NCBI GenBank assembly: GCA_003160215.1
Contig: PLQW01000093.1
Coordinates: 40,540-104,539 of the forward strand
Reading direction: 5' to 3'
DNA: 64,000 nt
Origin: Acidobacteriaceae bacterium
Lineage (GTDB): Bacteria > Acidobacteriota > Terriglobia > Terriglobales > Acidobacteriaceae
A program made the position numbers and the translations under genes. This document shows, in pieces, positions 1 to 64,000 of the stretch (positions are counted from its first letter, which is position 1; every line of letters begins with the position of its first letter). The notes below the pieces were generated by a model, which was not told the DNA's origin, did no database searches, and saw only the letters and a program-made list of their open reading frames with translations.

Positions 1-276
1 CAGACCAAACAAACCCAGCAGTTTAAACTGCACGGCCCAGGGAAACAGGAAGATTGTCTCCACGTCGAAGACCACAAACAGAATGGCAACGATATAAAAA
101 CGGACCGTGTAACGGCCCCGTGCGCTGTCGAAGGGCGTGATGCCGCACTCGTAGGGCATCAGCTTGGTCTTGAATGGGTTACTGGGGCGGACGAGGTAGA
201 AGATGGCAAGCGTCCCGGCCGCCACCAGAAACGCCAGGAAGGCGAAAATGAACATCGGTACATAGTTCTGCGGCAT
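1..276 (-). CDS. nuoA: NADH-quinone oxidoreductase subunit A, second copy (first 92 codons; gene continues off the left edge)
   Basis: Hand translation of the reverse strand from ATG 276..274 gives MPQNYVPMFIFAFLAFLVAAGTLAIFYLVRPSNPFKTKLMPYECGITPFDSARGRYTVRFYIVAILFVVFDVETIFLFPWAV... The PYECG and FDVE..FLFPWA motifs are NuoA/ND3 hallmarks and parallel the nuoA at 42408. It is absent from the ORF track, which lists no ORF in this frame; no in-frame stop was found before the left window edge. Confidence 0.85.
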   Translation of the reverse strand, partial: MPQNYVPMFIFAFLAFLVAAGTLAIFYLVRPSNPFKTKLMPYECGITPFDSARGRYTVRFYIVAILFVVFDVETIFLFPWAVQFKLLGLFGL

Positions 277-381
277 AAAGTGCTGTCTCGATGGTCGCAC
301 CGAAGCGCGATCCGGATATTAACGAACGCGCTACTATACCGCCTCGCGGGGGCGAGATTCAATGACATGCGTCACAAAAGC

Positions 382-420
382 CGCTTTTCGCTGCTCGCTA
401 TTCGCTGTTCGCTGTTCGGC
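382..420. repeat. 7-nt tandem array (cgctttt cgctgct cgctatt cgctgtt cgctgtt cggc)
   Basis: Read directly. Its reverse complement (gaacagcgaacagcgaatagcg) belongs to the word family that precedes nuoF and nuoG (45153..45212, 46805..46878). Here it lies about 110 nt upstream of the second nuoA on the minus strand. Confidence 0.8.
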
Positions 421-713
421 TCATAGACACTGCAAGATCACTTCTTCGCTTATTCTGAAGGAGTGGTTCCCTGAGATGAAGTAGTGTAGCCCATCTGTCA
501 ATTATGGCGTTTTCAGAATTGCTGTGGCCCGGGGAGAGCCGGCCTTTCAGTCAGCCGCCCAGCGGTACCAGCGGCGGGAAGGATAGAGAACCCGCATTTG
601 GCGCAGGCTGCACAAGTCCTGATGCCTCCATAATAGTTGACGACTGAGCCACTGAATCTTGTAGGATTGCCAATTCCGCACATGGTGAACCCACACTTTG
701 GAAGGCCGGCCGA

Positions 714-1421
714 ATGCTGATCATCCCCACGTACAACGAAAGGGGGAATATCGCGGTCCTCGTCGCCAGAATCCGAAAAGCCGTTGGAGAGGAGCCGATT
801 TTTTTTGTGGACGACAATTCTCCCGACGGCACGGCCGATGAGATCCGCCGCATTCAGGAGAACGACAGTCACATTCACCTAATGGCACGTCCGGGCAAAG
901 GCGGCTACGGATCGGCGTGCCGCGACGCGATGAAAGAAATCCTGACCAAGGACCTCGCCAGCTACGTGATACAGTCCGACGCCGACTTGTCGCACCCTCC
1001 CGAATTGCTACCGCGCATGATCGAGCTGCTCAAGGTGTGTCCCGTGGTGATTGGTTCACGTTATGTCGCGGGCGGTGGCGCGAAAAACTGGAGTTTCTCC
1101 CGGCGATTTCTCAGCTTTGGCGCAAATCTTTATGCCCGGACCCTTACTGGAGTACCGGTGCACGATATGACCGCAGGTTTTGTCGGATACCAGGCTGCCG
1201 TCCTCAGAGGCATCGATCTGGACCACATTCGCTCTGAGGGATACGCCTTCCTGATGGAAATGAAATTCAGCCTGCACCGGCGCGGAACACGTTTTTGCGA
1301 ATTCCCAATCATTTTTTCCGAACGCGAATCCGGCAAATCCAAGTTCAGCCGGAAGATCTTGTTCGAAGGAATCCGATTCCCGCTCAAGGCGTTCGCGCGG
1401 AGGTTCGCTGGAAAATCGTAG
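714..1421 (+). CDS. GT2-family polyprenyl-phosphate mannosyl/glucosyl-transferase (Dpm1/Ppm1-like)
   Basis: 235-aa ORF with LIIPTYNERGNI, FVDDNSPDGT and QSDADLSHPP motifs typical of GT2 dolichyl/polyprenyl-phosphate glycosyltransferases. GGAAGG lies 8 nt upstream of the ATG. There is no in-frame alternative start back to the stop at 645. Confidence 0.8.
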   Translation: MLIIPTYNERGNIAVLVARIRKAVGEEPIFFVDDNSPDGTADEIRRIQENDSHIHLMARPGKGGYGSACRDAMKEILTKDLASYVIQSDADLSHPPELLPRMIELLKVCPVVIGSRYVAGGGAKNWSFSRRFLSFGANLYARTLTGVPVHDMTAGFVGYQAAVLRGIDLDHIRSEGYAFLMEMKFSLHRRGTRFCEFPIIFSERESGKSKFSRKILFEGIRFPLKAFARRFAGKS

Positions 1422-1798
1422 ATCTCCCGGCTTTCAACCTAAAGGTACGCCCCTTCGAAACACCGGCTGAAACCTACTTTTTCGGCAGCCTCTGAAGCCT
1501 TGCCCCTGCAAAACTTGCTGGTTTCCGATGGCGAAACAGATGGATAAACCAGGTAAAGCGCCGCTCTCACCCTCTCCGACGCAGCCCGTGTCGTCTGAAA
1601 CCGGCGCTGGACAAGAGATGGCCGCGGGACTCGGGAAAATCGGGCTCACAAAACTTCTTGACAAACTTCGCGTGGGCAGCAATCATCCCGTCACCGAAGA
1701 AATCATAAAGTCGCCCCTGGGGCAAACTGCTATCTTGGCAACATACATGGTGCAACCAGACGACTAACACGTCGCTGGCAAGCTGGGAGAATAGTGTT

Positions 1799-2851
1799 TT
1801 GAGCTTGAATCTGGGACCCGGAAAATTGTTTCGCACCGCTTCCGCCTGGCTCTGCATTGGAATGACGGAAGCGGCTTTTGCGCAGGCGGGGGCAGCGCCC
1901 GGGTCGGCAAGCATATTTTCACCGGCGTCGACGCCGGCCGACTCCATCTACCATTTGTCGTTGTTTGTGCTGGCGATCTGCGGGGCGATCTTTCTCGCGG
2001 TGTTCAGTCTGCTGGTGTACTCGGTGGTGAAGTTCCGGCGGCGCGCCGGCGACGATGGGCGCGAGCCGCCGCAGATCTATGGCAGCAATCAGATGGAGCT
2101 GGCCTGGACGGTGATCCCGGTGTTGATTGTGGTGGTGCTGTTTCTGGCCTCGGCGCGGGTCATTCATGCGGTGGAGGATGCGCGCTTCCCGGCGGGCACG
2201 ACGGAAGTCACGGTCGTGGGTCATCAGTTCTGGTGGGAATTTCAGTATCCGCAGCAGGGCTTCATCGCGGCCAACGAGCTGCACGTTCCGGTCAGCGATC
2301 CGCAGCATCCCACGCCCACTCACCTCACGCTGCTGTCGGCCGATACCGATCACAGCTTCTGGGTGCCGAGGCTGGCCGGCAAGACCGACCTGATTCCCAA
2401 CCGCACCAACAACATGTGGATCGATCCGCATGAAACCGGAGTTTACGTTGGCCAGTGCGCGCAATATTGCGGCACCCAGCACGCCAAGATGCTATTGCGG
2501 GTGATCGTGCAATCGCGCGCGGATTTTGAGCGCTGGGTGGTGGAGCAGCGGCAACCGGCGCAGCCGCCGGGCGACAGCGTGGCCAAAGGCCGCCAGGTTT
2601 TCGAGACGACGGCCTGTGTCAACTGCCATACCGTAGCGGGCACCAACGCCAATGGAAAGTTTGGCCCCGATCTGACTCACCTGATGAGCCGGGAGACGAT
2701 TGCGGCCGGGGCGGCGTTGAACAACCGGGAGAACCTGCGGCAATGGGTGCAGGACCCGGACAGCTTCAAGCCGGGAGCGCTGATGCCGGCCATGCAACTG
2801 GATGAACACGATCTGGATGCCGTCACCGACTATCTCGTGACACTGAAATAG
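1799..2851 (+). CDS. coxB: cytochrome c oxidase subunit II with fused C-terminal cytochrome c domain (caa3 type)
   Basis: 350 aa with a signal-like N-terminus, two TM helices, the CuA motif CAQYCGTQHAKM and a C-terminal CVNCH haem-c site. TTG start preceded by GGGAGA. Confidence 0.93.
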   Translation: MSLNLGPGKLFRTASAWLCIGMTEAAFAQAGAAPGSASIFSPASTPADSIYHLSLFVLAICGAIFLAVFSLLVYSVVKFRRRAGDDGREPPQIYGSNQMELAWTVIPVLIVVVLFLASARVIHAVEDARFPAGTTEVTVVGHQFWWEFQYPQQGFIAANELHVPVSDPQHPTPTHLTLLSADTDHSFWVPRLAGKTDLIPNRTNNMWIDPHETGVYVGQCAQYCGTQHAKMLLRVIVQSRADFERWVVEQRQPAQPPGDSVAKGRQVFETTACVNCHTVAGTNANGKFGPDLTHLMSRETIAAGAALNNRENLRQWVQDPDSFKPGALMPAMQLDEHDLDAVTDYLVTLK

Positions 2852-2868
2852 AACTGGGGAACCGAACG

Positions 2869-4557
2869 ATGTGGGATGCTGAACCGATTTCGAAACCGCT
2901 GGCGGTGCCGCCCGTGCGCGACGCCGTCCAGCCGCTGTTTGACCGGGTGCATGGCTGGATCACGACCGTCGATCATAAGCGGCTGGGCATCCTCTACATC
3001 GTGTACGCGCTGTTTTTTTTGGTGATCGGCGGGATCGAAGCCTCGATCATGCGCCTGCAGTTGATACGACCGCATAACGATTTCGTCTCGCCGCAGGTTT
3101 TCAACCGGATGTTCACCATGCATGGGACGACGATGATTTTCTTCGTCGCTATGCCGGTGATGTTCGGCTTCATCAATTACGCGATTCCGCTGATGATTGG
3201 AGCGCGCGACATGGCGTTCCCGCGCTTGAACGCGTGGGGATTCTGGATGACCGCTTTCGGTGGCATCATCCTGTACTTCAGCTTTCTGGGAGGCAGCGGA
3301 CTGTACGGCGCCGGCAGTACTCCGGACGTGGGTTGGTTCGCCTACGCGCCGCTGACCTCGCCATCGTTCTCGGTGGGACACAGCACCGACTACTGGATCA
3401 TCGGACTGCTGATCAGCGGCTTCGGCAGCATCGCCACGGCGATCAACATCCTGACCACGATTTTCTGCCTGCGCTGTCCGGGGATGACCCTGGGTAAGAT
3501 GCCGCTGTTTGCCTGGATGAACATGGTGACCGCTGGATTGGTGGTGCTGGCCCTGGGGCCGCTGACCGCCGCCCAGCTTATGCTGCTGATCGATCGCTAC
3601 CTGGGCGGCCACTTCTTTGACACCCAAGCCGGCGGATCGGCCATCATCTGGATGCACTTCTTCTGGGTTTTCGGCCATCCCGAAGTCTATGTCCTGGTGA
3701 TGCCGGCTTTCGCGTTCGTGTCCGAGATCATTCCGGTTTTTTCGCGCAAAGCCATCTTCGGCTATCCCATCATGGTAGGGGCCACGATCTCGATTGGCTT
3801 CATCAGCATGAGCGTGTGGGCCCACCATATGTTCACGGTCGGCATGACCTCGTACGGCAACGCCTTCTTCGTGGCTTCCACTATGGCGATTGCGGTGCCG
3901 ACGGGAATCAAGATATTCAATTGGCTGGGCACCATGTGGGGCGGCAAGCTGATATTCAAGACGCCGATGCTTTTCTGCGTGGCGTTCTTGTTTCAGTTTC
4001 TCATCGCCGGTCTGACTGGGGTCATGCTGAGCGTGGCGCCATTCAATTGGCAGCTGGGCGGGTCGTACTTCGTGGTGGCCCACTTCCACTATGTCATCGT
4101 GGGCGGGATTCTGTTTGCCCTGTTTGGCGCTTTCTACTATTGGTTCCCCAAGATGTCGGGCCGGATGTACAACGAGAAGCTCGGCAAGCTGCACTTCTGG
4201 GTGTTCCTCATTGGCTTCCACCTGACATTCGACTTTATGCACATTCCCGGCATCCTGGGCATGCCCCGTCGCATTTACACGTACGAGCCGGGGCGCGGCT
4301 GGGATACCTGGAATCTCATCATCACTATCGGTGTGCTCTTTCAAGCCGTCGGCATTTTGATTTTTGTCTACAACCTGGTCTCGTCGTACTTCAAGGGCAA
4401 GCTGGCGGGCGACGATCCCTGGGACGCGTGGACACTGGAGTGGAGTACCAGCTCCCCGCCGCCCGATTACAACTTCGCCACGATTCCTGTGGTGCGAAGC
4501 CGTCGTCCGTTGTGGGACTTGAAACATCCCGAAGATCCTGACTGGAAGTACGAGTAA
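2869..4557 (+). CDS. ctaD: cytochrome c oxidase subunit I
   Basis: 562 aa, polytopic. Contains the haem-copper oxidase signatures WVFGHPEVYVLVMPAF, WAHHMFTVG and VVAHFHYVIVGG. Confidence 0.97.
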   Translation: MWDAEPISKPLAVPPVRDAVQPLFDRVHGWITTVDHKRLGILYIVYALFFLVIGGIEASIMRLQLIRPHNDFVSPQVFNRMFTMHGTTMIFFVAMPVMFGFINYAIPLMIGARDMAFPRLNAWGFWMTAFGGIILYFSFLGGSGLYGAGSTPDVGWFAYAPLTSPSFSVGHSTDYWIIGLLISGFGSIATAINILTTIFCLRCPGMTLGKMPLFAWMNMVTAGLVVLALGPLTAAQLMLLIDRYLGGHFFDTQAGGSAIIWMHFFWVFGHPEVYVLVMPAFAFVSEIIPVFSRKAIFGYPIMVGATISIGFISMSVWAHHMFTVGMTSYGNAFFVASTMAIAVPTGIKIFNWLGTMWGGKLIFKTPMLFCVAFLFQFLIAGLTGVMLSVAPFNWQLGGSYFVVAHFHYVIVGGILFALFGAFYYWFPKMSGRMYNEKLGKLHFWVFLIGFHLTFDFMHIPGILGMPRRIYTYEPGRGWDTWNLIITIGVLFQAVGILIFVYNLVSSYFKGKLAGDDPWDAWTLEWSTSSPPPDYNFATIPVVRSRRPLWDLKHPEDPDWKYE

Positions 4558-4616
4558 CAGCCGAGGCCACCCGCCATGGCGGGCGGTTTTGCGTCGAGGA
4601 AAAAGGAGACTCTCGC

Positions 4617-5213
4617 TTGGCAGCTACGACCATCGCGGTACCGCAACCCGAAATGCCGCTCTCGCACGAATTGCGCGGACGGGTGGGCATGTGGTGTCTG
4701 ATTGTCGCCGAGTCGGCGATCTTCAGCATCTTCGTGGTGGCGTACTTGTACTACGCGGGCAAGAGTATCAGCGGGCCGACGCCACGCGAAGTTCTTCATG
4801 TACCGTATTTCAACTCCATCTGTTTGTTCTCCAGCAGCTTCACGATCGTGATGGCGGAGCATGCCATCGCGCGTGGCAAGACCCGGCTGTTCGGGATCTG
4901 GTGGCTGCTGACCATTGTCCTGGGTGCGATCTTCATCCTGGGTACGGCACGCGAGTGGTACGGGCTGATCTACCGGGATGGACTGACCATCAGCTCCAGC
5001 CTGTTTGGAACCACGTTCTACTCGCTGGTGGGATTGCACGCCTTCCACGTGCTGGTGGGGCTGACCGGGCTGTCCATTATCCTGGCCTTCACCGCTCTGG
5101 GATACGTGAAGCAGGAGCACGCGGAACGGATCGGGGTCTTTGCCATGTATTGGCACTTCGTGGACGCCATCTGGGTGGTGGTGCTTTCGGTGGTGTACTT
5201 TATCACCCGCTGA
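4617..5213 (+). CDS. ctaE: cytochrome c oxidase subunit III
   Basis: 198 aa, 5 predicted TM helices, with FYSLVGLHAFHVLVG and WHFVDAIWVVV motifs. TTG start with AAGGAG 9 nt upstream. Confidence 0.9.
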   Translation: MAATTIAVPQPEMPLSHELRGRVGMWCLIVAESAIFSIFVVAYLYYAGKSISGPTPREVLHVPYFNSICLFSSSFTIVMAEHAIARGKTRLFGIWWLLTIVLGAIFILGTAREWYGLIYRDGLTISSSLFGTTFYSLVGLHAFHVLVGLTGLSIILAFTALGYVKQEHAERIGVFAMYWHFVDAIWVVVLSVVYFITR

Positions 5214-5250
5214 GTGGGACGGAAGGAAAAGCGAAGAGGCAAGCAAGAGC

Positions 5251-6117
5251 ATGCATATGCAAGAACCGCAGATCGGCAATGCCGAGCCCACCGACGTCAT
5301 GCTGCCCGCACCGACGGCGTGGCCGTTTACCCTGGCGCTGGGGTTGGCGTTGATTTTTGCCGGGATGCTGACCAACGTGTCGATCAGCATCCTGGGCGCT
5401 GTGTTGTATCTGTCCGGTGCGGTAGGATGGTTCCGCGAGGTACTTCCGCATGAACGTCACGTGCGGGTGCCTGCCGAGCCTGAAGCGGAGACAGGAACAG
5501 TTCCAGCCCGCGAAGTAATGCGCTTGCCGGTGGCGCAGCAGGTGCAACGCGCCTGGCTGCCCTTGAAGATCTATCCCATCTCCGCCGGAGTGAAGGGTGG
5601 ACTGGCCGGTGGTATCGCCATGGCGGTGCTGGCCATGCTCTACGGAGTCGTTTTCTTCCATAGCCTGTGGTATCCGATCAACTTGATCGCGGGCAGTCTG
5701 TACGACGCACCCGCGATTCCCACCACCGAAGCGCTGCTGCACTTCCGGCTGGGATGGTTCGTATTCGCGCTGGCCATGCACATCACCATGTGTCTGCTGG
5801 TGGGACTGCTGTATGGCGCGATGCTGCCCATGTTGCCCACCCGCCCGATTGTTCTGGGAGGGATCATCGGGCCATTGCTATGGACGGGATTGCTGTATCA
5901 CGTTCTGGGTTACATCAATCCCTTGCTGGACCAGCAGATCAACTGGTACTGGTTTGCGTTATCGCAGGTGGCCTTCGGAGTGGTGGCCGGGTTGGTGGTG
6001 GTGCGCCAGAACAAAGTGTGGACGTCAGAGAATCTGCCGCTGGCCATGCGCGCCGGCATTGAATCGCCCGGCATCGTCGATGAGCATGAGCACGACGGCG
6101 AGGACACTCGCCGATGA
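5251..6117 (+). CDS. integral membrane protein of unknown function, embedded in the oxidase/bc cluster
   Basis: The ORF track frame opens at 5140 and overlaps ctaE. The first ATG after the ctaE stop is 5251 (MHMQEPQIG...) with GAAGAGG upstream. The protein has about 7 hydrophobic segments. Its stop overlaps the next start (ATGA at 6114). I recognise no family motif. Confidence 0.6.
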   Translation: MHMQEPQIGNAEPTDVMLPAPTAWPFTLALGLALIFAGMLTNVSISILGAVLYLSGAVGWFREVLPHERHVRVPAEPEAETGTVPAREVMRLPVAQQVQRAWLPLKIYPISAGVKGGLAGGIAMAVLAMLYGVVFFHSLWYPINLIAGSLYDAPAIPTTEALLHFRLGWFVFALAMHITMCLLVGLLYGAMLPMLPTRPIVLGGIIGPLLWTGLLYHVLGYINPLLDQQINWYWFALSQVAFGVVAGLVVVRQNKVWTSENLPLAMRAGIESPGIVDEHEHDGEDTRR

Positions 6118-6863
6118 AGCATCGTTTCGCATTGCTGGCGTTGATGCTGGCCGCGCTGTTGGCGCTCGCGGGTTGTTCGCTGAGAGGCAAGCCCGGTCCG
6201 GGTCCCGAGGTGCCGCGCCCGGATTCCGTGCTGGACCCAGTCGTGCTCTATCGCGAGAACTGCTCGGCTTGCCATGGCGCCGAGGGCAAGCATGGACCGG
6301 CCATGACGCTGGGCGATCCGGTTTATTTGGCGATCGTTGACGATGACGTGCTGCGCACCACGATTTCTAAGGGCCGGACGGGGACAGCGATGTCAGCCTT
6401 CGCGCAGAAGGAAGGCGGCATGCTGACCGCGCAACAGATCGACGCCATCATTCACGGCATCCGCCAGCGCTGGAGCCAGCCCAACGTCTTGAGTGGGGTG
6501 GTAGCTCCGCCGTACGCGGCCAAAGCGCCGGGTAATCCGCAGCCGGGCCAGGCGGTCTACAACACGTTCTGCGCTTCCTGCCACGGCAACGGCAACCAGG
6601 GCGGATCCAAGGCGGGCTCGGTCACCAATGGCGCCTATCTCAGCCTGATCAGCGACCAGGGACTGCGCACCCTGGTCATCGCCGGCCGACCCGACTTCAA
6701 CGCCCCGGACTGGCGCAGCAATGTTCCCGGACACCCCATGAGCGATCAGGAAATTTCCGATGTGGTGGCCTGGCTGGCGGCGCAGCGTCGCCAGCCGTCA
6801 CCCGTACCGTATACCGCGAACCCATCTTCTACCGCGAACTCTTCGCCCGGAGGTGTGCATTGA
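6114..6863 (+). CDS. dihaem cytochrome c lipoprotein
   Basis: 249 aa with a lipoprotein signal ending LLALAGC and two haem-c sites (CSACH, CASCH), each followed downstream by a Met-containing region. Translationally coupled on both sides. Confidence 0.85.
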   Translation: MKHRFALLALMLAALLALAGCSLRGKPGPGPEVPRPDSVLDPVVLYRENCSACHGAEGKHGPAMTLGDPVYLAIVDDDVLRTTISKGRTGTAMSAFAQKEGGMLTAQQIDAIIHGIRQRWSQPNVLSGVVAPPYAAKAPGNPQPGQAVYNTFCASCHGNGNQGGSKAGSVTNGAYLSLISDQGLRTLVIAGRPDFNAPDWRSNVPGHPMSDQEISDVVAWLAAQRRQPSPVPYTANPSSTANSSPGGVH

Positions 6864-7435
6864 GCGAGGCGCCCACCCACGCCCCCCAGCCTGACAGCAA
6901 GGCTGAGATTTCACGCCGCGACCTGTTCGCCAAAATCGGCATGATGTTGAACGGCCTCGCCGTCGTGGTGCTGGCCACGCCGGTCGTAGGTTATCTGTTG
7001 GCGCCGATCTTGCGCGGAGAGCGCGGCCAGTACCAACGGTGGGTATCACTGGGAGATCTCGATGAATTCCCCGAAGGCCAAACCCGCCTGGCCCAGTTTC
7101 GCAACCCCATCTCCAATGCTTGGGACGGCGATACCGACAAGATTCCCTGCTGGGTACGCCGCCTGACGGGCGAGCAGTTTCAGGTGTTCGCCATTAATTG
7201 CGCTCACTTGGGTTGCCCCGTCCGCTGGTTCCCGCAATCCGGCTTGTTCATGTGCCCCTGTCACGGTGGAGTGTATTACCAGGACGGCTCCCGCGCTTCC
7301 GGACCGCCTCCGCGCGGCCTGTTCCAGTATTCCTACAAAGTCGAGGACGGCAAGTTGATGATTGAAGCGGGACAGATTCCCACCTTGTCGACGACCGCGA
7401 GCTTGCAGACGAGGAGCGGTGGATGTCAAGGCTAA
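6860..7435 (+). CDS. Rieske [2Fe-2S] protein of a cytochrome bc-type complex
   Basis: 191 aa with a Tat-like SRRDLF followed by a TM anchor and the Rieske boxes CAHLGCPV and CPCHGG. TTG start overlaps the upstream stop, and GGAGG lies 6 nt upstream. Confidence 0.9.
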   Translation: MSEAPTHAPQPDSKAEISRRDLFAKIGMMLNGLAVVVLATPVVGYLLAPILRGERGQYQRWVSLGDLDEFPEGQTRLAQFRNPISNAWDGDTDKIPCWVRRLTGEQFQVFAINCAHLGCPVRWFPQSGLFMCPCHGGVYYQDGSRASGPPPRGLFQYSYKVEDGKLMIEAGQIPTLSTTASLQTRSGGCQG

Positions 7436-8907
7436 AGCAGATCGGAAACTGGTTTGAGCAGCGCCTGCAGATCGCGGGCGTGATCCGCGAGACGGCCACG
7501 CATCCGGTGCCCCGCCAGTCGGCGAGCTGGTGGTATGTCTTCGGCAGCGCCGCGCTGACCATCTTCATCCTGCAGGTCTTCACCGGCATCATGCTGGCGC
7601 TGATCTACGTGCCTTCGGCCGGCGAAGCCTGGAACAGCCTGCAATATCTCAACCACGATGTCACCCTGGGATGGTTCCTGCGCGGAGTGCACGGCTGGGG
7701 CTCCAACTTCATGGTCGCGGTGGTGCTCATCCACATGGCGCAGGTGTTCCTGTTTGGCGCCTACAAGTTTCCCCGCGAGCTGACCTGGATCCTCGGTGTG
7801 TTTCTGCTGCTGATGACCCTGGGTATGGCCTTCACCGGCCAGGTCCTGCGCTTCGACCAGGATGCCTATTGGGGCCTCGGCATCGGGGTCGCCATCATGG
7901 GCCGCGTTCCTATTCTCGGGGCCAGTCTGGTGCATCTGCTGCTGGGCGGTCCCATCATCGCCGGCGACACGCTGTCGCGATTCTTCGCCCTGCACGTGTT
8001 CGTGATTCCCGGCCTGCTCATCGGGTTCGTCTCCTTGCACCTGCTCATGGTGCTGAAGCTGGGCATCAACGAATGGCCCATGCCCGGACGCATCGTCCGC
8101 CGCTCCACTTATGTTCAGGAATACCATGAGATGGCGCACCGCGACGGCGTTCCCTTCGTGCCCGACGCAGTATGGAAAGACATGTTCTTTTCCGCCGCCA
8201 TCATCGTCAGCGTGATGGCCTGTGCCGCCTACTTCGGACCGTTTGGTCCCAGCGGCTATCCCGACCCCACCATCGTCCAGACCATTCCCAAACCCGACTT
8301 CTTCTTCCTGTGGATCTATGCCATGCTGGCCTTGCTGCCTCCACAGATGGAAACAGCCATCCTGCTCATCGCCCCGGTGGTCGTTCTGGGCTTCCTGATT
8401 CTGTTGCCCTTCCTGTCGGGCGAGGGAGAGAAGAGCTGGAAGCGGCGGCCCATTGCCGTGGTCACGGTGCTGCTGATCGCGGTGGCTCTGGGAACCTTCA
8501 CCAAACTGGCCACCTATTCGCCCTGGAGTCCCGTGATGGACGGCTGGAGCGGTGACCCAGTGCCCGTGGAGTATCTCAACGGGCGATCGCCGCTGGAGCG
8601 GCAAGGCGCGCTGGTCTTTCAGGTGAAGCAGTGCCGCAACTGCCATTCCATCGGCGACTCCGGCGGCAAGCGCGGACCCGCCCTAGATACGATCGCCACC
8701 ACTCTAACCCGTGACCAACTAGTACGGCAGGTCATCCAAGGCGGCGGCAACATGCCCGCCTACGGCAAGAACCTGAACCCGGCGGAAGTGACTGCTTTGG
8801 TTTCCTTCCTGGAAACCCTGCATCTCCCCGGTCGCCCGCCCGCCCGCGATGCCGCCCAAGCCACCGTCACCAAGCAAGAAAATTCTCCCCCTGCCAGCAA
8901 TCGCTGA
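7423..8907 (+). CDS. cytochrome b (b6 plus subunit-IV-like parts fused) with a C-terminal monohaem cytochrome c domain
   Basis: 494 aa. The N-terminal cytochrome b helices carry conserved His residues (GVHGWGSNFMVAVVLIHM, FFALHVFVIPG..SLHLLMV). A PDFFFLWIY segment sits in the position of the PEWY motif. The C-terminus carries CRNCH. GAGGAG lies upstream, and the gene overlaps the Rieske gene by 13 nt. Confidence 0.9.
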   Translation: MSRLKQIGNWFEQRLQIAGVIRETATHPVPRQSASWWYVFGSAALTIFILQVFTGIMLALIYVPSAGEAWNSLQYLNHDVTLGWFLRGVHGWGSNFMVAVVLIHMAQVFLFGAYKFPRELTWILGVFLLLMTLGMAFTGQVLRFDQDAYWGLGIGVAIMGRVPILGASLVHLLLGGPIIAGDTLSRFFALHVFVIPGLLIGFVSLHLLMVLKLGINEWPMPGRIVRRSTYVQEYHEMAHRDGVPFVPDAVWKDMFFSAAIIVSVMACAAYFGPFGPSGYPDPTIVQTIPKPDFFFLWIYAMLALLPPQMETAILLIAPVVVLGFLILLPFLSGEGEKSWKRRPIAVVTVLLIAVALGTFTKLATYSPWSPVMDGWSGDPVPVEYLNGRSPLERQGALVFQVKQCRNCHSIGDSGGKRGPALDTIATTLTRDQLVRQVIQGGGNMPAYGKNLNPAEVTALVSFLETLHLPGRPPARDAAQATVTKQENSPPASNR

Positions 8908-8912
8908 GGGTC

Positions 8913-10400
8913 ATGCAATCCGTCTTTCAAGCCGCGCTGCGCTCCTGGTCCATTCCGCCGGTCGCCACGTTCGCGCTGATACTGACGGCGCTGGTTTACC
9001 TGCGCGGCTGGATCGATCTTCGCCGCGCGGGTTCTACCGAGTTGCCGCCCTGGCGCGCCGTCACTTTTCTCGTCGGACTTCTTTCCCTTTGGGTCGCGCT
9101 GGCTTCTCCGCTCGATACCTTCTCGGGATTCGTGCTGACGGCCCACATGCTGCAACACATGCTGCTGATGATGGTGGCGCCCCCGCTGATTCTTCTGGGT
9201 GCGCCTCTTATCCCCATCGTGCGCGGATTGCCGCGCTTCGCTGCCCGCGAATTTGCAGGACCGTTTCTGAATTGGCCGCTCGCCAATCGGATTGGAACCG
9301 CGCTGACAAATCCGATTTGCGCCCTGGCGCTCATGGGCGCGGTAATGTTCGCCTGGCATACCCCAAAGCTCTACGAGCTGGCCTTGGGTTCGAGTTCGTG
9401 GCACGAGGTGGAACATGCATGCTTCTTTCTCACCTCGATAATTTTCTGGTGGCCGGTGGTGCAACCGTGGCCAAGCCGGGCGCAGTGGCCGCGCTGGGCG
9501 ATGGTGCCCTACCTGTTCGTTGGCGATCTTCAAAACACTATTCTGTCTGCCATCCTGGTTTTCTCCGATCAAGTGCTCTATCCCTCCTATGTCCTGACAC
9601 CTCGCCTGTTCGGTCTCTCGGCACAAGCGGACCAAGCCGCGGCGGGAGCCATCATGTGGGTTTTGGGTGGGTTCGCATACGTGTTTCCGGCGGTTGTCAT
9701 CGCCGTACATTGTCTCTCCAAGCGTCCCGGGGTGGTTCCAACTCGCAACAGAGAACGCGCTCCCGTTGACAAATCGCCGTCCTTCCGCAGCAAATTTCCG
9801 TGGCTCGCCGATTTCCTGCGCCCGCGAATCCAGGGCAGAACCGCCGAGATGGTTTGGTTTGTGGTTGTATTCGTCGTAACCGGATTGTGCTTTTCATTCC
9901 TGATCGCAACTTCGTCCGACGATGACGATCAGGCCCTCCGGCTATGGAAACAAAGCGGACCGTTTAGCGTTGCGATTCTTGCGCCGCCCGGCGATCTTCA
10001 AGCCGGCCCCACCAGCTTCGGCATTCTGGTCCAGGATCGGAACACGCAAGAGGTACTGCTTGACTCGACCGTCGATCTCAGTGCGCGGCCGGCTGTTGCT
10101 GTAGGTGCCCCACCCCCCTCGGTCCGTGCAACCCACGAGGATTCCGAAAACAAGCTGCTGCAGGCCGCGGAACTGGATCTACCGGCAGCCGGCGACTGGA
10201 CGGTGAACATTGCGCTCAGCCGCAATGCCGAAAGCGCGGACCTCTCGTTGCCACTTCGCGTGGTGAAACGAGAAAGCGGGCTTGGCGATCTGTGGCCTTA
10301 CTTTCTCTTCCCGGGATTTGGCATGGTCCTGTTTGGAGCTTATGTTCGGCGGCACCACGAGCCCACAGGTTCACCAATGGAGCAGCACGTGTCGTCGTAA
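8913..10400 (+). CDS. ctaG: caa3-type cytochrome oxidase assembly factor CtaG (membrane type) with an extra TM plus periplasmic C-terminal domain
   Basis: 495 aa. The first ~280 aa are polytopic with LTAHMLQHMLLMMVAPPLILLGAPL and WHEVEHACFF..FWWPV, as in Bacillus-type CtaG. The last ~200 aa are one TM helix, a soluble domain and a final TM helix. Confidence 0.78.
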   Translation: MQSVFQAALRSWSIPPVATFALILTALVYLRGWIDLRRAGSTELPPWRAVTFLVGLLSLWVALASPLDTFSGFVLTAHMLQHMLLMMVAPPLILLGAPLIPIVRGLPRFAAREFAGPFLNWPLANRIGTALTNPICALALMGAVMFAWHTPKLYELALGSSSWHEVEHACFFLTSIIFWWPVVQPWPSRAQWPRWAMVPYLFVGDLQNTILSAILVFSDQVLYPSYVLTPRLFGLSAQADQAAAGAIMWVLGGFAYVFPAVVIAVHCLSKRPGVVPTRNRERAPVDKSPSFRSKFPWLADFLRPRIQGRTAEMVWFVVVFVVTGLCFSFLIATSSDDDDQALRLWKQSGPFSVAILAPPGDLQAGPTSFGILVQDRNTQEVLLDSTVDLSARPAVAVGAPPPSVRATHEDSENKLLQAAELDLPAAGDWTVNIALSRNAESADLSLPLRVVKRESGLGDLWPYFLFPGFGMVLFGAYVRRHHEPTGSPMEQHVSS

Positions 10401-10542
10401 TTCGGCACGAACGAAAAGAGTGCGCGCGATCTATCGGGAGCTGGCGGTCGCGTATTTCATGCGTGGGACATTCTTTGTATAATGAGAGACGCGAGCGCGT
10501 GTCGCATTGCCGCCCGCACTTCCCCGTGTTCCCAACGTTTGT

Positions 10543-10618
10543 GGGGCTATAGCTCAGCTGGGAGAGCGCATCGTTCGCAACGATGAGGTCGTCGGTTCGA
10601 GCCCGACTAGCTCCACCA
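10543..10618 (+). tRNA. tRNA-Ala (anticodon CGC)
   Basis: Hand-folded cloverleaf. Acceptor GGGGCTA/TAGCTCC includes the G3:U70 alanine identity pair. Arms: D GCTC/GAGC, anticodon stem CATCG/CGATG with loop TTCGCAA, T GTCGG/CCGAC. The CCA end is encoded. Confidence 0.95.
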
Positions 10619-10904
10619 AATAAACGCAAATTTTCCGGACCTGCATCCACACCAAAGTGGCCGTTGCGTAGAAGGATGCCTTCGATCATTACGTTCGTTT
10701 TGGCGGTTGCATTCGTGCAAGACGGGGACTATTCTGGCTCAAAATAGGGATGTTAACCTGGTCGCTAGTTCGTTCGTAGGCGGCAAAAAAGGCTGACGCT
10801 GTTTTTGCGTAGGCGTTGACTTGCCCAACCAGAGGGGGCACACGAGGCGACCGTCGTTCACTTAACTCCGAAACTTTTCGGGGGCGGTAATTGGGAGCTA
10901 TACG

Positions 10905-11831
10905 ATGCTGACCCAAAGCAGAACGATCCCCACTGTCTTCATTGCGTTTTTTTTGGCCTGCCTTCTGAACACCACAATATCGGCGCAGGGACAGGCGGCG
11001 AACCCGAATTCGCAGACATCCTTCGCGCCAACCGCCGGCCCCCAGTATGTCGGGTCCGACACCTGCAAGACCTGCCACGAAGATCAGTACAAGCAGATTG
11101 AAGCCACTCAACATTGGAACACGAACCTGGCCAATCTCAAGAAGGGCACGGGGCAGGAGTGGCATGGCTGTGAATCGTGTCATGGTCCTGGCTCCGCCCA
11201 CGTGGAAGGTGGCGGCGACAAATCGAAAATCTTCTCCTTCAAGGGAGCGACCGCACAGCAGGTGAGTGCACGCTGTCAGACGTGCCATGGCACCACTCAT
11301 CCTGACTTCCAGCGTTCTGTGCATTACCAAGCCGACGTGAGTTGCATCACGTGCCATTCGCCCCATCAAGCGAAAGAGCAAGTCGCGCTGCTGAAGGCGA
11401 AGACCCCGACCCTGTGCTACGGCTGCCACACCGACGCGATTGCCGATTTTAACCGTCCCTTCCACCACCGGGTGAACGAAGGCCTGGTGCAGTGCCAGGA
11501 CTGTCACAACGTGCACGGCAGCCTGCCGAAAGCCGCGAAGATCAGCACGGCGCAGGACCAGATCTGCCTGAAGTGCCATACAGAGAAACGCGGGCCGTTC
11601 GTCTTCAACCATCTGCCGGTGAAGACAGAAGGCTGCACGGCATGCCATGTGCCGCATGGCTCGAACAATCCGCGGCTGCTGACCCGCAACAACGTCAACA
11701 ATCTGTGCATTGAGTGCCACGGGCTGTCGACGTTCCTGACGTTGCACAACCAGGCCAACAAATATCAAGCGTGCACCATGTGCCACGTTGCCATTCACGG
11801 CTCGAACGCTAGTGACGTCTTCTTCAAGTAA
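10905..11831 (+). CDS. periplasmic decahaem c-type cytochrome (MtrA/DmsE/PioA/MtoA-like)
   Basis: 308 aa with a signal peptide (..FLACLLNTTISAQGQ) and exactly ten CxxCH sites: CKTCH, CESCH, CQTCH, CITCH, CYGCH, CQDCH, CLKCH, CTACH, CIECH, CTMCH. It ends CHVAIHGSN..FFK, as MtrA-family proteins do. Confidence 0.9.
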   Translation: MLTQSRTIPTVFIAFFLACLLNTTISAQGQAANPNSQTSFAPTAGPQYVGSDTCKTCHEDQYKQIEATQHWNTNLANLKKGTGQEWHGCESCHGPGSAHVEGGGDKSKIFSFKGATAQQVSARCQTCHGTTHPDFQRSVHYQADVSCITCHSPHQAKEQVALLKAKTPTLCYGCHTDAIADFNRPFHHRVNEGLVQCQDCHNVHGSLPKAAKISTAQDQICLKCHTEKRGPFVFNHLPVKTEGCTACHVPHGSNNPRLLTRNNVNNLCIECHGLSTFLTLHNQANKYQACTMCHVAIHGSNASDVFFK

Positions 11832-11843
11832 AAGGGGGCGACG

Positions 11844-14330
11844 ATGAAAGCAAATTCAAATCGGATTTATTCATCTCCTCCTCGTTGCCTTGAAGCGACG
11901 AAGAAGGAAAGCGGCTGGAGGGTGTTCCGTCGCGTAATGACGCTGGCAGTAGCTGGTGCGGTGTTGTGCCTATCGGCGAATCTCGCGGCGCAACAGCTCG
12001 GCGTAGACGTCACCAGCGCGCAGCAGGAGAGCGGCACCGACCTGGGCAATTACCACACAAATTTCGATATCGAGGCGGGCTACCGCTTTGTGGGCACCGA
12101 AGGCAACGCCTCGATGTACTCGACGTGGGTGAACATGCAGCAGGGGCCGCGCATCCTGTCGTCGGACCTGAGCATGCGCTCGCTCAACCATGACGGATTT
12201 CTCTTCGACCGCCTCAACATGTCGAGCTTTGGCTACGGCGGCGATCCTGAAACGGCCACCCGCCTGACCGTGTCGAAGGACAAGTGGTACGACTTCAACT
12301 TCACTTATCGCCACGACCTGAACTACTGGGATTACAACGTGCTGGCCAATCCGCTGAACCCGGTAAACCCGTACGTGGTGGTCAACCAGTCGCCGCACCT
12401 GATGCAGCCGTCGCGCGACTTCCAAAACTATGACCTGACTATCATGCCGGAGTCGCGCCTGCGCTTCCGGGCGGGCTACAACTACAACGGAAGCCAGGGC
12501 CAAACCGACACCACGTTTCACGCGGGCACGGACATTTTGCTAGTGCAACCGTGGCGCGTGACCGGACAGACCTACCGCTTCGGGGCAGACTACCGGATAT
12601 TCAGCCAGACCACGATCAGCTACGACCAGACCTTCGACACCTTCAAGAACGATACCTTCCAGGTAGACCAGAACCAGATGTTCTCACTGCAAAATGGAAC
12701 TCCGGTGGATATCGGACTGCCCTTCAACCCGGCGGCGGGCCTGCCGTGCTCTACGCCATTCATCAACGGCTCCTATAATCCGAAGTGCAATGGCGATTTC
12801 AGCTACGTGCGATCGGGACCGGTGCGAAGCTTTCTGCCGACCGAGCAGATCTCGCTGCATTCCAGCTTTCTCAAACGGGTTGACCTCACCGCTCGGTACG
12901 CTTACAGCAGCGGCTACAGTCAGGTCACCAACTACCTGGAGGAGTTCAATGGATTAGAGTCTCGCACCAACCAGCGGGAATTCGCGTTTACCGGCCCATC
13001 TAACACCAAGCGCGTCCTGGACGATGGGGATTTCGAAGGGACCTGGCACATCACCAATAAGCTTGCCTTCTCCGAAGCGTTCCGCTTTTACAATTCGCGA
13101 TCGCCGGGGACCTTGGACAGCGTGGGTACATCGTGCTTCCCCAACGGCGGGACGTCGCTGCTCTCCGGGATTGGCGTGTTCAACTCGCCTGGGGTATCGC
13201 CACAGATTTGCCTGAACGGATCGGGAACTCCGGTCCACACCGGCAGCAGTCCAGCCGATGTGGATTACGTGAATTACTACCGATACCTAAACCTGAACTT
13301 CAAGTACAACACCGCCGACCTGGAATACACGTTGAACCGGCGCGTCGGCGGTCACATCGGTTATCGCTACGCCGACAAGCAAGCCAACTCCAACAACAAC
13401 CTCAGTAATACGGATGCAGGAACGGCCTACTTCTATCCCAACGACGCGCAACGCGGAGCGCCTTGCACGCAAACCCTGGCCGACGGAACCTGCGTGGTAA
13501 TGACGCCAGTTGTCACCGCCGGGGATTATTACGCGATCACCGAGAACTGGGGAATTTTGGGAGTGTGGGTGCGGCCCATGGATACTCTCCGCCTCAATGG
13601 CGACGTCGAAATTATGGCGGCCAACGGTGCGGGCGGGGTGTTGTTTACCCGCATCGAGCCGCGCAATTTGCAGCACTACAAGCTCCGCGGCCGCTACACG
13701 CCGAAAAAATGGCTGGCGGTCTCGGGCACTCTGAATTGGATTGAAAGCCAGAACACCGGACCCGACACGGATGGCACCATAACGGCCAACCATCACGACC
13801 ACAACCATTATGCCGGGTTCGATATTTCGATGACGCCGCGCGAACTCATCTCGTTTGACCTGGGCTATGACTACAACAACGTTGTGTCGACGACCGACGT
13901 TTGCGTTAACCTGGGCACTCCGTCACTCGCGGCCGACCCCTGCTATGCCGATAGCAACGGAGCGAACACCTTCGCCATCTGGCATTACCAGAACACGGTG
14001 AATTCCGTCTACTTCAACGTCATCCTGCGTCCCACCAAGCGGACGGCGTTTGCCGCCGGATATTATTTGGTGGACAGCACCGGCAGCGACCCTCTGTTTC
14101 TTCCCACGACAGGAATTGTGACGGTGGCCAATCCGTTGCAGCCGCTGGGTTCGTTGTCCTCGCTGTATCACACGCCGAGCGCGTCGCTCGCCTTCGCTCT
14201 TGCGAAAGGGTGGGAGGCGAAAGGTATGTGGAATTATTACGACTACCACGAGCGCGGTAATCCCGGACCGATTCTGCCGCGCGACTTCCACAGTAATACG
14301 GGAACCATCGCGGTCAGATACGCATTCTGA
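11844..14330 (+). CDS. large outer-membrane beta-barrel, probable MtrB/PioB-family partner of the decahaem cytochrome
   Basis: 828 aa, starting 13 nt after the cytochrome gene with GGGGG upstream. It has a signal-like AVLCLSANLAAQQ and no long hydrophobic helices. It is rich in alternating Y/F/N/G/T strand-like segments and ends ...GTIAVRYAF, the terminal aromatic residue typical of OMPs. The family call rests on size and synteny, not on a search. Confidence 0.72.
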   Translation: MKANSNRIYSSPPRCLEATKKESGWRVFRRVMTLAVAGAVLCLSANLAAQQLGVDVTSAQQESGTDLGNYHTNFDIEAGYRFVGTEGNASMYSTWVNMQQGPRILSSDLSMRSLNHDGFLFDRLNMSSFGYGGDPETATRLTVSKDKWYDFNFTYRHDLNYWDYNVLANPLNPVNPYVVVNQSPHLMQPSRDFQNYDLTIMPESRLRFRAGYNYNGSQGQTDTTFHAGTDILLVQPWRVTGQTYRFGADYRIFSQTTISYDQTFDTFKNDTFQVDQNQMFSLQNGTPVDIGLPFNPAAGLPCSTPFINGSYNPKCNGDFSYVRSGPVRSFLPTEQISLHSSFLKRVDLTARYAYSSGYSQVTNYLEEFNGLESRTNQREFAFTGPSNTKRVLDDGDFEGTWHITNKLAFSEAFRFYNSRSPGTLDSVGTSCFPNGGTSLLSGIGVFNSPGVSPQICLNGSGTPVHTGSSPADVDYVNYYRYLNLNFKYNTADLEYTLNRRVGGHIGYRYADKQANSNNNLSNTDAGTAYFYPNDAQRGAPCTQTLADGTCVVMTPVVTAGDYYAITENWGILGVWVRPMDTLRLNGDVEIMAANGAGGVLFTRIEPRNLQHYKLRGRYTPKKWLAVSGTLNWIESQNTGPDTDGTITANHHDHNHYAGFDISMTPRELISFDLGYDYNNVVSTTDVCVNLGTPSLAADPCYADSNGANTFAIWHYQNTVNSVYFNVILRPTKRTAFAAGYYLVDSTGSDPLFLPTTGIVTVANPLQPLGSLSSLYHTPSASLAFALAKGWEAKGMWNYYDYHERGNPGPILPRDFHSNTGTIAVRYAF

Positions 14331-14351
14331 ACTGTGTAACCGCTCTCGGAT

Positions 14352-15215
14352 TCACTTCCCTCGCGCGTGCGAGGGATCGGGAGAGTTTGCCGTGTCCACA
14401 TCAACGTGCACACCAGAGCTGGCCGACATGGCTGGCGGGTAGCAGTTGCCATCCGGCGCATAGGTTTGACGGCAGGCCGCGGTCATGTCGGGACGCCGCG
14501 GGGACTGCGCGAATTGCCACGCTTCGGCGAAGGCCACGCCGCTGCCGGCGGGTTTTGGCGGCGGCTTGGGAAACACGCAGCCCGGCGACGGACCACACTG
14601 ATCGTTGCTGATAAAGAAGCGTATCTCGCGGCCGCTGGCGTGATCGCGAATGTCGTTGGCCGTCACCACGGAGACCGTATTCGACTCGCGAAACGGAATG
14701 CCCGAACAGTAGACGCCCGCACGATAGCCTCCGCGCACCACGCCATCCACCCAGGCATGAATGTAGGCGCGCTGCTCGGGGAGCATGCGGCCGCCTTGTT
14801 CCTGATCCAGAAACAGGATTGCGCCCTTGGGAAAACCTTCCCTCGCGGCAGATTTCACCGCCGCTGCCGCGTCGCTGCTCCCGACCTGCGCCGCATTGCC
14901 CGAAGCCTGGAGCTGCCGATACTCCCGGCCGTTAAACAGCAGGAGGAATCCGTAGCCCATCGCTTGAATCGTATTCCGCTTGCCTTGCCACGTGTTGGTC
15001 GTTGCGCCGGGCGGGTTGTTCAGCCAATATCCTGTGAATGCGAACGTCTTACGCAACGCCACCATGTTCGCGTCGCCGGGGTAATCGTTGCGATCCATTC
15101 CGAGATAGGTTTGCGCTGACATCGGGAGGCAAATCGTGAAGACGAGGCCAAGCACGAATCCTAGACGAGTTGGAAGCGTCAGCCACATGTCATCGAATAT
15201 CGCATATTTCCGCAC
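14352..15215 (-). CDS. secreted DUF1906 / Rv2525c-like glycoside-hydrolase-like domain protein
   Basis: 287 aa with a signal peptide (..FTICLPMSAQT). The pattern GMDRNDYPG..FTGYWL..GYGFLLLF..AAAAVKSAAREGFPKGAILFLDQE..YIHAWVDGV..GYRAGVYCSG matches my memory of that domain. The start may be ATG 15188 rather than GTG 15215. Confidence 0.55.
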   Translation of the reverse strand: MRKYAIFDDMWLTLPTRLGFVLGLVFTICLPMSAQTYLGMDRNDYPGDANMVALRKTFAFTGYWLNNPPGATTNTWQGKRNTIQAMGYGFLLLFNGREYRQLQASGNAAQVGSSDAAAAVKSAAREGFPKGAILFLDQEQGGRMLPEQRAYIHAWVDGVVRGGYRAGVYCSGIPFRESNTVSVVTANDIRDHASGREIRFFISNDQCGPSPGCVFPKPPPKPAGSGVAFAEAWQFAQSPRRPDMTAACRQTYAPDGNCYPPAMSASSGVHVDVDTANSPDPSHARGK

Positions 15216-15248
15216 CTTTACGGTTTGCCGAAGCCTCGAAAAGCAGAT

Positions 15249-15320
15249 CCCTCACCGACTGAAGTCGGTGAGGGATGACAAGAATAAAGGAACTTAGAAC
15301 GGCGCACCTGAAGGTGCGCC
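15249..15320. repeat. REP-like hairpins with TGAA loops
   Basis: Two hairpins: CCCTCACCGAC-TGAA-GTCGGTGAGGG (15249..15274, followed by ATGACA) and GGCGCACC-TGAA-GGTGCGCC (15301..15320). The same architecture (GC-rich stem, TGAA/TTCA loop) recurs at 15611, 15652, 38478, 38582 and 49453. Confidence 0.85.
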
Positions 15321-15582
15321 CCTTCAAAAGCTCTCACATTCGAGCCTCTCAGCAAACCATTTAGCCGAAATTGATTCGCACAACGCTACGAAGTTCCAAT
15401 CAAGATGCCGGTAGCAAACACCAGCGCGCCTCCGAACGCGACCTGAATTGCCGCCGACAGCGGTGGAGTATCCATGAAGCGATTACGCACCCAGGTAATG
15501 GTCGCTAGTTCGAACAGCACTACTGTACTGCGGTCGTCAGAGACTGCGTCGCAACCTCATATCAGTTTGCCCGGATGGGAAC

Positions 15583-15668
15583 CAGCCCCTAATGGGGCGA
15601 AAGAGCTTAGCCCAGCGCTTCAGCGCTGGGTCAACTGGAAAGACCCTGCGAGTCCCTTCAGGGACGAC
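15583..15668. repeat. three-hairpin repeat module, copy A
   Basis: cagcccctaatggggcgaaagagcttagcccagcgcttcagcgctgggt...gagtcccttcagggacgac. Hairpins are GCCCC/GGGGC, CCCAGCGC-TTCA-GCGCTGGG and GTCCC-TTCA-GGGAC. A near-identical copy lies at 49427..49508. Both yield the spurious peptide MGRKSLAQRFSAG in the ORF track. Confidence 0.85.
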
Positions 15669-15709
15669 ACAGGTCCCTTACCGAAGCATTGTTTTTCCCG
15701 CGCAAATAC

Positions 15710-18700
15710 TCAGTTCACCTGGGCGGTGCGTTCGGCGGGCTGAGCAACGAGCAGTTCCGTTGCCGGACAAAGGCTGCGATACGAGCAAAAGCGGCAATGC
15801 CGGCCAGGCCTGGGTTCGAAGTGTCCGGCGGCAATATTAGCTGCGGCCGCGCCCACCCTAGCCTCTTCGTCTGCGAGTTCCGCCGGCGACCGCCGTGACT
15901 GGACCGCGCTGCAATCCGCGAGATTGACGATCACGAGTGAGTCGGCCAGAAAACCCATGCTCTTAGCTGCCAGCGCGTAGATGGAAAGTTGCAGGCTCTC
16001 GTCTGCATCGTCCTGCGTCTTCGGCTTTCCGGTCTTGTAGTCAACAATGCTGACGCGGTCACCCTCGACCCGCTCAAGGCGATCCATTCGTCCCTTCACT
16101 ATGGTCCCGCCAATGTTGGCACGGAAAAAGCGCTCGTTGTTCAGAATCTCGCCAGTGGGCTTCGCCAGATCGGAGCGCAGAAACTGCCGCAGTTGCTCGC
16201 AGCCATCCTTGTCGTAAAGCTCGCGCTGCGCGTCCTCCTCGATCTTCGCCTTGCCGAACTCGTCGCGAAAACACGCAATGACCGCATCTTCATCCGGCGG
16301 ATGCCCGGCACGGACGCCATCGAAATAGGCTTTAAGGGCCAGGTGCATCGCCGAACCAAATTGCATCATGGCCGCAGGCTCCTCGGGGATACACCAATCG
16401 CGGCTGAGCTTGAATGCTAGCGGGCAGCGTTCGTACTGCTCGATGGCGCTGGCGCTCAACTCACCCAGTGGCGCATCGCATCGCGCCGGTAGCTGCATCC
16501 ATTGCGCGATCAGCGGTTGTGGCTCGGCTGCGGCATGCATGGTTGGGACAATGTCGGACGGCGGCAACTGATGACATTCGATGGCGCCCCGCAGCATGGA
16601 GACCCGCGCGCTCGCTAACTCCCGCATGAACTTGGGAGGGATGGGATCTTTGCCGCGCCGCAACTCGCCGCAAACGTACAGATCGTCCATGGCGCGCGTC
16701 ATGGCAACATAGAAGAGCCGCCGCTGTTCCGCGGCGTGAAGCGTCTTGGAATCCGCTTCTGCCGCCGCCACCGCGCTCCGGAGTTCGATGGGGAATTCGA
16801 TCAGCGCCTGCCGGTGCCCACTGGGGAACGAAGGTGAAACCACACGCAAAACGAAGACGCAGGGGAACTCCAGCCCCTTCGCGGAATGGACGGTCATCAA
16901 CTGCACGGCGTCGTGCAGCAGTTCGCCGGCTGTCAGGTCTTTAGGCGCAAGAGCGGTGACTGGGTCGGCATCGTCGTCGTCGGTAAGGCAACCACCCACG
17001 TCGCGAAACAGCTTGAGGTGGTCGAGGAACTCGCGGAGCGTGCCCTCGCCTCGGATCAGCCTGGGCTTCCCATACCAGCGTCCGGCGAACTCCTGCAAGC
17101 ACTGCCAGCCCGGAGACTCAGGCAGTTGAAACGCCGGTTGCGCAATCTTCATCGCCGCCAAAAGGTCGCCCTTGGCTTCGGCTACTTCGCGACGCGACTC
17201 CCGGACGAGGTCCATCACTTCCCTTCCGGGACCGGATTTTTCCAGCGCCGCCTCGGCCGAACCGTTCCTGCCCGCCAGAGCCAACTCAGCCCGAAAGCGT
17301 TCGGGGTCAACTCGAAACTGCGGCAAGGCGGCAACCCGGAACAGCGCAATGGGATTGGGGCCTTCCACGAGGCGCAACGCCGCCACAGCATCACGGACCT
17401 CGGGAGTTTCGAACCGATCGGCGCCTCTGACCGCGGTCGCAATGCCGCGGCGCCGCAGCTCGGCCACCACAGCGTCCCGATGGTTGTGAAGGTGGTAGAG
17501 GACGGCGAAGTCGCGAAGGGGCATCGCAGGCCGCTGCCGGCGCATTGCTTCAATTGTGTCCACGACGAACTCGGCCTCCTGCTCGCATCCGTTGTGCACA
17601 ATGGCTTGCACTGCAGGCGCGTTCGCCAACTCCGGTTCTTCCTTCAGGCGGAGACATTCGAGCGGCTCGCGCTTCCACTCGCCTGCTTGCAGCTTAACGA
17701 CGGGGTTGCAGGATATTGCCTGATAAGCACAGCGCAGTACAGGTGGAGTGGAGCGACGATTCTGCGACATGCTGACGCGCTGCACACGGCCAGGACCAAA
17801 CGTCGCGAGGAACTCCTCGAAGATACCGCTGGTGGCGCCGCGGAAGCGATAGATCGCCTGGTCAGGATCGCCGACGGCGAAGACGTTAGCTTCTGCCCCG
17901 GCCAGCAGACTCGTCACTCTAAGCTGCGCAATATTGGAATCCTGGAACTCGTCAATCAGGATAAAGCGCGCTCGTTTCTGCGCCCGCTCCAGTAGCGAAC
18001 GTCGGCGGCCCAGCAATTCCACGGCGCGGGTCAGGATATGTCCGAAGGTACCGAGCCCTTCCCGTTTCAGCAGGTCCTCGGTGAAGCGAAAGACCCGAGC
18101 CAGTTCGCGGCAGCGGCCCAGCACCTGCTCCGCGCCCATGACTGCGGCATCCTTCGATTTGCCCATGCGCGGTAGCGGAAGCTCTTTCCGCTCCAGCCGG
18201 GCGACATAGTTGTCGTAATCGTCAGGCGTGCGCAACTCGTCATGGCAGCGGCGAACAAATTTCAGCAGCTCCTCGAGGAAGGTGCCGGGCTCGGAAGCCT
18301 TAATGTAATGCTCGAGTTTCAGCTCGGCGATGCGCTGCCGCAAGAGGATAAGCAGGTCCGTATCGTCAATCAGTCCGAAGCTGATCCCCGAATCGCGCAG
18401 CAAACCATAACAGTAAGCATGAAAGGTGTTTGCCTGGAGTCCGCTGGCCATCAGCTTTCTGGCTGCACGCTGGCGGTCGAGCTGGGGATGGAGAATGCCG
18501 CCGACGCGAGCGATCAGTTCAGCCGCAGCGTTGCGCGTGTAGGTGACCGCGAGAATCTCGTCGGGCTCGGCCGCTCCGCTGTCGATGAGCTGTGCGATAC
18601 GGCGTGACAGGACGGTGGTTTTACCGGTGCCGGCGCCCGCCACCACCAGCATGGGACCGTGCACATGTTCGATTGCCCGGCGTTGCTGATCGGTGGGCTC

Positions 18701-18730
18701 GAAATCGAATGGTAGGTAGTTCTGCACCAT
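15710..18730 (-). CDS. UvrD/PcrA-type superfamily-1 helicase fused to a C-terminal PD-(D/E)XK nuclease with a 4-Cys (Fe-S) cluster (AddA/AddB-like)
   Basis: Motifs are Walker A AGAGTGKTT, DEFQDSN, TVHSAKGLEF and VAMTRA. The C-terminus carries IVDYKTGK (nuclease core) plus CPLAF...CRFCSYRSLC. The preferred start is ATG 18730 (MVQNYLPFDF...) with GAGGG upstream; the ORF track frame opens at 18793. Confidence 0.9.
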   Translation of the reverse strand: MVQNYLPFDFEPTDQQRRAIEHVHGPMLVVAGAGTGKTTVLSRRIAQLIDSGAAEPDEILAVTYTRNAAAELIARVGGILHPQLDRQRAARKLMASGLQANTFHAYCYGLLRDSGISFGLIDDTDLLILLRQRIAELKLEHYIKASEPGTFLEELLKFVRRCHDELRTPDDYDNYVARLERKELPLPRMGKSKDAAVMGAEQVLGRCRELARVFRFTEDLLKREGLGTFGHILTRAVELLGRRRSLLERAQKRARFILIDEFQDSNIAQLRVTSLLAGAEANVFAVGDPDQAIYRFRGATSGIFEEFLATFGPGRVQRVSMSQNRRSTPPVLRCAYQAISCNPVVKLQAGEWKREPLECLRLKEEPELANAPAVQAIVHNGCEQEAEFVVDTIEAMRRQRPAMPLRDFAVLYHLHNHRDAVVAELRRRGIATAVRGADRFETPEVRDAVAALRLVEGPNPIALFRVAALPQFRVDPERFRAELALAGRNGSAEAALEKSGPGREVMDLVRESRREVAEAKGDLLAAMKIAQPAFQLPESPGWQCLQEFAGRWYGKPRLIRGEGTLREFLDHLKLFRDVGGCLTDDDDADPVTALAPKDLTAGELLHDAVQLMTVHSAKGLEFPCVFVLRVVSPSFPSGHRQALIEFPIELRSAVAAAEADSKTLHAAEQRRLFYVAMTRAMDDLYVCGELRRGKDPIPPKFMRELASARVSMLRGAIECHQLPPSDIVPTMHAAAEPQPLIAQWMQLPARCDAPLGELSASAIEQYERCPLAFKLSRDWCIPEEPAAMMQFGSAMHLALKAYFDGVRAGHPPDEDAVIACFRDEFGKAKIEEDAQRELYDKDGCEQLRQFLRSDLAKPTGEILNNERFFRANIGGTIVKGRMDRLERVEGDRVSIVDYKTGKPKTQDDADESLQLSIYALAAKSMGFLADSLVIVNLADCSAVQSRRSPAELADEEARVGAAAANIAAGHFEPRPGRHCRFCSYRSLCPATELLVAQPAERTAQVN

Positions 18731-19044
18731 GCCCTCGGTTATGCGAAGAAAAAGCGAACACGCTATTATGCTCGGTTGGCGGACAGATGGCAAGAGGACT
18801 GAGGATTAGTTAGCAGATTGTCACCCTGACCGCGAGCATCGCCTTCACTCTGGAGCAAGAAACAAACATGACAACACGATTCACGCGTGCCACGCTGTTT
18901 CTCTCGCTAGTACACCAAGTGTAACGATCTGAAACTGCCAAGCGGAAACTTGTTCCGTGCGACCCATACACCCAAAACGGCCACATCCTCCAGCGTATAA
19001 TCGTCGTTTGCGCACATCATTCCAAGCACAGTAGGGATATCCAC

Positions 19045-19893
19045 GTGAGTTCTCATTCGCACATGCCCGGCCAACCGCAGGCGGGGCCGCAGCCGCTTCC
19101 GGGAGTCAACAGCATCATCGCCGTGGGCTCCGGCAAAGGCGGCGTTGGCAAAACCACTTTGGCAGTGAACCTGGCTATCGCACTGGCGCGCCTGGGCCAC
19201 AAGGTCGGATTGCTCGATGCCGACGTGTACGGCCCCAACGTCCCGCTAATGCTGGGCACCACGATGGCGCCGAGCGTGGTCGGCGAAGATCGCATTCTAC
19301 CGCCGGAGCGTTACGGCCTGAAGGTGATGTCGGTCGGCTTCCTCAGCCCGGGCGACAAACCTCTGGTGTGGCGCGGCCCCATGCTGCACTCCATCGTCAA
19401 GCAGTTTCTCGGCCAGGTGGAGTGGGGGCAGCTTGACTACCTCGTCGTCGATCTGCCACCGGGCACTGGCGATGTCGTGATCTCGCTGGTGCAGACCGTG
19501 CCGCTGACGGGCGCGATCGTGGTCACCACGCCGAGCGACGTTGCATTGCAGGACGCGCGCAAAGCCCTCGAGATGTTCAAGCAGGTGAAGGTGGACATCC
19601 TCGGCATCGTCGAGAACATGAGCTACTTCGTGTGCCCGCACTGCCAGCATGAGATCGACATCTTCTCCAAGGGCGGAGGGGCGCGCACCGCGCAGCAGTT
19701 CAACGTGCCGTTTCTCGGCAGCATCGAACTCGATCCCGACATCCGCAAAGGCGGCGACAGCGGCCAGCCCATCGTACTCGAGGGCGACCAGTCTCCGCAC
19801 GCCAAGTCGCTGTTCGCGTTCACCCAGCGCGTGATCGAGCGCACCAAGGAATTGCAAGAAGCGGACAGCGGCAGCGTGATCGAAATTCAGTAG
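19045..19893 (+). CDS. apbC: Fe-S cluster carrier ATPase Mrp/ApbC/NBP35 family
   Basis: 282 aa with the deviant Walker A GSGKGGVGKTT, DLPPGTGD and a CPHC pair. The start is GTG 19045 or ATG 19063. Confidence 0.92.
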   Translation: MSSHSHMPGQPQAGPQPLPGVNSIIAVGSGKGGVGKTTLAVNLAIALARLGHKVGLLDADVYGPNVPLMLGTTMAPSVVGEDRILPPERYGLKVMSVGFLSPGDKPLVWRGPMLHSIVKQFLGQVEWGQLDYLVVDLPPGTGDVVISLVQTVPLTGAIVVTTPSDVALQDARKALEMFKQVKVDILGIVENMSYFVCPHCQHEIDIFSKGGGARTAQQFNVPFLGSIELDPDIRKGGDSGQPIVLEGDQSPHAKSLFAFTQRVIERTKELQEADSGSVIEIQ

Positions 19894-19898
19894 AAAAC

Positions 19899-19935
19899 TG
19901 CCCCGCCCTAGCCAAAATCAGGCTAGAACGGGGCA
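19899..19935. terminator. bidirectional stem-loop between convergent apbC and the M23 peptidase gene
   Basis: Nested stem TGCCCCG..CTAGCC-aaaatca-GGCTAG..CGGGGCA. Read on the minus strand it is followed by GTTTTC; on the plus strand a T-run follows about 10 nt later. Confidence 0.6.
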
Positions 19936-20001
19936 CCCACATTCGATTTTCCGAACGAATTCGGGATCTACTGGAGCTTGGCGGCCACCCACCCGCTCAT
20001 C

Positions 20002-20892
20002 TTACGGGAGATTGCCCAACGTTAAGCTCAACAGGCTCGCGGGATCGAGATACGCCCCTTCCCAACGAACGCCCATGTGCAGGTGCGGGCCGGTAGCTCT
20101 GCCGGTGGCGCCACTCAAGCCAATCTCCTGGCCCTTGGTGACTTTCTGCCCTTCGGCAACTTTGAATCGAGACAGGTGCATGTACAACGTCATAAACCCT
20201 TCTCCGTGGTCGATGATCACGCAGTTGCCTTCGTAAAACAGTTTGCGAGCCAGCACTACCTCGCCGGAATTCGCCGCCAGCACCGGCGATCCGGGCTTGG
20301 CCCGGAAATCCAGGCCACGATGAACGCTCACCAGCTTGCCATTGAACACCCGGCGCGTGCCAAACGAATCGGACACCACGGAACCGATCGGAGCACGGAA
20401 ATCTCCTGACCATTCAGGGGTCGGAATCTGGTGTGAGAACGCGATGTCCTTGGCTTGCTTATCGGCTTCTATTCGGCGCAGGGCTGCAGCGTCCGGCTTC
20501 ACAAAGCGGTCAGGCACCCGAAGCGATACGGTCTTATAGTTGGATGGGCCAACCTGAACATCGCGAGACAGGTGAATCACCTCTCCATCCGGCATCGTGG
20601 CGACAACATAGAGCGGGTAGACTCCCGGCAAGGCTTCCACGTCAACTCCAGCCAACCCATACCACTCGTGGCCATCGCGCCCCTGGAAGAACGATACGTC
20701 ACGTCCCATCCACTTCGCGCTTAACTTTGCGGGAGAGCCTTCTAGTTGAACCGCGAATAGACACACCGATCCCGATTGCAGCTCTTGCGGCGTCCAAGTA
20801 ACGCTCCTGAAAGCCGTAACTCCCTTCGCCACGGTGAACGGGACGGTGCCGACAAGGAGCAGTATCAGAGCGAAGTGAATGCGGTGGCGCAT
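20002..20892 (-). CDS. M23 (LytM-type) metallopeptidase
   Basis: The C-terminal domain carries HRGLDFRA, DHGEGFMTLYMHLS and GPHLHMGVRW. The preferred start is ATG 20892 (MRHRIHFALILLLVGTVPFTVAKG, signal-like). The ORF track frame extends to 21180. Confidence 0.85.
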   Translation of the reverse strand: MRHRIHFALILLLVGTVPFTVAKGVTAFRSVTWTPQELQSGSVCLFAVQLEGSPAKLSAKWMGRDVSFFQGRDGHEWYGLAGVDVEALPGVYPLYVVATMPDGEVIHLSRDVQVGPSNYKTVSLRVPDRFVKPDAAALRRIEADKQAKDIAFSHQIPTPEWSGDFRAPIGSVVSDSFGTRRVFNGKLVSVHRGLDFRAKPGSPVLAANSGEVVLARKLFYEGNCVIIDHGEGFMTLYMHLSRFKVAEGQKVTKGQEIGLSGATGRATGPHLHMGVRWEGAYLDPASLLSLTLGNLP

Positions 20893-21117
20893 GACTTGGT
20901 CGTCCAGGAAGCGTCGCCTCTGCTTTTGGAGGAGGGTTGACGCAATCGGATTGGAAGGGAGTTTGTACTGGAACTTTAGCTTATGCAAGGGAAAACTGAC
21001 GGCAGTCGGGGCGAATGAAAATGCGTTGCGCGTAACGGTAACAGAAACCACCCAAGCAAAAGCAGCTTGGGTGGGGCACCCCAAGTTATACTGCAGTAGC
21101 TGTACACGGAGTTGCAT

Positions 21118-21447
21118 ATGCGAACCTGGATCTTGCTTCCTTGTCTTCTGCTGTTGTCGCTGATGAGTCTCGCCCAACAATCGCCCTCAAGTCAGGCCAA
21201 CCCAAACGGCGCTCCCGCCGGCGGTGCCGCAGCCATGACGGTTGTGGGTTGCGTGAGTTCCATCAACGGGTACTTCACTCTCGGGACGCGCCGCGGCGAT
21301 CTCTACCGTCTCAAGGGCGACCACGACACCCTTTTCGGTTATAACGGCAAGGAAGTTGCCATCAGTGGAACCGTGACTTCCTCCGAGAAAGGCCGGACCC
21401 TGCAGATTTCAAAGATCAAGAAGGTGTCTGACACCTGCCAATACTAG
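21118..21447 (+). CDS. small secreted protein, unknown function
   Basis: MRTWILLPCLLLLSLMSLAQQ signal peptide, then a low-complexity linker and a compact beta-rich domain (VVGCVSSINGYFTLG..YRLKGDH..GKEVAISGTV). ACGGAG lies 7 nt upstream of ATG 21118. Confidence 0.5.
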   Translation: MRTWILLPCLLLLSLMSLAQQSPSSQANPNGAPAGGAAAMTVVGCVSSINGYFTLGTRRGDLYRLKGDHDTLFGYNGKEVAISGTVTSSEKGRTLQISKIKKVSDTCQY

Positions 21448-21497
21448 GAAGGGCTTGAAAGTTTCCGGGGCTAAAAGCCCCGAAACATCACAACAGC

Positions 21498-21526
21498 TTG
21501 GACGCCGGACTGAAGGCCCGTACTAT
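21498..21526 (+). promoter_or_regulatory. candidate sigma70 promoter P1 upstream of CIRCE
   Basis: TTGGAC, 17-nt spacer, TACTAT. CIRCE would then lie about 50 nt downstream in the leader, which is the usual layout. Confidence 0.45.
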
Positions 21527-21576
21527 GCGTACGAGCGGGTACATCCATCCTGGAAGCGGCTAGCCGGTCTGAGCAT

Positions 21577-21603
21577 TTAGCACTCGACTAAGTTGAGTGC
21601 CAA
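21577..21603 (+). promoter_or_regulatory. CIRCE operator (HrcA binding site)
   Basis: TTAGCACTC-gactaagtt-GAGTGCCAA against the consensus TTAGCACTC-N9-GAGTGCTAA. It lies 107 nt upstream of hrcA. Confidence 0.88.
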
Positions 21604-21605
21604 CC

Positions 21606-21634
21606 TTGACACCGGCCCGCTTGCTTCCTAGAAT
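21606..21634 (+). promoter_or_regulatory. candidate sigma70 promoter P2 immediately downstream of CIRCE
   Basis: TTGACA, 17-nt spacer, TAGAAT. Confidence 0.5.
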
Positions 21635-21709
21635 ATAGGTGCGGAACTGTTTCCTGCATATCCGTAACTAATTGCAAAAACGCTGGTTAGCTTCCGCCGG
21701 ACTTTATTC

Positions 21710-22759
21710 ATGGACGCACCGGCAAATATCGGCAGACGGGAGCGCGAAATTCTCACCGCCGTCGTGGAGTCTTACATCTCCACGGGAGAGCCGGTGGGCT
21801 CGCGCACCCTGGCTCGCGCCAACCGCGAGAACCTCAGCGCTGCTTCCATTCGCAACGTGATGGCCGATCTCGCCGACGCTGGATTTCTGGAGCAACCGCA
21901 TACCTCGGCGGGCCGCGTTCCGACCACCAAGGCTTATCGCTACTACGTGAAACAGTTGACCGGGGAAGCGCGTCTGTCGCCCGCTGACGAGGGTTTGATC
22001 CAGGGAAGCCTGCAAGGTCTGCAGGATGTGCCCGAGTTCATGGAGCGCAGTTCGCATGTGCTGTCGCTGATTTCGCACAGCGTGGGCGTCACGGTCAGTT
22101 CGATAGCGGGCCAGCACAACGCACTGGAGCATGTGTACTTCCAGCGGATGGCCGACAAGAAAGTTCTGGCCGTCGTGGTCATGCGCAACGGCATCGTGCG
22201 CGACCGCGTGCTGCGGCTCAGCCAGGATTTGGCGGTGGCCGATCTGGAAGCCGCCGCAGCCTATATCAATCAGAACTTTCGCGGTTGGGAGATGGAGTCG
22301 CTGCGCAACGAGATCGGCAAGCGGATCCAGCAGGAGCGCAGCGAATATGATCGCCTGATGCGTTCGGTGGAGCAGCTCTGCGCGCAGGGTGCGCTGGCCA
22401 CCGAAGCCGCCGCCCAGGCGGTGTACGTGGAAGGCGCGGCGAACCTGGTGATCACCGAGCAGGACCAGGAGCGCCTGCGGCAGTTGCTGGCCACGCTGGA
22501 GGAAAAGCAGCGTATTGTCGATCTACTCTCTGCGTACCTCGACGTCCGCCAGGAGGCGGTGCGCGTAGTTGTGGGTCTGGAAGACGCCGTACCGCATCTA
22601 AGTAACTTCGTACTGATTGGAATGCCAGCGCGGGTGGGCGACGAGGTCATGGGTTCGCTGGCTGTGATTGGCCCGACCCGCATGGATTATGAGCACACCA
22701 TGACTGCGGTGTCGTACATCGCGCGGCTGTTCGACCAACTCTGGAACGAGTCGACCTAG
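21710..22759 (+). CDS. hrcA: heat-inducible transcription repressor HrcA
   Basis: 349 aa with N-terminal RREREILTAVVESYISTGEPVGSRTLA, the winged helix typical of HrcA. CIRCE lies upstream and grpE-dnaJ downstream. Confidence 0.95.
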   Translation: MDAPANIGRREREILTAVVESYISTGEPVGSRTLARANRENLSAASIRNVMADLADAGFLEQPHTSAGRVPTTKAYRYYVKQLTGEARLSPADEGLIQGSLQGLQDVPEFMERSSHVLSLISHSVGVTVSSIAGQHNALEHVYFQRMADKKVLAVVVMRNGIVRDRVLRLSQDLAVADLEAAAAYINQNFRGWEMESLRNEIGKRIQQERSEYDRLMRSVEQLCAQGALATEAAAQAVYVEGAANLVITEQDQERLRQLLATLEEKQRIVDLLSAYLDVRQEAVRVVVGLEDAVPHLSNFVLIGMPARVGDEVMGSLAVIGPTRMDYEHTMTAVSYIARLFDQLWNEST

Positions 22760-22767
22760 AAATAATT

Positions 22768-23367
22768 ATGCCAGCAAAGAAACACAATGGAAGCTCCGCT
22801 GAGGCGGAGTTGAATCTGGACCACGAACTTCCGCCAGCAGAAGAGAACAATGCGTCCGCTTTACAGCCTGACGCTGAAGCCGGCGGCAAAGTCGCGCCTG
22901 CGGAAGACCCGGCAACGGAATTAGAGCGCGTCCGTAACGAACGCGCAGCCTATCTCGACCGCGCGGCGCGCATCCAGGCCGAGTTCGAAAACTATCGCAA
23001 GCGCAGCGAGAAACAGCAGCAGGAGTTCAAGGAATACGCCCTTGCCGGTGCGATGACGACGTTGCTTCCGATTCTCGACAGCCTGGATCGTGCGCTAAAC
23101 ACCAAGGCGGCATCGCTGGAGGATTTTCACTCCGGTATCGAGCTAATCGATAAGCAGTTTCACGATGCGCTGGCCAAGTTAGGGGTGCAGCCCGTGCCCG
23201 CAGTCGGCGAACCGTTCGATCCCAATTTGCATCAGGCGATCCAGATGGTGGACACGAACGAAGTCGAGGACAACCATGTGCTCGACGAGCTGCAGCGTGG
23301 CTACAAGTTGAAGGATCGGCTGCTGCGTCCGGCGATGGTGCGCGTGGCTCGCCATCCCAAAGCGTAA
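22768..23367 (+). CDS. grpE: nucleotide exchange factor GrpE
   Basis: 199 aa containing YLDRAARIQAEFENYRKR and LRPAMVRV, both GrpE signatures. Confidence 0.95.
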   Translation: MPAKKHNGSSAEAELNLDHELPPAEENNASALQPDAEAGGKVAPAEDPATELERVRNERAAYLDRAARIQAEFENYRKRSEKQQQEFKEYALAGAMTTLLPILDSLDRALNTKAASLEDFHSGIELIDKQFHDALAKLGVQPVPAVGEPFDPNLHQAIQMVDTNEVEDNHVLDELQRGYKLKDRLLRPAMVRVARHPKA

Positions 23368-23393
23368 ATCAGTCTCGAAAAAGGTAAACAGTT

Positions 23394-24527
23394 CTGGCTA
23401 CCAACGTTAAACGCGATTACTACGAAGTGCTGGGCGTCGGCCGCGCGGCCAACGACCAGGAAATCAAGAGCGCCTATCGCAAGCTCGCTCTACAACACCA
23501 TCCCGACCGCAATCCGGACGATCCTCAGGCCGAAGAGCGATTCAAGGAGTGCAGCGAAGCCTATGCGATTCTTGCCGACACTGACAAGCGAGCGCGCTAC
23601 GACCGCTTCGGTCACGCGGGAGTTTCCAGCGGCCCGGGCGGCAACGGCGGATTCGACACTACGGTGTTCAACGATTTCCACGACATCTTCGGCGACCTCT
23701 TCGGATTTGGCGACATGTTCGGCGGGCAGGGCGGACGCAGCCGTTCGCGCGCCCAGCGCGGCGCCGATCTGCGCGAAGATCTCAGCCTCGAGTTCGAGGA
23801 AGCCGTGTTTGGCGTCACCAAGCAAGTGCAGGTCCGGCGGCTCGAGGAGTGCGACCAGTGCAAAGGCAGCGGCGTGGCTCCGGGCAAAGCGCCCATCACC
23901 TGCACCACCTGCGCGGGGCGCGGGCAAATGCGCTATCAGCAGGGCTTCTTTTCCATATCGCGCACCTGCGCCACCTGCCAGGGCTCGGGCAAACTGATCG
24001 TCGATCCCTGCACCCAATGTCGAGGCCAGGGTCGCATTACGCGCCAGCGCACGGTCACGGTGAGAGTTCCCGCGGGGGTCGAGGAAGGGGCGCGCATGCT
24101 CTACTCGGGCGAGGGTGAGGCCGGCCTTTACGGCGGACCTTCCGGCGATCTCTACGTCGTACTGCACGCCAAGGAGCATGCGTTCTTCGAGCGTGAAGGC
24201 AAACACCTGTATTGCGCCGTTCCAATTTCTTTCGCGCAGGCGGCGCTGGGCACGGAGATTTCCGTCCCCACGCTCGATGGCGAACATGTCCTGAAAATTC
24301 CCGAGGGCACCCAGACCGGGGCCACGTTTAGGGTAAAGAACAAAGGTGTGCCGGTGCTCAACGGCCATGGGCGCGGCGATTTGCATGTAGACGTCAAAGT
24401 GCAGACGCCGTCGAAACTCACCAAGCGGCAACGCGAACTGTTGCAGGAGTTGCAAACTACAACCTCGGTGGAGAACAAGCCTGTCAGCCGCTCGCTGCTG
24501 AACAAGATGAAAGGCATCTTTCAGTAG
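23394..24527 (+). CDS. dnaJ: molecular chaperone DnaJ (probable CTG start)
   Basis: J-domain (KRDYYEVLGV...HPDRNP), a G/F-rich region, four CxxCxGxG zinc-finger repeats and a C-terminal domain. The conserved KRDYYE lies upstream of the first ATG/GTG (23427). Between the in-frame stop at 23385 and that point, only CTG 23394 is a plausible start, with AAGG 9 nt upstream. Confidence 0.9.
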   Translation: MATNVKRDYYEVLGVGRAANDQEIKSAYRKLALQHHPDRNPDDPQAEERFKECSEAYAILADTDKRARYDRFGHAGVSSGPGGNGGFDTTVFNDFHDIFGDLFGFGDMFGGQGGRSRSRAQRGADLREDLSLEFEEAVFGVTKQVQVRRLEECDQCKGSGVAPGKAPITCTTCAGRGQMRYQQGFFSISRTCATCQGSGKLIVDPCTQCRGQGRITRQRTVTVRVPAGVEEGARMLYSGEGEAGLYGGPSGDLYVVLHAKEHAFFEREGKHLYCAVPISFAQAALGTEISVPTLDGEHVLKIPEGTQTGATFRVKNKGVPVLNGHGRGDLHVDVKVQTPSKLTKRQRELLQELQTTTSVENKPVSRSLLNKMKGIFQ

Positions 24528-24529
24528 TG

Positions 24530-24626
24530 GGCACTTGGCTTTTGGCTTTTGGCTTTTAGCTTTTAGCTCTTTACCTTCCACTGCGACCGTGGCCTGCTAA
24601 AAGATAAGAGCTAAAAGCTAAGAGCC
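24530..24626. repeat. inverted pair of 7-nt tandem arrays (hairpin cassette) downstream of dnaJ
   Basis: Left array: cacttgg cttttgg cttttgg cttttag cttttag ctcttta. Right array: gctaaaa gataaga gctaaaa gctaaga gcc. The reverse complement of the right arm matches the left arm at about 21 of 22 positions (ggctYttagcttttagctctt). The loop is about 20 nt. Confidence 0.85.
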
Positions 24627-24664
24627 ACGGGCTAGGCCCGCCGTCGTCGAAAGATAGACACCCC

Positions 24665-25048
24665 TTGGACAAAGCCCTCCGCATCTACGCGTGGTTCCTG
24701 CTGGTGGTGACCGCATTGCCGGCGGCCGCGCGCCTGGCCAGGCCGCGCGAACTGGCGCGCATTGTGCTGATGCGCTACCAGGATCCCAAGCGGCGCAAGC
24801 GCGCCCGCATCGGCGGGCTAATCTATTTGGGATTGTCGCTGCTGGCCATTCCTTTTCTGCTGCGCGCCCAAGTGCGCCAGGAGCGTTGGTTGGTGATGGC
24901 CGTTCTGGTCGGGATGGTTTCGGCGCTGGAGTTCCTGCTGAACAGCCGTCTCTTCAGCGAAGATGATCTGACCCGCGAGAACCGCGTGTTCGGTGGAGTC
25001 TACGCTTCTATGGCCATCGCCACTATCCTGTTGCTGATGACCCGATGA
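24665..25048 (+). CDS. small membrane protein, unknown function
   Basis: 127 aa with 4 hydrophobic segments. TTG start. The stop overlaps the rsmE start (ATGA at 25045), which suggests translational coupling. Confidence 0.45.
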   Translation: MDKALRIYAWFLLVVTALPAAARLARPRELARIVLMRYQDPKRRKRARIGGLIYLGLSLLAIPFLLRAQVRQERWLVMAVLVGMVSALEFLLNSRLFSEDDLTRENRVFGGVYASMAIATILLLMTR

Positions 25049-25812
25049 CGCGGCGCCGCTGGATTGCCGACGAGTTCTCCGCCGATCGCGCTGCCTTGAC
25101 CGGCGAGCACGCCGCACATTTGTCCCGCACCTTGCGCGCACGCGTCGGTCAGCTGTTCGAAGTCGCTTGCGGCGATCAAGTCCGGCGAGCCACCGTTGCC
25201 AGCGTGCAGGACGAGCGCGTGGAGTTTACTCTGGGCGAAGAAGTCGCGGCTCGCGAGGCTGTATCCATCACCCTGCTGCTCGCCGTCTTCAAGTTCGATC
25301 GCATGGAGTGGGCAATCGAGAAGTGCACTGAGCTGAACGTCACCACGATCATCCCTGTGATTGCGCGCCGCACCGAAAAGCACCTTGCTCTCGCGGCCAG
25401 TAAGCGCGTCGAGCGCTGGCGGCGCGTCGCTCGTGAAGCGGCCGAGCAGTCGCGTCGCATCGCGCCTCCGGAGATTGGCAACCCGGTGAAGGTCAGCGAT
25501 GTTTTCGGGCTCACTTCCGCGGGCGATGTCGCATTGACCGACCAGGGCAATTTGACGGCGGTCGATGTTCCTGGGAGCCGGCGGATCGTTCTCGCCGAAA
25601 GCGAACGGGAGGCATCGTTTGTCGAAGTTCTCCGCCCTCTCGTCGAGGTGAAATCACTGTCTCTCGCAGTTGGACCTGAGGGTGGCTGGACAGGGGAAGA
25701 GTTGCAGAGTTTCGCAACTTCGCACTGGATGGCCGCCTCACTCGGCGATACCATTCTTCGCGCCGAGACCGCTGCGATTGCGGCAGTAGCGATAGCCAGA
25801 GCGGAGCTTTAA
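25045..25812 (+). CDS. rsmE: 16S rRNA (uracil1498-N3)-methyltransferase RsmE
   Basis: 255 aa with the N-terminal PUA-like MTRRRWIADEF...HL..LR motif and C-terminal SPOUT motifs (LAVGPEGGWTGEE, LGDTILRAETAAIAA). Confidence 0.88.
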   Translation: MTRRRWIADEFSADRAALTGEHAAHLSRTLRARVGQLFEVACGDQVRRATVASVQDERVEFTLGEEVAAREAVSITLLLAVFKFDRMEWAIEKCTELNVTTIIPVIARRTEKHLALAASKRVERWRRVAREAAEQSRRIAPPEIGNPVKVSDVFGLTSAGDVALTDQGNLTAVDVPGSRRIVLAESEREASFVEVLRPLVEVKSLSLAVGPEGGWTGEELQSFATSHWMAASLGDTILRAETAAIAAVAIARAEL

Positions 25813-26068
25813 TCCAAATCGTCGCGTTTTGTGCGCAAGTTTTGAATCTGCGGTTGGAGCTTCGGCACCCAACAGTGGTAAGCTAAAGGCGCTTTTTCAC
25901 AGTCGCTGAGGACTATGTTGCACAGCAGGACATGCACGCGCTCTCAGTTCGTCGGCGCCAGCCATCAAACCTTGCGCTGTTGTTGTTGCCTTTAGCTGAT
26001 TCTTTGCTCGCCTCCACTGAATCAAACCGTATATCCATAAGCCTCAGTCAAACTTTCGGGAGGTCGCT

Positions 26069-27034
26069 ATGAAGATTGCGAATGACGTTACCGAACTGAT
26101 TGGAAACACCCCTTTGGTGCGCCTCAACAAGGTAACCGCAGGCGCGAAAGCCACCGTCGTCGCCAAGCTGGAAGGCCAGAACCCGTGCAGCAGCGTAAAG
26201 GACCGCATCGGCGTCAGCATGATCAACGAGGCCGAGCGTGCGGGCAAGATCCAGCCCGGCAAGACCGTGTTGATCGAGCCGACCAGCGGCAACACCGGGA
26301 TTGGCCTGGCATTCGTGGCCGCGGTGAAAGGCTACAAGCTGGTCCTTACCATGCCCGACACCATGAGCCTGGAGCGCCGGGTGCTGCTGAAGGCATTTGG
26401 CGCGGACATCGTACTGACGCCTGGCATCAAGGGCATGAAGGGAGCGATTGCCAAAGCCGACGAGCTACTCGCCAAAATACCCAACGGCTACATGCTCCAG
26501 CAATTCGACAATCCAGCGAATCCCAAGATCCACCTGGAGACCACCGGCCCGGAAATCTGGAACGATACCGACGGAAAAGTGGACATCCTGATCTCGGGCG
26601 TTGGCACTGGTGGCACGCTGACCGGCGTCTGCGAGCACATCAAGCCCAAGAAGCCCTCGTTCAAGGCGATCGCGGTCGAGCCTGTAGAAAGCGCCGTCCT
26701 CTCTGGCGGACCGCCAGGCCCGCACAAGATTCAAGGCCTCGGCGGAGGCTTTATTCCCAGCATTCTGCGCACCGACTACATCGATGAAGTCATCCAAGTG
26801 TCGAGCGAGGATGCCTTGGCGATGGCGCGCCGCCTGCCCAAAGAAGAGGGCCTGCTGGTTGGTATCTCGTCGGGAGCGGCAGTGGTTGCAGCTTTGCAAG
26901 TTGCGCAGCGTGACGCAAACGCAGGCAAGCTGATCGTGGTCGTGCTTCCCGACTACGGCGAGCGCTACCTAAGCAGCCTTCTGTTCGAGCAGCTCCGCAA
27001 CGAGTCGCTGGCCATGGAGGCCGAGGGCGTTTAA
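26069..27034 (+). CDS. cysK: cysteine synthase A (O-acetylserine sulfhydrylase)
   Basis: 321 aa with the PLP lysine motif [20 protein letters not shown] and [19 protein letters not shown]. Confidence 0.95.
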
Positions 27035-27733
27035 ATGTTTGCATCGGTGCGTGAGGACATCGCCGCAGTCAAGGACCGCGATCCCGCGGCGAAGTCCCCG
27101 ATTGAAGTCGTGCTGCTCTACTCGGGTCTGCACGCCCTGTGGGGCTTCCGCTTCCATCACTGGCTGTGGATCCATGGCTGGCAATTCCCTGCCCGGGCGC
27201 TGTCGCAAGTCGCCCGGCTGATCACCGGTATCGAAATCCATCCCGGCGCACAAATTGGCCGGCGTCTGTTCATCGACCACGGAATGGGCGTGGTCATCGG
27301 CGAAACCACAATCGTGGGCGACGATGTCACCTTGTACCAGGGCGTGACCCTGGGCGGCACGGGCAAGGAGCACGGTAAACGGCATCCCACAATTGGCAAC
27401 AACGTCGTGATTGGCGCTGGCGCGAAAATACTGGGCAACATCATGATCGGCGAGAATTGCCGCATCGGCGCGTGCTCGGTGGTGCTGCGCGATGTGCCGG
27501 ACAACTCAACCGTGGTCGGCGTGCCTGGCCACATCGTTTTCCGCGAAGGCCAGCGCGTGGTGATTACCGATCCCAAGCAAATCAACGATCCGCTGTCGGA
27601 GGCGCTGTCCGCGGTGGCCAACGAAGTCAAGATGCTGAAGGACGAGGTTCGTCACCTGCAAGGGCGCGAATCGTCGCCAACCAACGGAACCGACAAACTG
27701 CAACAGGTGATCGAGATGGATTACCAGATCTAG
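27035..27733 (+). CDS. cysE: serine O-acetyltransferase
   Basis: 232 aa with an N-terminal SATase helix region followed by hexapeptide repeats ([51 protein letters not shown]). Confidence 0.93.
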
Positions 27734-27828
27734 AAGCAGCTTTTCGCTTTTCGCTCTTAGCCTCACGTCGCCCGCAGAGAAATCACCAACTCCACATCGA
27801 TCGCGATCGGGATTTCGTTGCGCAGTGA

Positions 27829-28959
27829 CTACTCCACCCAGTCGGCAATAAAGATGTTCGTCTCGTGCGGGACTTTGCCGTTGCGATTCGAGGCCCACAC
27901 CAGCCGCTTGCCGTCGGAGGTGAACATGGGGAATGCGTCGAAGTCGGGATAGAACGTAATGCGCTGCTGCCCGGTTCCATCGACATTGATGATGTAGAGA
28001 TCGAAGTCGCGACCGCTCTTGGGATTGGCCTGGTTGGAGGCGAAGATAATCCGCTTGCCATCGGGATGGAAGAAGGGCGCGAAGTTGGCAGCGCCGTTGT
28101 GGGTCACCTGTTGCTTGTGTTTTCCATCGGCATCCATCACCCAGATTTCGAGATTGCCGGGACGAATGAGACCCTTCCCCAGCAGCTCTTTGTAGTCGGC
28201 GATCTCCGCCGGAGTCTTGGGATGCTCGGCGCGATACACGATCTTTTTCCCGTCGGGCGAGAAAAACGCGCCGCCATCGTAGCCAAGTTCGTGGGTCAAC
28301 TGTCTAACGTGACTGCCGTCGGAGTTCATGGTGTAGATGTCGATGTCGCCGTTGCGCGTGGAAGTGAAAACGATGTGCTTGCCATCGCGGCTGATGGTGG
28401 CTTCCGCGTTGTAGCCGGGAGCGTCGGTCAGCAAGCGCAGGTCGCTGCCATCCAGCTTCGCGGTGTAGATCTTATAGGTGTCGTAAATGGGCCACACGTA
28501 ACCCTTTGAGTAGTCAGGCTTCGGCGGACACTCAGGACTGGCTGCGTGGGTCGAGGAATACAAGATGCGCTCGCCCGAAGGGAAAATGTAACTGCACGTG
28601 GTACGGCCCTTGCCCGTGCTGACCAGCTTGGGCGTAGCGGGTTTGCCCTCGGGCGTGTCCACCGGCATGGTGTAGATCTGATCGCAGGGAACGCCTTCGC
28701 CCTGATGCTGAAAGCTCAACATGCGATCGTCGGTTGAGAAATACGCCTCGGCGTTCTGTCCCCCGAAGGTGAGTTGGCGAACGTTGCGCAGATGCTTCTC
28801 CTCGCCGGGCACCAGCAGCGAAGGAGAAGAGATGGACGCTTCGCTTGGCTGCTGGGCATGAAGGGGCAGAGATGTCGCGGCGGTGAGCAGCAACAGCACG
28901 GTCAGGGATTTGCGGAACAAATTCGGAGAGATCAACAAAGCGCTCCAATTGGATTGCAT
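27829..28959 (-). CDS. TolB-like periplasmic beta-propeller (PD40/WD40-like repeats)
   Basis: Signal peptide followed by repeated ..DG..IVF.S.R.G..DIY.. units (SRDGKHIVFTSTRNGDIDIYTM, FSPDGKKIVYRA, FHPDGKRIIFASNQ, FTSDGKRLVWASNRNG). ATG 28959 is preferred over TTG 28974. Confidence 0.8.
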   Translation of the reverse strand: MQSNWSALLISPNLFRKSLTVLLLLTAATSLPLHAQQPSEASISSPSLLVPGEEKHLRNVRQLTFGGQNAEAYFSTDDRMLSFQHQGEGVPCDQIYTMPVDTPEGKPATPKLVSTGKGRTTCSYIFPSGERILYSSTHAASPECPPKPDYSKGYVWPIYDTYKIYTAKLDGSDLRLLTDAPGYNAEATISRDGKHIVFTSTRNGDIDIYTMNSDGSHVRQLTHELGYDGGAFFSPDGKKIVYRAEHPKTPAEIADYKELLGKGLIRPGNLEIWVMDADGKHKQQVTHNGAANFAPFFHPDGKRIIFASNQANPKSGRDFDLYIINVDGTGQQRITFYPDFDAFPMFTSDGKRLVWASNRNGKVPHETNIFIADWVE

Positions 28960-29208
28960 AACAAGCAGCGTCAATGCGAACTGCCTCTACGCCATCTACC
29001 AGTCCCGCCTTTGCGGGACGAGATAAGATAGCCCACCCCTTCGGGGCTGGGTAAGTGTCTGCCGTGCCCGAGGCACTCATATTATCGCCAAAGCTTACCC
29101 ACCGCTAAAGCGGTGGGCTCTCTCATTCCGTCCCACTGCGTGGGACTCGATTCCTGCGGTTAAGGCGATTGCGACCTTACCCCAGGCCAACCGGCCTTTC
29201 TCGGGATA

Positions 29209-31071
29209 CTATTTTCTCTGCTCCAGCTTCACGCTGGCGGTGACTGGCTGGCCATCGCGCAAGACTTTCACCTCCACGACTTCGCCCACTTTACTGCGGC
29301 GCAGCGCGTCCGTGAAGTCGTACAGATTGTGAATCGGCTTGTCGCCAAACTGCACCAGGATGTCGCCGGCCTTGAGTCCGGCCTTCGCCGCCGGCGATCC
29401 CGGCCGTACGTCGGAGAAGCGCACGCCGTCTTTCACCTCGCCGAAGTCGGGAATGGAACCGAAGTACGGCCCGTAGCCTCCACCACCGCCGCTCACAGGT
29501 TTATCTTCCACCACGGTAATGAAGGTCGGCCGCGACGGAGCCTCCGCCAATTGCACGGCAACGTCACCGACCAGGTTGAGCAACTGCGCCGCCGACGGCG
29601 CGTTGATCTTGTCCCAGGTGTCGGAGGGCTTGTGATAATCCGAGTGCAGCCCGGAGAAGAAGAACAGCACCGGAATTTTCTTGGCCACGAACGAGGTGTG
29701 ATCGCTGGCGGAATATCCGCCCGCGGAGTATTCGATCTTGAAGTTTGGTTCCTGCTTCTGCGCCTGATCGAGAATCGTTTTGAACGTCGAGCCCGTCCCC
29801 ACGCCGCCGATATAAACCTTGCTGTCCCTGATGCGGCCGATCATGTCCATGTTCAGCATGGCAACGCATTTCTCGAGCGGCAACGTCGGGTCTTTCACCC
29901 ACTCGGCCGAACCCAGCAGCCCAAGCTCTTCTCCCGAGAACGACATGAACAGAATGCCCCGGTCGAGCTCCCCTTTCATGGGAGCGAACAAACGCGCGAG
30001 CTCCAGAACGCCCGCGGTTCCCGAGGCGTTGTCGTCGGCCCCAGGATGGATCTGCCCAATCTGCGACGGCGCCAGCGAATTGGAATCGCCGCGTCCAAGG
30101 TGATCGAAATGCGCGCCAATGATGACGTATTCGCTTGTCTTGCCCGGAAGATACGCGAGAACGTTATTGACTTGCGCGTGCGTGGCTTCGATATCCACCT
30201 TCAGCGACAGTTGCAGCGTTCCGGGAAATGCAAACGAGTCCGGCTTGCCGCTGTGGTTGATCTGCTGCTGGACGTCGGAAAGTGATTTGCCGGCTGCTTT
30301 GAACCAGCTATCGGCGACTGCGTTCTTCACCTGAAGCAGCATGAGGCCAACGTTCTGCGGCCCGCTCACGCCGCCAAAGCGCATCAGCAGGTCTTCTTCG
30401 CCGTCGCCCAGTTTTCCGTTGATCACCACCAGCGCCTTGGCTCCGTGGTTGCGCGCGTTGATCGCCTTGGTAATCAACTGCGAATGTTGCGTCAATCCGT
30501 GCTGGCCGCTCTTCACGCCGAAGATTTCCGGCTCGTAGCGCAGCACCATCACGATCTTGTCCTTCACATCCAGTCCGGCGTAGTCGTCGTATCCAAATTC
30601 ATCGGCCGACGCGCCATAACCGGCGAAGACAACCGCAGCGGTCAGCGATCCTGAAGAAGAGAAACTGACCGGCACGAAATCCTGGTTCAACGTCAACGCC
30701 TGTTTCTTTCCGCCTTCCTCCACGATGAACTGGTTGTGCGACTTTAACTTCGCGCCGGTGGTAACGGTGAACGGTTGCAGATAACCGTTCGTGCCTGCGG
30801 GCTGAAGTCCCAGGCTCTTGTAACGGTGCTCGATGTATTTCGTGGCCTTAGCCAGTCCCTTGGTTCCGGCGCCGCGTCCTTCCATGTTGGGCGCGGCCAG
30901 CGTCTTAATGTCGTTGAGGTAGCGGGTGGAGTCGGCGGGGCCGATCGAAGGCGCCGTCGCCGTGGCCAACAACGAGAAGGCCAGCACCACGCAAAGCATG
31001 CTGCGGCGGAGTCGAGAAGCGTCTGACTTCGACAGGAATGTATGCGACAGGAAAGACATTTTAGTAGACAT
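29209..31071 (-). CDS. M28-family zinc aminopeptidase with PA domain and C-terminal PDZ domain
   Basis: 620 aa with a signal peptide and M28 ligand motifs (GAHFDHLG, GADDNASGTAG, FSGEELGLLGS, LNMDMIG). The C-terminal GSPAAKAGLKAGDILVQFGDKPI is PDZ-like. Confidence 0.85.
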   Translation of the reverse strand: MSTKMSFLSHTFLSKSDASRLRRSMLCVVLAFSLLATATAPSIGPADSTRYLNDIKTLAAPNMEGRGAGTKGLAKATKYIEHRYKSLGLQPAGTNGYLQPFTVTTGAKLKSHNQFIVEEGGKKQALTLNQDFVPVSFSSSGSLTAAVVFAGYGASADEFGYDDYAGLDVKDKIVMVLRYEPEIFGVKSGQHGLTQHSQLITKAINARNHGAKALVVINGKLGDGEEDLLMRFGGVSGPQNVGLMLLQVKNAVADSWFKAAGKSLSDVQQQINHSGKPDSFAFPGTLQLSLKVDIEATHAQVNNVLAYLPGKTSEYVIIGAHFDHLGRGDSNSLAPSQIGQIHPGADDNASGTAGVLELARLFAPMKGELDRGILFMSFSGEELGLLGSAEWVKDPTLPLEKCVAMLNMDMIGRIRDSKVYIGGVGTGSTFKTILDQAQKQEPNFKIEYSAGGYSASDHTSFVAKKIPVLFFFSGLHSDYHKPSDTWDKINAPSAAQLLNLVGDVAVQLAEAPSRPTFITVVEDKPVSGGGGGYGPYFGSIPDFGEVKDGVRFSDVRPGSPAAKAGLKAGDILVQFGDKPIHNLYDFTDALRRSKVGEVVEVKVLRDGQPVTASVKLEQRK

Positions 31072-31545
31072 GGGCAGCGCCCGAATCGTACTCAGGGGGA
31101 GAGAGGCGTGTCAATGACGCCCGGGAGGCCGTTAGAGCGGGCCTCCCTGAAATCCGCTGTACCTTCCGACTGCTCCTTAACGCCAAACTGAAACGCTGAG
31201 AATTCAAGTTAGTTGACTGTACCCAAATTTGTGTCATGCTGTGGAACATGAAAAGGAAGAAAGTCGATCCCGTCGCGTACGCAGCCAAGTTGCGTAAGGA
31301 TGCGGAGAAGATGCAAGCGATGAGTGAGGCATTCGGCTCGCACCAGAAATTGCCCCTCGAGCAAAGCCGAACACCTACGCGGAAAACCAAGAAGACATAG
31401 CAGTCATATGGAACAGCCTCCTGCCGTTTATCTCCTCAGGGGGCTCGTCCTCTTGCAAAGCCGCTGGGACCGCAGGTCCCTCCACTCCACTCCGCTTCGC
31501 GTCGGTCGGGATGAACAATCCTATGCGCCGGGTAGCACGTTTCTT

Positions 31546-32262
31546 CTAGGTCAGTGCCGCGCCAAGTTTGCCATTCCTACCATTGCCTCCACCAACCGTT
31601 CGCTTCGTTGAGCGCGGGGGATGTGATCCGTTCTTCGTCGCTCCGTTCAGCACCAGGTGGCAGATTTCGGCTACGTAGTCCTCGGTCAATTGGGCGTGGC
31701 GAATGAGAAAGCGCATATAGATTGCGCCGTAGAGAACGTCGAGAAGCAGATCGAGATCCAAGTTGCGGGGGAGTTCACCGCGTTCCATCCCCCGTCGAAG
31801 TGTTTGGTAGGCTTCCTGCCGCCGGGGTCTAAGAAAGCGCTCGCGAAAGGCTTGGATGAGACCGGGGTCGGACTGGCCACCCGCAATAACGGCCGACACG
31901 ATGCGACCGCGGCGCGAACGAAGGACCGCTAGGAATTGATTCATCTGCAAGCTCATGTCCTTGTAGACTGAGCCGCTGTCGGCGAAGTGCAATTCGTCTT
32001 CCGCACTGGAAGCGAACGCGTCAACCACCAGAGCGCCCTTGTCGGGCCACCAGCGATAGACCGTCGCCTTGCCCACGCCGGCGTGAGCCGCGACGGCCTC
32101 AATCGAGAGTTCCGCGAAACCCGTGCGCTGCAACAACCGGCTGGTGCTCCGCAGGATGGCCTGGCGTGCCTGTTCGCTGCGGGGCCGTCCCGGCAGGCGT
32201 TTGCCGCCGGCGTTATTTCCGGGCTGCGACTGCTTTTGAACAGACGACTGCGTTTGCCGCAT
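31546..32262 (-). CDS. TetR/AcrR-family transcriptional regulator
   Basis: 238 aa with the HTH segment GFAELSIEAVAAHAGVGKATVYRWWPDKGAL. It is divergent from the RND pump gene. Confidence 0.88.
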   Translation of the reverse strand: MRQTQSSVQKQSQPGNNAGGKRLPGRPRSEQARQAILRSTSRLLQRTGFAELSIEAVAAHAGVGKATVYRWWPDKGALVVDAFASSAEDELHFADSGSVYKDMSLQMNQFLAVLRSRRGRIVSAVIAGGQSDPGLIQAFRERFLRPRRQEAYQTLRRGMERGELPRNLDLDLLLDVLYGAIYMRFLIRHAQLTEDYVAEICHLVLNGATKNGSHPPRSTKRTVGGGNGRNGKLGAALT

Positions 32263-32373
32263 GGCTCACCATAGCATATATTGAATCCAATACGTACCGT
32301 ATCGTATCTGAGACTTTTGTAGCTCTTGCAAGCGGCCTGCCGATCCGGCCCTGATTGGAGTCGTACCCGACCG

Positions 32374-35300
32374 ATGTGGATTGTTGCCCTCGCGCTTCGG
32401 CGTCCCTATACCTTCGTTGTGATGGCGCTGGTGCTCATCATCCTGACGCCGATCGTCGTGCTGCGCACTCCAGTTGATATTTTTCCCGACATCAACATTC
32501 CGGTGGTCAGCGTGGTGTGGAACTTCGGCGGGTTCGCGCCCTCGGACATGGCCGACCGCATCGTCACCAACTCCGAGCGTGGCATTACCATCACGGTCAA
32601 CGACATCGAGCACATCGAATCGCAGTCGGTCGCCGGCGTCGGCGTCATCAAGATTTTTTTCCGGCCGCAGGCCAACATCCAGACGGCGCTGGCCCAGGTG
32701 ACTGCGATCGTGCAAACCACGGTGCGCGGCCTGCCGCCAGGGACCACGCCGCCGCTGGTCATCTCCTACTCGGCATCGTCCACGCCGGTGGTGCAGCTTG
32801 GACTCAGCAGCAAGACCATTCCCGAGCAGGTGCTGTTCGACTTGGGCCAGAACTTTCTGCGCAACCAACTGGCCACCGTACATGGCGCGGCCACGCCCTA
32901 TCCCTACGGCGGCAAGATACGCCAGGTCCAGGTTGACCTCGACCTGCCGCGGCTGCAGGCCAACGGTCTTTCTCCCACCGACATTGTTAATGCCATCAAC
33001 ACGCAAAATCTGATTACCCCCAGCGGCACCGCCAAGGTAGGGCCGCTGGAATATCAGGTCGAGATGAACAGCAGTCCGCAGACCATCGCGGAATTGAACG
33101 ATCTGCCGGTCAAGACGGTGAACGGCTCGACCATCTACATGCGCGACGTGGCCCACATCCGCGACGGCTTTGCGCCGCAAACCAACATCGTGCGCCAGGA
33201 TGGCGTGCGCGGCACCCTGATGTCGATCTACAAAATCGGCGGCGCGTCCACCCTCTCCATTGTGGATGCTGTAAAGAAAACCATACCGATTGCCGCACAA
33301 TCATTGCCCCGCGACATCACCATCAAACCGCTGTTCGATCAGTCGCTGTTTGTGCGCGCTTCCATCAACGGTGTGTTGAAGGAGGCGGTGACCGCCGCCG
33401 CTCTAACTGCGGTCATGATCCTGATGTTTCTGGGAGACTGGCGTCCCACAATCGTCATCTCCATTTCCATCCCGCTCTCCATTTTTGTTTCGGTGCTTCT
33501 GCTGAGTGCCCTGGGCGAGACCATCAACATCATGACGCTCGGAGGCCTGGCCCTGGCGGTCGGCATCCTGGTGGACGACGCCACTGTCGAGATCGAGAAC
33601 ATCGAGCGCAACCTTGCGCAAGGCAAGGAGATGAAGAAGGCCATCCTGGATGGCGCTTCCCAGATCGCGGTGCCGGCGTTTGTGTCCACCCTGTGTATCT
33701 GCATCGTGTTCGTGCCCATGTTCTTCCTCACCGGCGTTGCCCGCTACCTGTTCGTACCGTTGGCGGAAGCCGTTGTGTTCGCGATGCTGGCATCCTATTT
33801 CCTTTCGCGGACTTTGATCCCTACGCTGGTGATGTACATCATGCGCGGGCACGAGCATCGTGCCGCCGGGCCCAAAACAATCTTTGGCCGCTATCAGCGC
33901 GGGTTCGAGCGCGGGTTCGACAAGTTCCGCAACGCCTACTACCAGCTTCTGGAAACCACCCTCGAAAATCGCAAGCTTTTCGCGGCCTGCTTTCTCGCAT
34001 TCTGCGTGCTTTCGCTGGGACTGGTTTTCTTCCTGGGCGAAGACTTCTTCCCTACGGTTGACGCCGGCCTGATGCGTCTGCACATGCGCGCTCGCGCAGG
34101 CCTGCGCGTGGAAGAGACGGCGCGTTTGGCCGATGAGGTGGAAAAGTATCTACGGCAACAGATCCCGAAAGACGAAGTGGTGACCATCCTCGACAATATC
34201 GGGCTGCCGTATTCGGGGATCAATCTGTCATTCAGCAACTCGGGCGTCATCGGCACCAGCGATGCGGAGATCCTGGTCGGCCTCAATGCCGAGCATCATC
34301 ACTCCACTGAGGGCTACATCCGGAGATTGCGGGAAGACTTGCCCCGCCAATTCCCCAGCGTGGAGTTCTTCTTTCAGCCGGCCGATATCGTGACCCAGAT
34401 TCTCAACTTTGGATTGCCCGCACCGATTGACATCCAGGTCACCGGTCAGGACATGCAGGGCAACTACGTCATCGCCCAGCAAATCGCCAACCGTCTGCGT
34501 CACGTGAACGGAGCTGCCGATGTGCACGTGCAACAGATGCTCAGTTTGCCGACCCTGCATCTTCAGATTGACCGCACCAAGACCACGCAAGTGGGAATGA
34601 ATGCGCGCGACGTGGCGCAGAGCGTGCTGGTCTCGTTGAGCGGCAGTTTCCAGACCGCGCCTAACTTCTGGTTGAATCCGAAGAACGGCGTGACCTACCA
34701 GGTGGCGGTGCAGTCTCCGCAATACCGCATGACCTCGCTGCAAGACCTGATGGATATGCCGGTGAACAACCCCAGTGTGCAGAACTCGCAGGTGCTGGGC
34801 AACCTGGTGCAATTGACTCCAGTCGCCCGGCCGGTAGTGGTCTCGCATTACAACGTGCAGCCGGTAATTGATGTTTACGAAAGCACGCAGGGCCGTGACC
34901 TGGGCGCGGTAGCCAAGGACACGATGAAGGTGCTGCAGCCTTTCGAGCAGCATTTGCCACGCGGCACGAGCATCATAGTTCGTGGCCAGGTGGAGACCAT
35001 GCAGTCGTCGTTCATTGGCTTGGGCATCGGACTGCTGATGGCGATCTCGCTGGTGTACTTCCTGATCGTGGTGAACTTTCAGTCATGGCTCGATCCCTTC
35101 ATCATCATCACCGCCCTGCCGGGAGCGCTGGCCGGCATCTGCTGGATCCTGCTGCTGACGCACACCACGTTGAGCGTGCCGTCGCTGACCGGCGCGGTGA
35201 TGTGCATGGGCGTGGCCACGGCCAACTCGATCTTGCTGGTTTCGTTTGCCCGCGAGCGCATGAATGCCGGCATACCTTCGGCGCAAGCCGCGCTGGAAGC

Positions 35301-35532
35301 GGGCTACACTCGAATTCGTCCGGTGCTGATGACGGCCCTGGCGATGATCATCGGCATGGTGCCGATGTCGCTGGGCCTGGGCGAAGGTGGCGAACAGAAC
35401 GCGCCGTTGGGCCGCGCGGTGATCGGGGGATTGTTGTTCGCCACCGTGGCAACCCTGTTTTTTGTGCCATCCATCTTTGCCATGATTCACGGCCATCGAG
35501 AGGCAAAGGAGAGGAAAGCAATTAGCAACTAG
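32374..35532 (+). CDS. RND multidrug efflux pump, inner-membrane component (AcrB/HAE1-like)
   Basis: About 1050 aa with 12 TM helices and two large periplasmic loops. The N-terminus MWIVALALRRPYTFVVMALVLIIL is typical of the family. ATG 32374 with GGAG upstream is preferred over the track start at 32326. Confidence 0.95.
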   Translation: MWIVALALRRPYTFVVMALVLIILTPIVVLRTPVDIFPDINIPVVSVVWNFGGFAPSDMADRIVTNSERGITITVNDIEHIESQSVAGVGVIKIFFRPQANIQTALAQVTAIVQTTVRGLPPGTTPPLVISYSASSTPVVQLGLSSKTIPEQVLFDLGQNFLRNQLATVHGAATPYPYGGKIRQVQVDLDLPRLQANGLSPTDIVNAINTQNLITPSGTAKVGPLEYQVEMNSSPQTIAELNDLPVKTVNGSTIYMRDVAHIRDGFAPQTNIVRQDGVRGTLMSIYKIGGASTLSIVDAVKKTIPIAAQSLPRDITIKPLFDQSLFVRASINGVLKEAVTAAALTAVMILMFLGDWRPTIVISISIPLSIFVSVLLLSALGETINIMTLGGLALAVGILVDDATVEIENIERNLAQGKEMKKAILDGASQIAVPAFVSTLCICIVFVPMFFLTGVARYLFVPLAEAVVFAMLASYFLSRTLIPTLVMYIMRGHEHRAAGPKTIFGRYQRGFERGFDKFRNAYYQLLETTLENRKLFAACFLAFCVLSLGLVFFLGEDFFPTVDAGLMRLHMRARAGLRVEETARLADEVEKYLRQQIPKDEVVTILDNIGLPYSGINLSFSNSGVIGTSDAEILVGLNAEHHHSTEGYIRRLREDLPRQFPSVEFFFQPADIVTQILNFGLPAPIDIQVTGQDMQGNYVIAQQIANRLRHVNGAADVHVQQMLSLPTLHLQIDRTKTTQVGMNARDVAQSVLVSLSGSFQTAPNFWLNPKNGVTYQVAVQSPQYRMTSLQDLMDMPVNNPSVQNSQVLGNLVQLTPVARPVVVSHYNVQPVIDVYESTQGRDLGAVAKDTMKVLQPFEQHLPRGTSIIVRGQVETMQSSFIGLGIGLLMAISLVYFLIVVNFQSWLDPFIIITALPGALAGICWILLLTHTTLSVPSLTGAVMCMGVATANSILLVSFARERMNAGIPSAQAALEAGYTRIRPVLMTALAMIIGMVPMSLGLGEGGEQNAPLGRAVIGGLLFATVATLFFVPSIFAMIHGHREAKERKAISN

Positions 35533-35716
35533 CAATTGGCAGTTAGCAACTAGCAACTAGCAACTAGTAACTAGTATTTCAGCAGCTTGGAGCACGCAGT
35601 TTGCAACTAATAATAGGAACATCGAGGCCAAAAATTCGAAGGGATGAAGGCAGCCACGCGCCAGCACTAGCGACCGACTTGCACGGTTTGGCTAATTGCT
35701 AACTGCTAATTGCCAG
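35518..35716. repeat. hairpin cassette between the RND pump and adaptor genes
   Basis: The left array has 8 units (gcaatta gcaacta gcaattg gcagtta gcaacta gcaacta gcaacta gtaacta) at 35518..35574. The right array (ctaattg ctaactg ctaattg ccag) at 35689..35716 is its imperfect reverse complement. The last 4 codons and the TAG stop of the pump gene lie inside the left array. Confidence 0.85.
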
Positions 35717-35732
35717 TCCGAAGGACTCACAT

Positions 35733-36959
35733 ATGGATTCTCGTTCAAATCAAACTGACGTTGTGGAACCCGAACAGCACGCGGCCGAAATCACGCCGCC
35801 GCCCAAGCTTCCTGCGGCAGCGCCGCGCAAGGCACTGCTGATGATCGCCGCAGTGCTGCTGGTGTTGGTGGTAGGGGCGGTGATCGCCATGCTGATGCGT
35901 AGGCACGACAGCGATGTTCTGGCGAAGGAAACGGAGCGCGAATCGGTTCCGACCGTGGCCGTGATTCATCCCACGTCGGAGAAGCCTGACGAGGAACTGG
36001 TGTTGCCGGGTTCGTTGCAGGCGTTCGAGGAGTCTCCCATCTACGCCCGCACCAACGGCTACCTGTTGCGCTGGTACAAAGACATTGGCAGCCGGGTGAC
36101 CAAGGGCGAACTGCTGGCCGACATCGATACTCCGGAAGTGGACCAGGAGTTGATGCAGGCCCGGGCGACGCGCCAGCAGATCGTGGCCCAGATGGACCTG
36201 GCCAAAATCAATTCCGACCGTTATCTCAGCCTGCGCACGACCGATTCGGTTTCGCAGCAGGAAGCCGATCAGCAGGCCAGCGGCTATCAACAGGCCAAGG
36301 CCAACCTGGACGCAAATGACGCCAACGTTCGCCGTCTGGAAGAACTGGAGGCGTTCAAACACGTGTACGCGCCGTTCAGCGGAGTGCTGACCAAACGCAA
36401 CGTCGATCCCGGCGCCTTGATCAACGCCGGTGGCACCGGCAAGGAACTTTTTGACATGGCCCGCGTCGATCCGTTGCGGGTGTACGTCAGCGTCCCGCAA
36501 AGTTACGCGCCCGCCATCAAGAACGGAATGGAGGCCTGGGTAACGCTGCAGGAATTGCCGGAACAGAAGTTTAAGGGAACGGTAGCGCGCACCGCGGAAT
36601 CCATCGATCCCATCACGCGCACGTTGCTGACGGAGGTCGACGTGCCTAACAAAGATGGACACCTATTACCGGGCTCCTTCGGCGAAGTTCATTTCAGGCC
36701 GGGCATCAGCGGGCAGAAGGTCACGCTGCCGGTCAACGCCATGCTCTTCCGCCAGGAAGGCACGCGTGTGGCCGTGGTTGGCAGCGACAACAAGGTGCGA
36801 CTGCGCCCCATCACCATCGGCCGGGACTACGGCAATACCCTCGAGATACTGGGCGGCGTGGGTGTCGAGGACCAGGTGGTCGTCAATCCCGCCGATTCGC
36901 TGGAAGAAGGCCAACAGGTCAACGTCGCTCCCCAAAGCCAGGGAGGCAATCCGTCATGA
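35733..36959 (+). CDS. RND efflux periplasmic adaptor (HlyD/AcrA family)
   Basis: 408 aa with an N-terminal TM anchor, a lipoyl-like domain (GELLADIDTPE), a coiled-coil hairpin and a beta-barrel. AAGGA RBS. Confidence 0.9.
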   Translation: MDSRSNQTDVVEPEQHAAEITPPPKLPAAAPRKALLMIAAVLLVLVVGAVIAMLMRRHDSDVLAKETERESVPTVAVIHPTSEKPDEELVLPGSLQAFEESPIYARTNGYLLRWYKDIGSRVTKGELLADIDTPEVDQELMQARATRQQIVAQMDLAKINSDRYLSLRTTDSVSQQEADQQASGYQQAKANLDANDANVRRLEELEAFKHVYAPFSGVLTKRNVDPGALINAGGTGKELFDMARVDPLRVYVSVPQSYAPAIKNGMEAWVTLQELPEQKFKGTVARTAESIDPITRTLLTEVDVPNKDGHLLPGSFGEVHFRPGISGQKVTLPVNAMLFRQEGTRVAVVGSDNKVRLRPITIGRDYGNTLEILGGVGVEDQVVVNPADSLEEGQQVNVAPQSQGGNPS

Positions 36960-38419
36960 AGCGGTTGACACTGGCAGCCGGCATCGCCGCCAGCGCTTTG
37001 CTGGTGGGATGCGTGGTGGGGCCGAAGTATCGGCGTCCGCCAGTTCAGGCCCCCACGGCGTACAAGACGGAGGGCCCATGGCGTGTCGCCGCGCCGAAGG
37101 ACTCGTTGCCCAAAGGCGCATGGTGGGAGATCTTCAACGACGCCGAGCTGAATAGCTACGAGCAGCAACTGCTCAAGGCGAACCAGTCGCTGGCCGCAGC
37201 GCAAGACCGCCTGAACCAGGCGCGCGCGCTGGCCCGGGTAGCTTCGGCTGGACTCTTCCCGCAAGCCAGCACCGATCCTAACGCCTCTCGCAACAGGTAT
37301 TCCGCGCATCGGCCGGAAGTCGTCACCCTTGGACGGCCCCTCACGCAGAGCACCTACGAAATTCCTTTTCTGCTTAGTTACGAACCCGATCTCTTTGGAA
37401 AATACAGGCGGACCCTGGAAGCCTCGAATGCGACTCTGCAAGCCACGGCAGCGGACATGTACAACGTCAATCTGGTGCTGACCGCGGAACTCGCCGCCGA
37501 CTATTTCACCTTGTGCGAGCTTGACGCCGAAACTCAGGTAGTTCAGGAATCGGTTTCGATTCAGCAGAAGGGATTGCAACTGGTGGAGAACCGTCATGCC
37601 GGCGGAGTGGCCTCGGGACTTGATCTGGCACAGCAGCAGACACTGCTGGATTCCACGGTCACGCAACTGTACCTGGTGCAGCAGCAGCGCGCGCAGTATG
37701 AACACGCCATTGCGGTGCTGACTGGAAATCCCGCCTCCACCTTCAGCGTACCGGTCGCCCCGCTGCATACGACACCTCCTCCGGTCCCGCTGGGCGTGCC
37801 CTCTGACCTGCTGGAACGGCGGCCCGATGTCGCCACGGCTGAACGCAACATGGCGTATGAAAACGCCGAAGTCGGCGTTGCCACTGCGGCGTTTTATCCG
37901 CAACTCACCATCTTTGGTGGCGGCGGCGTTCAAAGCACCAGCATCACCAACCTGATTAGCGCTCCCAGCGCAATCTGGTCGCTGGGCGGCGACTTGCTGC
38001 AGCCCATCTTTCAAGGCGGACGCAATCGGGCCAACCTCGCCGCCACTAGGGCTGCCTACGACGAATCCGTCGCCAACTACCGTGAGGCTGTGCTGACCGC
38101 ATTCCAGCAGGTGGAAGATGGACTGTCGGGGCTGAACGCGCTTTCGCAGGCAACGACGAGCCAGAACGCGGCCGTGTCCGACGCGCGCCGTGCGCTGCAA
38201 ATTGCCAACAACCGCTACGTCGGCGGTGTGACCAGCTTTCTGGATGTCATCACCGCACAGTCGGCCTTGTTGACCAACGAGCGCCTGGCGACGCAGCTAC
38301 TCGGCCAAGAGATGGTGACTTCGGTCTATCTGGTGAAAGCTGTAGGCGGAGGCTGGGATGCCTCGCAAATCCAAAACGAGCAAGTGCGACCGAAGGCGAT
38401 CCAGGCGATTCAGCAGTAG
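36956..38419 (+). CDS. RND efflux outer-membrane lipoprotein (NodT family)
   Basis: 487 aa with lipobox ALLVGC and GPKYRRP just after it. It has a two-fold repeat of the TolC-like helical/barrel unit. The start overlaps the adaptor stop (ATGA). Confidence 0.9.
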   Translation: MKRLTLAAGIAASALLVGCVVGPKYRRPPVQAPTAYKTEGPWRVAAPKDSLPKGAWWEIFNDAELNSYEQQLLKANQSLAAAQDRLNQARALARVASAGLFPQASTDPNASRNRYSAHRPEVVTLGRPLTQSTYEIPFLLSYEPDLFGKYRRTLEASNATLQATAADMYNVNLVLTAELAADYFTLCELDAETQVVQESVSIQQKGLQLVENRHAGGVASGLDLAQQQTLLDSTVTQLYLVQQQRAQYEHAIAVLTGNPASTFSVPVAPLHTTPPPVPLGVPSDLLERRPDVATAERNMAYENAEVGVATAAFYPQLTIFGGGGVQSTSITNLISAPSAIWSLGGDLLQPIFQGGRNRANLAATRAAYDESVANYREAVLTAFQQVEDGLSGLNALSQATTSQNAAVSDARRALQIANNRYVGGVTSFLDVITAQSALLTNERLATQLLGQEMVTSVYLVKAVGGGWDASQIQNEQVRPKAIQAIQQ

Positions 38420-38468
38420 AAGCATCTAGCAATTAGCAGTCAGCGTGTTCCCGTCGTACGCGACGTTC

Positions 38469-38605
38469 GGGTAGTGCGGACCTTCAGGCCCGCGTGGAGG
38501 GACAGGAAGAAAAAAGGCTTCAGCCGCTGAGGTCGACGACCTCAGCGGCTGAAGCTGGGAATTGTGAGGGCGGCCTTGACGCGGGCCTGAAGGCCCGCAC
38601 TACCC
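38469..38605. repeat. nested compound palindrome between convergent genes
   Basis: The outer 26-nt arms are gggtagtgcggaccttcaggcccgcg and cgcgggcctgaaggcccgcactaccc (1 mismatch); each arm is itself a TGAA/TTCA-loop hairpin. They enclose a perfect 37-nt palindrome, cttcagccgctgaggtcg-a-cgacctcagcggctgaag (38518..38554). Confidence 0.9.
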
Positions 38606-38725
38606 AAGCTACAACCACTCTGGATTTGCTCTAGAAGATTCGAGGGCGAGACAAGAGATGCTATCCCCAGCGCATAGAGCACACGGAAATGGCATCTTTC
38701 GATTTGCAGCTTCTACCCTGGTGGC

Positions 38726-39742
38726 TCACTGGCGCGCATTCACCAGCCGAATCGCTTCCAGCACCACATCGCCGCTGATTGCCAGCGACTGCGGACTCAG
38801 TTTGTCGAGCGTGTCCTGCACTGTATGGTGGAAGACATTGTTGTATCCGTAGTCCAAGTCAATGATGTCCACCGCGGGTACGCCAATCCTCAAGAAAGGC
38901 AGATGGTCATCCTCAATGCCGGCCTTGAATTGGTAGAAGTGTGACTGGTAGCCCAAGTTGGTGGCCGCCTGGTAAACCAGCTCGCTCAACCAAGGTGTCG
39001 AGTTGGTTTCTTCCTGGATGTCGAGGTCGGCGTCGCCGATCATGTCCACCAGAATGAACGCCTTCACCTTCTTCGCTGTTCCATCCTGTTGCCACTTCTG
39101 TGCCAGATGCTTGGTGCCGTAGAGACTGTCGCTGTCGGTCCACTTCACGAAGGCTTCTTCCCCGTCGGTCCACACCAACCACACGCTGTAGCCGTCCAGC
39201 TCTTTGCCGCGGAATTGATCGGCCAGCGCCAGCAGCAGCGCGGTGGACGAGCCACCATCGTTCGCGCCCACATAAGCCTTTGGCAGCGGATAGTTCGTGT
39301 CGTAATGTCCGGCGACAACGATAATCCCATCTTTGCGGCCCGGGAACTTTGCGATGATGTTGTTGATCGGGAACTTGCCGATTGGCGTCTGCGCCGTGAA
39401 CTTGTCCTGCTCAACATCCACACCCTTCAACTTCGATAGGATGTACTGCTCCACCTTGGCGTGTCCTGGGCTCCCCGGCGGGCGCGAACCAATCGCGACG
39501 ATCTCCTTCACATACTGCATCGCGTGGGTGCCATTGATGTCGGGCTTGGGAGCGGTGCTGGTGGAATTCGCAGGCGCTGGACTCGCGGCGGGAGCCGCCA
39601 TCGCATTCGTCGCCGCCGCGGGCTTCACCTCAGCAGACGCCTCCGACGGTGTCTGCTGCTTGTTACATCCCAAGGTGATCGCCGCGACTGGAACCAGCAG
39701 ACAGAGAGCGAGTAGAGGGAGAGGGATTCGGCGAGGCTTCAT
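38726..39742 (-). CDS. M28-family peptidase lipoprotein (aminopeptidase / glutaminyl-cyclase-like)
   Basis: 338 aa with lipobox ITLGC and the motifs VVAGHYDT, GANDGGSSTALLLALA, WTDGEEA, LVDMIGD and DDHLPF. Confidence 0.85.
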   Translation of the reverse strand: MKPRRIPLPLLALCLLVPVAAITLGCNKQQTPSEASAEVKPAAATNAMAAPAASPAPANSTSTAPKPDINGTHAMQYVKEIVAIGSRPPGSPGHAKVEQYILSKLKGVDVEQDKFTAQTPIGKFPINNIIAKFPGRKDGIIVVAGHYDTNYPLPKAYVGANDGGSSTALLLALADQFRGKELDGYSVWLVWTDGEEAFVKWTDSDSLYGTKHLAQKWQQDGTAKKVKAFILVDMIGDADLDIQEETNSTPWLSELVYQAATNLGYQSHFYQFKAGIEDDHLPFLRIGVPAVDIIDLDYGYNNVFHHTVQDTLDKLSPQSLAISGDVVLEAIRLVNARQ

Positions 39743-39775
39743 GCTGCAAACATTGTAAATGGCGGGGCGAATCTA

Positions 39776-39960
39776 CCACAGAGACACAGAGTCACAGAGT
39801 CACAGAGAAAATCTCTTTACCACGGAGGCCACGGAGCGCATGGAGAATTTGAATTTGGGGAACGCGGAGCCCAGGAAATCTACTTTTTAGCTGGCTCTTC
39901 TTGAAATCCGTGGTTAGGGGTTTGCCTTGGACTTTCTCTGTGTCTCTCGTGTCTCTGTGG
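39776..39960. repeat. hairpin cassette with 8-nt arrays
   Basis: The left arm (cacagaga cacagagt cacagagt cacagaga) at 39776..39810 is complementary to the right arm (tttctctgtgtctctcgtgtctctgtgg) at 39933..39960. The interior holds a second word family (ccacggaggccacggagcgc ... tccgtggtt). Confidence 0.85.
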
Positions 39961-39973
39961 TGAACTCTCCGTC

Positions 39974-40006
39974 CAAAACAAAACGACCGCCTATCTGGGC
40001 GGCCGT
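39974..40006 (-). terminator. rho-independent terminator of yebC
   Basis: The minus strand reads ACGGCCGCC-cagat-AGGCGGTCGT followed by TTTTGTTTT, about 50 nt after the yebC stop. Confidence 0.75.
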
Positions 40007-40055
40007 TCCACAACTTGGTTTAACTGATGGCTGAAGGCTGAGTGCTGACGGCTTC

Positions 40056-40802
40056 CTACCCCGCTACTTCCTCCAACTGTTTCTGATCGATATCGAAGTT
40101 GGAGTACACGTGCTGCACGTCGTCGGAATCTTCCAGCGCCTCCAGCAGCCGAATCATGGTGCCGGCCTGGTGGCCTTCGAGCTTGGTGTAAGTCTGCGGA
40201 AGCATGCCGATTTCAGCCACCTCGGGCTTGATGCCGGCGGCCTTCACCGCTTCCAGCACCGTCTCGTAAACCGAGGGATCGGTCAGAATCTCCCAATTGT
40301 CGCCATCGTCCTTCAAGTCGTCGGCGCCGGCTTCCAGGACGACGTTCATCAGGTCGTCTTCCTTGGCCGCCGCCTTGGGGATGAGGATGTCGCCCTTCTT
40401 ATGGAACATCCACGCCACTGAGCCGGCCTCGCCCATGTTGCCGCCATTCTTGGAGAACGCGTGCCGCAGTTCGCTGACCGTGCGGTTGCGATTGTCGGTG
40501 GAGACTTCCACCAGGATAGCGACGCCGCCCGGACCGTAGCCTTCGAAGGTGATTTCTTCGTAGGAGATGCCGGGCAATTCGCCGGTGCCGCGCTGGATGG
40601 CGCGCTTGATGTTGTCGGCCGGCATGTTCTCCGCCTTGGCCGCCGCCACCGCGCCGCGCAGGCGGGGGTTCTTCTCCGGATCGCCACCGCTCTTGGCCGC
40701 GATGGTGATTTCCTTTATCAAGCGAGTGAAAATCTTGCCGCGCTTGGCATCCAGCGCGCCCTTCTTGTGTTTGATGGTTGCCCATTTGGAATGGCCGGAC
40801 AT
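40056..40802 (-). CDS. yebC: YebC/PmpR-family DNA-binding transcriptional regulator
   Basis: 248 aa opening with [28 protein letters not shown], which is diagnostic for the family. Confidence 0.95.
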
Positions 40803-41124
40803 GGAGAAACCTCAGATCTTGAATAGGTTCGGATGCGTACCGATGGATGCCTCGCCCGTTCCGCGGACCAAGCGGCGATTCCGCTTCGAATCGAGCGGAG
40901 AAAGAGCAGGCAAACTCAAATTATAGCACTGCCAACAATGCCGTTTTCAAGGAGATACCGGCCTGTCCCCGCCGCTCAAGCGCTGGCAACGGTCCACCTG
41001 CCGACACCAATTTGTTCAGCGACACGCCCAGGGACAGCAGCGACTCCGTGGGTTGAGCAAGCTGCGCGATGAGCCGTATCGCGCGGCCTGCAAATGGGCC
41101 GAGTGCCTCGGCAGCGTGGTTGAG

Positions 41125-41589
41125 CTACTTCGACTTGTCGGCTCCGGCGGCCTGCTGCTTCGCCAGCTCGCTATAGCGACGCTGGATCTCTTCCGACGAG
41201 ACGTCCTCGATATGGGTGCCAACCCACCACTGATTGCCTAGAGAATCCTCGACGCCGCCGGTGCGGTCGCCGTAGGCCTGGTTCGCGGGCTCGTGAATGG
41301 GCTTTCCCCCAGCTTCAACCGCGCGCTTGTACACCGCTTCCACGTCCTCCACGTACAGATAGAACATGGCAGGTTTTGGTGTCCACTGGTCGCGGGCCTG
41401 GCCGATCATCAGCATCGAGTTGCCAACGCGCACCTCGGCATGGCTGACACTTCCCTTGTCGTCTGTGTGACGGAAGGTTTCCTCGCCGCCAAAGGCCTTC
41501 TTCAAGAAATCGATCTGCGCCTCCGCGTCCGCCACCGTCAAATAGGGTGTGACCGTGTGGTAGCCGTCTGGAATTGGTTTGACTGCCAT
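41125..41589 (-). CDS. VOC-family (glyoxalase/bleomycin-resistance, PhnB-like) protein
   Basis: MAVKPIPDGYHTVTPYLTVADAEAQIDFLKKAFGGEE... and ...DSLGNQWWVGTH are typical of PhnB-like VOC proteins. ATG 41589 with GAGGAG upstream is preferred over GTG 41607. Confidence 0.8.
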   Translation of the reverse strand: MAVKPIPDGYHTVTPYLTVADAEAQIDFLKKAFGGEETFRHTDDKGSVSHAEVRVGNSMLMIGQARDQWTPKPAMFYLYVEDVEAVYKRAVEAGGKPIHEPANQAYGDRTGGVEDSLGNQWWVGTHIEDVSSEEIQRRYSELAKQQAAGADKSK

Positions 41590-41685
41590 GGCTTTTCTCC
41601 TCACCAAGTTAGATTACCGTTCCCGATATTGTGCCCGATTCTGGCGGGCCCGTGAGTTCCTAATGAAATTCCCGGCATTGTACTG

Positions 41686-41911
41686 CAGTTTCAAGTTTCG
41701 AGTTTCGAGTTAAAGGCCGCTTACAAACGCAGTGATAAAGTTAGTCCGCTCTTTGCGCAGATGACGGAAAAGCATGTCCCTCCACGCGGACTAAAGTCCT
41801 TGGTCGGGATGACAATCTTGTAACAGGTGCGGACAGCAGGTCCCTCCGCTCGGCTCAAGTCCTCGGTCGAAGGCGGGCCACTTGAAACTTGAAACTCGAA
41901 ACCTGAAACTG
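41686..41911. repeat. hairpin cassette upstream of thiS
   Basis: The left arm (agtttca agtttcg agtttcg agtt) and the right arm (cttgaaa cttgaaa ctcgaaa cctgaaa ctg) match as reverse complements at about 24 of 26 positions. The interior holds REP-like modules ending ..gggatgaca. Confidence 0.88.
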
Positions 41912-41916
41912 TAGTT

Positions 41917-42120
41917 ATGCACATCTTCATCAACGGCGAAGACAAGAGCTTTGCCGGTCCTCCCCTGTCGCTAGCGCAACTGATCGAGCGCCTCGGCATG
42001 AAAGGCGACCGCGTCGCAGTCGAACTCAACCGCGAGATCGTCTCGCGTGCGCAGTGGTCCGAGACTTCGCTCAGAGACGGCGATCGGCTGGAGATTGTTC
42101 ATTTTGTCGGCGGGGGATAG
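41917..42120 (+). CDS. thiS: sulfur-carrier protein ThiS
   Basis: 67 aa, MHIFINGE...[10 protein letters not shown]. It has a ubiquitin-like fold pattern and the C-terminal GG. No other thi gene is present in the window. Confidence 0.8.
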
Positions 42121-42123
42121 AAG

Positions 42124-42289
42124 CAGTTTCCAGTCTCCAGTTTCGAGTTGGCACACCGAATTGGGTTCGCCGCCGCAAGAGTCGAGAAACATCAAGCAGG
42201 CTGGCGCCTCTGGGAGATGCCAAGTGCCAAACGCCAAGTGCTAAGTGCGGCTTCCTCCCTCGAAACTTGAAACTCGAAACTCGAAACTT
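42124..42289. repeat. hairpin cassette downstream of thiS
   Basis: Left arm: agtttcc agtctcc agtttcg agtt. Right arm: ctcgaaa cttgaaa ctcgaaa ctcgaaa ctt. The interior carries a gccaagt gccaaac gccaagt gctaagt array (42218..42250). Confidence 0.88.
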
Positions 42290-42407
42290 TTGTTTGTGAA
42301 TCGCCGATGAACCTCCATCTTCCCGCGGTTGACAATGAGCGTTAACGATCACTAAACTCAAATGTTTACCTGCACGTGCTGGAAAGTTTCTGAGTGCTTG
42401 CGCAATC

Positions 42408-42815
42408 ATGCCGGACTTCTACTTCGCCCGATATCTGCCGTTGTTGATTCACGTCCTGGTCGCCGGGGGTGTGGCCTCGGCGATTGTGCTACTCTCCTAT
42501 TTCATCGGCCAGCACAAGTACAACAAATCCAAGATGTCTCCCTACGAATGCGGCATGGAGCCAGTCGGCAACGCCCGTCAGCGCTTCACCGTGAAGTTCT
42601 ACCTGGTAGCGATGCTGTTCATCCTGTTCGACGTGGAAGCCGTGTTCCTCTATCCCTGGGCGGTCGTGCAGCGCGACCTGAAATCCGCAGGCATGGGCAT
42701 GTTCTGGTTCTGGGAGATGCTGGTGTACATCGGCATCGTGCTCGCCGGGTACTGGTATTGCTGGAAGAAGGGCGTACTCGACTGGAACAAACAAGCTAAG
42801 TCCGAGAGGATTTGA
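42408..42815 (+). CDS. nuoA: NADH-quinone oxidoreductase subunit A
   Basis: 135 aa with SPYECGMEP and FDVEAVFLYPWAV. Confidence 0.93.
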   Translation: MPDFYFARYLPLLIHVLVAGGVASAIVLLSYFIGQHKYNKSKMSPYECGMEPVGNARQRFTVKFYLVAMLFILFDVEAVFLYPWAVVQRDLKSAGMGMFWFWEMLVYIGIVLAGYWYCWKKGVLDWNKQAKSERI

Positions 42816-42818
42816 GGG

Positions 42819-43316
42819 ATGGCACTGGAGCCGACGATCACCGACATCGAGCAACTGAAAGATCGTCCTGAACTGGCGCGCCTGCTGGCGTGGAATGCAG
42901 GCGCGATTACGGGCGCCAAGTTCGACCGCAACGAACTCACGATCTGGGTCGACCGCACCGGGCTGCGCGAAGCCTGTCTGACCCTGAAGAACGATCCGCA
43001 GTTGCAGTACAACGCCTTGTCCGACATCACCTGCGTGGACTGGTATCCCAAGGCCCCCCGCTTCGAAGTCGTGTACCAACTGTTCTCCATTCCGAACAAG
43101 AACTACCTGCGCCTGAAGGTGAAGATCTCCGGCGAGGACGCCAGCCTTGACTCGCTAGTTCCGATTTGGTCGGGCGCGGACTTCTTCGAGCGCGAAGTCT
43201 TCGACCTGTTCGGCGTTCGCTTCGACGAGCACCCCAATCTAAAACGCATTATGATGCCCGAGGATTGGGAAGGCCACCCGCTCCGCAAGGATTATCCCGT
43301 CGAGGGCTACCGCTAA
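42819..43316 (+). CDS. nuoC: NADH-quinone oxidoreductase subunit C
   Basis: 165 aa with the 30-kDa subunit motifs (FEVVYQLFS, ADFFEREVFDLFGVRFDEHP, DYPVEGY). It starts 3 nt after the nuoA stop, so there is no room for nuoB. Confidence 0.93.
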   Translation: MALEPTITDIEQLKDRPELARLLAWNAGAITGAKFDRNELTIWVDRTGLREACLTLKNDPQLQYNALSDITCVDWYPKAPRFEVVYQLFSIPNKNYLRLKVKISGEDASLDSLVPIWSGADFFEREVFDLFGVRFDEHPNLKRIMMPEDWEGHPLRKDYPVEGYR

Positions 43317-43318
43317 TC

Positions 43319-44524
43319 ATGGCCCACATGACTCCAACCCCGGTGCTGGATCCGTCCGACGATAAGACGATGGTCCTGAACATGGGCCCGCAACATCCTT
43401 CGACCCATGGCGTCCTCCGGTTGCTCCTTGAGATTGACGGCGAAACCATCGTGCGCATGATGCCCGACATCGGGTATCTGCACACCGGCATCGAGAAGAC
43501 TTGCGAAGCCAAGTTTTACCAGCAGGTCGTGCCCATGACCGACCGCATCGACTATCTCTGCCCCATGACCAACAACCTGGCGTACTGCCTGGCGGTGGAG
43601 AAGTTGCTGGGGCTGGAGATTCCGCCCAAGGCGCAGTGGATTCGCGTCATGTTGAACGAGCTGACCCGCATCAACTCGCACCTGGTGTGGCTGGGCACGC
43701 ACGCCATGGACATCGGCGCCATGACGGTCTTCCTGTATTGCTTCCGCGAACGCGAAGATGTGCTGCGCTTGTTTGAGGCGGTTTCCGGGCAGCGCATGAT
43801 GACGTCGTACTTCCGCATTGGCGGACTGGCGCTGGAGCCGCCACTTGGCTTCTTCGACCGGGTCAAGAGTTTTAACGACCGCTTTCCCGCGAACATCGAC
43901 GAGTACGAGAGCCTGCTGACCAGCAATCCCATTTGGACGGGACGTACCAAGGGCATCGCCCTCCTATCCGCGGAAGATGCCATCGCACTGTGCGCAACCG
44001 GCCCGACGTTGCGGGCCAGTGGTGTCGATGTCGATCTGCGCCGCGACAAGCCGTATAGCGGCTATGAGAAATTCCAGTTCAACGTCCCGGTATCGAACGA
44101 TGGCGATGTCTTTGCGCGTTACGTAGTGCGGGTGCAGGAGCTTCGCGAGTCGCAGAAGATCGTAAAGCAGGCGCTGGAAGGAATTCCAGAAGGCCCGGTG
44201 AAGGCTGACGCTCCCCATGTGGTGCTGCCCGACCGCGAGAAGATGAAGACGCAAATGGAAGCGCTTATCTATCACTTCAAGATCGTGACCGAGGGATTCA
44301 CCGTGCCGGAGGGCGAAGTGTACATGCCGATCGAGTCGCCGCGCGGCGAAATGGGCTACTACGTGGTGAGCGACGGCACCGCCAAGCCGTACCGCGTGCA
44401 CATGCGGTCGCCGTCGTTCGCCAATTTGCAAACACTGCGCAAGATGTGCGAAGGCCGCTTGATCGCCGACGTGGTCGCCGCCATCGGCAGCATCGATATC
44501 GTGCTGGGGGATTGCGATCGGTAG
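43319..44524 (+). CDS. nuoD: NADH-quinone oxidoreductase subunit D
   Basis: MAHMTPTP...NMGPQHPSTHGVLRL...ESPRGEMGYYV...RSPSFANLQ. ATG 43319 is used; the track frame opens earlier, inside nuoC. Confidence 0.96.
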   Translation: MAHMTPTPVLDPSDDKTMVLNMGPQHPSTHGVLRLLLEIDGETIVRMMPDIGYLHTGIEKTCEAKFYQQVVPMTDRIDYLCPMTNNLAYCLAVEKLLGLEIPPKAQWIRVMLNELTRINSHLVWLGTHAMDIGAMTVFLYCFREREDVLRLFEAVSGQRMMTSYFRIGGLALEPPLGFFDRVKSFNDRFPANIDEYESLLTSNPIWTGRTKGIALLSAEDAIALCATGPTLRASGVDVDLRRDKPYSGYEKFQFNVPVSNDGDVFARYVVRVQELRESQKIVKQALEGIPEGPVKADAPHVVLPDREKMKTQMEALIYHFKIVTEGFTVPEGEVYMPIESPRGEMGYYVVSDGTAKPYRVHMRSPSFANLQTLRKMCEGRLIADVVAAIGSIDIVLGDCDR

Positions 44525-44617
44525 CAATTAACAGCTAGCAATTAGCGACTAGTTTAAGCGATTCAGGCTAAGAGCTAAATGCGAATACTAATTGCTAAAT
44601 GCTAGTTGCTAATTGCT
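44523..44617. repeat. hairpin cassette between nuoD and nuoE
   Basis: The left arm (agcaatt aacagct agcaatt agcgact ag) is imperfectly complementary to the right arm (ctaattg ctaaatg ctagttg ctaattg ct). The nuoD TAG stop is the first word of the array. Confidence 0.85.
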
Positions 44618-44622
44618 GGAAA

Positions 44623-45105
44623 ATGAAATTTTCCGACCAACTCGAACAACGCTTCTCCACGATGGTCACGCACTACCCGACCAAGCGCTCCGTCCTGGTT
44701 CCCATGCTGCTCTACATCCAGGACGAAGTCGGCGCGCTGACGGATGAGGCCATCCACGAGGTCGCACAGCGCACAGAACTGTCGGATCTGGAAGTGCGCA
44801 ACGTCATCAGCTACTACTCGATGCTGCGCACGCGTCCGGTTGGCAAGTACAACCTCCAAGTCTGCACCAATGTGAGTTGCCTGCTGCGCGGGGCCGACGA
44901 CATCTTCGAACATTGCAAAAAGAAGCTGGGCATCGGCAACAAGGAATCGACTCCCGACGGGCTGTTCCATCTGGAGGAGGTCGAGTGCATCGGCGCATGC
45001 TCCTGGGCGCCGGCGCTGATGATGAATTACGAGTTTCACGAGAACCTGACGCCCACCAAGATCGACGAGTTGATTGACGGGCTGAAGAAGAAGGAACAGC
45101 AGTAA
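44623..45105 (+). CDS. nuoE: NADH-quinone oxidoreductase subunit E
   Basis: 24-kDa subunit with [2Fe-2S] Cys ligands (CTNVSCLL...CIGAC). ATG 44623 (MKFSDQLEQRF) is used. The track start at 44599 would translate the repeat array (MLVANCWK). Confidence 0.92.
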   Translation: MKFSDQLEQRFSTMVTHYPTKRSVLVPMLLYIQDEVGALTDEAIHEVAQRTELSDLEVRNVISYYSMLRTRPVGKYNLQVCTNVSCLLRGADDIFEHCKKKLGIGNKESTPDGLFHLEEVECIGACSWAPALMMNYEFHENLTPTKIDELIDGLKKKEQQ

Positions 45106-45106
45106 T

Positions 45107-45212
45107 CGCCATTCGCTTTTCGCTTTTCGCCAGAGGGCTCACGCGAGTGATTGCTAAAGGCTAAGAGCTGAAGGCTAAAAGCGAAAGGCGAATAGCAAAC
45201 AGCGAATAGCGG
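45107..45212. repeat. hairpin cassette between nuoE and nuoF
   Basis: The left array is cgccatt cgctttt cgctttt cgcc. The right array has 8.5 units (gctaaag gctaaga gctgaag gctaaaa gcgaaag gcgaata gcaaaca gcgaata gcgg) at 45153..45212 and ends 5 nt before the nuoF ATG. Confidence 0.85.
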
Positions 45213-45217
45213 TTTTC

Positions 45218-46525
45218 ATGGCATATCTCGTTTCCCATCCCGATGAGGTCAAGGTCGTATCCAAGCGCTTCGGCATGGGCGCGACCAATCTCGATCGCTA
45301 TCTCGAACTGGACGGCTACAAGGCCGTGCAGAAAGCCATCTCGATGGGCCCGGACGCCATTATCAACGAAGTCAAGGCGTCGAATCTGCGTGGCCGTGGC
45401 GGCGCCGGCTTCCCCACCGGATTGAAGTGGTCGTTCGTACCCAAGCAGTCGGCCAAGCCGAAGTACGTGCTGTGCAACGGCGACGAGAGCGAGCCCGGCA
45501 CCTGCAAGGACCGTCTTATCTTCGAACACGATCCGCACGCCGTCATCGAAGGAGTGATGATTGCGGCGCTCGCCGTCGGCGCCAAATCCGGCTACATCTA
45601 CGTGCGCGGCGAGTATCGCTACCTGCTGGAGATCATGGAAAAGGCCGTGGCCGACGCTTACGCGCGCGGCTTCATCGGCAATAACATCTTCGGCTCGGGC
45701 ATTGACCTCGAGATCTTCACTCATTCCGGCGCAGGCGCATACGAAGTCGGCGAAGAGTCGGCGCTGATGGAGTCGCTCGAAGGCAAACGCGGCATACCGC
45801 GCATTCGTCCTCCCTTCCCGGCAGTGGTCGGTCTGTGGGGCGGCCCAACCGTGATCAACAATGCCGAGACCCTGGCCAGCGTGCCGCACATCATCCTGGG
45901 CGGCGGCGAATGGTTCGCCAATCTGGGCACACCCAGAAACGGTGGGACCCGCCTGTTCTGCATGAGCGGCGAACTCGAAAAGCCCGGCGTGTACGAGCTG
46001 CCCATGGGCTACAACCTGAAGAAGATGATCTACGAAGTTTCGGGCGGCATGACCAAGGGTAGGAATTTGAAGGGCGTGGTGCCGGGTGGGTCGTCGGTAC
46101 AGATTCTCACGCCTGACGAAATCGATGTCGCCATGGACTTCGACTCGATGATGAAGGCGGGCTCGATGCTCGGCTCCGGCGGCGTGATCGTGCTCGACGA
46201 CCAGATGTGCATCGTGAGGTTCGCTCTGCGCGTGGCCAAGTTTTACCAGCACGAGAGCTGCGGCTGGTGCATCCCATGCCGCGAAGGTACCGACTGGATG
46301 AAGAAGACGCTGACGCGCTTTCATGCCGGCGGCGGCGCGGCCAAGGACATTGACAACCTGAAGTACCTGGCGGAGAACATGCTGGGTCGCACCTTCTGTC
46401 CGCTGGGCGACGCGGCGGCGATGCCGATCATTTCCTACATTCAGAAGTTTCGTAAGGAATTTGAGGACCACCTCGACGGCAAGCCATGTCCGTATGAGAA
46501 AGCGGCAGAGCCGGCATTGGTGTGA
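45218..46525 (+). CDS. nuoF: NADH-quinone oxidoreductase subunit F
   Basis: 435 aa with the FMN/NADH site GRGGAGFPTG, GAGAYEVGEESAL and the N3 cluster ESCGWCIPCREG. Confidence 0.97.
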   Translation: MAYLVSHPDEVKVVSKRFGMGATNLDRYLELDGYKAVQKAISMGPDAIINEVKASNLRGRGGAGFPTGLKWSFVPKQSAKPKYVLCNGDESEPGTCKDRLIFEHDPHAVIEGVMIAALAVGAKSGYIYVRGEYRYLLEIMEKAVADAYARGFIGNNIFGSGIDLEIFTHSGAGAYEVGEESALMESLEGKRGIPRIRPPFPAVVGLWGGPTVINNAETLASVPHIILGGGEWFANLGTPRNGGTRLFCMSGELEKPGVYELPMGYNLKKMIYEVSGGMTKGRNLKGVVPGGSSVQILTPDEIDVAMDFDSMMKAGSMLGSGGVIVLDDQMCIVRFALRVAKFYQHESCGWCIPCREGTDWMKKTLTRFHAGGGAAKDIDNLKYLAENMLGRTFCPLGDAAAMPIISYIQKFRKEFEDHLDGKPCPYEKAAEPALV

Positions 46526-46594
46526 GTTGGCTTTTAGCTTTTGGCTCTTAGCTCTTAGCAAGCGAACCGGGATGACAGTTTGATTGAAAGCTCG

Positions 46595-46668
46595 GATGGG
46601 CTGGAGACAATAGGGGTCCTTCGACTCCGCATTCGCAAACAGCGCGAATGCTCCGCTCAGGATGACAA
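46595..46668. repeat. about 75-nt dispersed repeat, copy A
   Basis: ggatgggctggagacaataggggtccttcgactccgcattcgcaaacagcgcgaatgctccgctcaggatgacaa, with an internal CATTCGC...GCGAATG hairpin. Copy B at 49601..49673 is in the same orientation with few substitutions. Confidence 0.88.
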
Positions 46669-46749
46669 GGTTGTTGTTGGTACAAGGTTGTTGTTGGTAC
46701 AAGGTTGCTGTCGTACAAGGTTGTTGTTGCTAGAAGGTTATTGTTGCTA
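46666..46749. repeat. 17-nt tandem repeat, 5 copies
   Basis: Units are caaggttgttgttggta (x2 exact), caaggttgctgtcgta, caaggttgttgttgcta and gaaggttattgttgcta. Confidence 0.9.
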
Positions 46750-46883
46750 ACTGAGAGTGGATGGCTGAGAGCTGACGGCTATCGCTCGCGACAAGAATTT
46801 GATTGCTAAGAGCTAAAGGCTAAGAGCTAAAAGCTAAAAGCTAAAAGCCCCTAGCGAAAGGCGAACAGCGAATAGCGGTTTCC

Positions 46884-49253
46884 ATGGCAGATGTAACCCT
46901 TACTGTTGACGGCAAGAAACTCACGGTTCCCGCGGGGACGCTCCTCATTGAGGCCTGCAAGAGCACGGGCATCGAGGTGCCGTCTTTCTGCTATTACCCC
47001 GGCCTGTCGCTGCAAGGCGCCTGCCGCATGTGCCTGGTGGACATCGAAAAGATGCCCAAGCTGCAGACCGCGTGCACCACGCCGGTCGCTGAGGGCATGG
47101 TGGTCACCACCGAGAGCGACAAGATCAAGCAGGCGCGCAAGGCCATGCTCGAGATGGTGCTCGCCAACCATCCGCTCGATTGCCCGGTGTGCGACGCCGG
47201 CGGCGAATGCGAACTGCAGGACATGACCTTCAAGTACGGCGCGGCCGAATCGAAGTTCATGGACATGAAGAACCACCGCGACGAGCAGCAATGGTCGCCG
47301 GTGGTGTACTTCGACCGTCCGCGTTGCATCCTCTGCTATCGCTGCATTCGCGTTTGCGGTGAAGGCATGGATGTCTGGGCGCTGGGGATTCAGAACCGGG
47401 GTTCCGGCTCAATTATTGCGCCTAACAAGCAAGATCATTTGGAGTGCGAAGAGTGCGGCATGTGCATTGACATCTGCCCGGTCGGCGCGCTCACCTCGGG
47501 CGCTTATCGCTACAAGACGCGGCCGTGGGAGATGAAGCACGTGGGCACCGTCTGCACCCATTGCGGCGACGGCTGCAAGACCACGCTCGGCGTGCGCCGC
47601 GCCGACACCGGCATGGAGATTGTGCGCGGCGACAACCGCGATAAGAGCGGCATCAATGGCGACTTCCTCTGCATCAAGGGGCGCTACGCCTTCGACTTCG
47701 CCAACAGCGGCGATCGCATCCAGCAGCCGCTCATCAAGCACGAAGGTAAGTTCGTTACTGCGACCTGGGAACAAGCGCTCGAACGCATCGCCTCCCGGTT
47801 CAAGGAAGTGCTGGCCAGCGACGGCCCGAGCGCCGTCGGCGTGATCGGCTCCAACCGCACCAGCAACGAAGAAAATTACTTGCTGCAAAAATTCGCGCGC
47901 CTGGGTTTGGGCACCAACAACATTGACCACCATCGCACCGCGGACTTTCCTGCATTCGCTTCGGCGCTGGCTGGCAAGGCCAATGCCACCGCTTCCATGC
48001 GTGACGTTTTCGACGCTCCCGCGATCCTGCTGATCGGTAACAATCCTACTGACCAGCATCCGCTGCTGGCGTGGCAGATTCGCACCAACGTCCGTCTGCA
48101 TCGCGCCAAACTTTATGTGGTGAATTCGTATCCCATCAAGCTGCGCCGCCAGGCGACCGCCTTCGCGCAGATCGCGCCCGGCTCTGAAGGCAGCCTGGTG
48201 CAGTTCCTCGCCGGAAACGACGCAGCCGCCGACGCCGTCATCGGTCCGCAGTTCACGCGTGAGGCCCTGTCGCAGATGCGGGAGGCGCTGAAGAACGAGA
48301 AGGACTTGGTTGTTATTTTCGGATCGGAGTTGCGCGGCAACGACGTCACGGCGCTGGTGAACTTCGGCCTGGCGCAGGGCGCAAAGTTCATCTGCCTGGG
48401 CGATTACGCCAACTCGCGCGGCGCCGCCGACATGGGCCTTTATCCCGACATGCTGCCGGGTTACGCTCCCGTTTCGAGTGCGACCAGCTTTCACGAGGAT
48501 TGGGTCGACGAAATTCCCCGGTCGCCGGGCATGAACCTGCTACAGATGATGGATGCGGCCAAGGACGGCAAGCTGAAAGCGCTGTATGTCGTCGGCTCCA
48601 ACCCTGTCGCACGCTACAGCGTCGATCCCTTCGCCCTGTCGAAGGCCTTCGTCGTGGTGCAAGACATGTTCCTCACCGAGACAGCCGGCATTGCTGACGT
48701 GGTGCTGCCCCTCGCGAATGCTTACGAAAAAGGCGGGACTGTCACAAACACTTGCGGCGACGTACAGATGCTGAAGAAAGCAGGTGAGTTTGCGGGCGTG
48801 CGCAACGATTTCGAGTGCATTGTTCGCATCGCCGATCGGATGGGATACGACGTGCACAAGTTGGTGCCGTTTGGCGGCGGAGGCACGCGCGCCGACATGG
48901 GCCAGAGCCGTGGCGCGCAATCCGGCGAAGCCGACCGGCACGCGGTGTGGCTAACTGAGCACAACCTGGAGCCCAAGATGAGCCCCTACGATCCCACCGC
49001 GATGCTGGACGAAATTCAGCGGTTGGTCCCGGGGTATGACATCTCGCGGCTCGGTCTGCTCAGCGGTCACGACGAGCATACGCAACTCGTGCAGATCACC
49101 GGCGCTACGGGCACGGGACATCCGGAACTCGTGCTGCCCTCCAACGACACGCTGTTCACCTCGGGCACGCTGGGCCGGTACTCGCCCACCTTGAACACCG
49201 TGATGGAGCGCTACGGTACGACGCCGGCCGATAAAGAGATCGCGGCGGATTAG
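46884..49253 (+). CDS. nuoG: NADH-quinone oxidoreductase subunit G
   Basis: 789 aa with the N-terminal [2Fe-2S] site CYYPGLSLQGACRMCLV, HPLDCPVCDAGGECELQ, CILCYRCIRVC and CGMCIDICPVGA, followed by a molybdopterin-like domain. Confidence 0.95.
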   Translation: MADVTLTVDGKKLTVPAGTLLIEACKSTGIEVPSFCYYPGLSLQGACRMCLVDIEKMPKLQTACTTPVAEGMVVTTESDKIKQARKAMLEMVLANHPLDCPVCDAGGECELQDMTFKYGAAESKFMDMKNHRDEQQWSPVVYFDRPRCILCYRCIRVCGEGMDVWALGIQNRGSGSIIAPNKQDHLECEECGMCIDICPVGALTSGAYRYKTRPWEMKHVGTVCTHCGDGCKTTLGVRRADTGMEIVRGDNRDKSGINGDFLCIKGRYAFDFANSGDRIQQPLIKHEGKFVTATWEQALERIASRFKEVLASDGPSAVGVIGSNRTSNEENYLLQKFARLGLGTNNIDHHRTADFPAFASALAGKANATASMRDVFDAPAILLIGNNPTDQHPLLAWQIRTNVRLHRAKLYVVNSYPIKLRRQATAFAQIAPGSEGSLVQFLAGNDAAADAVIGPQFTREALSQMREALKNEKDLVVIFGSELRGNDVTALVNFGLAQGAKFICLGDYANSRGAADMGLYPDMLPGYAPVSSATSFHEDWVDEIPRSPGMNLLQMMDAAKDGKLKALYVVGSNPVARYSVDPFALSKAFVVVQDMFLTETAGIADVVLPLANAYEKGGTVTNTCGDVQMLKKAGEFAGVRNDFECIVRIADRMGYDVHKLVPFGGGGTRADMGQSRGAQSGEADRHAVWLTEHNLEPKMSPYDPTAMLDEIQRLVPGYDISRLGLLSGHDEHTQLVQITGATGTGHPELVLPSNDTLFTSGTLGRYSPTLNTVMERYGTTPADKEIAAD

Positions 49254-49258
49254 AAGAA

Positions 49259-49303
49259 GTGATTAGTGGTTAGTGGCTAGTTTCAAAGTTTCGAGTTTCG
49301 AGT
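49259..49303. repeat. 7-nt tandem arrays just after nuoG
   Basis: gtgatta gtggtta gtggcta gtttcaa agtttcg agtttcg agtagg. Two word families are joined without losing the 7-nt phase. Confidence 0.85.
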
Positions 49304-49426
49304 AGGCAGCAACTGGTTCTGTAACAAGAGCAGACGTATCGGGCCCGAGTCATGAGTGCTCAGACCTTGAGATTGTGGCGCGATCTCGTGTCGATTCGCC
49401 GCAGTGGAAGGCAGTACGCAAGAATC

Positions 49427-49508
49427 AGCCCCGAATGGGGCGGAAGAGCTTAGCCCAGCGCTTCAGCGCTGGGTGCGCAGTTAGAGGATTCGAGTCCCGT
49501 AGGGACGG
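49427..49508. repeat. three-hairpin repeat module, copy B
   Basis: cagccccgaatggggcggaagagcttagcccagcgcttcagcgctgggt...gagtcccgtagggacggc. It has the same three stems as 15583..15668. Confidence 0.85.
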
Positions 49509-49600
49509 CAGAGAACCGCAGATCCCTCGACTCAGTCGCCGTAGCGACCTCGATCGAGATGACACGCATGATTCGAGGCGGCAGTTGAATTAAGAGAGCG

Positions 49601-49673
49601 GGTGGGCTGGACAGTATAGGGGTCCTTCGACTTCGCATTCGCAAAGGCGGCGAATGCTCCGCTCAGGATGACA
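49601..49673. repeat. about 75-nt dispersed repeat, copy B
   Basis: gggtgggctggacagtataggggtccttcgacttcgcattcgcaaaggcggcgaatgctccgctcaggatgacaa; see 46595..46668. Confidence 0.88.
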
Positions 49674-49724
49674 ACTCTGCTCTTCCGGCGTGCAGCGAAG
49701 GGCGAAAAACGAACGGCGATTTAA

Positions 49725-49757
49725 CTGACGGGCTGAAAGCTGAGTGCTGATAGCTAC
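49725..49757. repeat. 7-nt array abutting the nuoH start codon
   Basis: ctgacgg gctgaaa gctgagt gctgata gctac, followed immediately by ATG 49758. The same word family occurs at 40025..40052 and 46751..46785. Confidence 0.82.
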
Positions 49758-50792
49758 ATGGGCATTGGGACGTACATCCTGGTTTCGCTGGTCAAGATCG
49801 CGATCGCGCTCCTTGTCCTGCTGACGGCCGTGGCCTACACCACGTTGCTGGAGCGCAAAGTGGTTGCCCACATACAGAACCGGTGGGGACCGTCGCGGGT
49901 GGGGCCATTCGGCATCTGGCAGCCGCTCGCCGACGGCTTAAAGTTTATCTTTAAGGAAGACCTCACACCGCCTTATGTTAATAAGCCCTTGTACCTGCTG
50001 GCTCCAGTCGTCGCCTTGACCACAGCGCTGACCTCCATCGCGGTCATTCCAATTGGTCCATGGATCAAGCTGGGCAGCATCAACACGCCGTTGCAGATCG
50101 CCGACGTCAACATTGGGCTGCTGATCATTTTAGGCGTCACCTCGGTCGGCGTGTATGGAGTGGCGCTGGCGGGGTGGTCGTCGAACAGCAAGTATTCGAT
50201 GCTCGGCGGCTTGCGCGCCTCGGCCCAGATGGTGAGCTACGAAATCGCTCTCGGCTTGTCGCTGATCGGTGTGCTCATCTTTGCCGGCAGCTTCAGCCTG
50301 CGCGACATTGTCGATTCGCAAGCGGGCACGTGGCTGGGCTTCATCCCTAAATGGAATTTGTTCAAGGGACAGTTTGTCGCCTTCTTTATTTACATCATGG
50401 CGGCCTACGCGGAGACCAACCGTATCCCCTTCGATCTGCCGGAGGCGGAGACCGAACTGGTCGCCGGATACCACACCGAGTACAGCTCGATGAAGTTCGC
50501 CATGTTCTTCATGGCCGAGTACGCCAACATGGTGACGGTCGCGTGCCTGGCCTCGATTTTGTTTTTGGGCGGATGGTCGGGGCCGGTCTTCGGTCCGCCG
50601 ATTGTGCAGTCGCTGCTGCCGGTGTTCTGGTTTGCGTTGCGCGTGTTTGCCTTCATGTTTATCTACATCTGGGTCCGCGGCACGTTGCCGCGTTTCCGCT
50701 ATGACCAGCTCATGGCCTTCGGCTGGAAGTTTCTTCTGCCGCTGGCCATCGCCAATATCGTCGTCACCAGTCTGGTCGTGGCGCTGAAGTGA
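49758..50792 (+). CDS. nuoH: NADH-quinone oxidoreductase subunit H
   Basis: 344 aa, 8 TM helices, with ERKVVAHIQNRWGP, SNSKYSMLGGLR, AETNRIPFDLPEAETELVAGYHTEYS and RGTLPRFRYDQLM. Confidence 0.96.
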   Translation: MGIGTYILVSLVKIAIALLVLLTAVAYTTLLERKVVAHIQNRWGPSRVGPFGIWQPLADGLKFIFKEDLTPPYVNKPLYLLAPVVALTTALTSIAVIPIGPWIKLGSINTPLQIADVNIGLLIILGVTSVGVYGVALAGWSSNSKYSMLGGLRASAQMVSYEIALGLSLIGVLIFAGSFSLRDIVDSQAGTWLGFIPKWNLFKGQFVAFFIYIMAAYAETNRIPFDLPEAETELVAGYHTEYSSMKFAMFFMAEYANMVTVACLASILFLGGWSGPVFGPPIVQSLLPVFWFALRVFAFMFIYIWVRGTLPRFRYDQLMAFGWKFLLPLAIANIVVTSLVVALK

Positions 50793-50913
50793 AGCAGCAA
50801 TTAGCAATTAGCAATAGCGGATTGCGGTTTTCAGGTTCGAGGAGTTCCCTTATTTCACGGCTTGAGTCGTTTTTGCTAAGTGCCAAATGCTAAATGCCAA
50901 GTGCCTAAACGCC
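50793..50913. repeat. repeat spacer between nuoH and nuoJ, where nuoI would normally be
   Basis: The left array is agcagca attagca attagca atagcgg attgcgg. The right array is gctaagt gccaaat gctaaat gccaagt gcctaaa cgcc. The two are only loosely complementary. Confidence 0.8.
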
Positions 50914-50964
50914 TTGGGATGAGTTGCACCCCGGCAAAGCAGTCTTGCCGGTAAACGGATAACC

Positions 50965-51486
50965 ATGTTGCCTCTTGTTCTCTTTTTCATCTTCGCTGCG
51001 CTGTGTGTGGGTGGGGCGATCAACCTGCTGGTGCAGAAGCACCCCATCAACAGCGCCCTGTCGTTGATTGTGGTGATGGGTTCGCTGGCCCTGATTTACC
51101 TGCTGCTGGGCGCGGAATTTGTGGCCGCCGTGCAGGTCATTGTGTATGCCGGCGCGGTGATGGTGTTGTTCGTCTTTGTCATCATGCTGCTGAACGCCGG
51201 AGTGGAAGAGCGCACCGAGCATGCCAGTCGTGTCGCCACGGTGCTGGGCGTCCCAGGACTCATTATTGGATTGAGCATCGCAGTCTGGGTGGTCAGCCAT
51301 CTCGCCGGGCTGGACCGCATCGCCATCGGCGGGCCCACGGTAATGAATGGCAGCGACGTGTTCGGAAATCCCCAAGCCATCGGGCGTCTGTTGTTCCGCG
51401 ACTTCCTGCTGCCTTTCGAGGTGACGTCGCTGTTGATCCTGATCGCCATCATGGGCGCCGTGGTGCTGGCGCGGAGGGAGGAATAA
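50965..51486 (+). CDS. nuoJ: NADH-quinone oxidoreductase subunit J
   Basis: 173 aa, 5 TM helices, with AEFVAAVQVIVYAGAVMVLFVFVIML and FEVTSLLILIAIMGAVVL. Confidence 0.9.
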   Translation: MLPLVLFFIFAALCVGGAINLLVQKHPINSALSLIVVMGSLALIYLLLGAEFVAAVQVIVYAGAVMVLFVFVIMLLNAGVEERTEHASRVATVLGVPGLIIGLSIAVWVVSHLAGLDRIAIGGPTVMNGSDVFGNPQAIGRLLFRDFLLPFEVTSLLILIAIMGAVVLARREE

Positions 51487-51789
51487 ATGGTCCCTCTTTC
51501 CTATTACCTGGTGTTGAGCGCGATCCTGTTTGGCTGTGGAGTTGCAGGCTTCCTGATCAAGCGCAACATCATCACCATTTTCCTGTCGATTGAGTTGATG
51601 CTGAACGGCGTCAATCTTTCCTTCGTTGCCTTCGCCGCGCAACTCAAGTCGCTCGACGGTCACATTTTCGTGTTCTTCGTGATGGTAGTGGCTGCCGCGG
51701 AAGCGGCCGTGGGACTGGCCATCATCATCTCGGTATTCCGTACCCGCGAGACCCTGAATGTGGATCGCGTGAACTTGCTGAAGCTGTAA
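51487..51789 (+). CDS. nuoK: NADH-quinone oxidoreductase subunit K
   Basis: 100 aa, 3 TM helices, with [10 protein letters not shown] and [23 protein letters not shown]. Confidence 0.93.
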
Positions 51790-51845
51790 GGGCGCTCCGC
51801 CGCGCACTGGTACTGGGGCGCACTGAGTGTCCCGCGAGACAAGTT

Positions 51846-53825
51846 ATGCACTTGTGGATCATTCCGTTACTGCCGCTGGCCGGCGCCGCCATCAACGGGC
51901 TGTTAGGCAAGCGCTTCGCCAGGGGACTGGTGACGACCATCGCGCTGGGCTCCACGGCGCTGGCGTTTGCCATGGCCTTGTGGGTGGCCGCGCAGTTCGC
52001 CGGATTGCCGCCGGACCAGATCCCGCACATCGAGCGCTATGCCACATGGTTGGGCGCGGGCTCGTTCTCCGCGGACTTCGGCATCTACCTCGACCAGCTC
52101 TCGCTGGTGATGTTGCTGGTGGTCACCGGCGTCGGCTTCCTCATCCACGTTTATTCCGTCGGTTACATGGAGCATGAAGGCGGCTACTACCGCTATTTTT
52201 CCTATCTCAACCTCTTCATGTTCTTCATGCTCACCCTGGTGCTGGCGAACAATTATTTGCTGATGTTCGTGGGCTGGGAGGGCGTGGGCCTGGCATCATA
52301 CTTGCTGATCGGATTCTGGTTCCTCAAGAAGTCGGCGGCCGACGCGGGCAAGAAAGCCTTCATCACCAACCGGGTCGGCGACTTCGGATTCCTGATCGCG
52401 CTCTTCCTGCTGATCAAGCACTTCGGAACGCTGCAGTACGACAGTCTGTGGCCGCTCATCGGTAAGTACCCGATCGAATCCGGCGCTGCTGGCTTGTTGA
52501 CGGCGATTGGCCTGCTGATGCTGGTCGGTGCAACCGGCAAGTCCGCGCAGATTCCACTGTATGTCTGGCTGCCGGACGCGATGGAAGGCCCCACGCCGGT
52601 TTCCGCACTAATTCACGCCGCGACCATGGTGACTGCAGGCGTGTACATGGTGGCCCGCTCGCATCTGGTGTTTAACCGCGCGCCCGACGCCGCAATGGCG
52701 GTCGCGATTATCGGCACGCTGACTGCGATCTTCGCTGCGTCGATTGGCATCGTGCAAACCGACATTAAGAAGGTGCTGGCCTATTCCACCATTTCGCAGC
52801 TTGGTTACATGTTCATGGCCTGCGGCGTGTTGGACTACGTGGGCGGAATCTTTCACCTGGTGACACACGCCTTCTTCAAGGCGCTGCTGTTCCTCGCGGC
52901 GGGCTCGGTGATTCACGGCCTCGGTGGCGAACAGGACATGCGCAACATGGGCGGCCTGCGAAAGCATCTTCCCTACACCTTCTGGTGCATGACCATCGCG
53001 ACCTTTGCAATCGCTGGCTTGCCGCCCTTCGCCGGCTTCTTCTCCAAAGACCGGATTCTGTGGTCCGCCTGGAGCAATGGCTATCGCAGCCTGTGGCTGA
53101 TCGGCGTGATCACCGCCGGCATGACCTCGTTCTACATGTTCCGGCTATGGTTCCTCACGTTCTTTGGTGACTACCGCGGCCCCAATCCTGAGGCGGCCGG
53201 TCACGCGCACGATGCCCACGCTGGCGGTAGCCACGGGCACGGTGCTCCACATGAGAGTCCGATGGTGATGGTAGTCCCGCTGATAATTCTTGCCCTGCTC
53301 TCGTTCATTGGCGGATGGGTTGGCGTTCCCCACTCTCTCAAGGGATCTGATCACTTCGACGCCTTTCTTTCGCCGGTTTTCCACGCGCCGGCGGCTCCCG
53401 CCGAAGGAGCTCAGGAGCAGGGCGAATCCACCACGGAGCTGGCGTTCACTGGTATCTCGGTGTCGATAGCCCTGCTTGGATTCCTGAGCGCCTGGTGGCT
53501 GTATTACAAGCGGCCAGAGTTGCCCGGAAGGATGGCAAAGGCTGCTGGCGGGCTCTATACCTTCGTGCTCGACAAGTACAAGGTGGACGAACTCTACGGG
53601 GCGGTATTCATACAACCGCTGATCGCGCTGTCTTTGAACGTCTTCTGGAAAGGGATCGATCGCGGGCTGATCGATGGCGCAGTGGACGGCAGCGCCGCCG
53701 GTGCGCGTGAAGTCTCCGATGAAATGCGCCAGATGCAATCCGGCAATATCCGTTCCTACGCGGGCTGGGTCGCCGTCGGCGCGGCGGCCGTGATTGCCTT
53801 CATGGTGTGGAGGGGTGTGCGATGA
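51846..53825 (+). CDS. nuoL: NADH-quinone oxidoreductase subunit L
   Basis: 659 aa antiporter-like subunit with WEGVGLASYLLIGFW, KSAQIPLYVWLPDAMEGPTPVSALIHAATMV and a C-terminal lateral-helix region. Confidence 0.96.
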   Translation: MHLWIIPLLPLAGAAINGLLGKRFARGLVTTIALGSTALAFAMALWVAAQFAGLPPDQIPHIERYATWLGAGSFSADFGIYLDQLSLVMLLVVTGVGFLIHVYSVGYMEHEGGYYRYFSYLNLFMFFMLTLVLANNYLLMFVGWEGVGLASYLLIGFWFLKKSAADAGKKAFITNRVGDFGFLIALFLLIKHFGTLQYDSLWPLIGKYPIESGAAGLLTAIGLLMLVGATGKSAQIPLYVWLPDAMEGPTPVSALIHAATMVTAGVYMVARSHLVFNRAPDAAMAVAIIGTLTAIFAASIGIVQTDIKKVLAYSTISQLGYMFMACGVLDYVGGIFHLVTHAFFKALLFLAAGSVIHGLGGEQDMRNMGGLRKHLPYTFWCMTIATFAIAGLPPFAGFFSKDRILWSAWSNGYRSLWLIGVITAGMTSFYMFRLWFLTFFGDYRGPNPEAAGHAHDAHAGGSHGHGAPHESPMVMVVPLIILALLSFIGGWVGVPHSLKGSDHFDAFLSPVFHAPAAPAEGAQEQGESTTELAFTGISVSIALLGFLSAWWLYYKRPELPGRMAKAAGGLYTFVLDKYKVDELYGAVFIQPLIALSLNVFWKGIDRGLIDGAVDGSAAGAREVSDEMRQMQSGNIRSYAGWVAVGAAAVIAFMVWRGVR

Positions 53826-55405
53826 ATTTCATCAACAACAACATCCTCACCATCGTTATTTTTCTGCCGCTGGCGGGAGCGATCCTGCTGGTGTTCTTCC
53901 CCCGCCGCCATCGCGATATCCGCTATTTCGCGCTGGCGGTCTCGCTGATTACCCTGCTCGCTTCACTGCATTTGCCGTGGTACCTGGTTCGGGGACAGAG
54001 CGGCTTCCAGTTCGAGCGGAACATCCCATGGATCGCCCACCCCAACATTCATTACCATCTGGGCATTGATGGCATTTCCATGTGGCTGGTCATCCTGACC
54101 ACCTTCCTGATGCCGCTGTGCGTACTCATCTCGTGGAACTCCATCGGCGATCGGGTGAAGGAATTCTTCATCCTGATGCTGGTGCTCGAGAGCGCGATGA
54201 TCGGCGTTTTCGTCGCGCTCGACCTGTTTCTCTTCTACTTCTTCTGGGAAGCCACGCTCATTCCCATGGCGTTGATTATCGGCATGTACGGGCACGGACG
54301 GAAAATCTACGCCTCCGTGAAGTTCTTCCTCTACACCATGATCGCGTCGGTGTTCATGCTGGCGGCAATTCTATGGCTGTATGCGCGCACCGGCAGCTTT
54401 GACTTCGTAACCATCCAGAGCATGATTCAGGGCGGCCAGGTCCCCGGCTTTGGAAACGCAGCGCTCTGGCTGTTCCTCGGCTTCTTTGTGGCCTTCGCGG
54501 TGAAGGTACCGCTCTTCCCGTTACACACCTGGCTGCCCGACGCGCACGTCGAAGCACCCACCGCGGGTTCCGTGCTGCTGGCAGGCGTGCTGTTGAAAAT
54601 GGGCACCTACGGTTTGTTGCGCTTCAACCTTGGGCTCTTCCCCGACCAGGCGCGGCGCAACGCTCCCTGGATTATCGCGCTCGCCATTATCGGCATCATT
54701 TACGGCGCCCTGGTGGCCATGGTTCAGCCCAACATCAAGCGGCTGGTCGCCTACACCTCGGTCAGCCACCTAGGCTTTGTGGTGCTGGGCATCTTCAGCT
54801 TCACCCAACTTGGAATGGATGGCGCCGTATATCAGATGCTGAGCCACGGCATCTCCACCGGCGCGCTGTTCATGTTGCTGGGCATGGTCTACGATCGCCG
54901 CCACACCTACGACATCAACGAATACGGCGGACTGGCCACACCCATGCCGGTGTACGCAACCTTCTTCGCGTTCATCATGCTCTCGTCGGTGGGCTTGCCG
55001 CTGTTGAATGGCTTCATCGGCGAGTTCCTGGTGCTGAGTGGCGCGTTCCAGGCGAGGCAGCTCTATGGCATTCTGGCGGCAACCGGCGTCATCTGGAGCG
55101 CGTGCTATTTGCTGTGGATGTATCAGCGCGTGTTCTACGGAGCCGTCAGCAATCCGGCGAACAATTCGTTGCGCGACCTCGACGCTCGCGAGCGCGTCTC
55201 CTTGTGGCCGCTGGCGATTGCGGCGCTGGTCATGGGAGTTGCGCCCATGCTCTGGCTGCACTCCATTGATCCCGCCGTTGCCGCGACTCTACGGCAATTT
55301 TCCAGCGCTGTCCAGGCGCACGCAGCCCATGCTCCAGGATCGTTGGTACGCGCCGACTTTACGCGTAATGGGATGCAAGCTCTACTGCAGGTGATCGGAC
55401 GATGA
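53822..55405 (+). CDS. nuoM: NADH-quinone oxidoreductase subunit M
   Basis: About 527 aa with FFWEATLIPM, KVPLFPLHTWLPDAHVEAPTAGSVLLAGVLLKMG. ATG 53822 overlaps the nuoL stop (ATGA), and GGAGGGG lies upstream. Confidence 0.95.
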   Translation: MNFINNNILTIVIFLPLAGAILLVFFPRRHRDIRYFALAVSLITLLASLHLPWYLVRGQSGFQFERNIPWIAHPNIHYHLGIDGISMWLVILTTFLMPLCVLISWNSIGDRVKEFFILMLVLESAMIGVFVALDLFLFYFFWEATLIPMALIIGMYGHGRKIYASVKFFLYTMIASVFMLAAILWLYARTGSFDFVTIQSMIQGGQVPGFGNAALWLFLGFFVAFAVKVPLFPLHTWLPDAHVEAPTAGSVLLAGVLLKMGTYGLLRFNLGLFPDQARRNAPWIIALAIIGIIYGALVAMVQPNIKRLVAYTSVSHLGFVVLGIFSFTQLGMDGAVYQMLSHGISTGALFMLLGMVYDRRHTYDINEYGGLATPMPVYATFFAFIMLSSVGLPLLNGFIGEFLVLSGAFQARQLYGILAATGVIWSACYLLWMYQRVFYGAVSNPANNSLRDLDARERVSLWPLAIAALVMGVAPMLWLHSIDPAVAATLRQFSSAVQAHAAHAPGSLVRADFTRNGMQALLQVIGR

Positions 55406-56838
55406 TTCCGGCCGTTGACTACATTCGGATCCTTCCCGAGCTGGTGCTGAGCATCTTCGGCATCATCGTCATGATGGTGGACCCGGTGCTTCCCGAGCAG
55501 GGATCGAAAAAGCCGCTGGGCATCGTGGCGCTGGTGGGCACGCTCGCAGCGCTGGCCGCGACTGCCTACCAGACTGGCTTTTATGGCGAAGCCTTTTATC
55601 ACATGGTCAGGGTCGATACCTTCAGCGTGTTCTTCCATGTGGTAGTGCTGATGATCGCGCTGGTCGTCATCCTTGCCTCGTATGACTACCTCGATGTGCA
55701 GAGCATCCGTGCCGGCGGCGAGTACTACGCTCTGATTCTTTTCGGCACGGTTGGCATGATGCTGATGTCCTCCGCCATCGAACTGGTGCTCATCTTCATC
55801 GCGTTGGAAATTTCTTCGATCTCGACTTACATCCTTGCTGGCATGCGCCGCCGCGCCGCCGAAAGCGCCGAAGCATCGCTGAAGTATTTCCTGCTGGGCT
55901 CCTTTGCCACCGCGTTTTTCCTCTACGGCGTGGCCATGATCTACGGCGCCACTGGGACCACCAACATCTACAACATCGCCAACTATCTGCACACGCAGCA
56001 GTCCACCCTGGCCTATCTCGCGGTGGGGCTGATGTTCGTCGGGCTGGGCTTCAAAGTGGCCTCGGCTCCCTTCCATGTGTGGACGCCCGACGTGTATGAA
56101 GGCTCCCCAGCGCCGGTGGTCGCACTGATGTCCACCGGCCCGAAAGCGGCTGCGTTTGCGGTACTGTTGCGCGTGCTCTTCGCCACGGGCGCGCCCGGCT
56201 GGTTCTGGATGGTCTGGGTGTCGGCGGTGCTCTCCATGACGCTGGGCAACATCGGCGCGCTGGTGCAACAGAACGTCAAGCGCCTGCTGGCTTACTCGTC
56301 GATCGCGCACGCCGGATATCTGCTGGTCGCCTTCGCGGCCGGACGGCAGGTCGGCATCTCTGCCGCCATGTTCTACGCCGCGTCCTACGCGGCGATGAAC
56401 GTCGGCGCGTTTGCCGTGGTCAGCCATTTCGCGTCCGCCGGCGAGAAGTACGTCACTCTCGACGACTACGCCGGATTAGGACGCCGCTCGCCCGTGCTTG
56501 CCGCCATCCTCACCATCTTTCTGCTTTCGCTGATTGGCATTCCCGTCACCGGCGGCTTTTTCGCCAAGTTCTACGTCTTCTCCGCCGCACTGCAATCGAA
56601 CCTGGTCTGGCTCACGATTATTGGCGTCATCAACAGCGCAATTGCTGCTTACTATTACCTGCGCATCATCGTCTATATGTACATGCGCGATGAGCGGAGT
56701 GAAGCTCCGGTAGCGCGCATCCCAGTGGGACTGGGGATTGGGTTGGCGATCAGCCTGGTCGCTACCATCTACCTCGGCGTGCTGCCCGGACGAGTGCTCG
56801 AATACGCAATTCAGGGTGCGCAGGATCTGTTGAAGTAG
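55402..56838 (+). CDS. nuoN: NADH-quinone oxidoreductase subunit N
   Basis: 478 aa with ALEISSISTYIL, GFKVASAPFHVWTPDVYEGSPAPV. The start overlaps the nuoM stop (ATGA). Confidence 0.95.
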   Translation: MIPAVDYIRILPELVLSIFGIIVMMVDPVLPEQGSKKPLGIVALVGTLAALAATAYQTGFYGEAFYHMVRVDTFSVFFHVVVLMIALVVILASYDYLDVQSIRAGGEYYALILFGTVGMMLMSSAIELVLIFIALEISSISTYILAGMRRRAAESAEASLKYFLLGSFATAFFLYGVAMIYGATGTTNIYNIANYLHTQQSTLAYLAVGLMFVGLGFKVASAPFHVWTPDVYEGSPAPVVALMSTGPKAAAFAVLLRVLFATGAPGWFWMVWVSAVLSMTLGNIGALVQQNVKRLLAYSSIAHAGYLLVAFAAGRQVGISAAMFYAASYAAMNVGAFAVVSHFASAGEKYVTLDDYAGLGRRSPVLAAILTIFLLSLIGIPVTGGFFAKFYVFSAALQSNLVWLTIIGVINSAIAAYYYLRIIVYMYMRDERSEAPVARIPVGLGIGLAISLVATIYLGVLPGRVLEYAIQGAQDLLK

Positions 56839-57062
56839 GCGTGGTAGTGCGGGTCAGCATTCGCCATCTTTGAGTTGTCATCCCGAACGGCCTTTGGCTG
56901 TGAGGGATCTGCTGTTTTTCCCCCAGCCACAGTTCCAGGACGCAAACAACAGCAGATTCCTCGCTGCGCTCGTAATGACAGTTCCACAGGCGAACCGTCA
57001 ATTCCAATAAACAAAACACCCCATCCGAAGACAGGGCGTTGCGATGCCGTCGAAGGCGAAAA

Positions 57063-57374
57063 CTAGACGACCTTGACGAAGATAATCACCAGGGTGAACA
57101 GCACCAGCGACTCGATGAAGGCGAGGCCCAGAATCAGGGCGAGTTGGACTGCTGGCCGGGCAGCAGGATTTCGCGCCATCGCTTCGCAGGCGGCGGCGCC
57201 CACTCGGCCCTGGCCGAGTGCGGCCAGTCCGGCGGCAATGGCCATGCCGAACCCGGAGGCTATGGGGACCCAATTGGTCGCCGGAGCAGCGGCGCTTCCG
57301 CCCTGCGCGTACGCTGGCATGGCCATTAGCATCATGGCTCCCAGCGAAAACAATACCGTCGTCAGTTTCTTCAT
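57063..57374 (-). CDS. atpE: F-type ATP synthase Fo subunit c, with a signal-peptide-like N-terminal extension
   Basis: ATG 57374 (MKKLTTVLFSLGAMMLMAMPAYAQGG...) with GGAG upstream. The core is helix 1 (GFGMAIAAGLAALGQGRVGAAACEAMARNP), an RNP loop and helix 2 (LGLAFIESLVLF) carrying the carboxylate. The track start at 57476 would translate the repeat array. Confidence 0.88.
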   Translation of the reverse strand: MKKLTTVLFSLGAMMLMAMPAYAQGGSAAAPATNWVPIASGFGMAIAAGLAALGQGRVGAAACEAMARNPAARPAVQLALILGLAFIESLVLFTLVIIFVKVV

Positions 57375-57455
57375 TTCTTTCTCCTTATGAATCGCTGCCA
57401 GTGGGTGGTTGACGTTCACCGTGCTGACGCCCTCACGCTGGCAGCAAACTTGTAA

Positions 57456-57612
57456 ATAGCAGTTAGCAGTTAGCAATTAGCTCTTGGCCTTTGGCGATTT
57501 GATCGCGCTTGCTGGAAGCGCCAGCCCGCTTCTTCGATCCCTTTACCATCAGAACGCCCTGGCATTCGCCCGTCAAGACTAAGCTAACTGCTAATTGCTA
57601 GTTGCTAATTGC
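57456..57612. repeat. hairpin cassette between atpB and atpE
   Basis: The left array (agcagtt agcagtt agcaatt agctctt ggccttt ggcg) is at 57456..57496. The right array (ctaagct aactgct aattgct agttgct aattgc) is at 57579..57612. The gcaatta-type parts are reverse complements. Confidence 0.85.
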
Positions 57613-57616
57613 TTCT

Positions 57617-58348
57617 TCAATGCTCGTGCGCCACCGCCTCTCCGATGTACACCGTCGCCAGCAGCACGAAAATATAGGTCTGAATAACCGATACGCCAAT
57701 GTGCAGCAGGATGAACACCACCGGGAGAGCCAGCGGAACCAACGAGAAGAACACGAGGGTCACCAGATCGCTGGCGAACATATTGGCGTAAAGACGTATG
57801 GTGAGCGAGAGAATTCGCGCCAGATGGCTGAAGATCTCAATGGGAAACAATAGGATCGCCAGCCACGGTTCTGGACCCATAAAATTCTTCACGTAGCCGA
57901 AACCGTTCGCGCGCACGCCCTGGAAGTGATAATAGAACCAGGTGACCAGCGCGCAACCCAGCGGCACCGATGGAATCGCGGTCGGCGATTCAAACCCGGG
58001 TACGATACCCACCAGACAACCCAACAGAATGAAGATACCCAGGACAGTCAAATAGCCTACGTATCGCTCGTATCCGTGGCCGATCACTTCGTGGCTCTGC
58101 TTGGTGACAAAGGAATCGACCTCCTCCATCAGGTGCTGCATTTTTCCCGGATCGTCCACCGACAGGCATGCCCGTACGATCGCGAAAAATAGCAGGATCA
58201 GTACAAACACCACCAACTGCATCGCCACATAATTGGGAATGGGCGCTCGGGGATAGGCGGCGTGCAGATGAAAGATGCCCAGGATCGCATTCGCCAAGCC
58301 GGCGAAGTATTTATTCAGAAGGGCCGTTATCCAAAGTTGCTCAGGCAT
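57617..58348 (-). CDS. atpB: F-type ATP synthase Fo subunit a
   Basis: 243 aa, 5-6 TM helices, with the essential-Arg motif LSLTIRLYANMFASDLV. Confidence 0.93.
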   Translation of the reverse strand: MPEQLWITALLNKYFAGLANAILGIFHLHAAYPRAPIPNYVAMQLVVFVLILLFFAIVRACLSVDDPGKMQHLMEEVDSFVTKQSHEVIGHGYERYVGYLTVLGIFILLGCLVGIVPGFESPTAIPSVPLGCALVTWFYYHFQGVRANGFGYVKNFMGPEPWLAILLFPIEIFSHLARILSLTIRLYANMFASDLVTLVFFSLVPLALPVVFILLHIGVSVIQTYIFVLLATVYIGEAVAHEH

Positions 58349-58448
58349 GAAGGCTTGCTCGTAGAAAGACCGGATCTAGTAATGCGATTACCGCTGGTTG
58401 ACGCACACCCGGTGTCAGCCGGTACGCGCGTCAAAGGTATTTGGGAAA

Positions 58449-58871
58449 TCAGAGTCCGCGCCGCAGCGTAACAAATATTTCCACTGCGACTTCGCAGGCC
58501 ACGGCTGCGATCGGAAGACACACGCCCCCAAGGAAGCCGTAAAGACCCGTGAGAGAAACATTAAATATAACATAGGCCCCGATGGCGATGAAGGCATATC
58601 GCAGCCCAGCGCGTAAGACGATTCCACCGCCTCGCTCCTTGCTCTCGCCGGTGGTAATGCGCTCTCCCAATGCGTCCACCGCTCGCTCTAGCCAGCGATG
58701 GTTGACGTAGGAGACAATCGCTCCAGCCAGAAATCCCGCAGCCACCGGCCAGCGAAAGAAAACCAGGCACACCACCAAGCCTGCGGCCGACACCGCGACC
58801 AGGTACTTGCGGATACGCTTCAGCGCACCGCCATAAAATTCGTCCGCTGCCGAGGAAGTGGGTTCGGGCAT
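58449..58871 (-). CDS. atpI: ATP synthase protein I (AtpI-like)
   Basis: About 140 aa, 4 TM helices, positioned directly upstream of atpB. ATG 58871 (MPEPTSS...) is preferred over the track start at 58928. The call rests on position and topology only. Confidence 0.6.
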   Translation of the reverse strand: MPEPTSSAADEFYGGALKRIRKYLVAVSAAGLVVCLVFFRWPVAAGFLAGAIVSYVNHRWLERAVDALGERITTGESKERGGGIVLRAGLRYAFIAIGAYVIFNVSLTGLYGFLGGVCLPIAAVACEVAVEIFVTLRRGL

Positions 58872-58923
58872 CGTAGTGGGCACAGACCAATGTACCCCGG
58901 AGACCGCTCGCAGAAAATCATTT

Positions 58924-58995
58924 ACCACGGAGACACGGAGGGCACGGAGTTTTCGTTTTCATTGAGGTTCTCCGTGATCTCCGTCCCTCCGTGGT
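58924..58995. repeat. hairpin of CACGGAG-type words between atpZ and atpI
   Basis: accacggagacacggagggcacggag and ctccgtgatctccgtccctccgtggt pair at about 22 of 26 positions with a ~20-nt loop. A perfect CATGGGCC-gca-GGCCCATG hairpin follows at 59013..59031. Confidence 0.85.
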
Positions 58996-59088
58996 TGATC
59001 TTCATTCCTGTGCATGGGCCGCAGGCCCATGTGACACTCAGGACTGTAACTGACCCCGCAGTTATCGCAGCTGCGGAGCCAGCCGTCG

Positions 59089-59316
59089 CTATTCTTTCTG
59101 CTTACTTACCATCCGAATCATCTGCACAAACCCTAAGACGGACCCCACGATAACTCCGGCGATAGACAGCCAATGGGTGTGCAGCCAGTAATCCAGCAGT
59201 TTGCCAATCAGTAATCCAACCACCACCGCGGCCGGAATGATGAAGGCGATCTCCGAATAGCGTGCCCACAGGATGGCGGCGCTTTGTATTTTGTCGTCCC
59301 GGTGCTCATCAGCCAT
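59089..59316 (-). CDS. AtpZ/AtpR-like small membrane protein (putative FoF1-ATPase-associated subunit)
   Basis: 75 aa, 2 TM helices. YSEIAFIIPAAVVVGLLIGKLLDYWLHTHWLSIAGVIVGSVLGFVQMIRMV matches my memory of the ATPase_gene1 family pattern. It is the first gene of the atp fragment. Confidence 0.68.
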   Translation of the reverse strand: MADEHRDDKIQSAAILWARYSEIAFIIPAAVVVGLLIGKLLDYWLHTHWLSIAGVIVGSVLGFVQMIRMVSKQKE

Positions 59317-59522
59317 GAAGAGAGGCTACCATCTGCGGTCAACCGCTGGAACCGGTTCCCCGGCGCGATCGCAAAAGCGGCCGGATCGGCGGTCGGATCG
59401 AGCGACTTGCGCGAGTGCGAATCAGGAGCCCGGCGCTCCCAAATGCGACCAAATTGGAACCACCTGGTGAATTCCCCATACTCGTTGTTTGACCGCAGAT
59501 GCAGCAGACGTTATGATCGAAA

Positions 59523-59599
<77 letters not shown>

Positions 59600-59837
59600 A
59601 CGCAATCATAGAGTTGCGGTGATCGCTTCCAACGAACTTGGGTTTGTTTGGGTGCTGTATCACTGGATATTACCCAAAACCGCCGTGGCTACGCGCCCGG
59701 CGGTTTCTCTTTTCTCCCGTCCAACCGTTCCCGTGTAATATCCATCGTGGTCGTAATACTGGCGTGGCCCATGAGTTCCTGAAGCCACCCCCATTGCAGG
59801 TCGAGGATTTCTCCGACACGCGGCCCCAGGCAGGCCT

Positions 59838-60911
59838 TCACCGCCTGATGGTCTGAATCTCTGCCGTTCGCGGGCCAAGAAAATACTTGCTCTGGAAGTA
59901 GAGCGCGACGTTCACTAGGGCAAGCATAACGGGCACTTCCACCAGTGGCCCGATGACTGCGGCGAAAGCAACTCCGGAGTTAATGCCAAACACGGACACC
60001 GCCACTGCAATGGCCAGCTCAAAGTTGTTCGATGCCGCCGTAAATGACAGAGTCGTCGTCTTCGAATAGTCCGCCCCAAGCTTCCGCCCCATGTAGAACG
60101 ACACGAGAAACATCGTCACGAAGTAAATCAACAGCGGAACCGCGATTCGCAGCACATCCAGGGGCAAGCGCACGATGTACTCGCCCTTCAGCGAGAACAT
60201 AATGACGATGGTGAACAGGAGCGCGATCAGAGTGAGCGGGCTGACGCGCGGCACGAAGTTATGGTCGTACCACCCTCGCCCCTTAATTCGCATCAGCACC
60301 GTGCGGGTCAGAAGACCCGCCAGAAACGGGACGCCGAGGTAAAGGAAAACACTCTTCGCGATTTGCCCAATGGAGACATTAACCACCGTGCTGTGCAGGC
60401 CGAGTTTGGCCGGCAGCACCGTGATGAAAATCCACGCATATATCGAATACAGGAACACTTGGAACAATGAGTTGAATGCCACCAGTCCCGCGGCATAGTC
60501 GGTGTCGCCCCGTGCCAGCTCGTTCCACACGATGACCATGGCGATACACCGCGCGAGGCCGATCAGGATCAGCCCTGTCATGTATTCGGGATACCCGCGC
60601 AGGAAGACGATCGCGAGAACGAACATGAGCACCGGCCCGACCAGCCAGTTCTGTATCAGAGACAGTCCCAATACCCGCTTGTTCCGAAAAACCTCCGGCA
60701 GCTCTTCGTACCGGACTTTCGTGAAAGGCGGATACATCATCACGATTAATCCAACCGCGATCGGTATGGAAGTGGTGCCGATGCTGAATCGATTGAGGAA
60801 GGGCACGATGCCGGGCACGAGCCACCCGGACAACACCCCGACCACCATGGCCCCGAAAATCCAGGCAGTCAGGTATCGGTCCAGAAAACTGAGTCGGCTG
60901 GTTGTGCCCAT
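59838..60911 (-). CDS. acr3: arsenite efflux permease ACR3
   Basis: ATG 60911 ([25 protein letters not shown]...) with GGAGG upstream. About 358 aa with 10 TM helices, and [14 protein letters not shown] is typical of ACR3. The track frame extends to 61118 across arsC. Confidence 0.93.
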
Positions 60912-60943
60912 CGGTAAACCTCCAGTCTGGCTGCTCGCCGTGA

Positions 60944-61435
60944 TTACTGCTGCCCGATGCGGTCGATCTCTTTCTTGAGGGCCAGTTTGTCGAGCGTAGA
61001 AAGTGGCAACGCCAGGAAGAGACTGATCCGGCGGTCGAGCGATACGAACGCCTCGCGAAAGGCGCGCTCGATCTCGTCGGGAGTACCGGTTGCGGCGGCA
61101 GGATCGGCAATGCCCCAATGCGCGGTCATGGGCTGGCCCGGCCAGATCGGACAGGCTTCCTTCGCAGCGTTGTCACAGACCGTGAATACGAAATGCAGCT
61201 CCGGTGCACCGGGCTTGGCGAACTCCTCCCAGCTCTTGCTGCGCAAGCCCTCGACCGGCAGGTGAGCGAGTTGGATCTGCTTCAGCGCCTCCGGTCGAAC
61301 CGTGCCTGAGGGATGGCTGCCCGCGCTGTAAGCGGTAAAGTTCGGCTTGCCTTTGTAGTTCAGGATCGCCTCGGCCATGATCGAGCGCGCCGAGTTCCCG
61401 GTGCATAAGAAGAGTACGTTGTAATGCGTTGGCAT
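60944..61435 (-). CDS. arsC: arsenate reductase, LMW-PTPase (thioredoxin-coupled) type
   Basis: ATG 61435 ([22 protein letters not shown]) carries the CX5R(S) P-loop, with downstream Cys residues ([11 protein letters not shown]). Confidence 0.92.
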
Positions 61436-61440
61436 CGCAC

Positions 61441-62310
61441 TCACCCTTTCGCGACTTCGGCGGGCGCACAGCAGCTCGGACCGCAACCCGCCGCTTGCGG
61501 TTTTCTTGCTCTCACAAAAGCGCTCATGAATTTGCCTTCGATCTGCGAAGCGATCGCATCTACATCGACGCCTTCGCTGGTGAGAAAGGCGCGCGCATCT
61601 TCGACGTTGTAAACCCTTGTCGGCTCGATTGCGACGGACTCAAATCCGGCTGCCGTAAGCGTGGAGACATACTCCGTGTCCTTCAGCGCACCTGCAATGC
61701 AGCCCACCCATAACAACACGTTCTTGCGAATTTCTTCGGGTACATCTCCGCGCACCACAACGTCTGAAACCGCAAACCGGCCGCCGGGTTTCAAGACGCG
61801 GAATGCCTCTCGTAAAACCCGGCTCTTGTCAGCCGATAGGTTGATGACACAGTTGGAGATGATGACGTCGACCGAATTGTCCGGCAGAGGAATGTTCTCG
61901 ATCTCGCCTTTCAGGAATTCGACATTGTCAATGCCCGCCTTGCGTTGATTCTCGCGCGCCAGTGCCAGCATTTCGTCCGTCATGTCGAGCCCGTATGCCT
62001 TGCCTGAAGGCCCGAGGCGTTTTGCGGAGAGCAGCACGTCGATGCCCCCGCCTGAACCGAGGTCCAGCACGGTTTCGCCCGGATTTAGCTGGGCGAGCGC
62101 CGTTGGATTGCCGCATCCCAGCGATGCCCTTAGCGCCTCTTCGGGAATCTGGTGCGCCTGGTCGGCGTCATATAGGTCCGAGGTGATCGGGTCGCAACCC
62201 CCTTCAACGGCTGCGGATGCTCCACAGCAGGAACTGCCTCCCGTATGGACACGAAGGGCAGCTTGGCCGTATTTTTCTCGGACGGCTTCCTTGATGTTTT
62301 CCGCGCTCAT
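61441..62310 (-). CDS. arsM: arsenite S-adenosylmethionine methyltransferase
   Basis: 289 aa with the SAM motif [11 protein letters not shown] plus the conserved Cys set ([28 protein letters not shown]). Confidence 0.9.
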
Positions 62311-62319
62311 AGAATTCTC

Positions 62320-62667
62320 CTATTTGCAGATCGTGGTTATTCGTTCGGGTTTTACTGCCTTGTTCCGAGTGCAGCATTCGGCGTAAAGGAAACCGAGCAG
62401 CTCTTCCAGCGACTCGGTACTCGCTGTGTACCAGAGGAATGTCCCGTCGCGCCGCACCTTAACCAGGTCCTCGTTCCTCAACTTGTCGAGGTGATGCGAT
62501 AGCGTGGAGCTTGGAATATCTAGTTCGCTGCCGATGTCGCCGACAACCATGCCCTCGGGATGGGCCGAGAGAAGCAATTGCATGATGCGCAGCCGTGGTT
62601 CTGTGCCCATCGCGGCGAGCATATCGGCATATCGCACGATTTGTTCCGGATCGGACTTCTTTGCCAT
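62320..62667 (-). CDS. arsR: ArsR/SmtB-family metalloregulator
   Basis: The winged HTH is RLRIMQLLLS...VGDIGSELDIPSSTLSHHLDKLRNEDLV. The C-terminal Cys residues are AECC....ICK. ATG 62667 is preferred (purine-rich GAAAGAGAGAG upstream); ATG 62682 is the alternative. The track frame extends to 62850. Confidence 0.88.
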   Translation of the reverse strand: MAKKSDPEQIVRYADMLAAMGTEPRLRIMQLLLSAHPEGMVVGDIGSELDIPSSTLSHHLDKLRNEDLVKVRRDGTFLWYTASTESLEELLGFLYAECCTRNKAVKPERITTICK

Positions 62668-62687
62668 CGCTCTCTCTTTCATATTTC

Positions 62688-62718
62688 TATTTCTATAGAA
62701 ATATCGAAAGATTGTCAA
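62688..62718 (-). promoter_or_regulatory. ars promoter with overlapping palindromic operator
   Basis: The minus strand reads TTGACA, 17-nt spacer, TAGAAA. The perfect 16-bp palindrome TATTTCTATAGAAATA (62688..62703) covers the spacer end and the -10 element. Confidence 0.6.
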
Positions 62719-62840
62719 GCTGCCGGGCGCGAGATGTGGATGGCCGAAGAATATTTTCACCGGAGAATCTGTGCGGACGGGAACCCGATCAACGGCGATG
62801 ACGTCGATTTCAAGAAAGACTACCGGCTGCCGGGAAGGTA

Positions 62841-62872
62841 GAAAGGCCAACCACTTTCATGGCTGGCCTTTC
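62841..62872 (-). terminator. stem-loop after the BNR-like gene
   Basis: GAAAGGCCA...TGGCCTTTC forms a 9-bp stem about 45 nt after the stop at 62918. No clear U-tract follows. Confidence 0.4.
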
Positions 62873-62917
62873 GTCAAGTACGGCTGTGCAGGTGTTCCCA
62901 TGGCGCCGCGCACGGAA

Positions 62918-64000
62918 TCAGAATCCCGATGCGGCGTCACTCGCTTCCTCAAGCAGCAAGCCGTTATAGAAAGAGGCAACCAGCAGGCGTCCTTTGTAAT
63001 TCAGGGCTGTACGGATTGAGACTCCCGCCTCGGGTGTGCTCTGCCAGCTCTGTCCGCCATCCTTGCTCTGGAACACGGCACGAGAATGCAGCGCCGTAGC
63101 CAGCAGCCGCTGGCCGCTGGGGTCGTACCGAACCGCCAGAACATCGTCCTTGGGAAGGCCGCCCAGCATATACTGCCACGTCTGTCCCCCGTCGGTGGAG
63201 CGCAGCGCGCCTTGGCGGGTGCCCAGCCAAAGTGCGGCGCCGGGCGTCAACGTCAGGCTGTAAACTCCGCTCACATATTTCGGCAACGCCACGCTAGTCC
63301 ACGTCTTGCCTCCGTCCCGTGAGAGGTAGGCACCCTTGAGGCCGGCCAGCGTCACGGTCCCGTCGTCGTAGCTGTTGACGACACTGAACTCGCGCTCACC
63401 CTCGACTGTCTGGCCATACCACCTTTCTCCCTGGTCCACGCTGATGAACAACCCGTCATCCGTGGCAGCAAACCAGGCCTTCTCGCCCATCTGCAGCGAC
63501 CGCACCCGCGGTGCAGTAGCAAGGGGAATCAATGGCTCTGGCGGGACTTTTGTCTTTGCAACGGTAGCTTTGCGCTTGGTGCCCGCAGCCGTCTTTGAGG
63601 ACTTCCCTTTGGAAACCACCGGCGATGCCTCGGCTTCCGCTGGCTTCGGCTGCCATTCCGGCACCGGCCCCCAAATCATCTTCATTGGCAACCATGAAGC
63701 GCCTAACGACGCCAATTGGAAGATGCCGTGATTGGTGCCGGCGAACAGCGCCCCGTTCTCCGCCTGTTGCAGGCTCAGGATGTCGCGCCCCGCCAGCCCG
63801 CGGCTGGATTGCCGCCAGCTCTTGCCGACATCGTCGGACAGGAACAAGCCGCCCTGCTCCTTGTCATTGGCCACTCCCACATAGAGCCGGTTCGGGTCCT
63901 TGCGGTCCACTACCACGGCGCCAACCACGCGATGGGAGAATCCATGGTTCGAGCTTGTGTAGTGCGCAAAACCGTCGTTGCTGACCAGTACTCCCCGTAA
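62918..64000 (-). CDS. BNR/Asp-box (sialidase / Ycf48-like) beta-propeller protein, C-terminal part (gene continues off the right edge)
   Basis: Repeated S.D.G.TW-type boxes are present (SDDVGKSWRQ, SVDQGERWY, SRDGGKTWT, STDGGQTWQ, SKDGGQSWQ). The frame stays open upstream of the track start (GTG 63928) to position 64000, reading ...VLVSNDGFAHYTSSNHGFSHR. Confidence 0.7.
   Translation of the reverse strand, partial: LRGVLVSNDGFAHYTSSNHGFSHRVVGAVVVDRKDPNRLYVGVANDKEQGGLFLSDDVGKSWRQSSRGLAGRDILSLQQAENGALFAGTNHGIFQLASLGASWLPMKMIWGPVPEWQPKPAEAEASPVVSKGKSSKTAAGTKRKATVAKTKVPPEPLIPLATAPRVRSLQMGEKAWFAATDDGLFISVDQGERWYGQTVEGEREFSVVNSYDDGTVTLAGLKGAYLSRDGGKTWTSVALPKYVSGVYSLTLTPGAALWLGTRQGALRSTDGGQTWQYMLGGLPKDDVLAVRYDPSGQRLLATALHSRAVFQSKDGGQSWQSTPEAGVSIRTALNYKGRLLVASFYNGLLLEEASDAASGF

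Follow-up and report, generated by a model that had tools for sequence, protein, structure and literature searches.

Layout of the locus

The window (the whole 64-kb stretch of DNA analysed here), from the genome of a soil-dwelling member of the Acidobacteriota (Terriglobales), contains two closely spaced genes on the forward strand, encoding a ten-haem c-type cytochrome and a large β-barrel protein, referred to here as the decahaem and the barrel. The features of the locus are:

10619..10904, + strand: noncoding stretch that follows tRNA-Ala and precedes the decahaem gene; presumed to hold its promoter and 5′-UTR
10905..11831, + strand: decahaem cytochrome gene, 308 aa; by sequence a member of the DmsE/MtrA/MtoA/PioA family
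11832..11843, + strand: spacer of 12 nt; its Shine-Dalgarno-like sequence AAGGGGG is the ribosome-binding site of the barrel gene
11844..14330, + strand: barrel gene starting with ATG at 11844, 828 aa, C-terminus VRYAF; distant member of the MtrB/PioB superfamily

As read from the sequence, a GGGAG ribosome-binding site lies ∼8 nt upstream of the decahaem ATG at 10905. The upstream region follows tRNA-Ala (10543–10618), and the alignment of the closest relative (L005, 91% nucleotide identity) to the window begins at 10638, just downstream of the tRNA, with nothing aligning upstream of it. A sigma-70 consensus scan of the + strand gave no match above chance, so the promoter of the decahaem gene is a presumed one. 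The tight 12-nt spacer, which contains a ribosome-binding site, suggests that the two genes form an operon and are translationally coupled.

Only four haem-c ORFs are present in the window: a COX2-cytochrome c fusion, a dihaem cytochrome c, a cytochrome b-c fusion, and the decahaem, which is the sole multihaem cytochrome. Thus, the claim made in the initial annotation that no MtrC/OmcA- or CymA-type gene adjoins the pair was borne out. Directly upstream of the pair, a Rieske/cytochrome b complex and a caa3 oxidase are encoded; downstream, a glycoside-hydrolase-like gene and one for an AddA-type helicase-nuclease follow on the opposite strand. In L005 and in L001 (68% amino acid identity; L006, 67% identical), the pair does not lie next to genes for the bc complex and oxidase. 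The closest genome match (90% amino acid and 91% nucleotide identity) is a metagenome-assembled genome (MAG) of the Terriglobales, in agreement with the poorly characterised Acidobacteriota background that had been surmised.

The decahaem cytochrome

The decahaem contains exactly ten CxxCH motifs, as originally noticed (residues 54, 89, 124, 147, 171, 197, 221, 244, 268, and 290), and no CxxxCH or CxxCK variants. Twenty of its 21 cysteines lie within the motifs, and the remaining one in the N-terminal hydrophobic segment, which is of the signal type (∼residues 1–27). Among all stop-to-stop ORFs in the six frames of the window, it is the only one with more than two CxxCH motifs, so their number is not due to chance. 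Ten histidines outside the motifs (H70, 99, 140, 154, 188, 204, 236, 251, 281, and 298) are invariant among 30 homologues and are, as judged from this conservation, the distal histidines; as in MtrAB, ten bis-His haems are expected.

With the family model TIGR03508, the decahaem scored 244.9 bits, above the cut-off of 192.2. Its best sequence match in the PDB was MtrA (6R2Q_A; E 5.4e-33, residues 49–301), and it is 28% identical to MtrA of Photobacterium (E 7e-36). When its predicted model (of low confidence, pLDDT 58.8) was used for a fold search, MtrA was the sole significant match (E 1e-6), NrfB trailing at E 0.23. NrfB models, likewise, reached only 28–43 bits versus cut-offs of 167–184, so a grouping with NrfB, which had been named as a finding that would speak against the annotation, was not observed. 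Where its 5386 homologues are named, the name is "DmsE family decaheme c-type cytochrome". The model of the GSU2203 family scored 220.6 bits; since canonical MtrA proteins obtain 208–234 bits from the same model, this does not reveal any special affinity of the decahaem to GSU2203. By sequence, the decahaem clearly belongs to the DmsE/MtrA/MtoA/PioA family, and it stands equally far (33–35% identity) from decahaems that are paired with canonical barrels in two-gene clusters and from those in three-gene (MtrCAB) ones.

The barrel protein and its distant relatives

The second gene encodes the 828-aa barrel-like protein already described in the initial annotation. Its N-terminus is of the signal type (∼residues 1–49), and its AlphaFold model (pLDDT 81.8, pTM 0.72) consists of β-strands except for a single N-terminal helix (24–52). 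Approximately 26–28 transmembrane strands are predicted between residues ∼65 and 827. A plug domain is absent from the model, the first strand (∼residue 65–70) coming straight after the signal segment, and no TonB-receptor Pfam family matched. Judged from strand parity, the long loops are located on one face. Two pairs of cysteines (302/315 and 687/700) are invariant in the family, as is the terminal phenylalanine of the C-terminal RYAF β-signal. No CxxCH motif is present in the barrel or in any of 36 homologues.

Profile-HMM searches, which had been suggested as a check and which clearly identified the decahaem, failed for the barrel: neither PF11854 nor TIGR03509, the models for MtrB/PioB, matched it, whereas canonical MtrB/PioB proteins score 411–551 bits. 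The barrel is thus a distant outlier rather than an ordinary member of this family. BLASTP did not detect similarity to four canonical barrels either, and the N-terminal CxxC present in 19 of 26 PF11854 proteins is lacking. The top Foldseek match of the barrel model was nevertheless MtrB (6R2Q_B; E 1.5e-15, TM 0.72, normalised to target length), and the next ones, mostly 22-strand TonB-dependent receptors, did not exceed a TM of 0.44; the barrel is therefore not closer to another outer-membrane protein family. When the barrel family was aligned by hhalign with the 26 canonical PF11854 proteins, homology was indicated with 97.3% probability (E 1.9e-11) over 483 columns, that is, nearly full-length, whereas reversed and shuffled controls failed (score 22–43 versus 103). 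The only NCBIfam or other curated model matched by the barrel family was NF041027, representing the GSU2204 family, which is catalogued as an MtrB/PioB-type barrel (PMC13188914). This link is weak but consistent: 35 of 36 members matched, albeit only across residues 605–689 (best E 2.4e-11). The barrel belongs to a divergent branch of the MtrB/PioB superfamily, and its relatives are labelled "hypothetical protein" in public sources; the known family thereby gains a branch that is widespread in Terriglobia and missed by present annotation models.

At least 562 genome stretches, almost all of them from Terriglobia MAGs, carry a member of the barrel family; most of the relatives are MAGs of peat, wetland, permafrost, or other soils, Ca. 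Sulfotelmatobacter among them. At 78 of 80 loci, a cytochrome ORF with at least eight haems ends just upstream of the barrel gene (with exactly ten CxxCH motifs at 75 of them), and the two unpaired loci are those without upstream DNA. The pairing persisted as barrel identity fell from 99% to 35%, and also in unrelated gene neighbourhoods. In the flanks of the 80 loci, no ORF with at least eight haems occupied the position of MtrC. A small class-I (c6/c552-like) monohaem cytochrome c is encoded directly downstream of the barrel gene in 41 of 72 relatives; NrfH/NapC-like cytochromes occur in 24 and CbcL/MtoC-like ones in 10 of the 72.

Proposed function and direction of electron flow

Decahaem family, barrel fold, profile–profile homology, and near-obligate pairing together support the annotated MtrAB/MtoAB/PioAB-style module. 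We consider it probable (roughly 85%) that the pair is an operon-encoded electron conduit of this type across the outer membrane, built on a divergent barrel subfamily not covered by models. Both proteins would reach the periplasm by export. The 828-aa protein would then form an outer-membrane barrel of about 26–28 strands, and the cytochrome would thread into its lumen. Its ten bis-His haems could then bridge the membrane between periplasmic electron carriers and extracellular redox-active material, such as Fe(II)/Fe(III), humic substances, or mineral surfaces. As there is no separate MtrC-type surface cytochrome, extracellular contact would be made by the last haem on the outer side of the decahaem, together with the long, probably disulfide-bearing loops of the barrel.

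Among known systems, MtrCAB of Shewanella baltica (6R2Q) provides the best solved match for both proteins, MtrA by sequence and MtrB by fold. The decahaem gene precedes the barrel gene as in the mtrCAB clusters of Photobacterium and Vibrio, but the MtrC gene of the Photobacterium MtrC-MtrA-MtrB arrangement is missing, and the barrel is ∼170 aa longer than canonical MtrB, owning extra long loops with the conserved cysteine pairs. PioA has a long N-terminal extension, which the 308-aa decahaem lacks. PioAB of Rhodopseudomonas palustris TIE-1 likewise comprises a decahaem and a ∼800-aa barrel, encoded by two genes without a surface cytochrome; a gene for PioC (HiPIP), however, is absent from the window, and the barrel fails the MtrB/PioB models. 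Homologues of PioA/B are known, in general terms, from Acidobacteria (PMC10654088). As to GSU2203 (OmcK)/GSU2204 of Geobacter sulfurreducens, both proteins of the window match the respective models, but their scores fall far short of the curated cut-offs (325 and 350 bits), and the CXXCH or selenocysteine site of the GSU2204 family has no CxxCH counterpart in the barrel homologues.

By gene layout, the pair resembles MtoAB of Sideroxydans lithotrophicus ES-1 and Gallionella, where the gene for a decahaem of ∼310–330 aa immediately precedes that for a large barrel; the cluster also holds mtoD and either cymA or mtoC, but no gene for an MtrC-type surface cytochrome. The relatives' order of barrel, small monohaem cytochrome, and NrfH/NapC-like or CbcL/MtoC-like membrane cytochrome corresponds to the component set of mto clusters (PMC6295460, PMC10654088). 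Unlike in MtoAB, the barrel escapes PF11854/TIGR03509, the window copy lacks adjoining accessory cytochrome genes, and the relatives' small cytochrome is c6/c552-like, MtoD not being among the PDB matches listed for it. The resemblance to Mto/Pio noted initially holds for the missing outer cytochrome; the two-gene layout can do no more than suggest Fe(II) oxidation, given that the decahaem is equidistant from both cluster types.

For the direction of flow, we lean slightly towards uptake, with extracellular Fe(II) or reduced humics being oxidised and the electrons feeding the aerobic chain. This is suggested by the lack of a multihaem cytochrome at the MtrC position of the 80 loci and of a second one in the window, by the mto-like component set of the relatives, and by the bc complex and caa3 oxidase directly upstream of the pair. 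Against it, no small cytochrome or CymA/CbcL gene was found beside the window pair. The missing oxidase adjacency in L005 and L001 and the missing MtoD match, both described above, also count on that side.

CymA- and CbcL-type proteins serve Fe(III) reducers too. The same conduit might run outwards in an organism that is a facultative metal or humic reducer and not an Fe(II) oxidiser, passing respiratory electrons from the quinol pool under low oxygen to extracellular Fe(III), Mn(IV), humics, or soluble chelates, a reading that we regard as a tentative one at somewhat less than even odds. It would suit the peat, wetland, permafrost, and soil origin of most relatives, and MtrA-like decahaems of Acidobacteria in Arctic peat, whose resemblance to Geobacter decahaems was noted, have been interpreted as Fe(III)/humic reductases (PMC3669403). 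Transcripts of GSU2203/GSU2204, the latter defining the sole NCBIfam match of the barrel, are elevated in iron-oxide cultures (PMC4070692). NrfH/NapC-like and CbcL-like proteins, as encoded by the relatives, are quinol-oxidising entry points in known reducers (PMC6295460). Fe(III) reduction by a Shewanella ΔmtrA strain was partially rescued by MtoA, as cited in PMC7005843, and whether MtoAB oxidises or reduces is regarded in the field as ambiguous (PMC7005843). What weighs against the outward direction is the aerobic chain encoded beside the pair, the lack of an MtrC/OmcA-type surface cytochrome in the window and in the flanks of the 80 relatives, and the nature of the periplasmic partner in 41 of the 72. 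In Shewanella, the terminal reduction of solids usually falls to an MtrC/OmcA-type cytochrome; class-I c6/c552-like cytochromes usually have a high potential and are better suited to passing electrons to an oxidase than to reducing Fe(III) oxides.

That the pair is a DmsEF-type conduit whose electrons go not to metals but to a terminal reductase outside the cell, dedicated to DMSO, iodate, or the like, is very improbable: TIGR03508 is named for DmsE but spans MtrA, MtoA, and PioA alike, no gene for a DmsAB-like molybdopterin reductase adjoins the pair in the window, and the downstream genes of the relatives encode cytochromes, none of them DmsAB-like. Equally hard to credit is that the two are unrelated neighbours, an NrfB-like periplasmic decahaem beside a substrate porin, TonB-dependent receptor, or LptD-like barrel; the failure of the curated MtrB/PioB models, the many receptors in the structural match list, and the weak NrfB-domain matches would fit this, but are outweighed by the pairing across very different neighbourhoods, the plugless barrel with its far closer fit to MtrB in both fold and profile comparison, and the preference of the decahaem for TIGR03508 and the MtrA fold over NrfB.

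The decahaem cytochrome and the barrel

The pair consists of two consecutive ORFs, both found where the initial annotation had placed them:

10905-11831, + strand, decahaem cytochrome (308 aa)
11844-14330, + strand, outer-membrane barrel (828 aa)

The first carries exactly ten CxxCH motifs, variants of this motif being absent, and 20 of its 21 cysteines lie within these motifs, the remaining one being located in an N-terminal hydrophobic segment. More than two CxxCH motifs were present in no other ORF of the 64-kb window, irrespective of the frame. The second begins with the ATG at 11844, ends with ...VRYAF at 14330, and is separated from the stop ending at 11831 by a spacer of 12 nt, which includes AAGGGGG. 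Third-position G+C of both ORFs is high (0.74-0.75), which is consistent with genuine coding sequence.

With the NCBIfam model of the DmsE/MtrA/MtoA/PioA family (TIGR03508), the decahaem scored 244.9 bits (cut-off, 192.2) over profile positions 1-257 of 258; canonical MtrA-type proteins, used as positive controls, scored 258-322 bits. When the sequences of the PDB were searched, the top match was 6R2Q_A (E = 5.4e-33, residues 49-301; runner-up, 7e-11), which is the MtrA subunit of MtrCAB from Shewanella baltica (the PDB copy searched names the chain differently). Identity to MtrA of a canonical mtrCAB cluster, from a Photobacterium replicon, was 28%. Ten histidines outside the motifs were invariant in an alignment of 30 decahaem homologues, which is the number required for ten bis-His haems, and most of them visibly match histidines of MtrA in the alignment with 6R2Q_A. 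The AlphaFold model of the cytochrome, which contained no haems, was poor (pLDDT 58.8), as is expected when haems are absent; the sole significant PDB match in a fold search with this low-confidence model was again MtrA (6R2Q_A, E = 1e-6, 33% identity). By sequence criteria, membership of the decahaem in the DmsE/MtrA family is established. Its homologues number more than 5,000, those bearing a name being annotated as "DmsE family decaheme c-type cytochrome". Reading it as NrfB was rejected, as the scores with models for NrfB (and for NrfH, c3, and other multihaem proteins) were far under the respective cut-offs and NrfB appeared in the fold search, conducted with the same low-confidence model, at E = 0.23 versus 1e-6 for MtrA. 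The pair was also rejected as DmsEF.

For the barrel, the profile-HMM check proposed in the initial annotation was negative: no match to PF11854 or TIGR03509 was obtained at E ≤ 1. The same applied to its family: among 36 homologues (alignment A1), two matched PF11854 weakly, at chance level (best E = 0.012), and none matched TIGR03509. Ten more divergent relatives, taken from the best 150 of 2,338 matches of the representative search, were scanned as potential bridging sequences; nine had no match to PF11854 and one a chance-level match (E = 0.14, 11.2 bits), so that none of the ten provided a bridge to this family. As positive controls, four canonical barrels scored 411-551 bits with TIGR03509 (cut-off, 240), and one canonical barrel scored 510 bits with PF11854. 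The four canonical barrels find one another by BLASTP with E values of 1e-16 to 1e-82, whereas the window barrel found none of them at better than E = 0.03. A profile built from the 36 homologues retrieved nothing at E ≤ 10 from all PDB sequences, and hhalign of this profile against a single MtrB resulted in a probability of 1.2%.

Homology became apparent by hhalign only once the single MtrB was replaced by a profile of 26 PF11854 proteins (alignment A2), comprising sequences from Vibrio, Aeromonas, and Shewanella, and divergent metagenomic members. A1 and A2 then aligned with a probability of 97.3% (E = 1.9e-11) in 483 collinear columns, spanning columns 171-797 of 797 in A1 and 166-695 of 703 in A2. 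Reversed and block-shuffled controls scored 22-43, compared with 103 for the real alignment, and their probability was 31% at most. A further connection is provided by NF041027, the model of the GSU2204 family, which was matched by 35 of the 36 homologues (best E = 2.4e-11); of four canonical MtrB/PioB proteins compared with it, three matched weakly. Proteins of the GSU2204 family are the barrel partners of the Geobacter decahaem GSU2203/OmcK and have been listed as MtrB/PioB-type (PMC13188914, PMC4070692). Membership in the GSU2203/GSU2204 families themselves is not indicated: the window barrel scored 25.9 bits with NF041027 (cut-off, 350), the decahaem 220.6 bits with NF041028, the model of the GSU2203 family (cut-off, 325), and CxxCH is present in none of the 36 homologues, a CXXCH/Sec site being a criterion for the GSU2204 family.

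The predicted structure agreed with a relationship to MtrB. The AlphaFold model of the barrel, computed with the 36 homologues, had a mean pLDDT of 81.8 and a pTM of 0.72, and consisted entirely of β-strand past an N-terminal helix (residues 24-52), which is the signal segment. When compared with the PDB using Foldseek, its top match was MtrB (6R2Q_B; E = 1.5e-15, TM-score 0.72 normalized to the target and 0.58 to the query); the runners-up were 22-strand TonB-dependent receptors, with TM-scores of 0.29-0.44. As the first strand begins at residue ∼65-70, directly past the signal segment, the barrel has no plug domain. A TonB-dependent receptor or substrate porin could be dismissed, with neither a match to TonB_dep_Rec or Plug nor a plug in the model, and with TM-scores of 0.29-0.44 versus 0.72 for MtrB.

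Counting of DSSP elements, with long loops required on one face, gave 26 or 28 transmembrane strands. Turns on one side of the barrel are short (2-5 residues) and loops on the opposite side, presumably the extracellular one, are long (10-44 residues). The protein exceeds MtrB by ∼170 residues, most of which are located in the loops, and several loops have no counterpart in the MtrB/PioB profile. It is also in the long loops that the conserved cysteines of the family reside: the pairs C302/C315 and C687/C700 do not vary, C456 is shared by 35 of the 36 members and C550 by 26, and these residues may well form disulfides. The N-terminal CxxC found within the first 110 residues of 19 of the 26 PF11854 proteins occurs in two of the 36 members of the barrel family, the window barrel not being one of them. 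The C-terminal aromatic residues Y826 and F828 are conserved in the family.

Three independent lines, that is, the modeled fold, the profile-profile homology, and the bridging GSU2204 family, nevertheless tie the barrel to MtrB. Being homologous to MtrB/PioB and yet below the curated cut-offs, it is classed here as a distant new subfamily, not as a member in the sense of annotation. All homologues bearing a name are annotated as "hypothetical protein".

Distribution of the pair and its companions

Relatives of the barrel were present in at least 562 genome stretches when one genome per species was scanned. The best 80 of these stem nearly all from metagenome-assembled genomes (MAGs) of Terriglobia, namely of Terriglobales, Acidobacteriaceae, Ca. 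Sulfotelmatobacter, and Ca. Acidiferrales/Acidoferrum, the closest among them (90% amino acid identity) from a Terriglobales MAG. All relatives examined are from MAGs, and the binning of some is doubtful. An exhaustive search of representative sequences returned 2,338 clusters at E ≤ 1e-3, of which 553 reached E ≤ 1e-30; grouped at 50% identity, the relatives of the barrel thus amount to ∼2,300 protein clusters.

A cytochrome ORF with at least eight haems ended just upstream of the barrel gene in 78 of the 80 loci, and 75 of these 78 contained exactly ten CxxCH motifs; in the two exceptions, the upstream DNA amounted to merely 41 and 663 nt. The pairing is retained from 99% down to 35% barrel identity, in otherwise unrelated neighborhoods. 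The decahaems associated with these barrels share 53-71% identity with one another and 28-35% with the decahaems of canonical barrels, which indicates that both subunits form a deep branch of their own. We give about even odds to the fuller proposition that the barrel represents a deep porin-cytochrome branch, found mainly in Terriglobia, which has co-diverged with its own decahaem clade and is invisible to PF11854 and TIGR03509.

In three MAGs, MFD06714.bin.1.126, SMAG_U12627, and SMAG_U11490, two copies of the pair reside on different contigs (stretches L025/L028, L066/L072, and L045/L070), which means that the module can be paralogous inside one genome. Contigs carrying the barrel family were also found in MAGs assigned outside the Acidobacteriota (L035, L041, L045, L065, L069, L070, L084, and L085), in bins of Binatia, Eisenbacteria, Dormiibacterota, Bacillota, Chlamydiota, and Methylomirabilis; those retrieved by the genome scan show 35-39% identity. 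A 97%-identical decahaem (P0121) is labeled Ca. Limnocylindrales. Such labels could result from mis-binning or from horizontal transfer.

The claim of the initial annotation that no MtrC/OmcA-type surface cytochrome accompanies the pair held well beyond the window. Of the four haem-c ORFs in the window none is MtrC-like, an ORF with at least eight haems occupied the MtrC position in none of the 80 loci, and a decahaem lipoprotein of the MtrC/OmcA family, the hallmark of MtrCAB, was found neither in the window nor in the flanks of the 80 relatives. A true MtrC is readily recognized by this approach (550 bits with TIGR03507 in the three-gene comparator L089). Likewise absent from the window were an MtoD-like small periplasmic cytochrome and an inner-membrane, quinone-linked cytochrome of the CymA/MtoC type.

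Companions could be counted in 72 loci, in which the downstream sequence extends over 3 kb or more. In 41 of them, the gene directly 3′ of the barrel encodes a small monohaem cytochrome c of ∼115-130 aa; a cytochrome of 150-300 aa with three to four haems and weak similarity to NrfH/NapC/TorC is encoded in 24, and a CbcL-like cytochrome of ∼670-700 aa with 11 haems in 10; 18 of the 72 loci contain the pair alone, as do the window and its nearest relatives. Searching the PDB with the small cytochrome of relatives resulted in class-I matches of the c6/c552 type; MtoD was not among the matches listed, and the protein is therefore termed MtoD-like by position only. The one long cytochrome tested had a C-terminus corresponding to a b-type cytochrome of the formate-dehydrogenase-gamma/hydrogenase type, and its architecture, as judged from sequence, is that of CbcL/MtoC/MtrH. 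In L002 (10477-17715; also in L018, L022, and L032), the pair is followed by a long series of electron-transfer genes. These encode first a monohaem cytochrome c, a CbcL-like cytochrome with 11 haems, and another monohaem cytochrome c, then a Rieske protein and cytochrome b, and lastly a cytochrome of ∼420 aa with nine haems and a multihaem, NrfH-like protein of ∼507 aa. This run looks like a dedicated quinone-linked module joined to the conduit.

Proposed mechanism and direction of electron flow

The best-supported mechanism, to which we assign a probability of roughly 0.85, is that the pair acts as a two-protein porin-cytochrome conduit; its function is inferred here from sequence and structural models. 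The barrel would be seated in the outer membrane with the decahaem threaded through its lumen, and the ten closely spaced haems would pass electrons across the membrane with no separate surface cytochrome involved. That the cytochrome inserts into the barrel, and that the loops are exposed at the cell surface, is envisaged by analogy to 6R2Q. The working principle would be the same as that of MtoAB/PioAB and of the MtrAB core of MtrCAB. With the Mto cluster, the window pair has in common a decahaem and a barrel without an MtrC/OmcA surface cytochrome, but the mto cluster comprises mtoD and cymA/mtoC as partners, neither of which lies alongside the pair. It differs from MtrCAB in that there the lipoprotein MtrC is encoded together with MtrA and MtrB.

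Electrons could flow through such a conduit in either direction, and uptake, that is, the oxidation of Fe(II) or reduced humics, is slightly favored over outward transfer. The absence of MtrC throughout the family, the class-I small cytochromes in relatives, and the aerobic chain in the genome of the window speak for uptake. The set of components found in relatives also corresponds to that reported for the mto clusters of Fe(II) oxidizers (PMC6295460, PMC10654088), but CymA- and CbcL-type proteins serve reducers too. Outward transfer, by which the pair would contribute to Fe(III) or humic reduction, is only a little less probable. It is favored by the habitats of the relatives, by a previous study that interpreted the MtrA-like decahaems of Acidobacteria as reductases of Fe(III)/humics (PMC3669403), by the connection with a pair from Geobacter that is induced with iron oxides (PMC4070692), and by the known reversibility of conduits of the MtrAB/MtoAB type, on account of which FeGenie classes MtoAB as ambiguous (PMC7005843). 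The decahaem itself does not discriminate between the two: its identity to decahaems of the two-gene comparators L088 and L090 is 32.7-34.6%, versus 34.4% for the three-gene comparator L089, and among these comparators, it is no closer to two-gene (Mto/Pio-like) than to three-gene (Mtr) clusters. L088 (1-7343) contains a canonical two-gene arrangement of a decahaem and a PF11854 barrel of 780 aa, and adjoins DabA and a proton-antiporter-type subunit. The presence of this DAB inorganic-carbon uptake pair beside the conduit suggests an autotroph. L088 would be a useful Mto/Pio-like comparator.

Terriglobia (Acidobacteriota) rank among the most abundant bacteria of soil and peat, and their role in the redox cycling of iron and humics is largely inferred. 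A study from 2013 drew attention to MtrA-like decahaems in Acidobacteria and reported them for Terriglobus saanensis and Ca. Solibacter usitatus (PMC3669403), and another makes general mention of acidobacterial homologues of PioA/B (PMC10654088); Acidobacteria are not mentioned by Baker et al. (2022) in their large survey of Mtr evolution (PMC8805035). Searches of the literature for Sulfotelmatobacter together with MtrA, and for Terriglobia together with decaheme, yielded nothing specific, and no paper describing the barrel family was found in the literature searched. What is new about the pair is the barrel subfamily; in principle, the finding is unsurprising. It is useful because a widespread module of dominant soil bacteria is half-invisible to standard models. 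The barrel is missed by the HMMs that tools for iron-cycle annotation, such as FeGenie, employ for the MtrB/MtoB half (TIGR03509 is the MtrB model of FeGenie; PMC7005843), and as this half is a "hypothetical protein" not recognized by MtrB/PioB models, surveys that require both halves under-count the module.

Judging from sequences and models, many Terriglobia would possess an electron conduit through the outer membrane that is complete with both of its proteins. Should the proposition of a deep branch invisible to these HMMs be correct, the ability of Acidobacteriota in soil and peat to exchange electrons with the cell exterior, in either direction, has been systematically under-called. A dedicated barrel profile is easily made from A1, with which metagenomes and metatranscriptomes of soil, peat, and permafrost could be re-screened. 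For structural biology, the pair would offer a naturally MtrC-less relative of MtrAB with large, conserved, and putatively disulfide-bearing surface loops, which bears on how conduits touch their substrates and on whether sequence reveals the direction of flow. Under the proposition of such a deep branch, these additional loops may stand in for an MtrC-type cytochrome as the contact to the substrate.

Surroundings of the pair in the window

The decahaem operon is directly preceded by a cluster of respiratory genes and then a tRNA gene:

1709-10400, + strand, respiratory super-cluster: COX2-cytochrome c fusion, COX1, and COX3 (caa3-type oxidase), unknown protein, dihaem cytochrome c, Rieske protein, cytochrome b with a C-terminal cytochrome c domain (494 aa), long CtaG (495 aa)
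5140-6117, + strand, the unknown protein of this cluster, with no family match (325 aa; called 286 aa in the related stretch L086)
10543-10618, + strand, tRNA-Ala(CGC), separating the respiratory cluster from the conduit operon

A strain with a 99%-identical barrel has the same upstream context. In the closest relative, L005 (91% nucleotide identity), similarity to the window begins at 10638, just past the tRNA, and the upstream genes differ; relatives at 67-68% amino acid identity have unrelated neighborhoods. Shared by the 99% strain and absent from the others, adjacency to the respiratory chain is thus not conserved. The break in synteny with L005 coincides exactly with the 3′ end of tRNA-Ala, and the idea of a genomic island was therefore examined. 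The tRNA 3′ end occurs only once within the window and no integrase was present among the ORFs scanned; with no repeat of the tRNA end, a mobile island is not claimed. Promoter and terminator consensus scans around the operon gave nothing above chance.

Three long ORFs run antisense to genes of the cluster and the pair:

10689-11798, − strand, 369 aa, over the decahaem gene
2830-4527, − strand, 565 aa, over COX1
7432-8646, − strand, 404 aa, over the cytochrome b gene

The ORF at 2830-4527, the only one tested, had no family match, and all three resemble the spurious ORFs commonly seen in G+C-rich DNA. The genes downstream of the pair, on the opposite strand, encode a glycoside-hydrolase-like protein and an AddA-type helicase-nuclease and appear unrelated to it. 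The remainder of the window is ordinary chromosomal content, including:

15710-18793, − strand, AddA-type UvrD/PD-(D/E)XK helicase-nuclease
21710-24527, + strand, hrcA-grpE-dnaJ
32323-38419, + strand, RND efflux pump with outer-membrane factor
43151-56838, + strand, complex I (nuo) operon

Follow-up and report, generated by a model that had tools for sequence, protein, structure and literature searches.

Heptamer hairpins termed STRR (short tandemly repeated repetitive sequences) lie between co-transcribed genes of filamentous cyanobacteria, including hupS-hupL and nif genes, and have been proposed to stabilize transcripts or to couple translation (PMC2670836). Direct repeats of one heptamer, TAACTGA, precede SD-less start codons in marine Beggiatoaceae, some Cyanobacteria and Bacteroidetes (169 direct sets and one inverted set; MacGregor 2015, PMC4679880). 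According to the summary of Mrazek et al. (2007) in PMC4679880, heptamers are the commonest long short-unit repeats of many bacterial genomes and are non-coding, with polymerase slippage proposed as their origin. REP and BIME palindromes carry GTAG/CGTC tags (PMC3733652), and stem-loop-controlled stoichiometry has been established in another bacterium (PMC4423207). A sequence-only reading of the present locus knew of no description of heptamer-array cassettes, which the cyanobacterial hairpins and the arrays at SD-less starts contradict; in Acidobacteria, heptamer-repeat hairpins have apparently not been described before.

The long intergenic gaps of the complex I (nuo) operon studied here, from a soil acidobacterium, are assembled from fast-evolving, non-coding hairpin elements, both arms of which are runs of 7-base repeats. 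In the window (the whole 64-kb stretch of DNA analysed), the spacers measure 98 nt (D-E), 112 nt (E-F), 358 nt (F-G), 504 nt (G-H) and 172 nt (H-J), exactly the lengths given earlier, and the remaining junctions are as tight as had been stated (3 nt at A-C, 2 at C-D, 0 at J-K and 56 at K-L, with L-M and M-N overlapping). The heptamer arrays reported in these spacers are real: TRF lists them, and self-matches of at least 24/28 occurred in 31 sliding 28-nt windows at lag 7, in 8 at its multiple, lag 14, and in none at the other lags from 1 to 15 across the 64 kb, which is well above chance. The arm units are degenerate GC-N5 heptamers, for example AGCAATT/GCTAATT, CGCTTTT/GCGAAAA, GCTTTTA/GCTAAAA and AGTTTCG/CGAAACT. 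Their 7-nt phase is kept across changes of word, through nine units on the E-F 3′ side and eleven on the F-G 3′ side; its description as strict was slightly overstated, because it shifts by a single base in the 3′ arm of D-E and in the 5′ arrays of G-H. TAACTGA itself is present once, within the G-H 3′ array.

Where the arrays pair, the entire spacer folds into an imperfect hairpin of 25-35 bp, whose stem starts at the upstream stop codon and reaches to within a few bases of the next start. Arm alignment and RNA folding bore out the proposal that the left and right arrays of D-E, E-F and F-G are inverted, so that each of these spacers forms one long hairpin: the arms are 24 nt and 83% complementary in D-E (−40.6 kcal/mol, z −5.9), 24 nt and 88% in E-F (z −2.9), and 31-40 nt and 83-94% in F-G (closing stem of ~34 bp, z −4.5). 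The G-H spacer has mutually non-complementary arrays at its two ends and is unclosed (z −0.2), and H-J pairs only partially (z −1.6).

The loops host other small repeats—an Acido-Lenti-1 module, a 93-nt module common to F-G and G-H, and a 17-nt tandem repeat—and, in relatives, small genes. Reuse of interior modules elsewhere in the window, also proposed earlier, is confirmed by 94% identity between 49422-49515 and 15579-15680 across a 53-nt core. The match to the Acido-Lenti-1 RNA (Rfam RF01687; 49.4 bits against a gathering threshold of 37) concerns the interior module and not the arms, and the window holds two more copies of this motif. Comparable hairpins also occupy dnaJ, efflux-pump, thiS and atpB-atpE junctions (Table 1), and by TRF and the lag-7 scan no fewer than 12 spacers of the 64 kb carry arrays. 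One 24-mer recurs three times in the window, allowing one mismatch (0 expected by chance, none in shuffled controls), and has exact matches at 10 further loci.

Table 1. Heptamer arrays, nested repeats and array-closed junctions in the window
Feature	Position	Strand	Evidence
D-E 5′ arm, TAGCAAT-type heptamer array; opens with the nuoD stop codon TAG	44522..44552	+	Sequence, TRF, arm alignment, fold
D-E 3′ arm, CTAATTG/GCTAATT array ending 5 nt 5′ of the nuoE ATG (44623); member of the dispersed AGCAATTAGCAACT family	44588..44617	+	Arm alignment, fold, family matches
E-F 5′ arm, CGCTTTT-type array terminating in the conserved inner motif CGCCAGAG	45108..45131	+	Arm alignment, fold
E-F 3′ side, run of nine units kept in phase (GCTAAAG..GCGAAAG..GCGAATA), of which 45173-45196 is complementary to the 5′ arm; ends 6 nt 5′ of the nuoF ATG	45153..45211	+	Arm alignment, fold
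F-G 5′ arm, GCTTTTA/GGCTCTT array starting 2 nt 3′ of the nuoF stop	46527..46566	+	Arm alignment, fold
93-nt repeat module inside the F-G loop; other copy at 49582-49674	46576..46668	+	84% identity
17-nt tandem repeat (ACAAGGTTGTTGTTGGT, 4.9 copies) inside the F-G loop	46665..46746	+	TRF
F-G 3′ side, GCTAAGA/GCTAAAA arm (46798-46849, pairs with 46527-46566), then in-phase GCGAAAG/GCGAATA leader array ending 6 nt 5′ of the nuoG ATG	46798..46877	+	Arm alignment, fold
G-H 5′ arrays, AGTGGTT then AGTTTCG; no complementary partner at the spacer 3′ end	49258..49303	+	TRF, fold
Three-hairpin repeat module including the Rfam Acido-Lenti-1 motif (49427-49473, minus strand); other copy at 15579-15680	49422..49515	-	Rfam match, repeat alignment
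93-nt module, second copy, in the G-H spacer	49582..49674	+	Repeat alignment
G-H 3′ array GCTGAAA/GCTGAGT/GCTGATA ending 3 nt 5′ of the nuoH ATG; leader kept in close relatives	49716..49754	+	Relatives' alignment
H-J 5′ array AGCAATT, 2.9 copies, starting 3 nt 3′ of the nuoH stop; 2 to 9 copies in relatives	50796..50815	+	TRF, relatives' alignment
H-J 3′ array TGCTAAA/TGCCAAG; matches the complement of the 5′ array only in part	50874..50913	+	TRF, fold
AGTTTCG...CTTGAAA inverted arrays that close the spacer 5′ of thiS	41687..41910	+	TRF
CAGTTTC...CTCGAAA inverted arrays that close the spacer between thiS and nuoA; GCCAAGT array within	42124..42288	+	TRF
TTGGCTT...GCTAAAA inverted pair immediately 3′ of dnaJ	24535..24625	+	TRF
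AGCAACT...GCTAATT inverted pair at the junction of an AcrB-like gene and a membrane-fusion gene; the stop codon of the AcrB-like gene is part of the array	35517..35713	+	TRF
AGCAATT...GCTAACT inverted pair at the atpB/atpE junction, both genes on the minus strand	57446..57619	-	TRF

The comparison covered 1.26 Mb of DNA from independent assemblies of 80 relatives, among them long contigs and one complete chromosome. In this sample, whose array and hairpin counts are not independent because it is nuo-centred and its members are phylogenetically related, there were 143 arrays of period 7 versus 19 of period 8 and at most 20 at each other period; shuffled controls gave no arrays of periods 6-12. 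The elements are nearly confined to intergenic DNA: 12 of 229 arrays fell within coding sequence, although this makes up 79% of the DNA, as did 0 of 48 in an independent metagenome sample. The two arrays of a spacer are almost always inverted copies from the same word family (42 inverted versus 1 direct for consecutive arrays), and median complementarity was 0.83 with a junction's own second arm versus 0.53 with arms of other junctions in the same genome. Among 268 folded spacers from the 80 species, median z for D-E, E-F and F-G ranged from −4.8 to −5.6, with ~28-30 bp spanning the spacer; pairing began 3 nt past the stop codon and ended 7 nt ahead of the start (medians), and ~70% of mid-length spacers at these three junctions folded strongly. 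Repeat words and period (7 or 8 nt) vary among lineages. Array density was 1.6 per kb in nuo spacers versus 0.37 per kb in neighbouring intergenic DNA, about a fourfold difference.

The evidence points to genesis at the DNA level and fast turnover rather than to conserved RNA, because a search of the stems revealed no excess of G·U over A·C mismatches (103 versus 114), 10 orthologous E-F hairpins yielded compensatory changes at 0 of 20 pairs (covariation term +1.18), copy number changes in one arm (AGCAATT from 2 to 9 copies among relatives, while the partner arm does not follow), junctions filled in some close relatives are empty in others (a 17-nt H-J site in L003), and loops contain nested repeats and genes. 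Repeat words are swapped between species at 95-97% NuoF identity. Intrinsic terminators (a GC-rich stem with a sense U-tract) were not enriched (15 sites versus 10.0 ± 3.6 expected), the sole plus-strand candidate within a spacer being a weak one at 50857, and no promoter enrichment was found.

The spacers are probably composed of dispersed, fast-evolving, non-coding palindromic elements, the acidobacterial counterpart of cyanobacterial STRR/heptanucleotide repeat hairpins, that turn over at the DNA level and are tolerated at SD-less junctions. They would originate and change through copy-and-paste or conversion of arms combined with replication slippage of the 7-nt units, and would not be maintained as conserved RNA structure; neither a transposase nor a target-site duplication nor any other means of copying was identified. 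Persistence would be favoured where the downstream cistron is SD-less: a self-folding insert could hold stop and start codons physically close and, by structuring a long untranslated stretch, might leave it less exposed to Rho or RNases. This filter, tolerance because the insert folds, is one that we infer. Effects on mRNA stability or translation may be a by-product, perhaps co-opted at some junctions. Two observations stand against this explanation: the roughly fourfold array density in nuo spacers, which a purely neutral model does not predict, and the repetition of one leader before five cistrons in relative L017 together with an excess of start-adjacent arrays.

That density, together with strong hairpins spanning the spacers and their recurrence in atpB-atpE and efflux operons, whose products form multi-subunit complexes, would suit dedicated intercistronic RNA elements, putative processing or stabilizing signals comparable to REP elements or to selective RNA processing and stabilization, that would set the subunit amounts of complex I, ATP synthase and efflux pumps. 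The sequence-only reading had proposed such a role in mRNA processing or stability, and thereby in subunit stoichiometry. Precedents exist in stem-loop stoichiometry control elsewhere (PMC4423207) and in the transcript stabilization proposed for STRR (PMC2670836). We nevertheless consider such a role unlikely, given the stems' lack of G·U excess and covariation, unmatched arm lengths, junctions in close relatives that are empty or carry different words, the unclosed G-H and H-J spacers, and the metagenome sample, where arrays sit between convergent or divergent genes about as often as such gene arrangements themselves occur. The stem, covariation, terminator and promoter results lend this role no indirect support.

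A start-side array could alternatively serve as a leader that works independently of an SD and may be recognized by S1, by a cold-shock protein or by another RNA-binding protein; the stop-side array would mask this leader and so couple downstream translation to upstream termination. An SD core precedes nuoF in 1 of 72 cases, nuoG in 4/34, nuoE in 7/40 and nuoJ in 0/27, and nuoD in 43/65 and nuoK in 49/64. A conserved leader, TTTGGCTAATTGCTAGTTGCTAATTGCTGSTTYY-ATG, stands ahead of nuoE, F, G, H and J across various species, and in L017 a single array leader of ~35 nt precedes all five. Nuo spacers contain 81 start-adjacent versus 31 stop-adjacent arrays; this excess and the shared L017 leader hint at a role in translation initiation, for which the TAACTGA arrays (PMC4679880) and the translational coupling proposed for STRR (PMC2670836) offer analogies. 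However, nuoF and nuoG lack an SD core even where the spacer is short and array-free, the asymmetry is reversed at H-J and G-H, and metagenomic copies of the same word lie next to stop codons more often than next to starts (~22 versus ~11). When the bases under a ribosome footprint at the stop codon were kept unpaired in the model, predicted leader accessibility did not rise at any of the five junctions in the window (0.09 to 0.07 at D-E, for instance); the repeated arms can re-pair in shifted register. We consider a translation device of this kind unlikely.

We regard as rather improbable a set of non-autonomous, MITE-like cassettes in which the arrays would be terminal inverted repeats recognized by a transposase and the variable interior cargo. 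Terminal inverted repeats are present, the termini are defined (GAAGCAGCAATTAGC...GCTAATTGCTGCTTC), near-identical arm sequences of 24-31 nt occur at unlinked loci, sites are filled or empty between relatives, and arms enclose ORFs, as at K-L in L013, L017 and L020. Against this, the empty H-J site of L003, set beside the filled ones of the window, L004, L005 and L006, revealed no target-site duplication, the loops of non-orthologous copies are unrelated, solo arrays are common and no transposase was seen in the 64-kb window. The enclosed cargo ORFs lie at orthologous positions inside one sub-clade and therefore resemble single old loop insertions rather than moving cassettes. The earlier suggestion of composite, possibly mobile or recombination-generated elements fits the dispersed arm families, the filled and empty junctions and the nested loops, whereas a classical MITE is not supported. 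More speculatively, and with little probability in our view, the arrays might be the working ends of a cassette system peculiar to these soil bacteria, marking safe intercistronic insertion points, looping out cargo (repeats, toxin-antitoxin genes and small ORFs) and replacing the SD; an essential operon could then carry cargo with coupled expression kept. Assembly or sequencing artefacts and chance low-complexity sequence are refuted: 80 assemblies made independently, the complete chromosome and long contigs among them, show this architecture at orthologous junctions, and shuffles yield neither arrays of periods 6-12 nor 24-mer matches.

Among known systems, REP/BIME resemble the heptamer hairpins as small, species-specific extragenic palindromes that occur within operons and in mosaic clusters, whereas heptamer arms are internally repetitive and variable in length, with no terminal GTAG/CGTC tag on the arms inspected; GTAG-tagged REP-like palindromes coexist in the window as separate elements (for example, 38469-38605). 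MITEs such as Correia and Nezha likewise have inverted termini, long hairpins, dispersed copies and presence/absence polymorphism; for the heptamer elements, the H-J sites compared gave no target-site duplication, interiors differ from copy to copy, and a parent IS is not known. The work of Mrazek et al. on long simple sequence repeats treats direct arrays; as far as its summary shows, inverted-pair hairpins and placement relative to gene ends do not belong to what it describes. As with TAACTGA, arrays lie a few nucleotides ahead of SD-less starts of essential genes, but they use many words, the unit is not TAACTGA, and an inverted copy usually follows the upstream stop. With STRR, the elements share tandem 7-bp units, intergenic and dispersed location, an intercistronic hairpin and variability between close relatives. 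STRR1-3 units are of the CCCCAGT type; such canonical units are absent here, where the words are degenerate GC-N5 heptamers and the host is not a heterocystous cyanobacterium but belongs to another phylum (Acidobacteria; Terriglobales, Candidatus Korobacteraceae-like). Stop-to-start inverted pairing and loop nesting are quantified for the acidobacterial elements, and no such figures are known to us for STRR. The acidobacterial elements are of the same kind as STRR, built from different sequence families.

The nuo genes of the window form a single plus-strand cluster (nuoA, C, D, E, F, G, H, J, K and L by Pfam), and its five long spacers have the lengths given by the sequence-only reading: 98 nt (D-E), 112 nt (E-F), 358 nt (F-G), 504 nt (G-H) and 172 nt (H-J). 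The remaining nuo junctions are, as it had also noted, tight (all ≤56 nt or overlapping). A lag scan of the window counted, among sliding 28-nt windows, 31 that matched themselves at ≥24 of 28 positions at lag 7, eight at lag 14 and none at the other lags from 1 to 15; the heptamer arrays were also listed by TRF. The strict 7-nt phase claimed for these arrays survives changes of word across 9–11 units, although it slips by one base at two places. In D-E, E-F and F-G the two arrays are indeed each other's reverse complements (24–40 nt at 83–94%), and RNA folding yielded single long hairpins (z = −5.9, −2.9 and −4.5, respectively), with a closing stem of approximately 34 bp in F-G. The arrays at the two ends of G-H are unrelated and leave the spacer unclosed (z = −0.2), and the ends of H-J pair only partially. 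The spacer interiors are mosaics, and the proposed reuse of interior modules elsewhere in the window was borne out by a recurring three-hairpin module. Rfam scans (gathering thresholds for the whole window, E values for 41500-51100) left the arrays themselves unmatched; only Acido-Lenti-1, in an interior, was matched, and a mir-759 match on the D-E hairpin was far below threshold.

Several further features of the cluster were observed. Gene order is identical across 80 related loci; in the cluster, nuoB is absent between nuoA and nuoC (3-nt gap) and nuoI between nuoH and nuoJ. The TAG stop codon of nuoD is the opening triplet of its own array. The resemblance between the sequences leading into nuoF and nuoG suggests that a leader may have been copied or converted between the two junctions. 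The Acido-Lenti-1 motif, found three times in 64 kb, sits within a repeat of approximately 95 nt and is antisense to the operon in G-H; this 'sRNA' behaves like a dispersed-repeat module rather than a single-copy sRNA gene.

Features of the window and of related loci. Positions are those of the window unless a contig is named.
Feature	Position	Strand	Remarks
nuo gene order	42408-56838		A-C-D-E-F-G-H-J-K-L-M-N
nuoA	42408-42815	+	
Top sigma-70-like site of the region	42329-42358		TTGACA, 18 nt, TAAACT; ~50 nt upstream of nuoA; the thiS-flanking hairpins lie further upstream
nuoF start region	45153-45226		74 nt through the first codons, 80% identical to nuoG (...GCGAATAGCGGTTTYCATGGCA)
nuoG start region	46819-46892		
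93-nt module			Copies in both F-G and G-H
17-nt tandem repeat			Inside F-G
Three-hairpin module with Acido-Lenti-1	49422-49515	− (motif)	G-H interior
Recurrence of this module	15579-15680		
Third Acido-Lenti-1 motif	29000-29150		
Inverted heptamer pair			Spacer after dnaJ
Inverted heptamer pair			Between AcrB-like gene and membrane-fusion partner
Inverted heptamer pairs			Either side of thiS; AGTTTCG/CGAAACT
Inverted heptamer pair		−	atpB-atpE spacer
ThiS-family gene, 67 aa	41917-42120		Immediately upstream of nuoA
AcrB-like ORF	32374-35532		Runs into AGCAATT array
AGCAATT array	35517-35532		Its TAG is the stop codon of the AcrB-like ORF
8-nt tandem units, inverted pairs	39777-39959 and 58926-58999		CACAGAGA/TCTCTGTG and CACGGAG/CTCCGTG
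GTAG-tagged REP-like palindromes	38469-38605		GGTAG(A/T)GCGGACCTTCAGG(T/C)CCGCG..., in inverted dimers
Much longer arrays (AGCAATT...GCTAATT)	L179 1130-1260, L133 11200-11720, L178 1500-1720		Metagenome contigs, ~50% G+C
HicB-like antitoxin with upstream small ORF			F-G of relatives
23S-rRNA-intervening-sequence (IVP) protein, PF05635			E-F of relatives
Weak DUF3658-like ORF			nuo junction of relatives, between CGCTTTT/GCGAAAA arms

The pattern is real and wider than had been claimed, extending beyond nuo and beyond this genome, as judged from the window loci and 80 related loci. In the window, five spacers other than the nuo junctions are also closed by inverted heptamer pairs. The thiS-nuoA arrangement with its flanking hairpins is shared by the close relatives L001-L006. 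The period-8 inverted pairs have the architecture of the heptamer hairpins, and related CACAGAGG hairpins with an SD-like GGAGG occupy nuo junctions of more distant relatives. The GTAG-tagged palindromes coexist with heptamer hairpins and hold the same nuo junctions in some species, including the E-F spacers of the related loci L007, L011, L012, L016, L019 and L020.

With 97% NuoF identity to Candidatus Korobacteraceae and Acidobacteriaceae MAGs, the host belongs to the Terriglobales. Across 1.26 Mb of sequence from the 80 related nuo loci, period-7 arrays numbered 143, against 19 of period 8 and ≤20 of any other period, and shuffled sequence held none of periods 6–12. Coding DNA makes up 79% of the total but contains only 12 of the 229 arrays. 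The five spacers range in relatives from gene overlap to >1 kb. Folding statistics were drawn from 268 spacers of 50–260 nt, a range that left out the very long or negative 'spacers' produced by split nuoG matches (for example, G-H in L026, L053 and L077). Median fold z was −4.8 to −5.6 for D-E, E-F and F-G, with approximately 28–30 bp spanning the spacer; pairing starts a median of 3 nt past the stop codon and ends a median of 7 nt before the start. Arm words vary by lineage and some have period 8 (GCTAATT, CGCTTTT, GATTGNT, CAGATTT, GTAATTGN and CACAGAGG). Clearly periodic arms are seen in only 49 of the 126 strong hairpins; the others include REP-like palindromes. Where one array follows another in the same spacer, the pair was inverted in 42 cases and direct in one. 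In metagenomes, a (GCTARYT)3 scan found arrays on contigs of 26–69% G+C; on acidobacteria-like contigs none of 48 arrays was coding, and many had an inverted partner 40–300 nt away. On some of the contigs with much longer arrays, two arrays abut to form near-perfect long palindromes.

Arm sequences recur as dispersed families, such as AGCAATTAGCAACTAGCAATTAGC, which matches three unlinked loci of the window with ≤1 mismatch (0 expected) and is found exactly at ten further loci. Arms match their own spacer partner (median complementarity 0.83) far better than the arms at the same genome's other junctions (0.53), and the two arms were therefore born or kept together. Turnover is visible between species of 95–97% NuoF identity, in which AGCAATT varies from two to nine copies in one arm without a matching change in the other, F-G array words are swapped outright and one species has an empty 17-nt site at H-J. 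We propose that the elements arise and turn over at the DNA level and would persist at sites where a self-folding insert is nearly harmless, any effect on mRNA being secondary.

One alternative is functional: analysis of the starts suggests that the array leader, the array just upstream of a start codon, may play a part at downstream starts. The SD core almost never precedes the cistrons behind these spacers (nuoF 1/72, nuoG 4/34, nuoE 7/40 and nuoJ 0/27) and is present for the tightly joined nuoD (43/65) and nuoK (49/64). Start-adjacent arrays outnumber stop-adjacent ones in nuo spacers (81 versus 31), a conserved leader ends 4–9 nt before the ATG in several cistrons (all five in the related locus L017), and the arrays resemble the TAACTGA arrays of Beggiatoaceae (PMC4679880). 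However, the start/stop asymmetry is reversed at G-H, at H-J and in the metagenome sample, nuoF and nuoG lack the SD core even where the array is absent, and scans found no promoter or terminator enrichment in the spacers, the best promoter-like site lying upstream of nuoA. Unmasking of the leader by a terminating ribosome also gained no support: with a ribosome footprint placed on the stop codon in a thermodynamic model, accessibility rose at none of the five window junctions, as the repetitive arms can re-pair in shifted register. Turnover at the DNA level is our preferred reading, the functional one being kept open by the fourfold enrichment in nuo spacers and the recurring leader.

Neither the mismatch counts nor the E-F hairpin comparison shows any sign that RNA pairing is a selected trait. 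G·T and A·C stem mismatches are equally common (103 versus 114), which rejects strand-specific RNA selection, and ten orthologous E-F hairpins showed no covariation (0 of 20 pairs compensatory). T and G predominate in the 5′ arm (93:27 and 77:35); this preference is real but shows only that one configuration is favoured (as it also is, 18:5, in the metagenome sample), and it was rejected as a signal of transcription direction: a hairpin [X..rc(X)] is identical on either strand, so arm composition cannot mark the transcribed one. Of the suggestion that the elements are composite and possibly mobile or recombination-generated, the composite structural repeats stood, whereas comparison of relatives' junctions revealed the empty H-J site but no target-site duplications; with the mutually unrelated loops of non-orthologous copies, this argues against classical MITEs. 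The role in mRNA processing or subunit stoichiometry suggested by the sequence-only reading gained no indirect support from these analyses. Relatives carry genes in their nuo junctions, all in nuo orientation (F-G of L001, L009, L012, L013, L015 and L020; E-F of L017; D-E of L009, L013, L016, L017 and L020; K-L of L013, L017 and L020, and of L018), including a 166-aa ORF without a Pfam match and, in K-L of L018, a 462-aa candidate type II NADH dehydrogenase. In one sub-clade, a HicB-like antitoxin pair (F-G), a 23S-rRNA-IVP protein (E-F) and two further small ORFs lie in loops or spacers. Moving cassettes were rejected, as the cargo ORFs are orthologously placed and confined to that single sub-clade.

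Terriglobales are abundant in soil, and some representatives have been cultured. If our description holds, they add a second phylum, unrelated to the first, in which hairpins of heptamer repeats separate co-transcribed genes, and the 35-year-old question of what cyanobacterial STRR do could be tackled by comparison: different words and periods in one architecture allow the constrained feature, a hairpin running from stop to start with periodic arms, to be told from the unconstrained one, the sequence. An essential respiratory operon can evidently tolerate kilobase-scale inserts, toxin–antitoxin genes included. These hypervariable spacers are markers of strains; short-read assemblies probably break at them, and gene callers are likely to be misled, because one array supplies a stop codon.

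We found no earlier description in Acidobacteria, which is weak evidence of absence given the limited searchable literature. Among long repeats of short units, heptanucleotides are reported to be the commonest class in many bacteria (Mrazek 2007, as summarised in PMC4679880). The suggestion that nothing similar had been described is not upheld: in filamentous cyanobacteria, STRR ('usually made up of 7 bp repeats') form hairpins in the hupS-hupL interval. These have no established function, higher transcript stability or translational coupling having been proposed (PMC2670836). The window hairpins are of the same kind in architecture, but their words and host differ, which places them outside the STRR sequence families.
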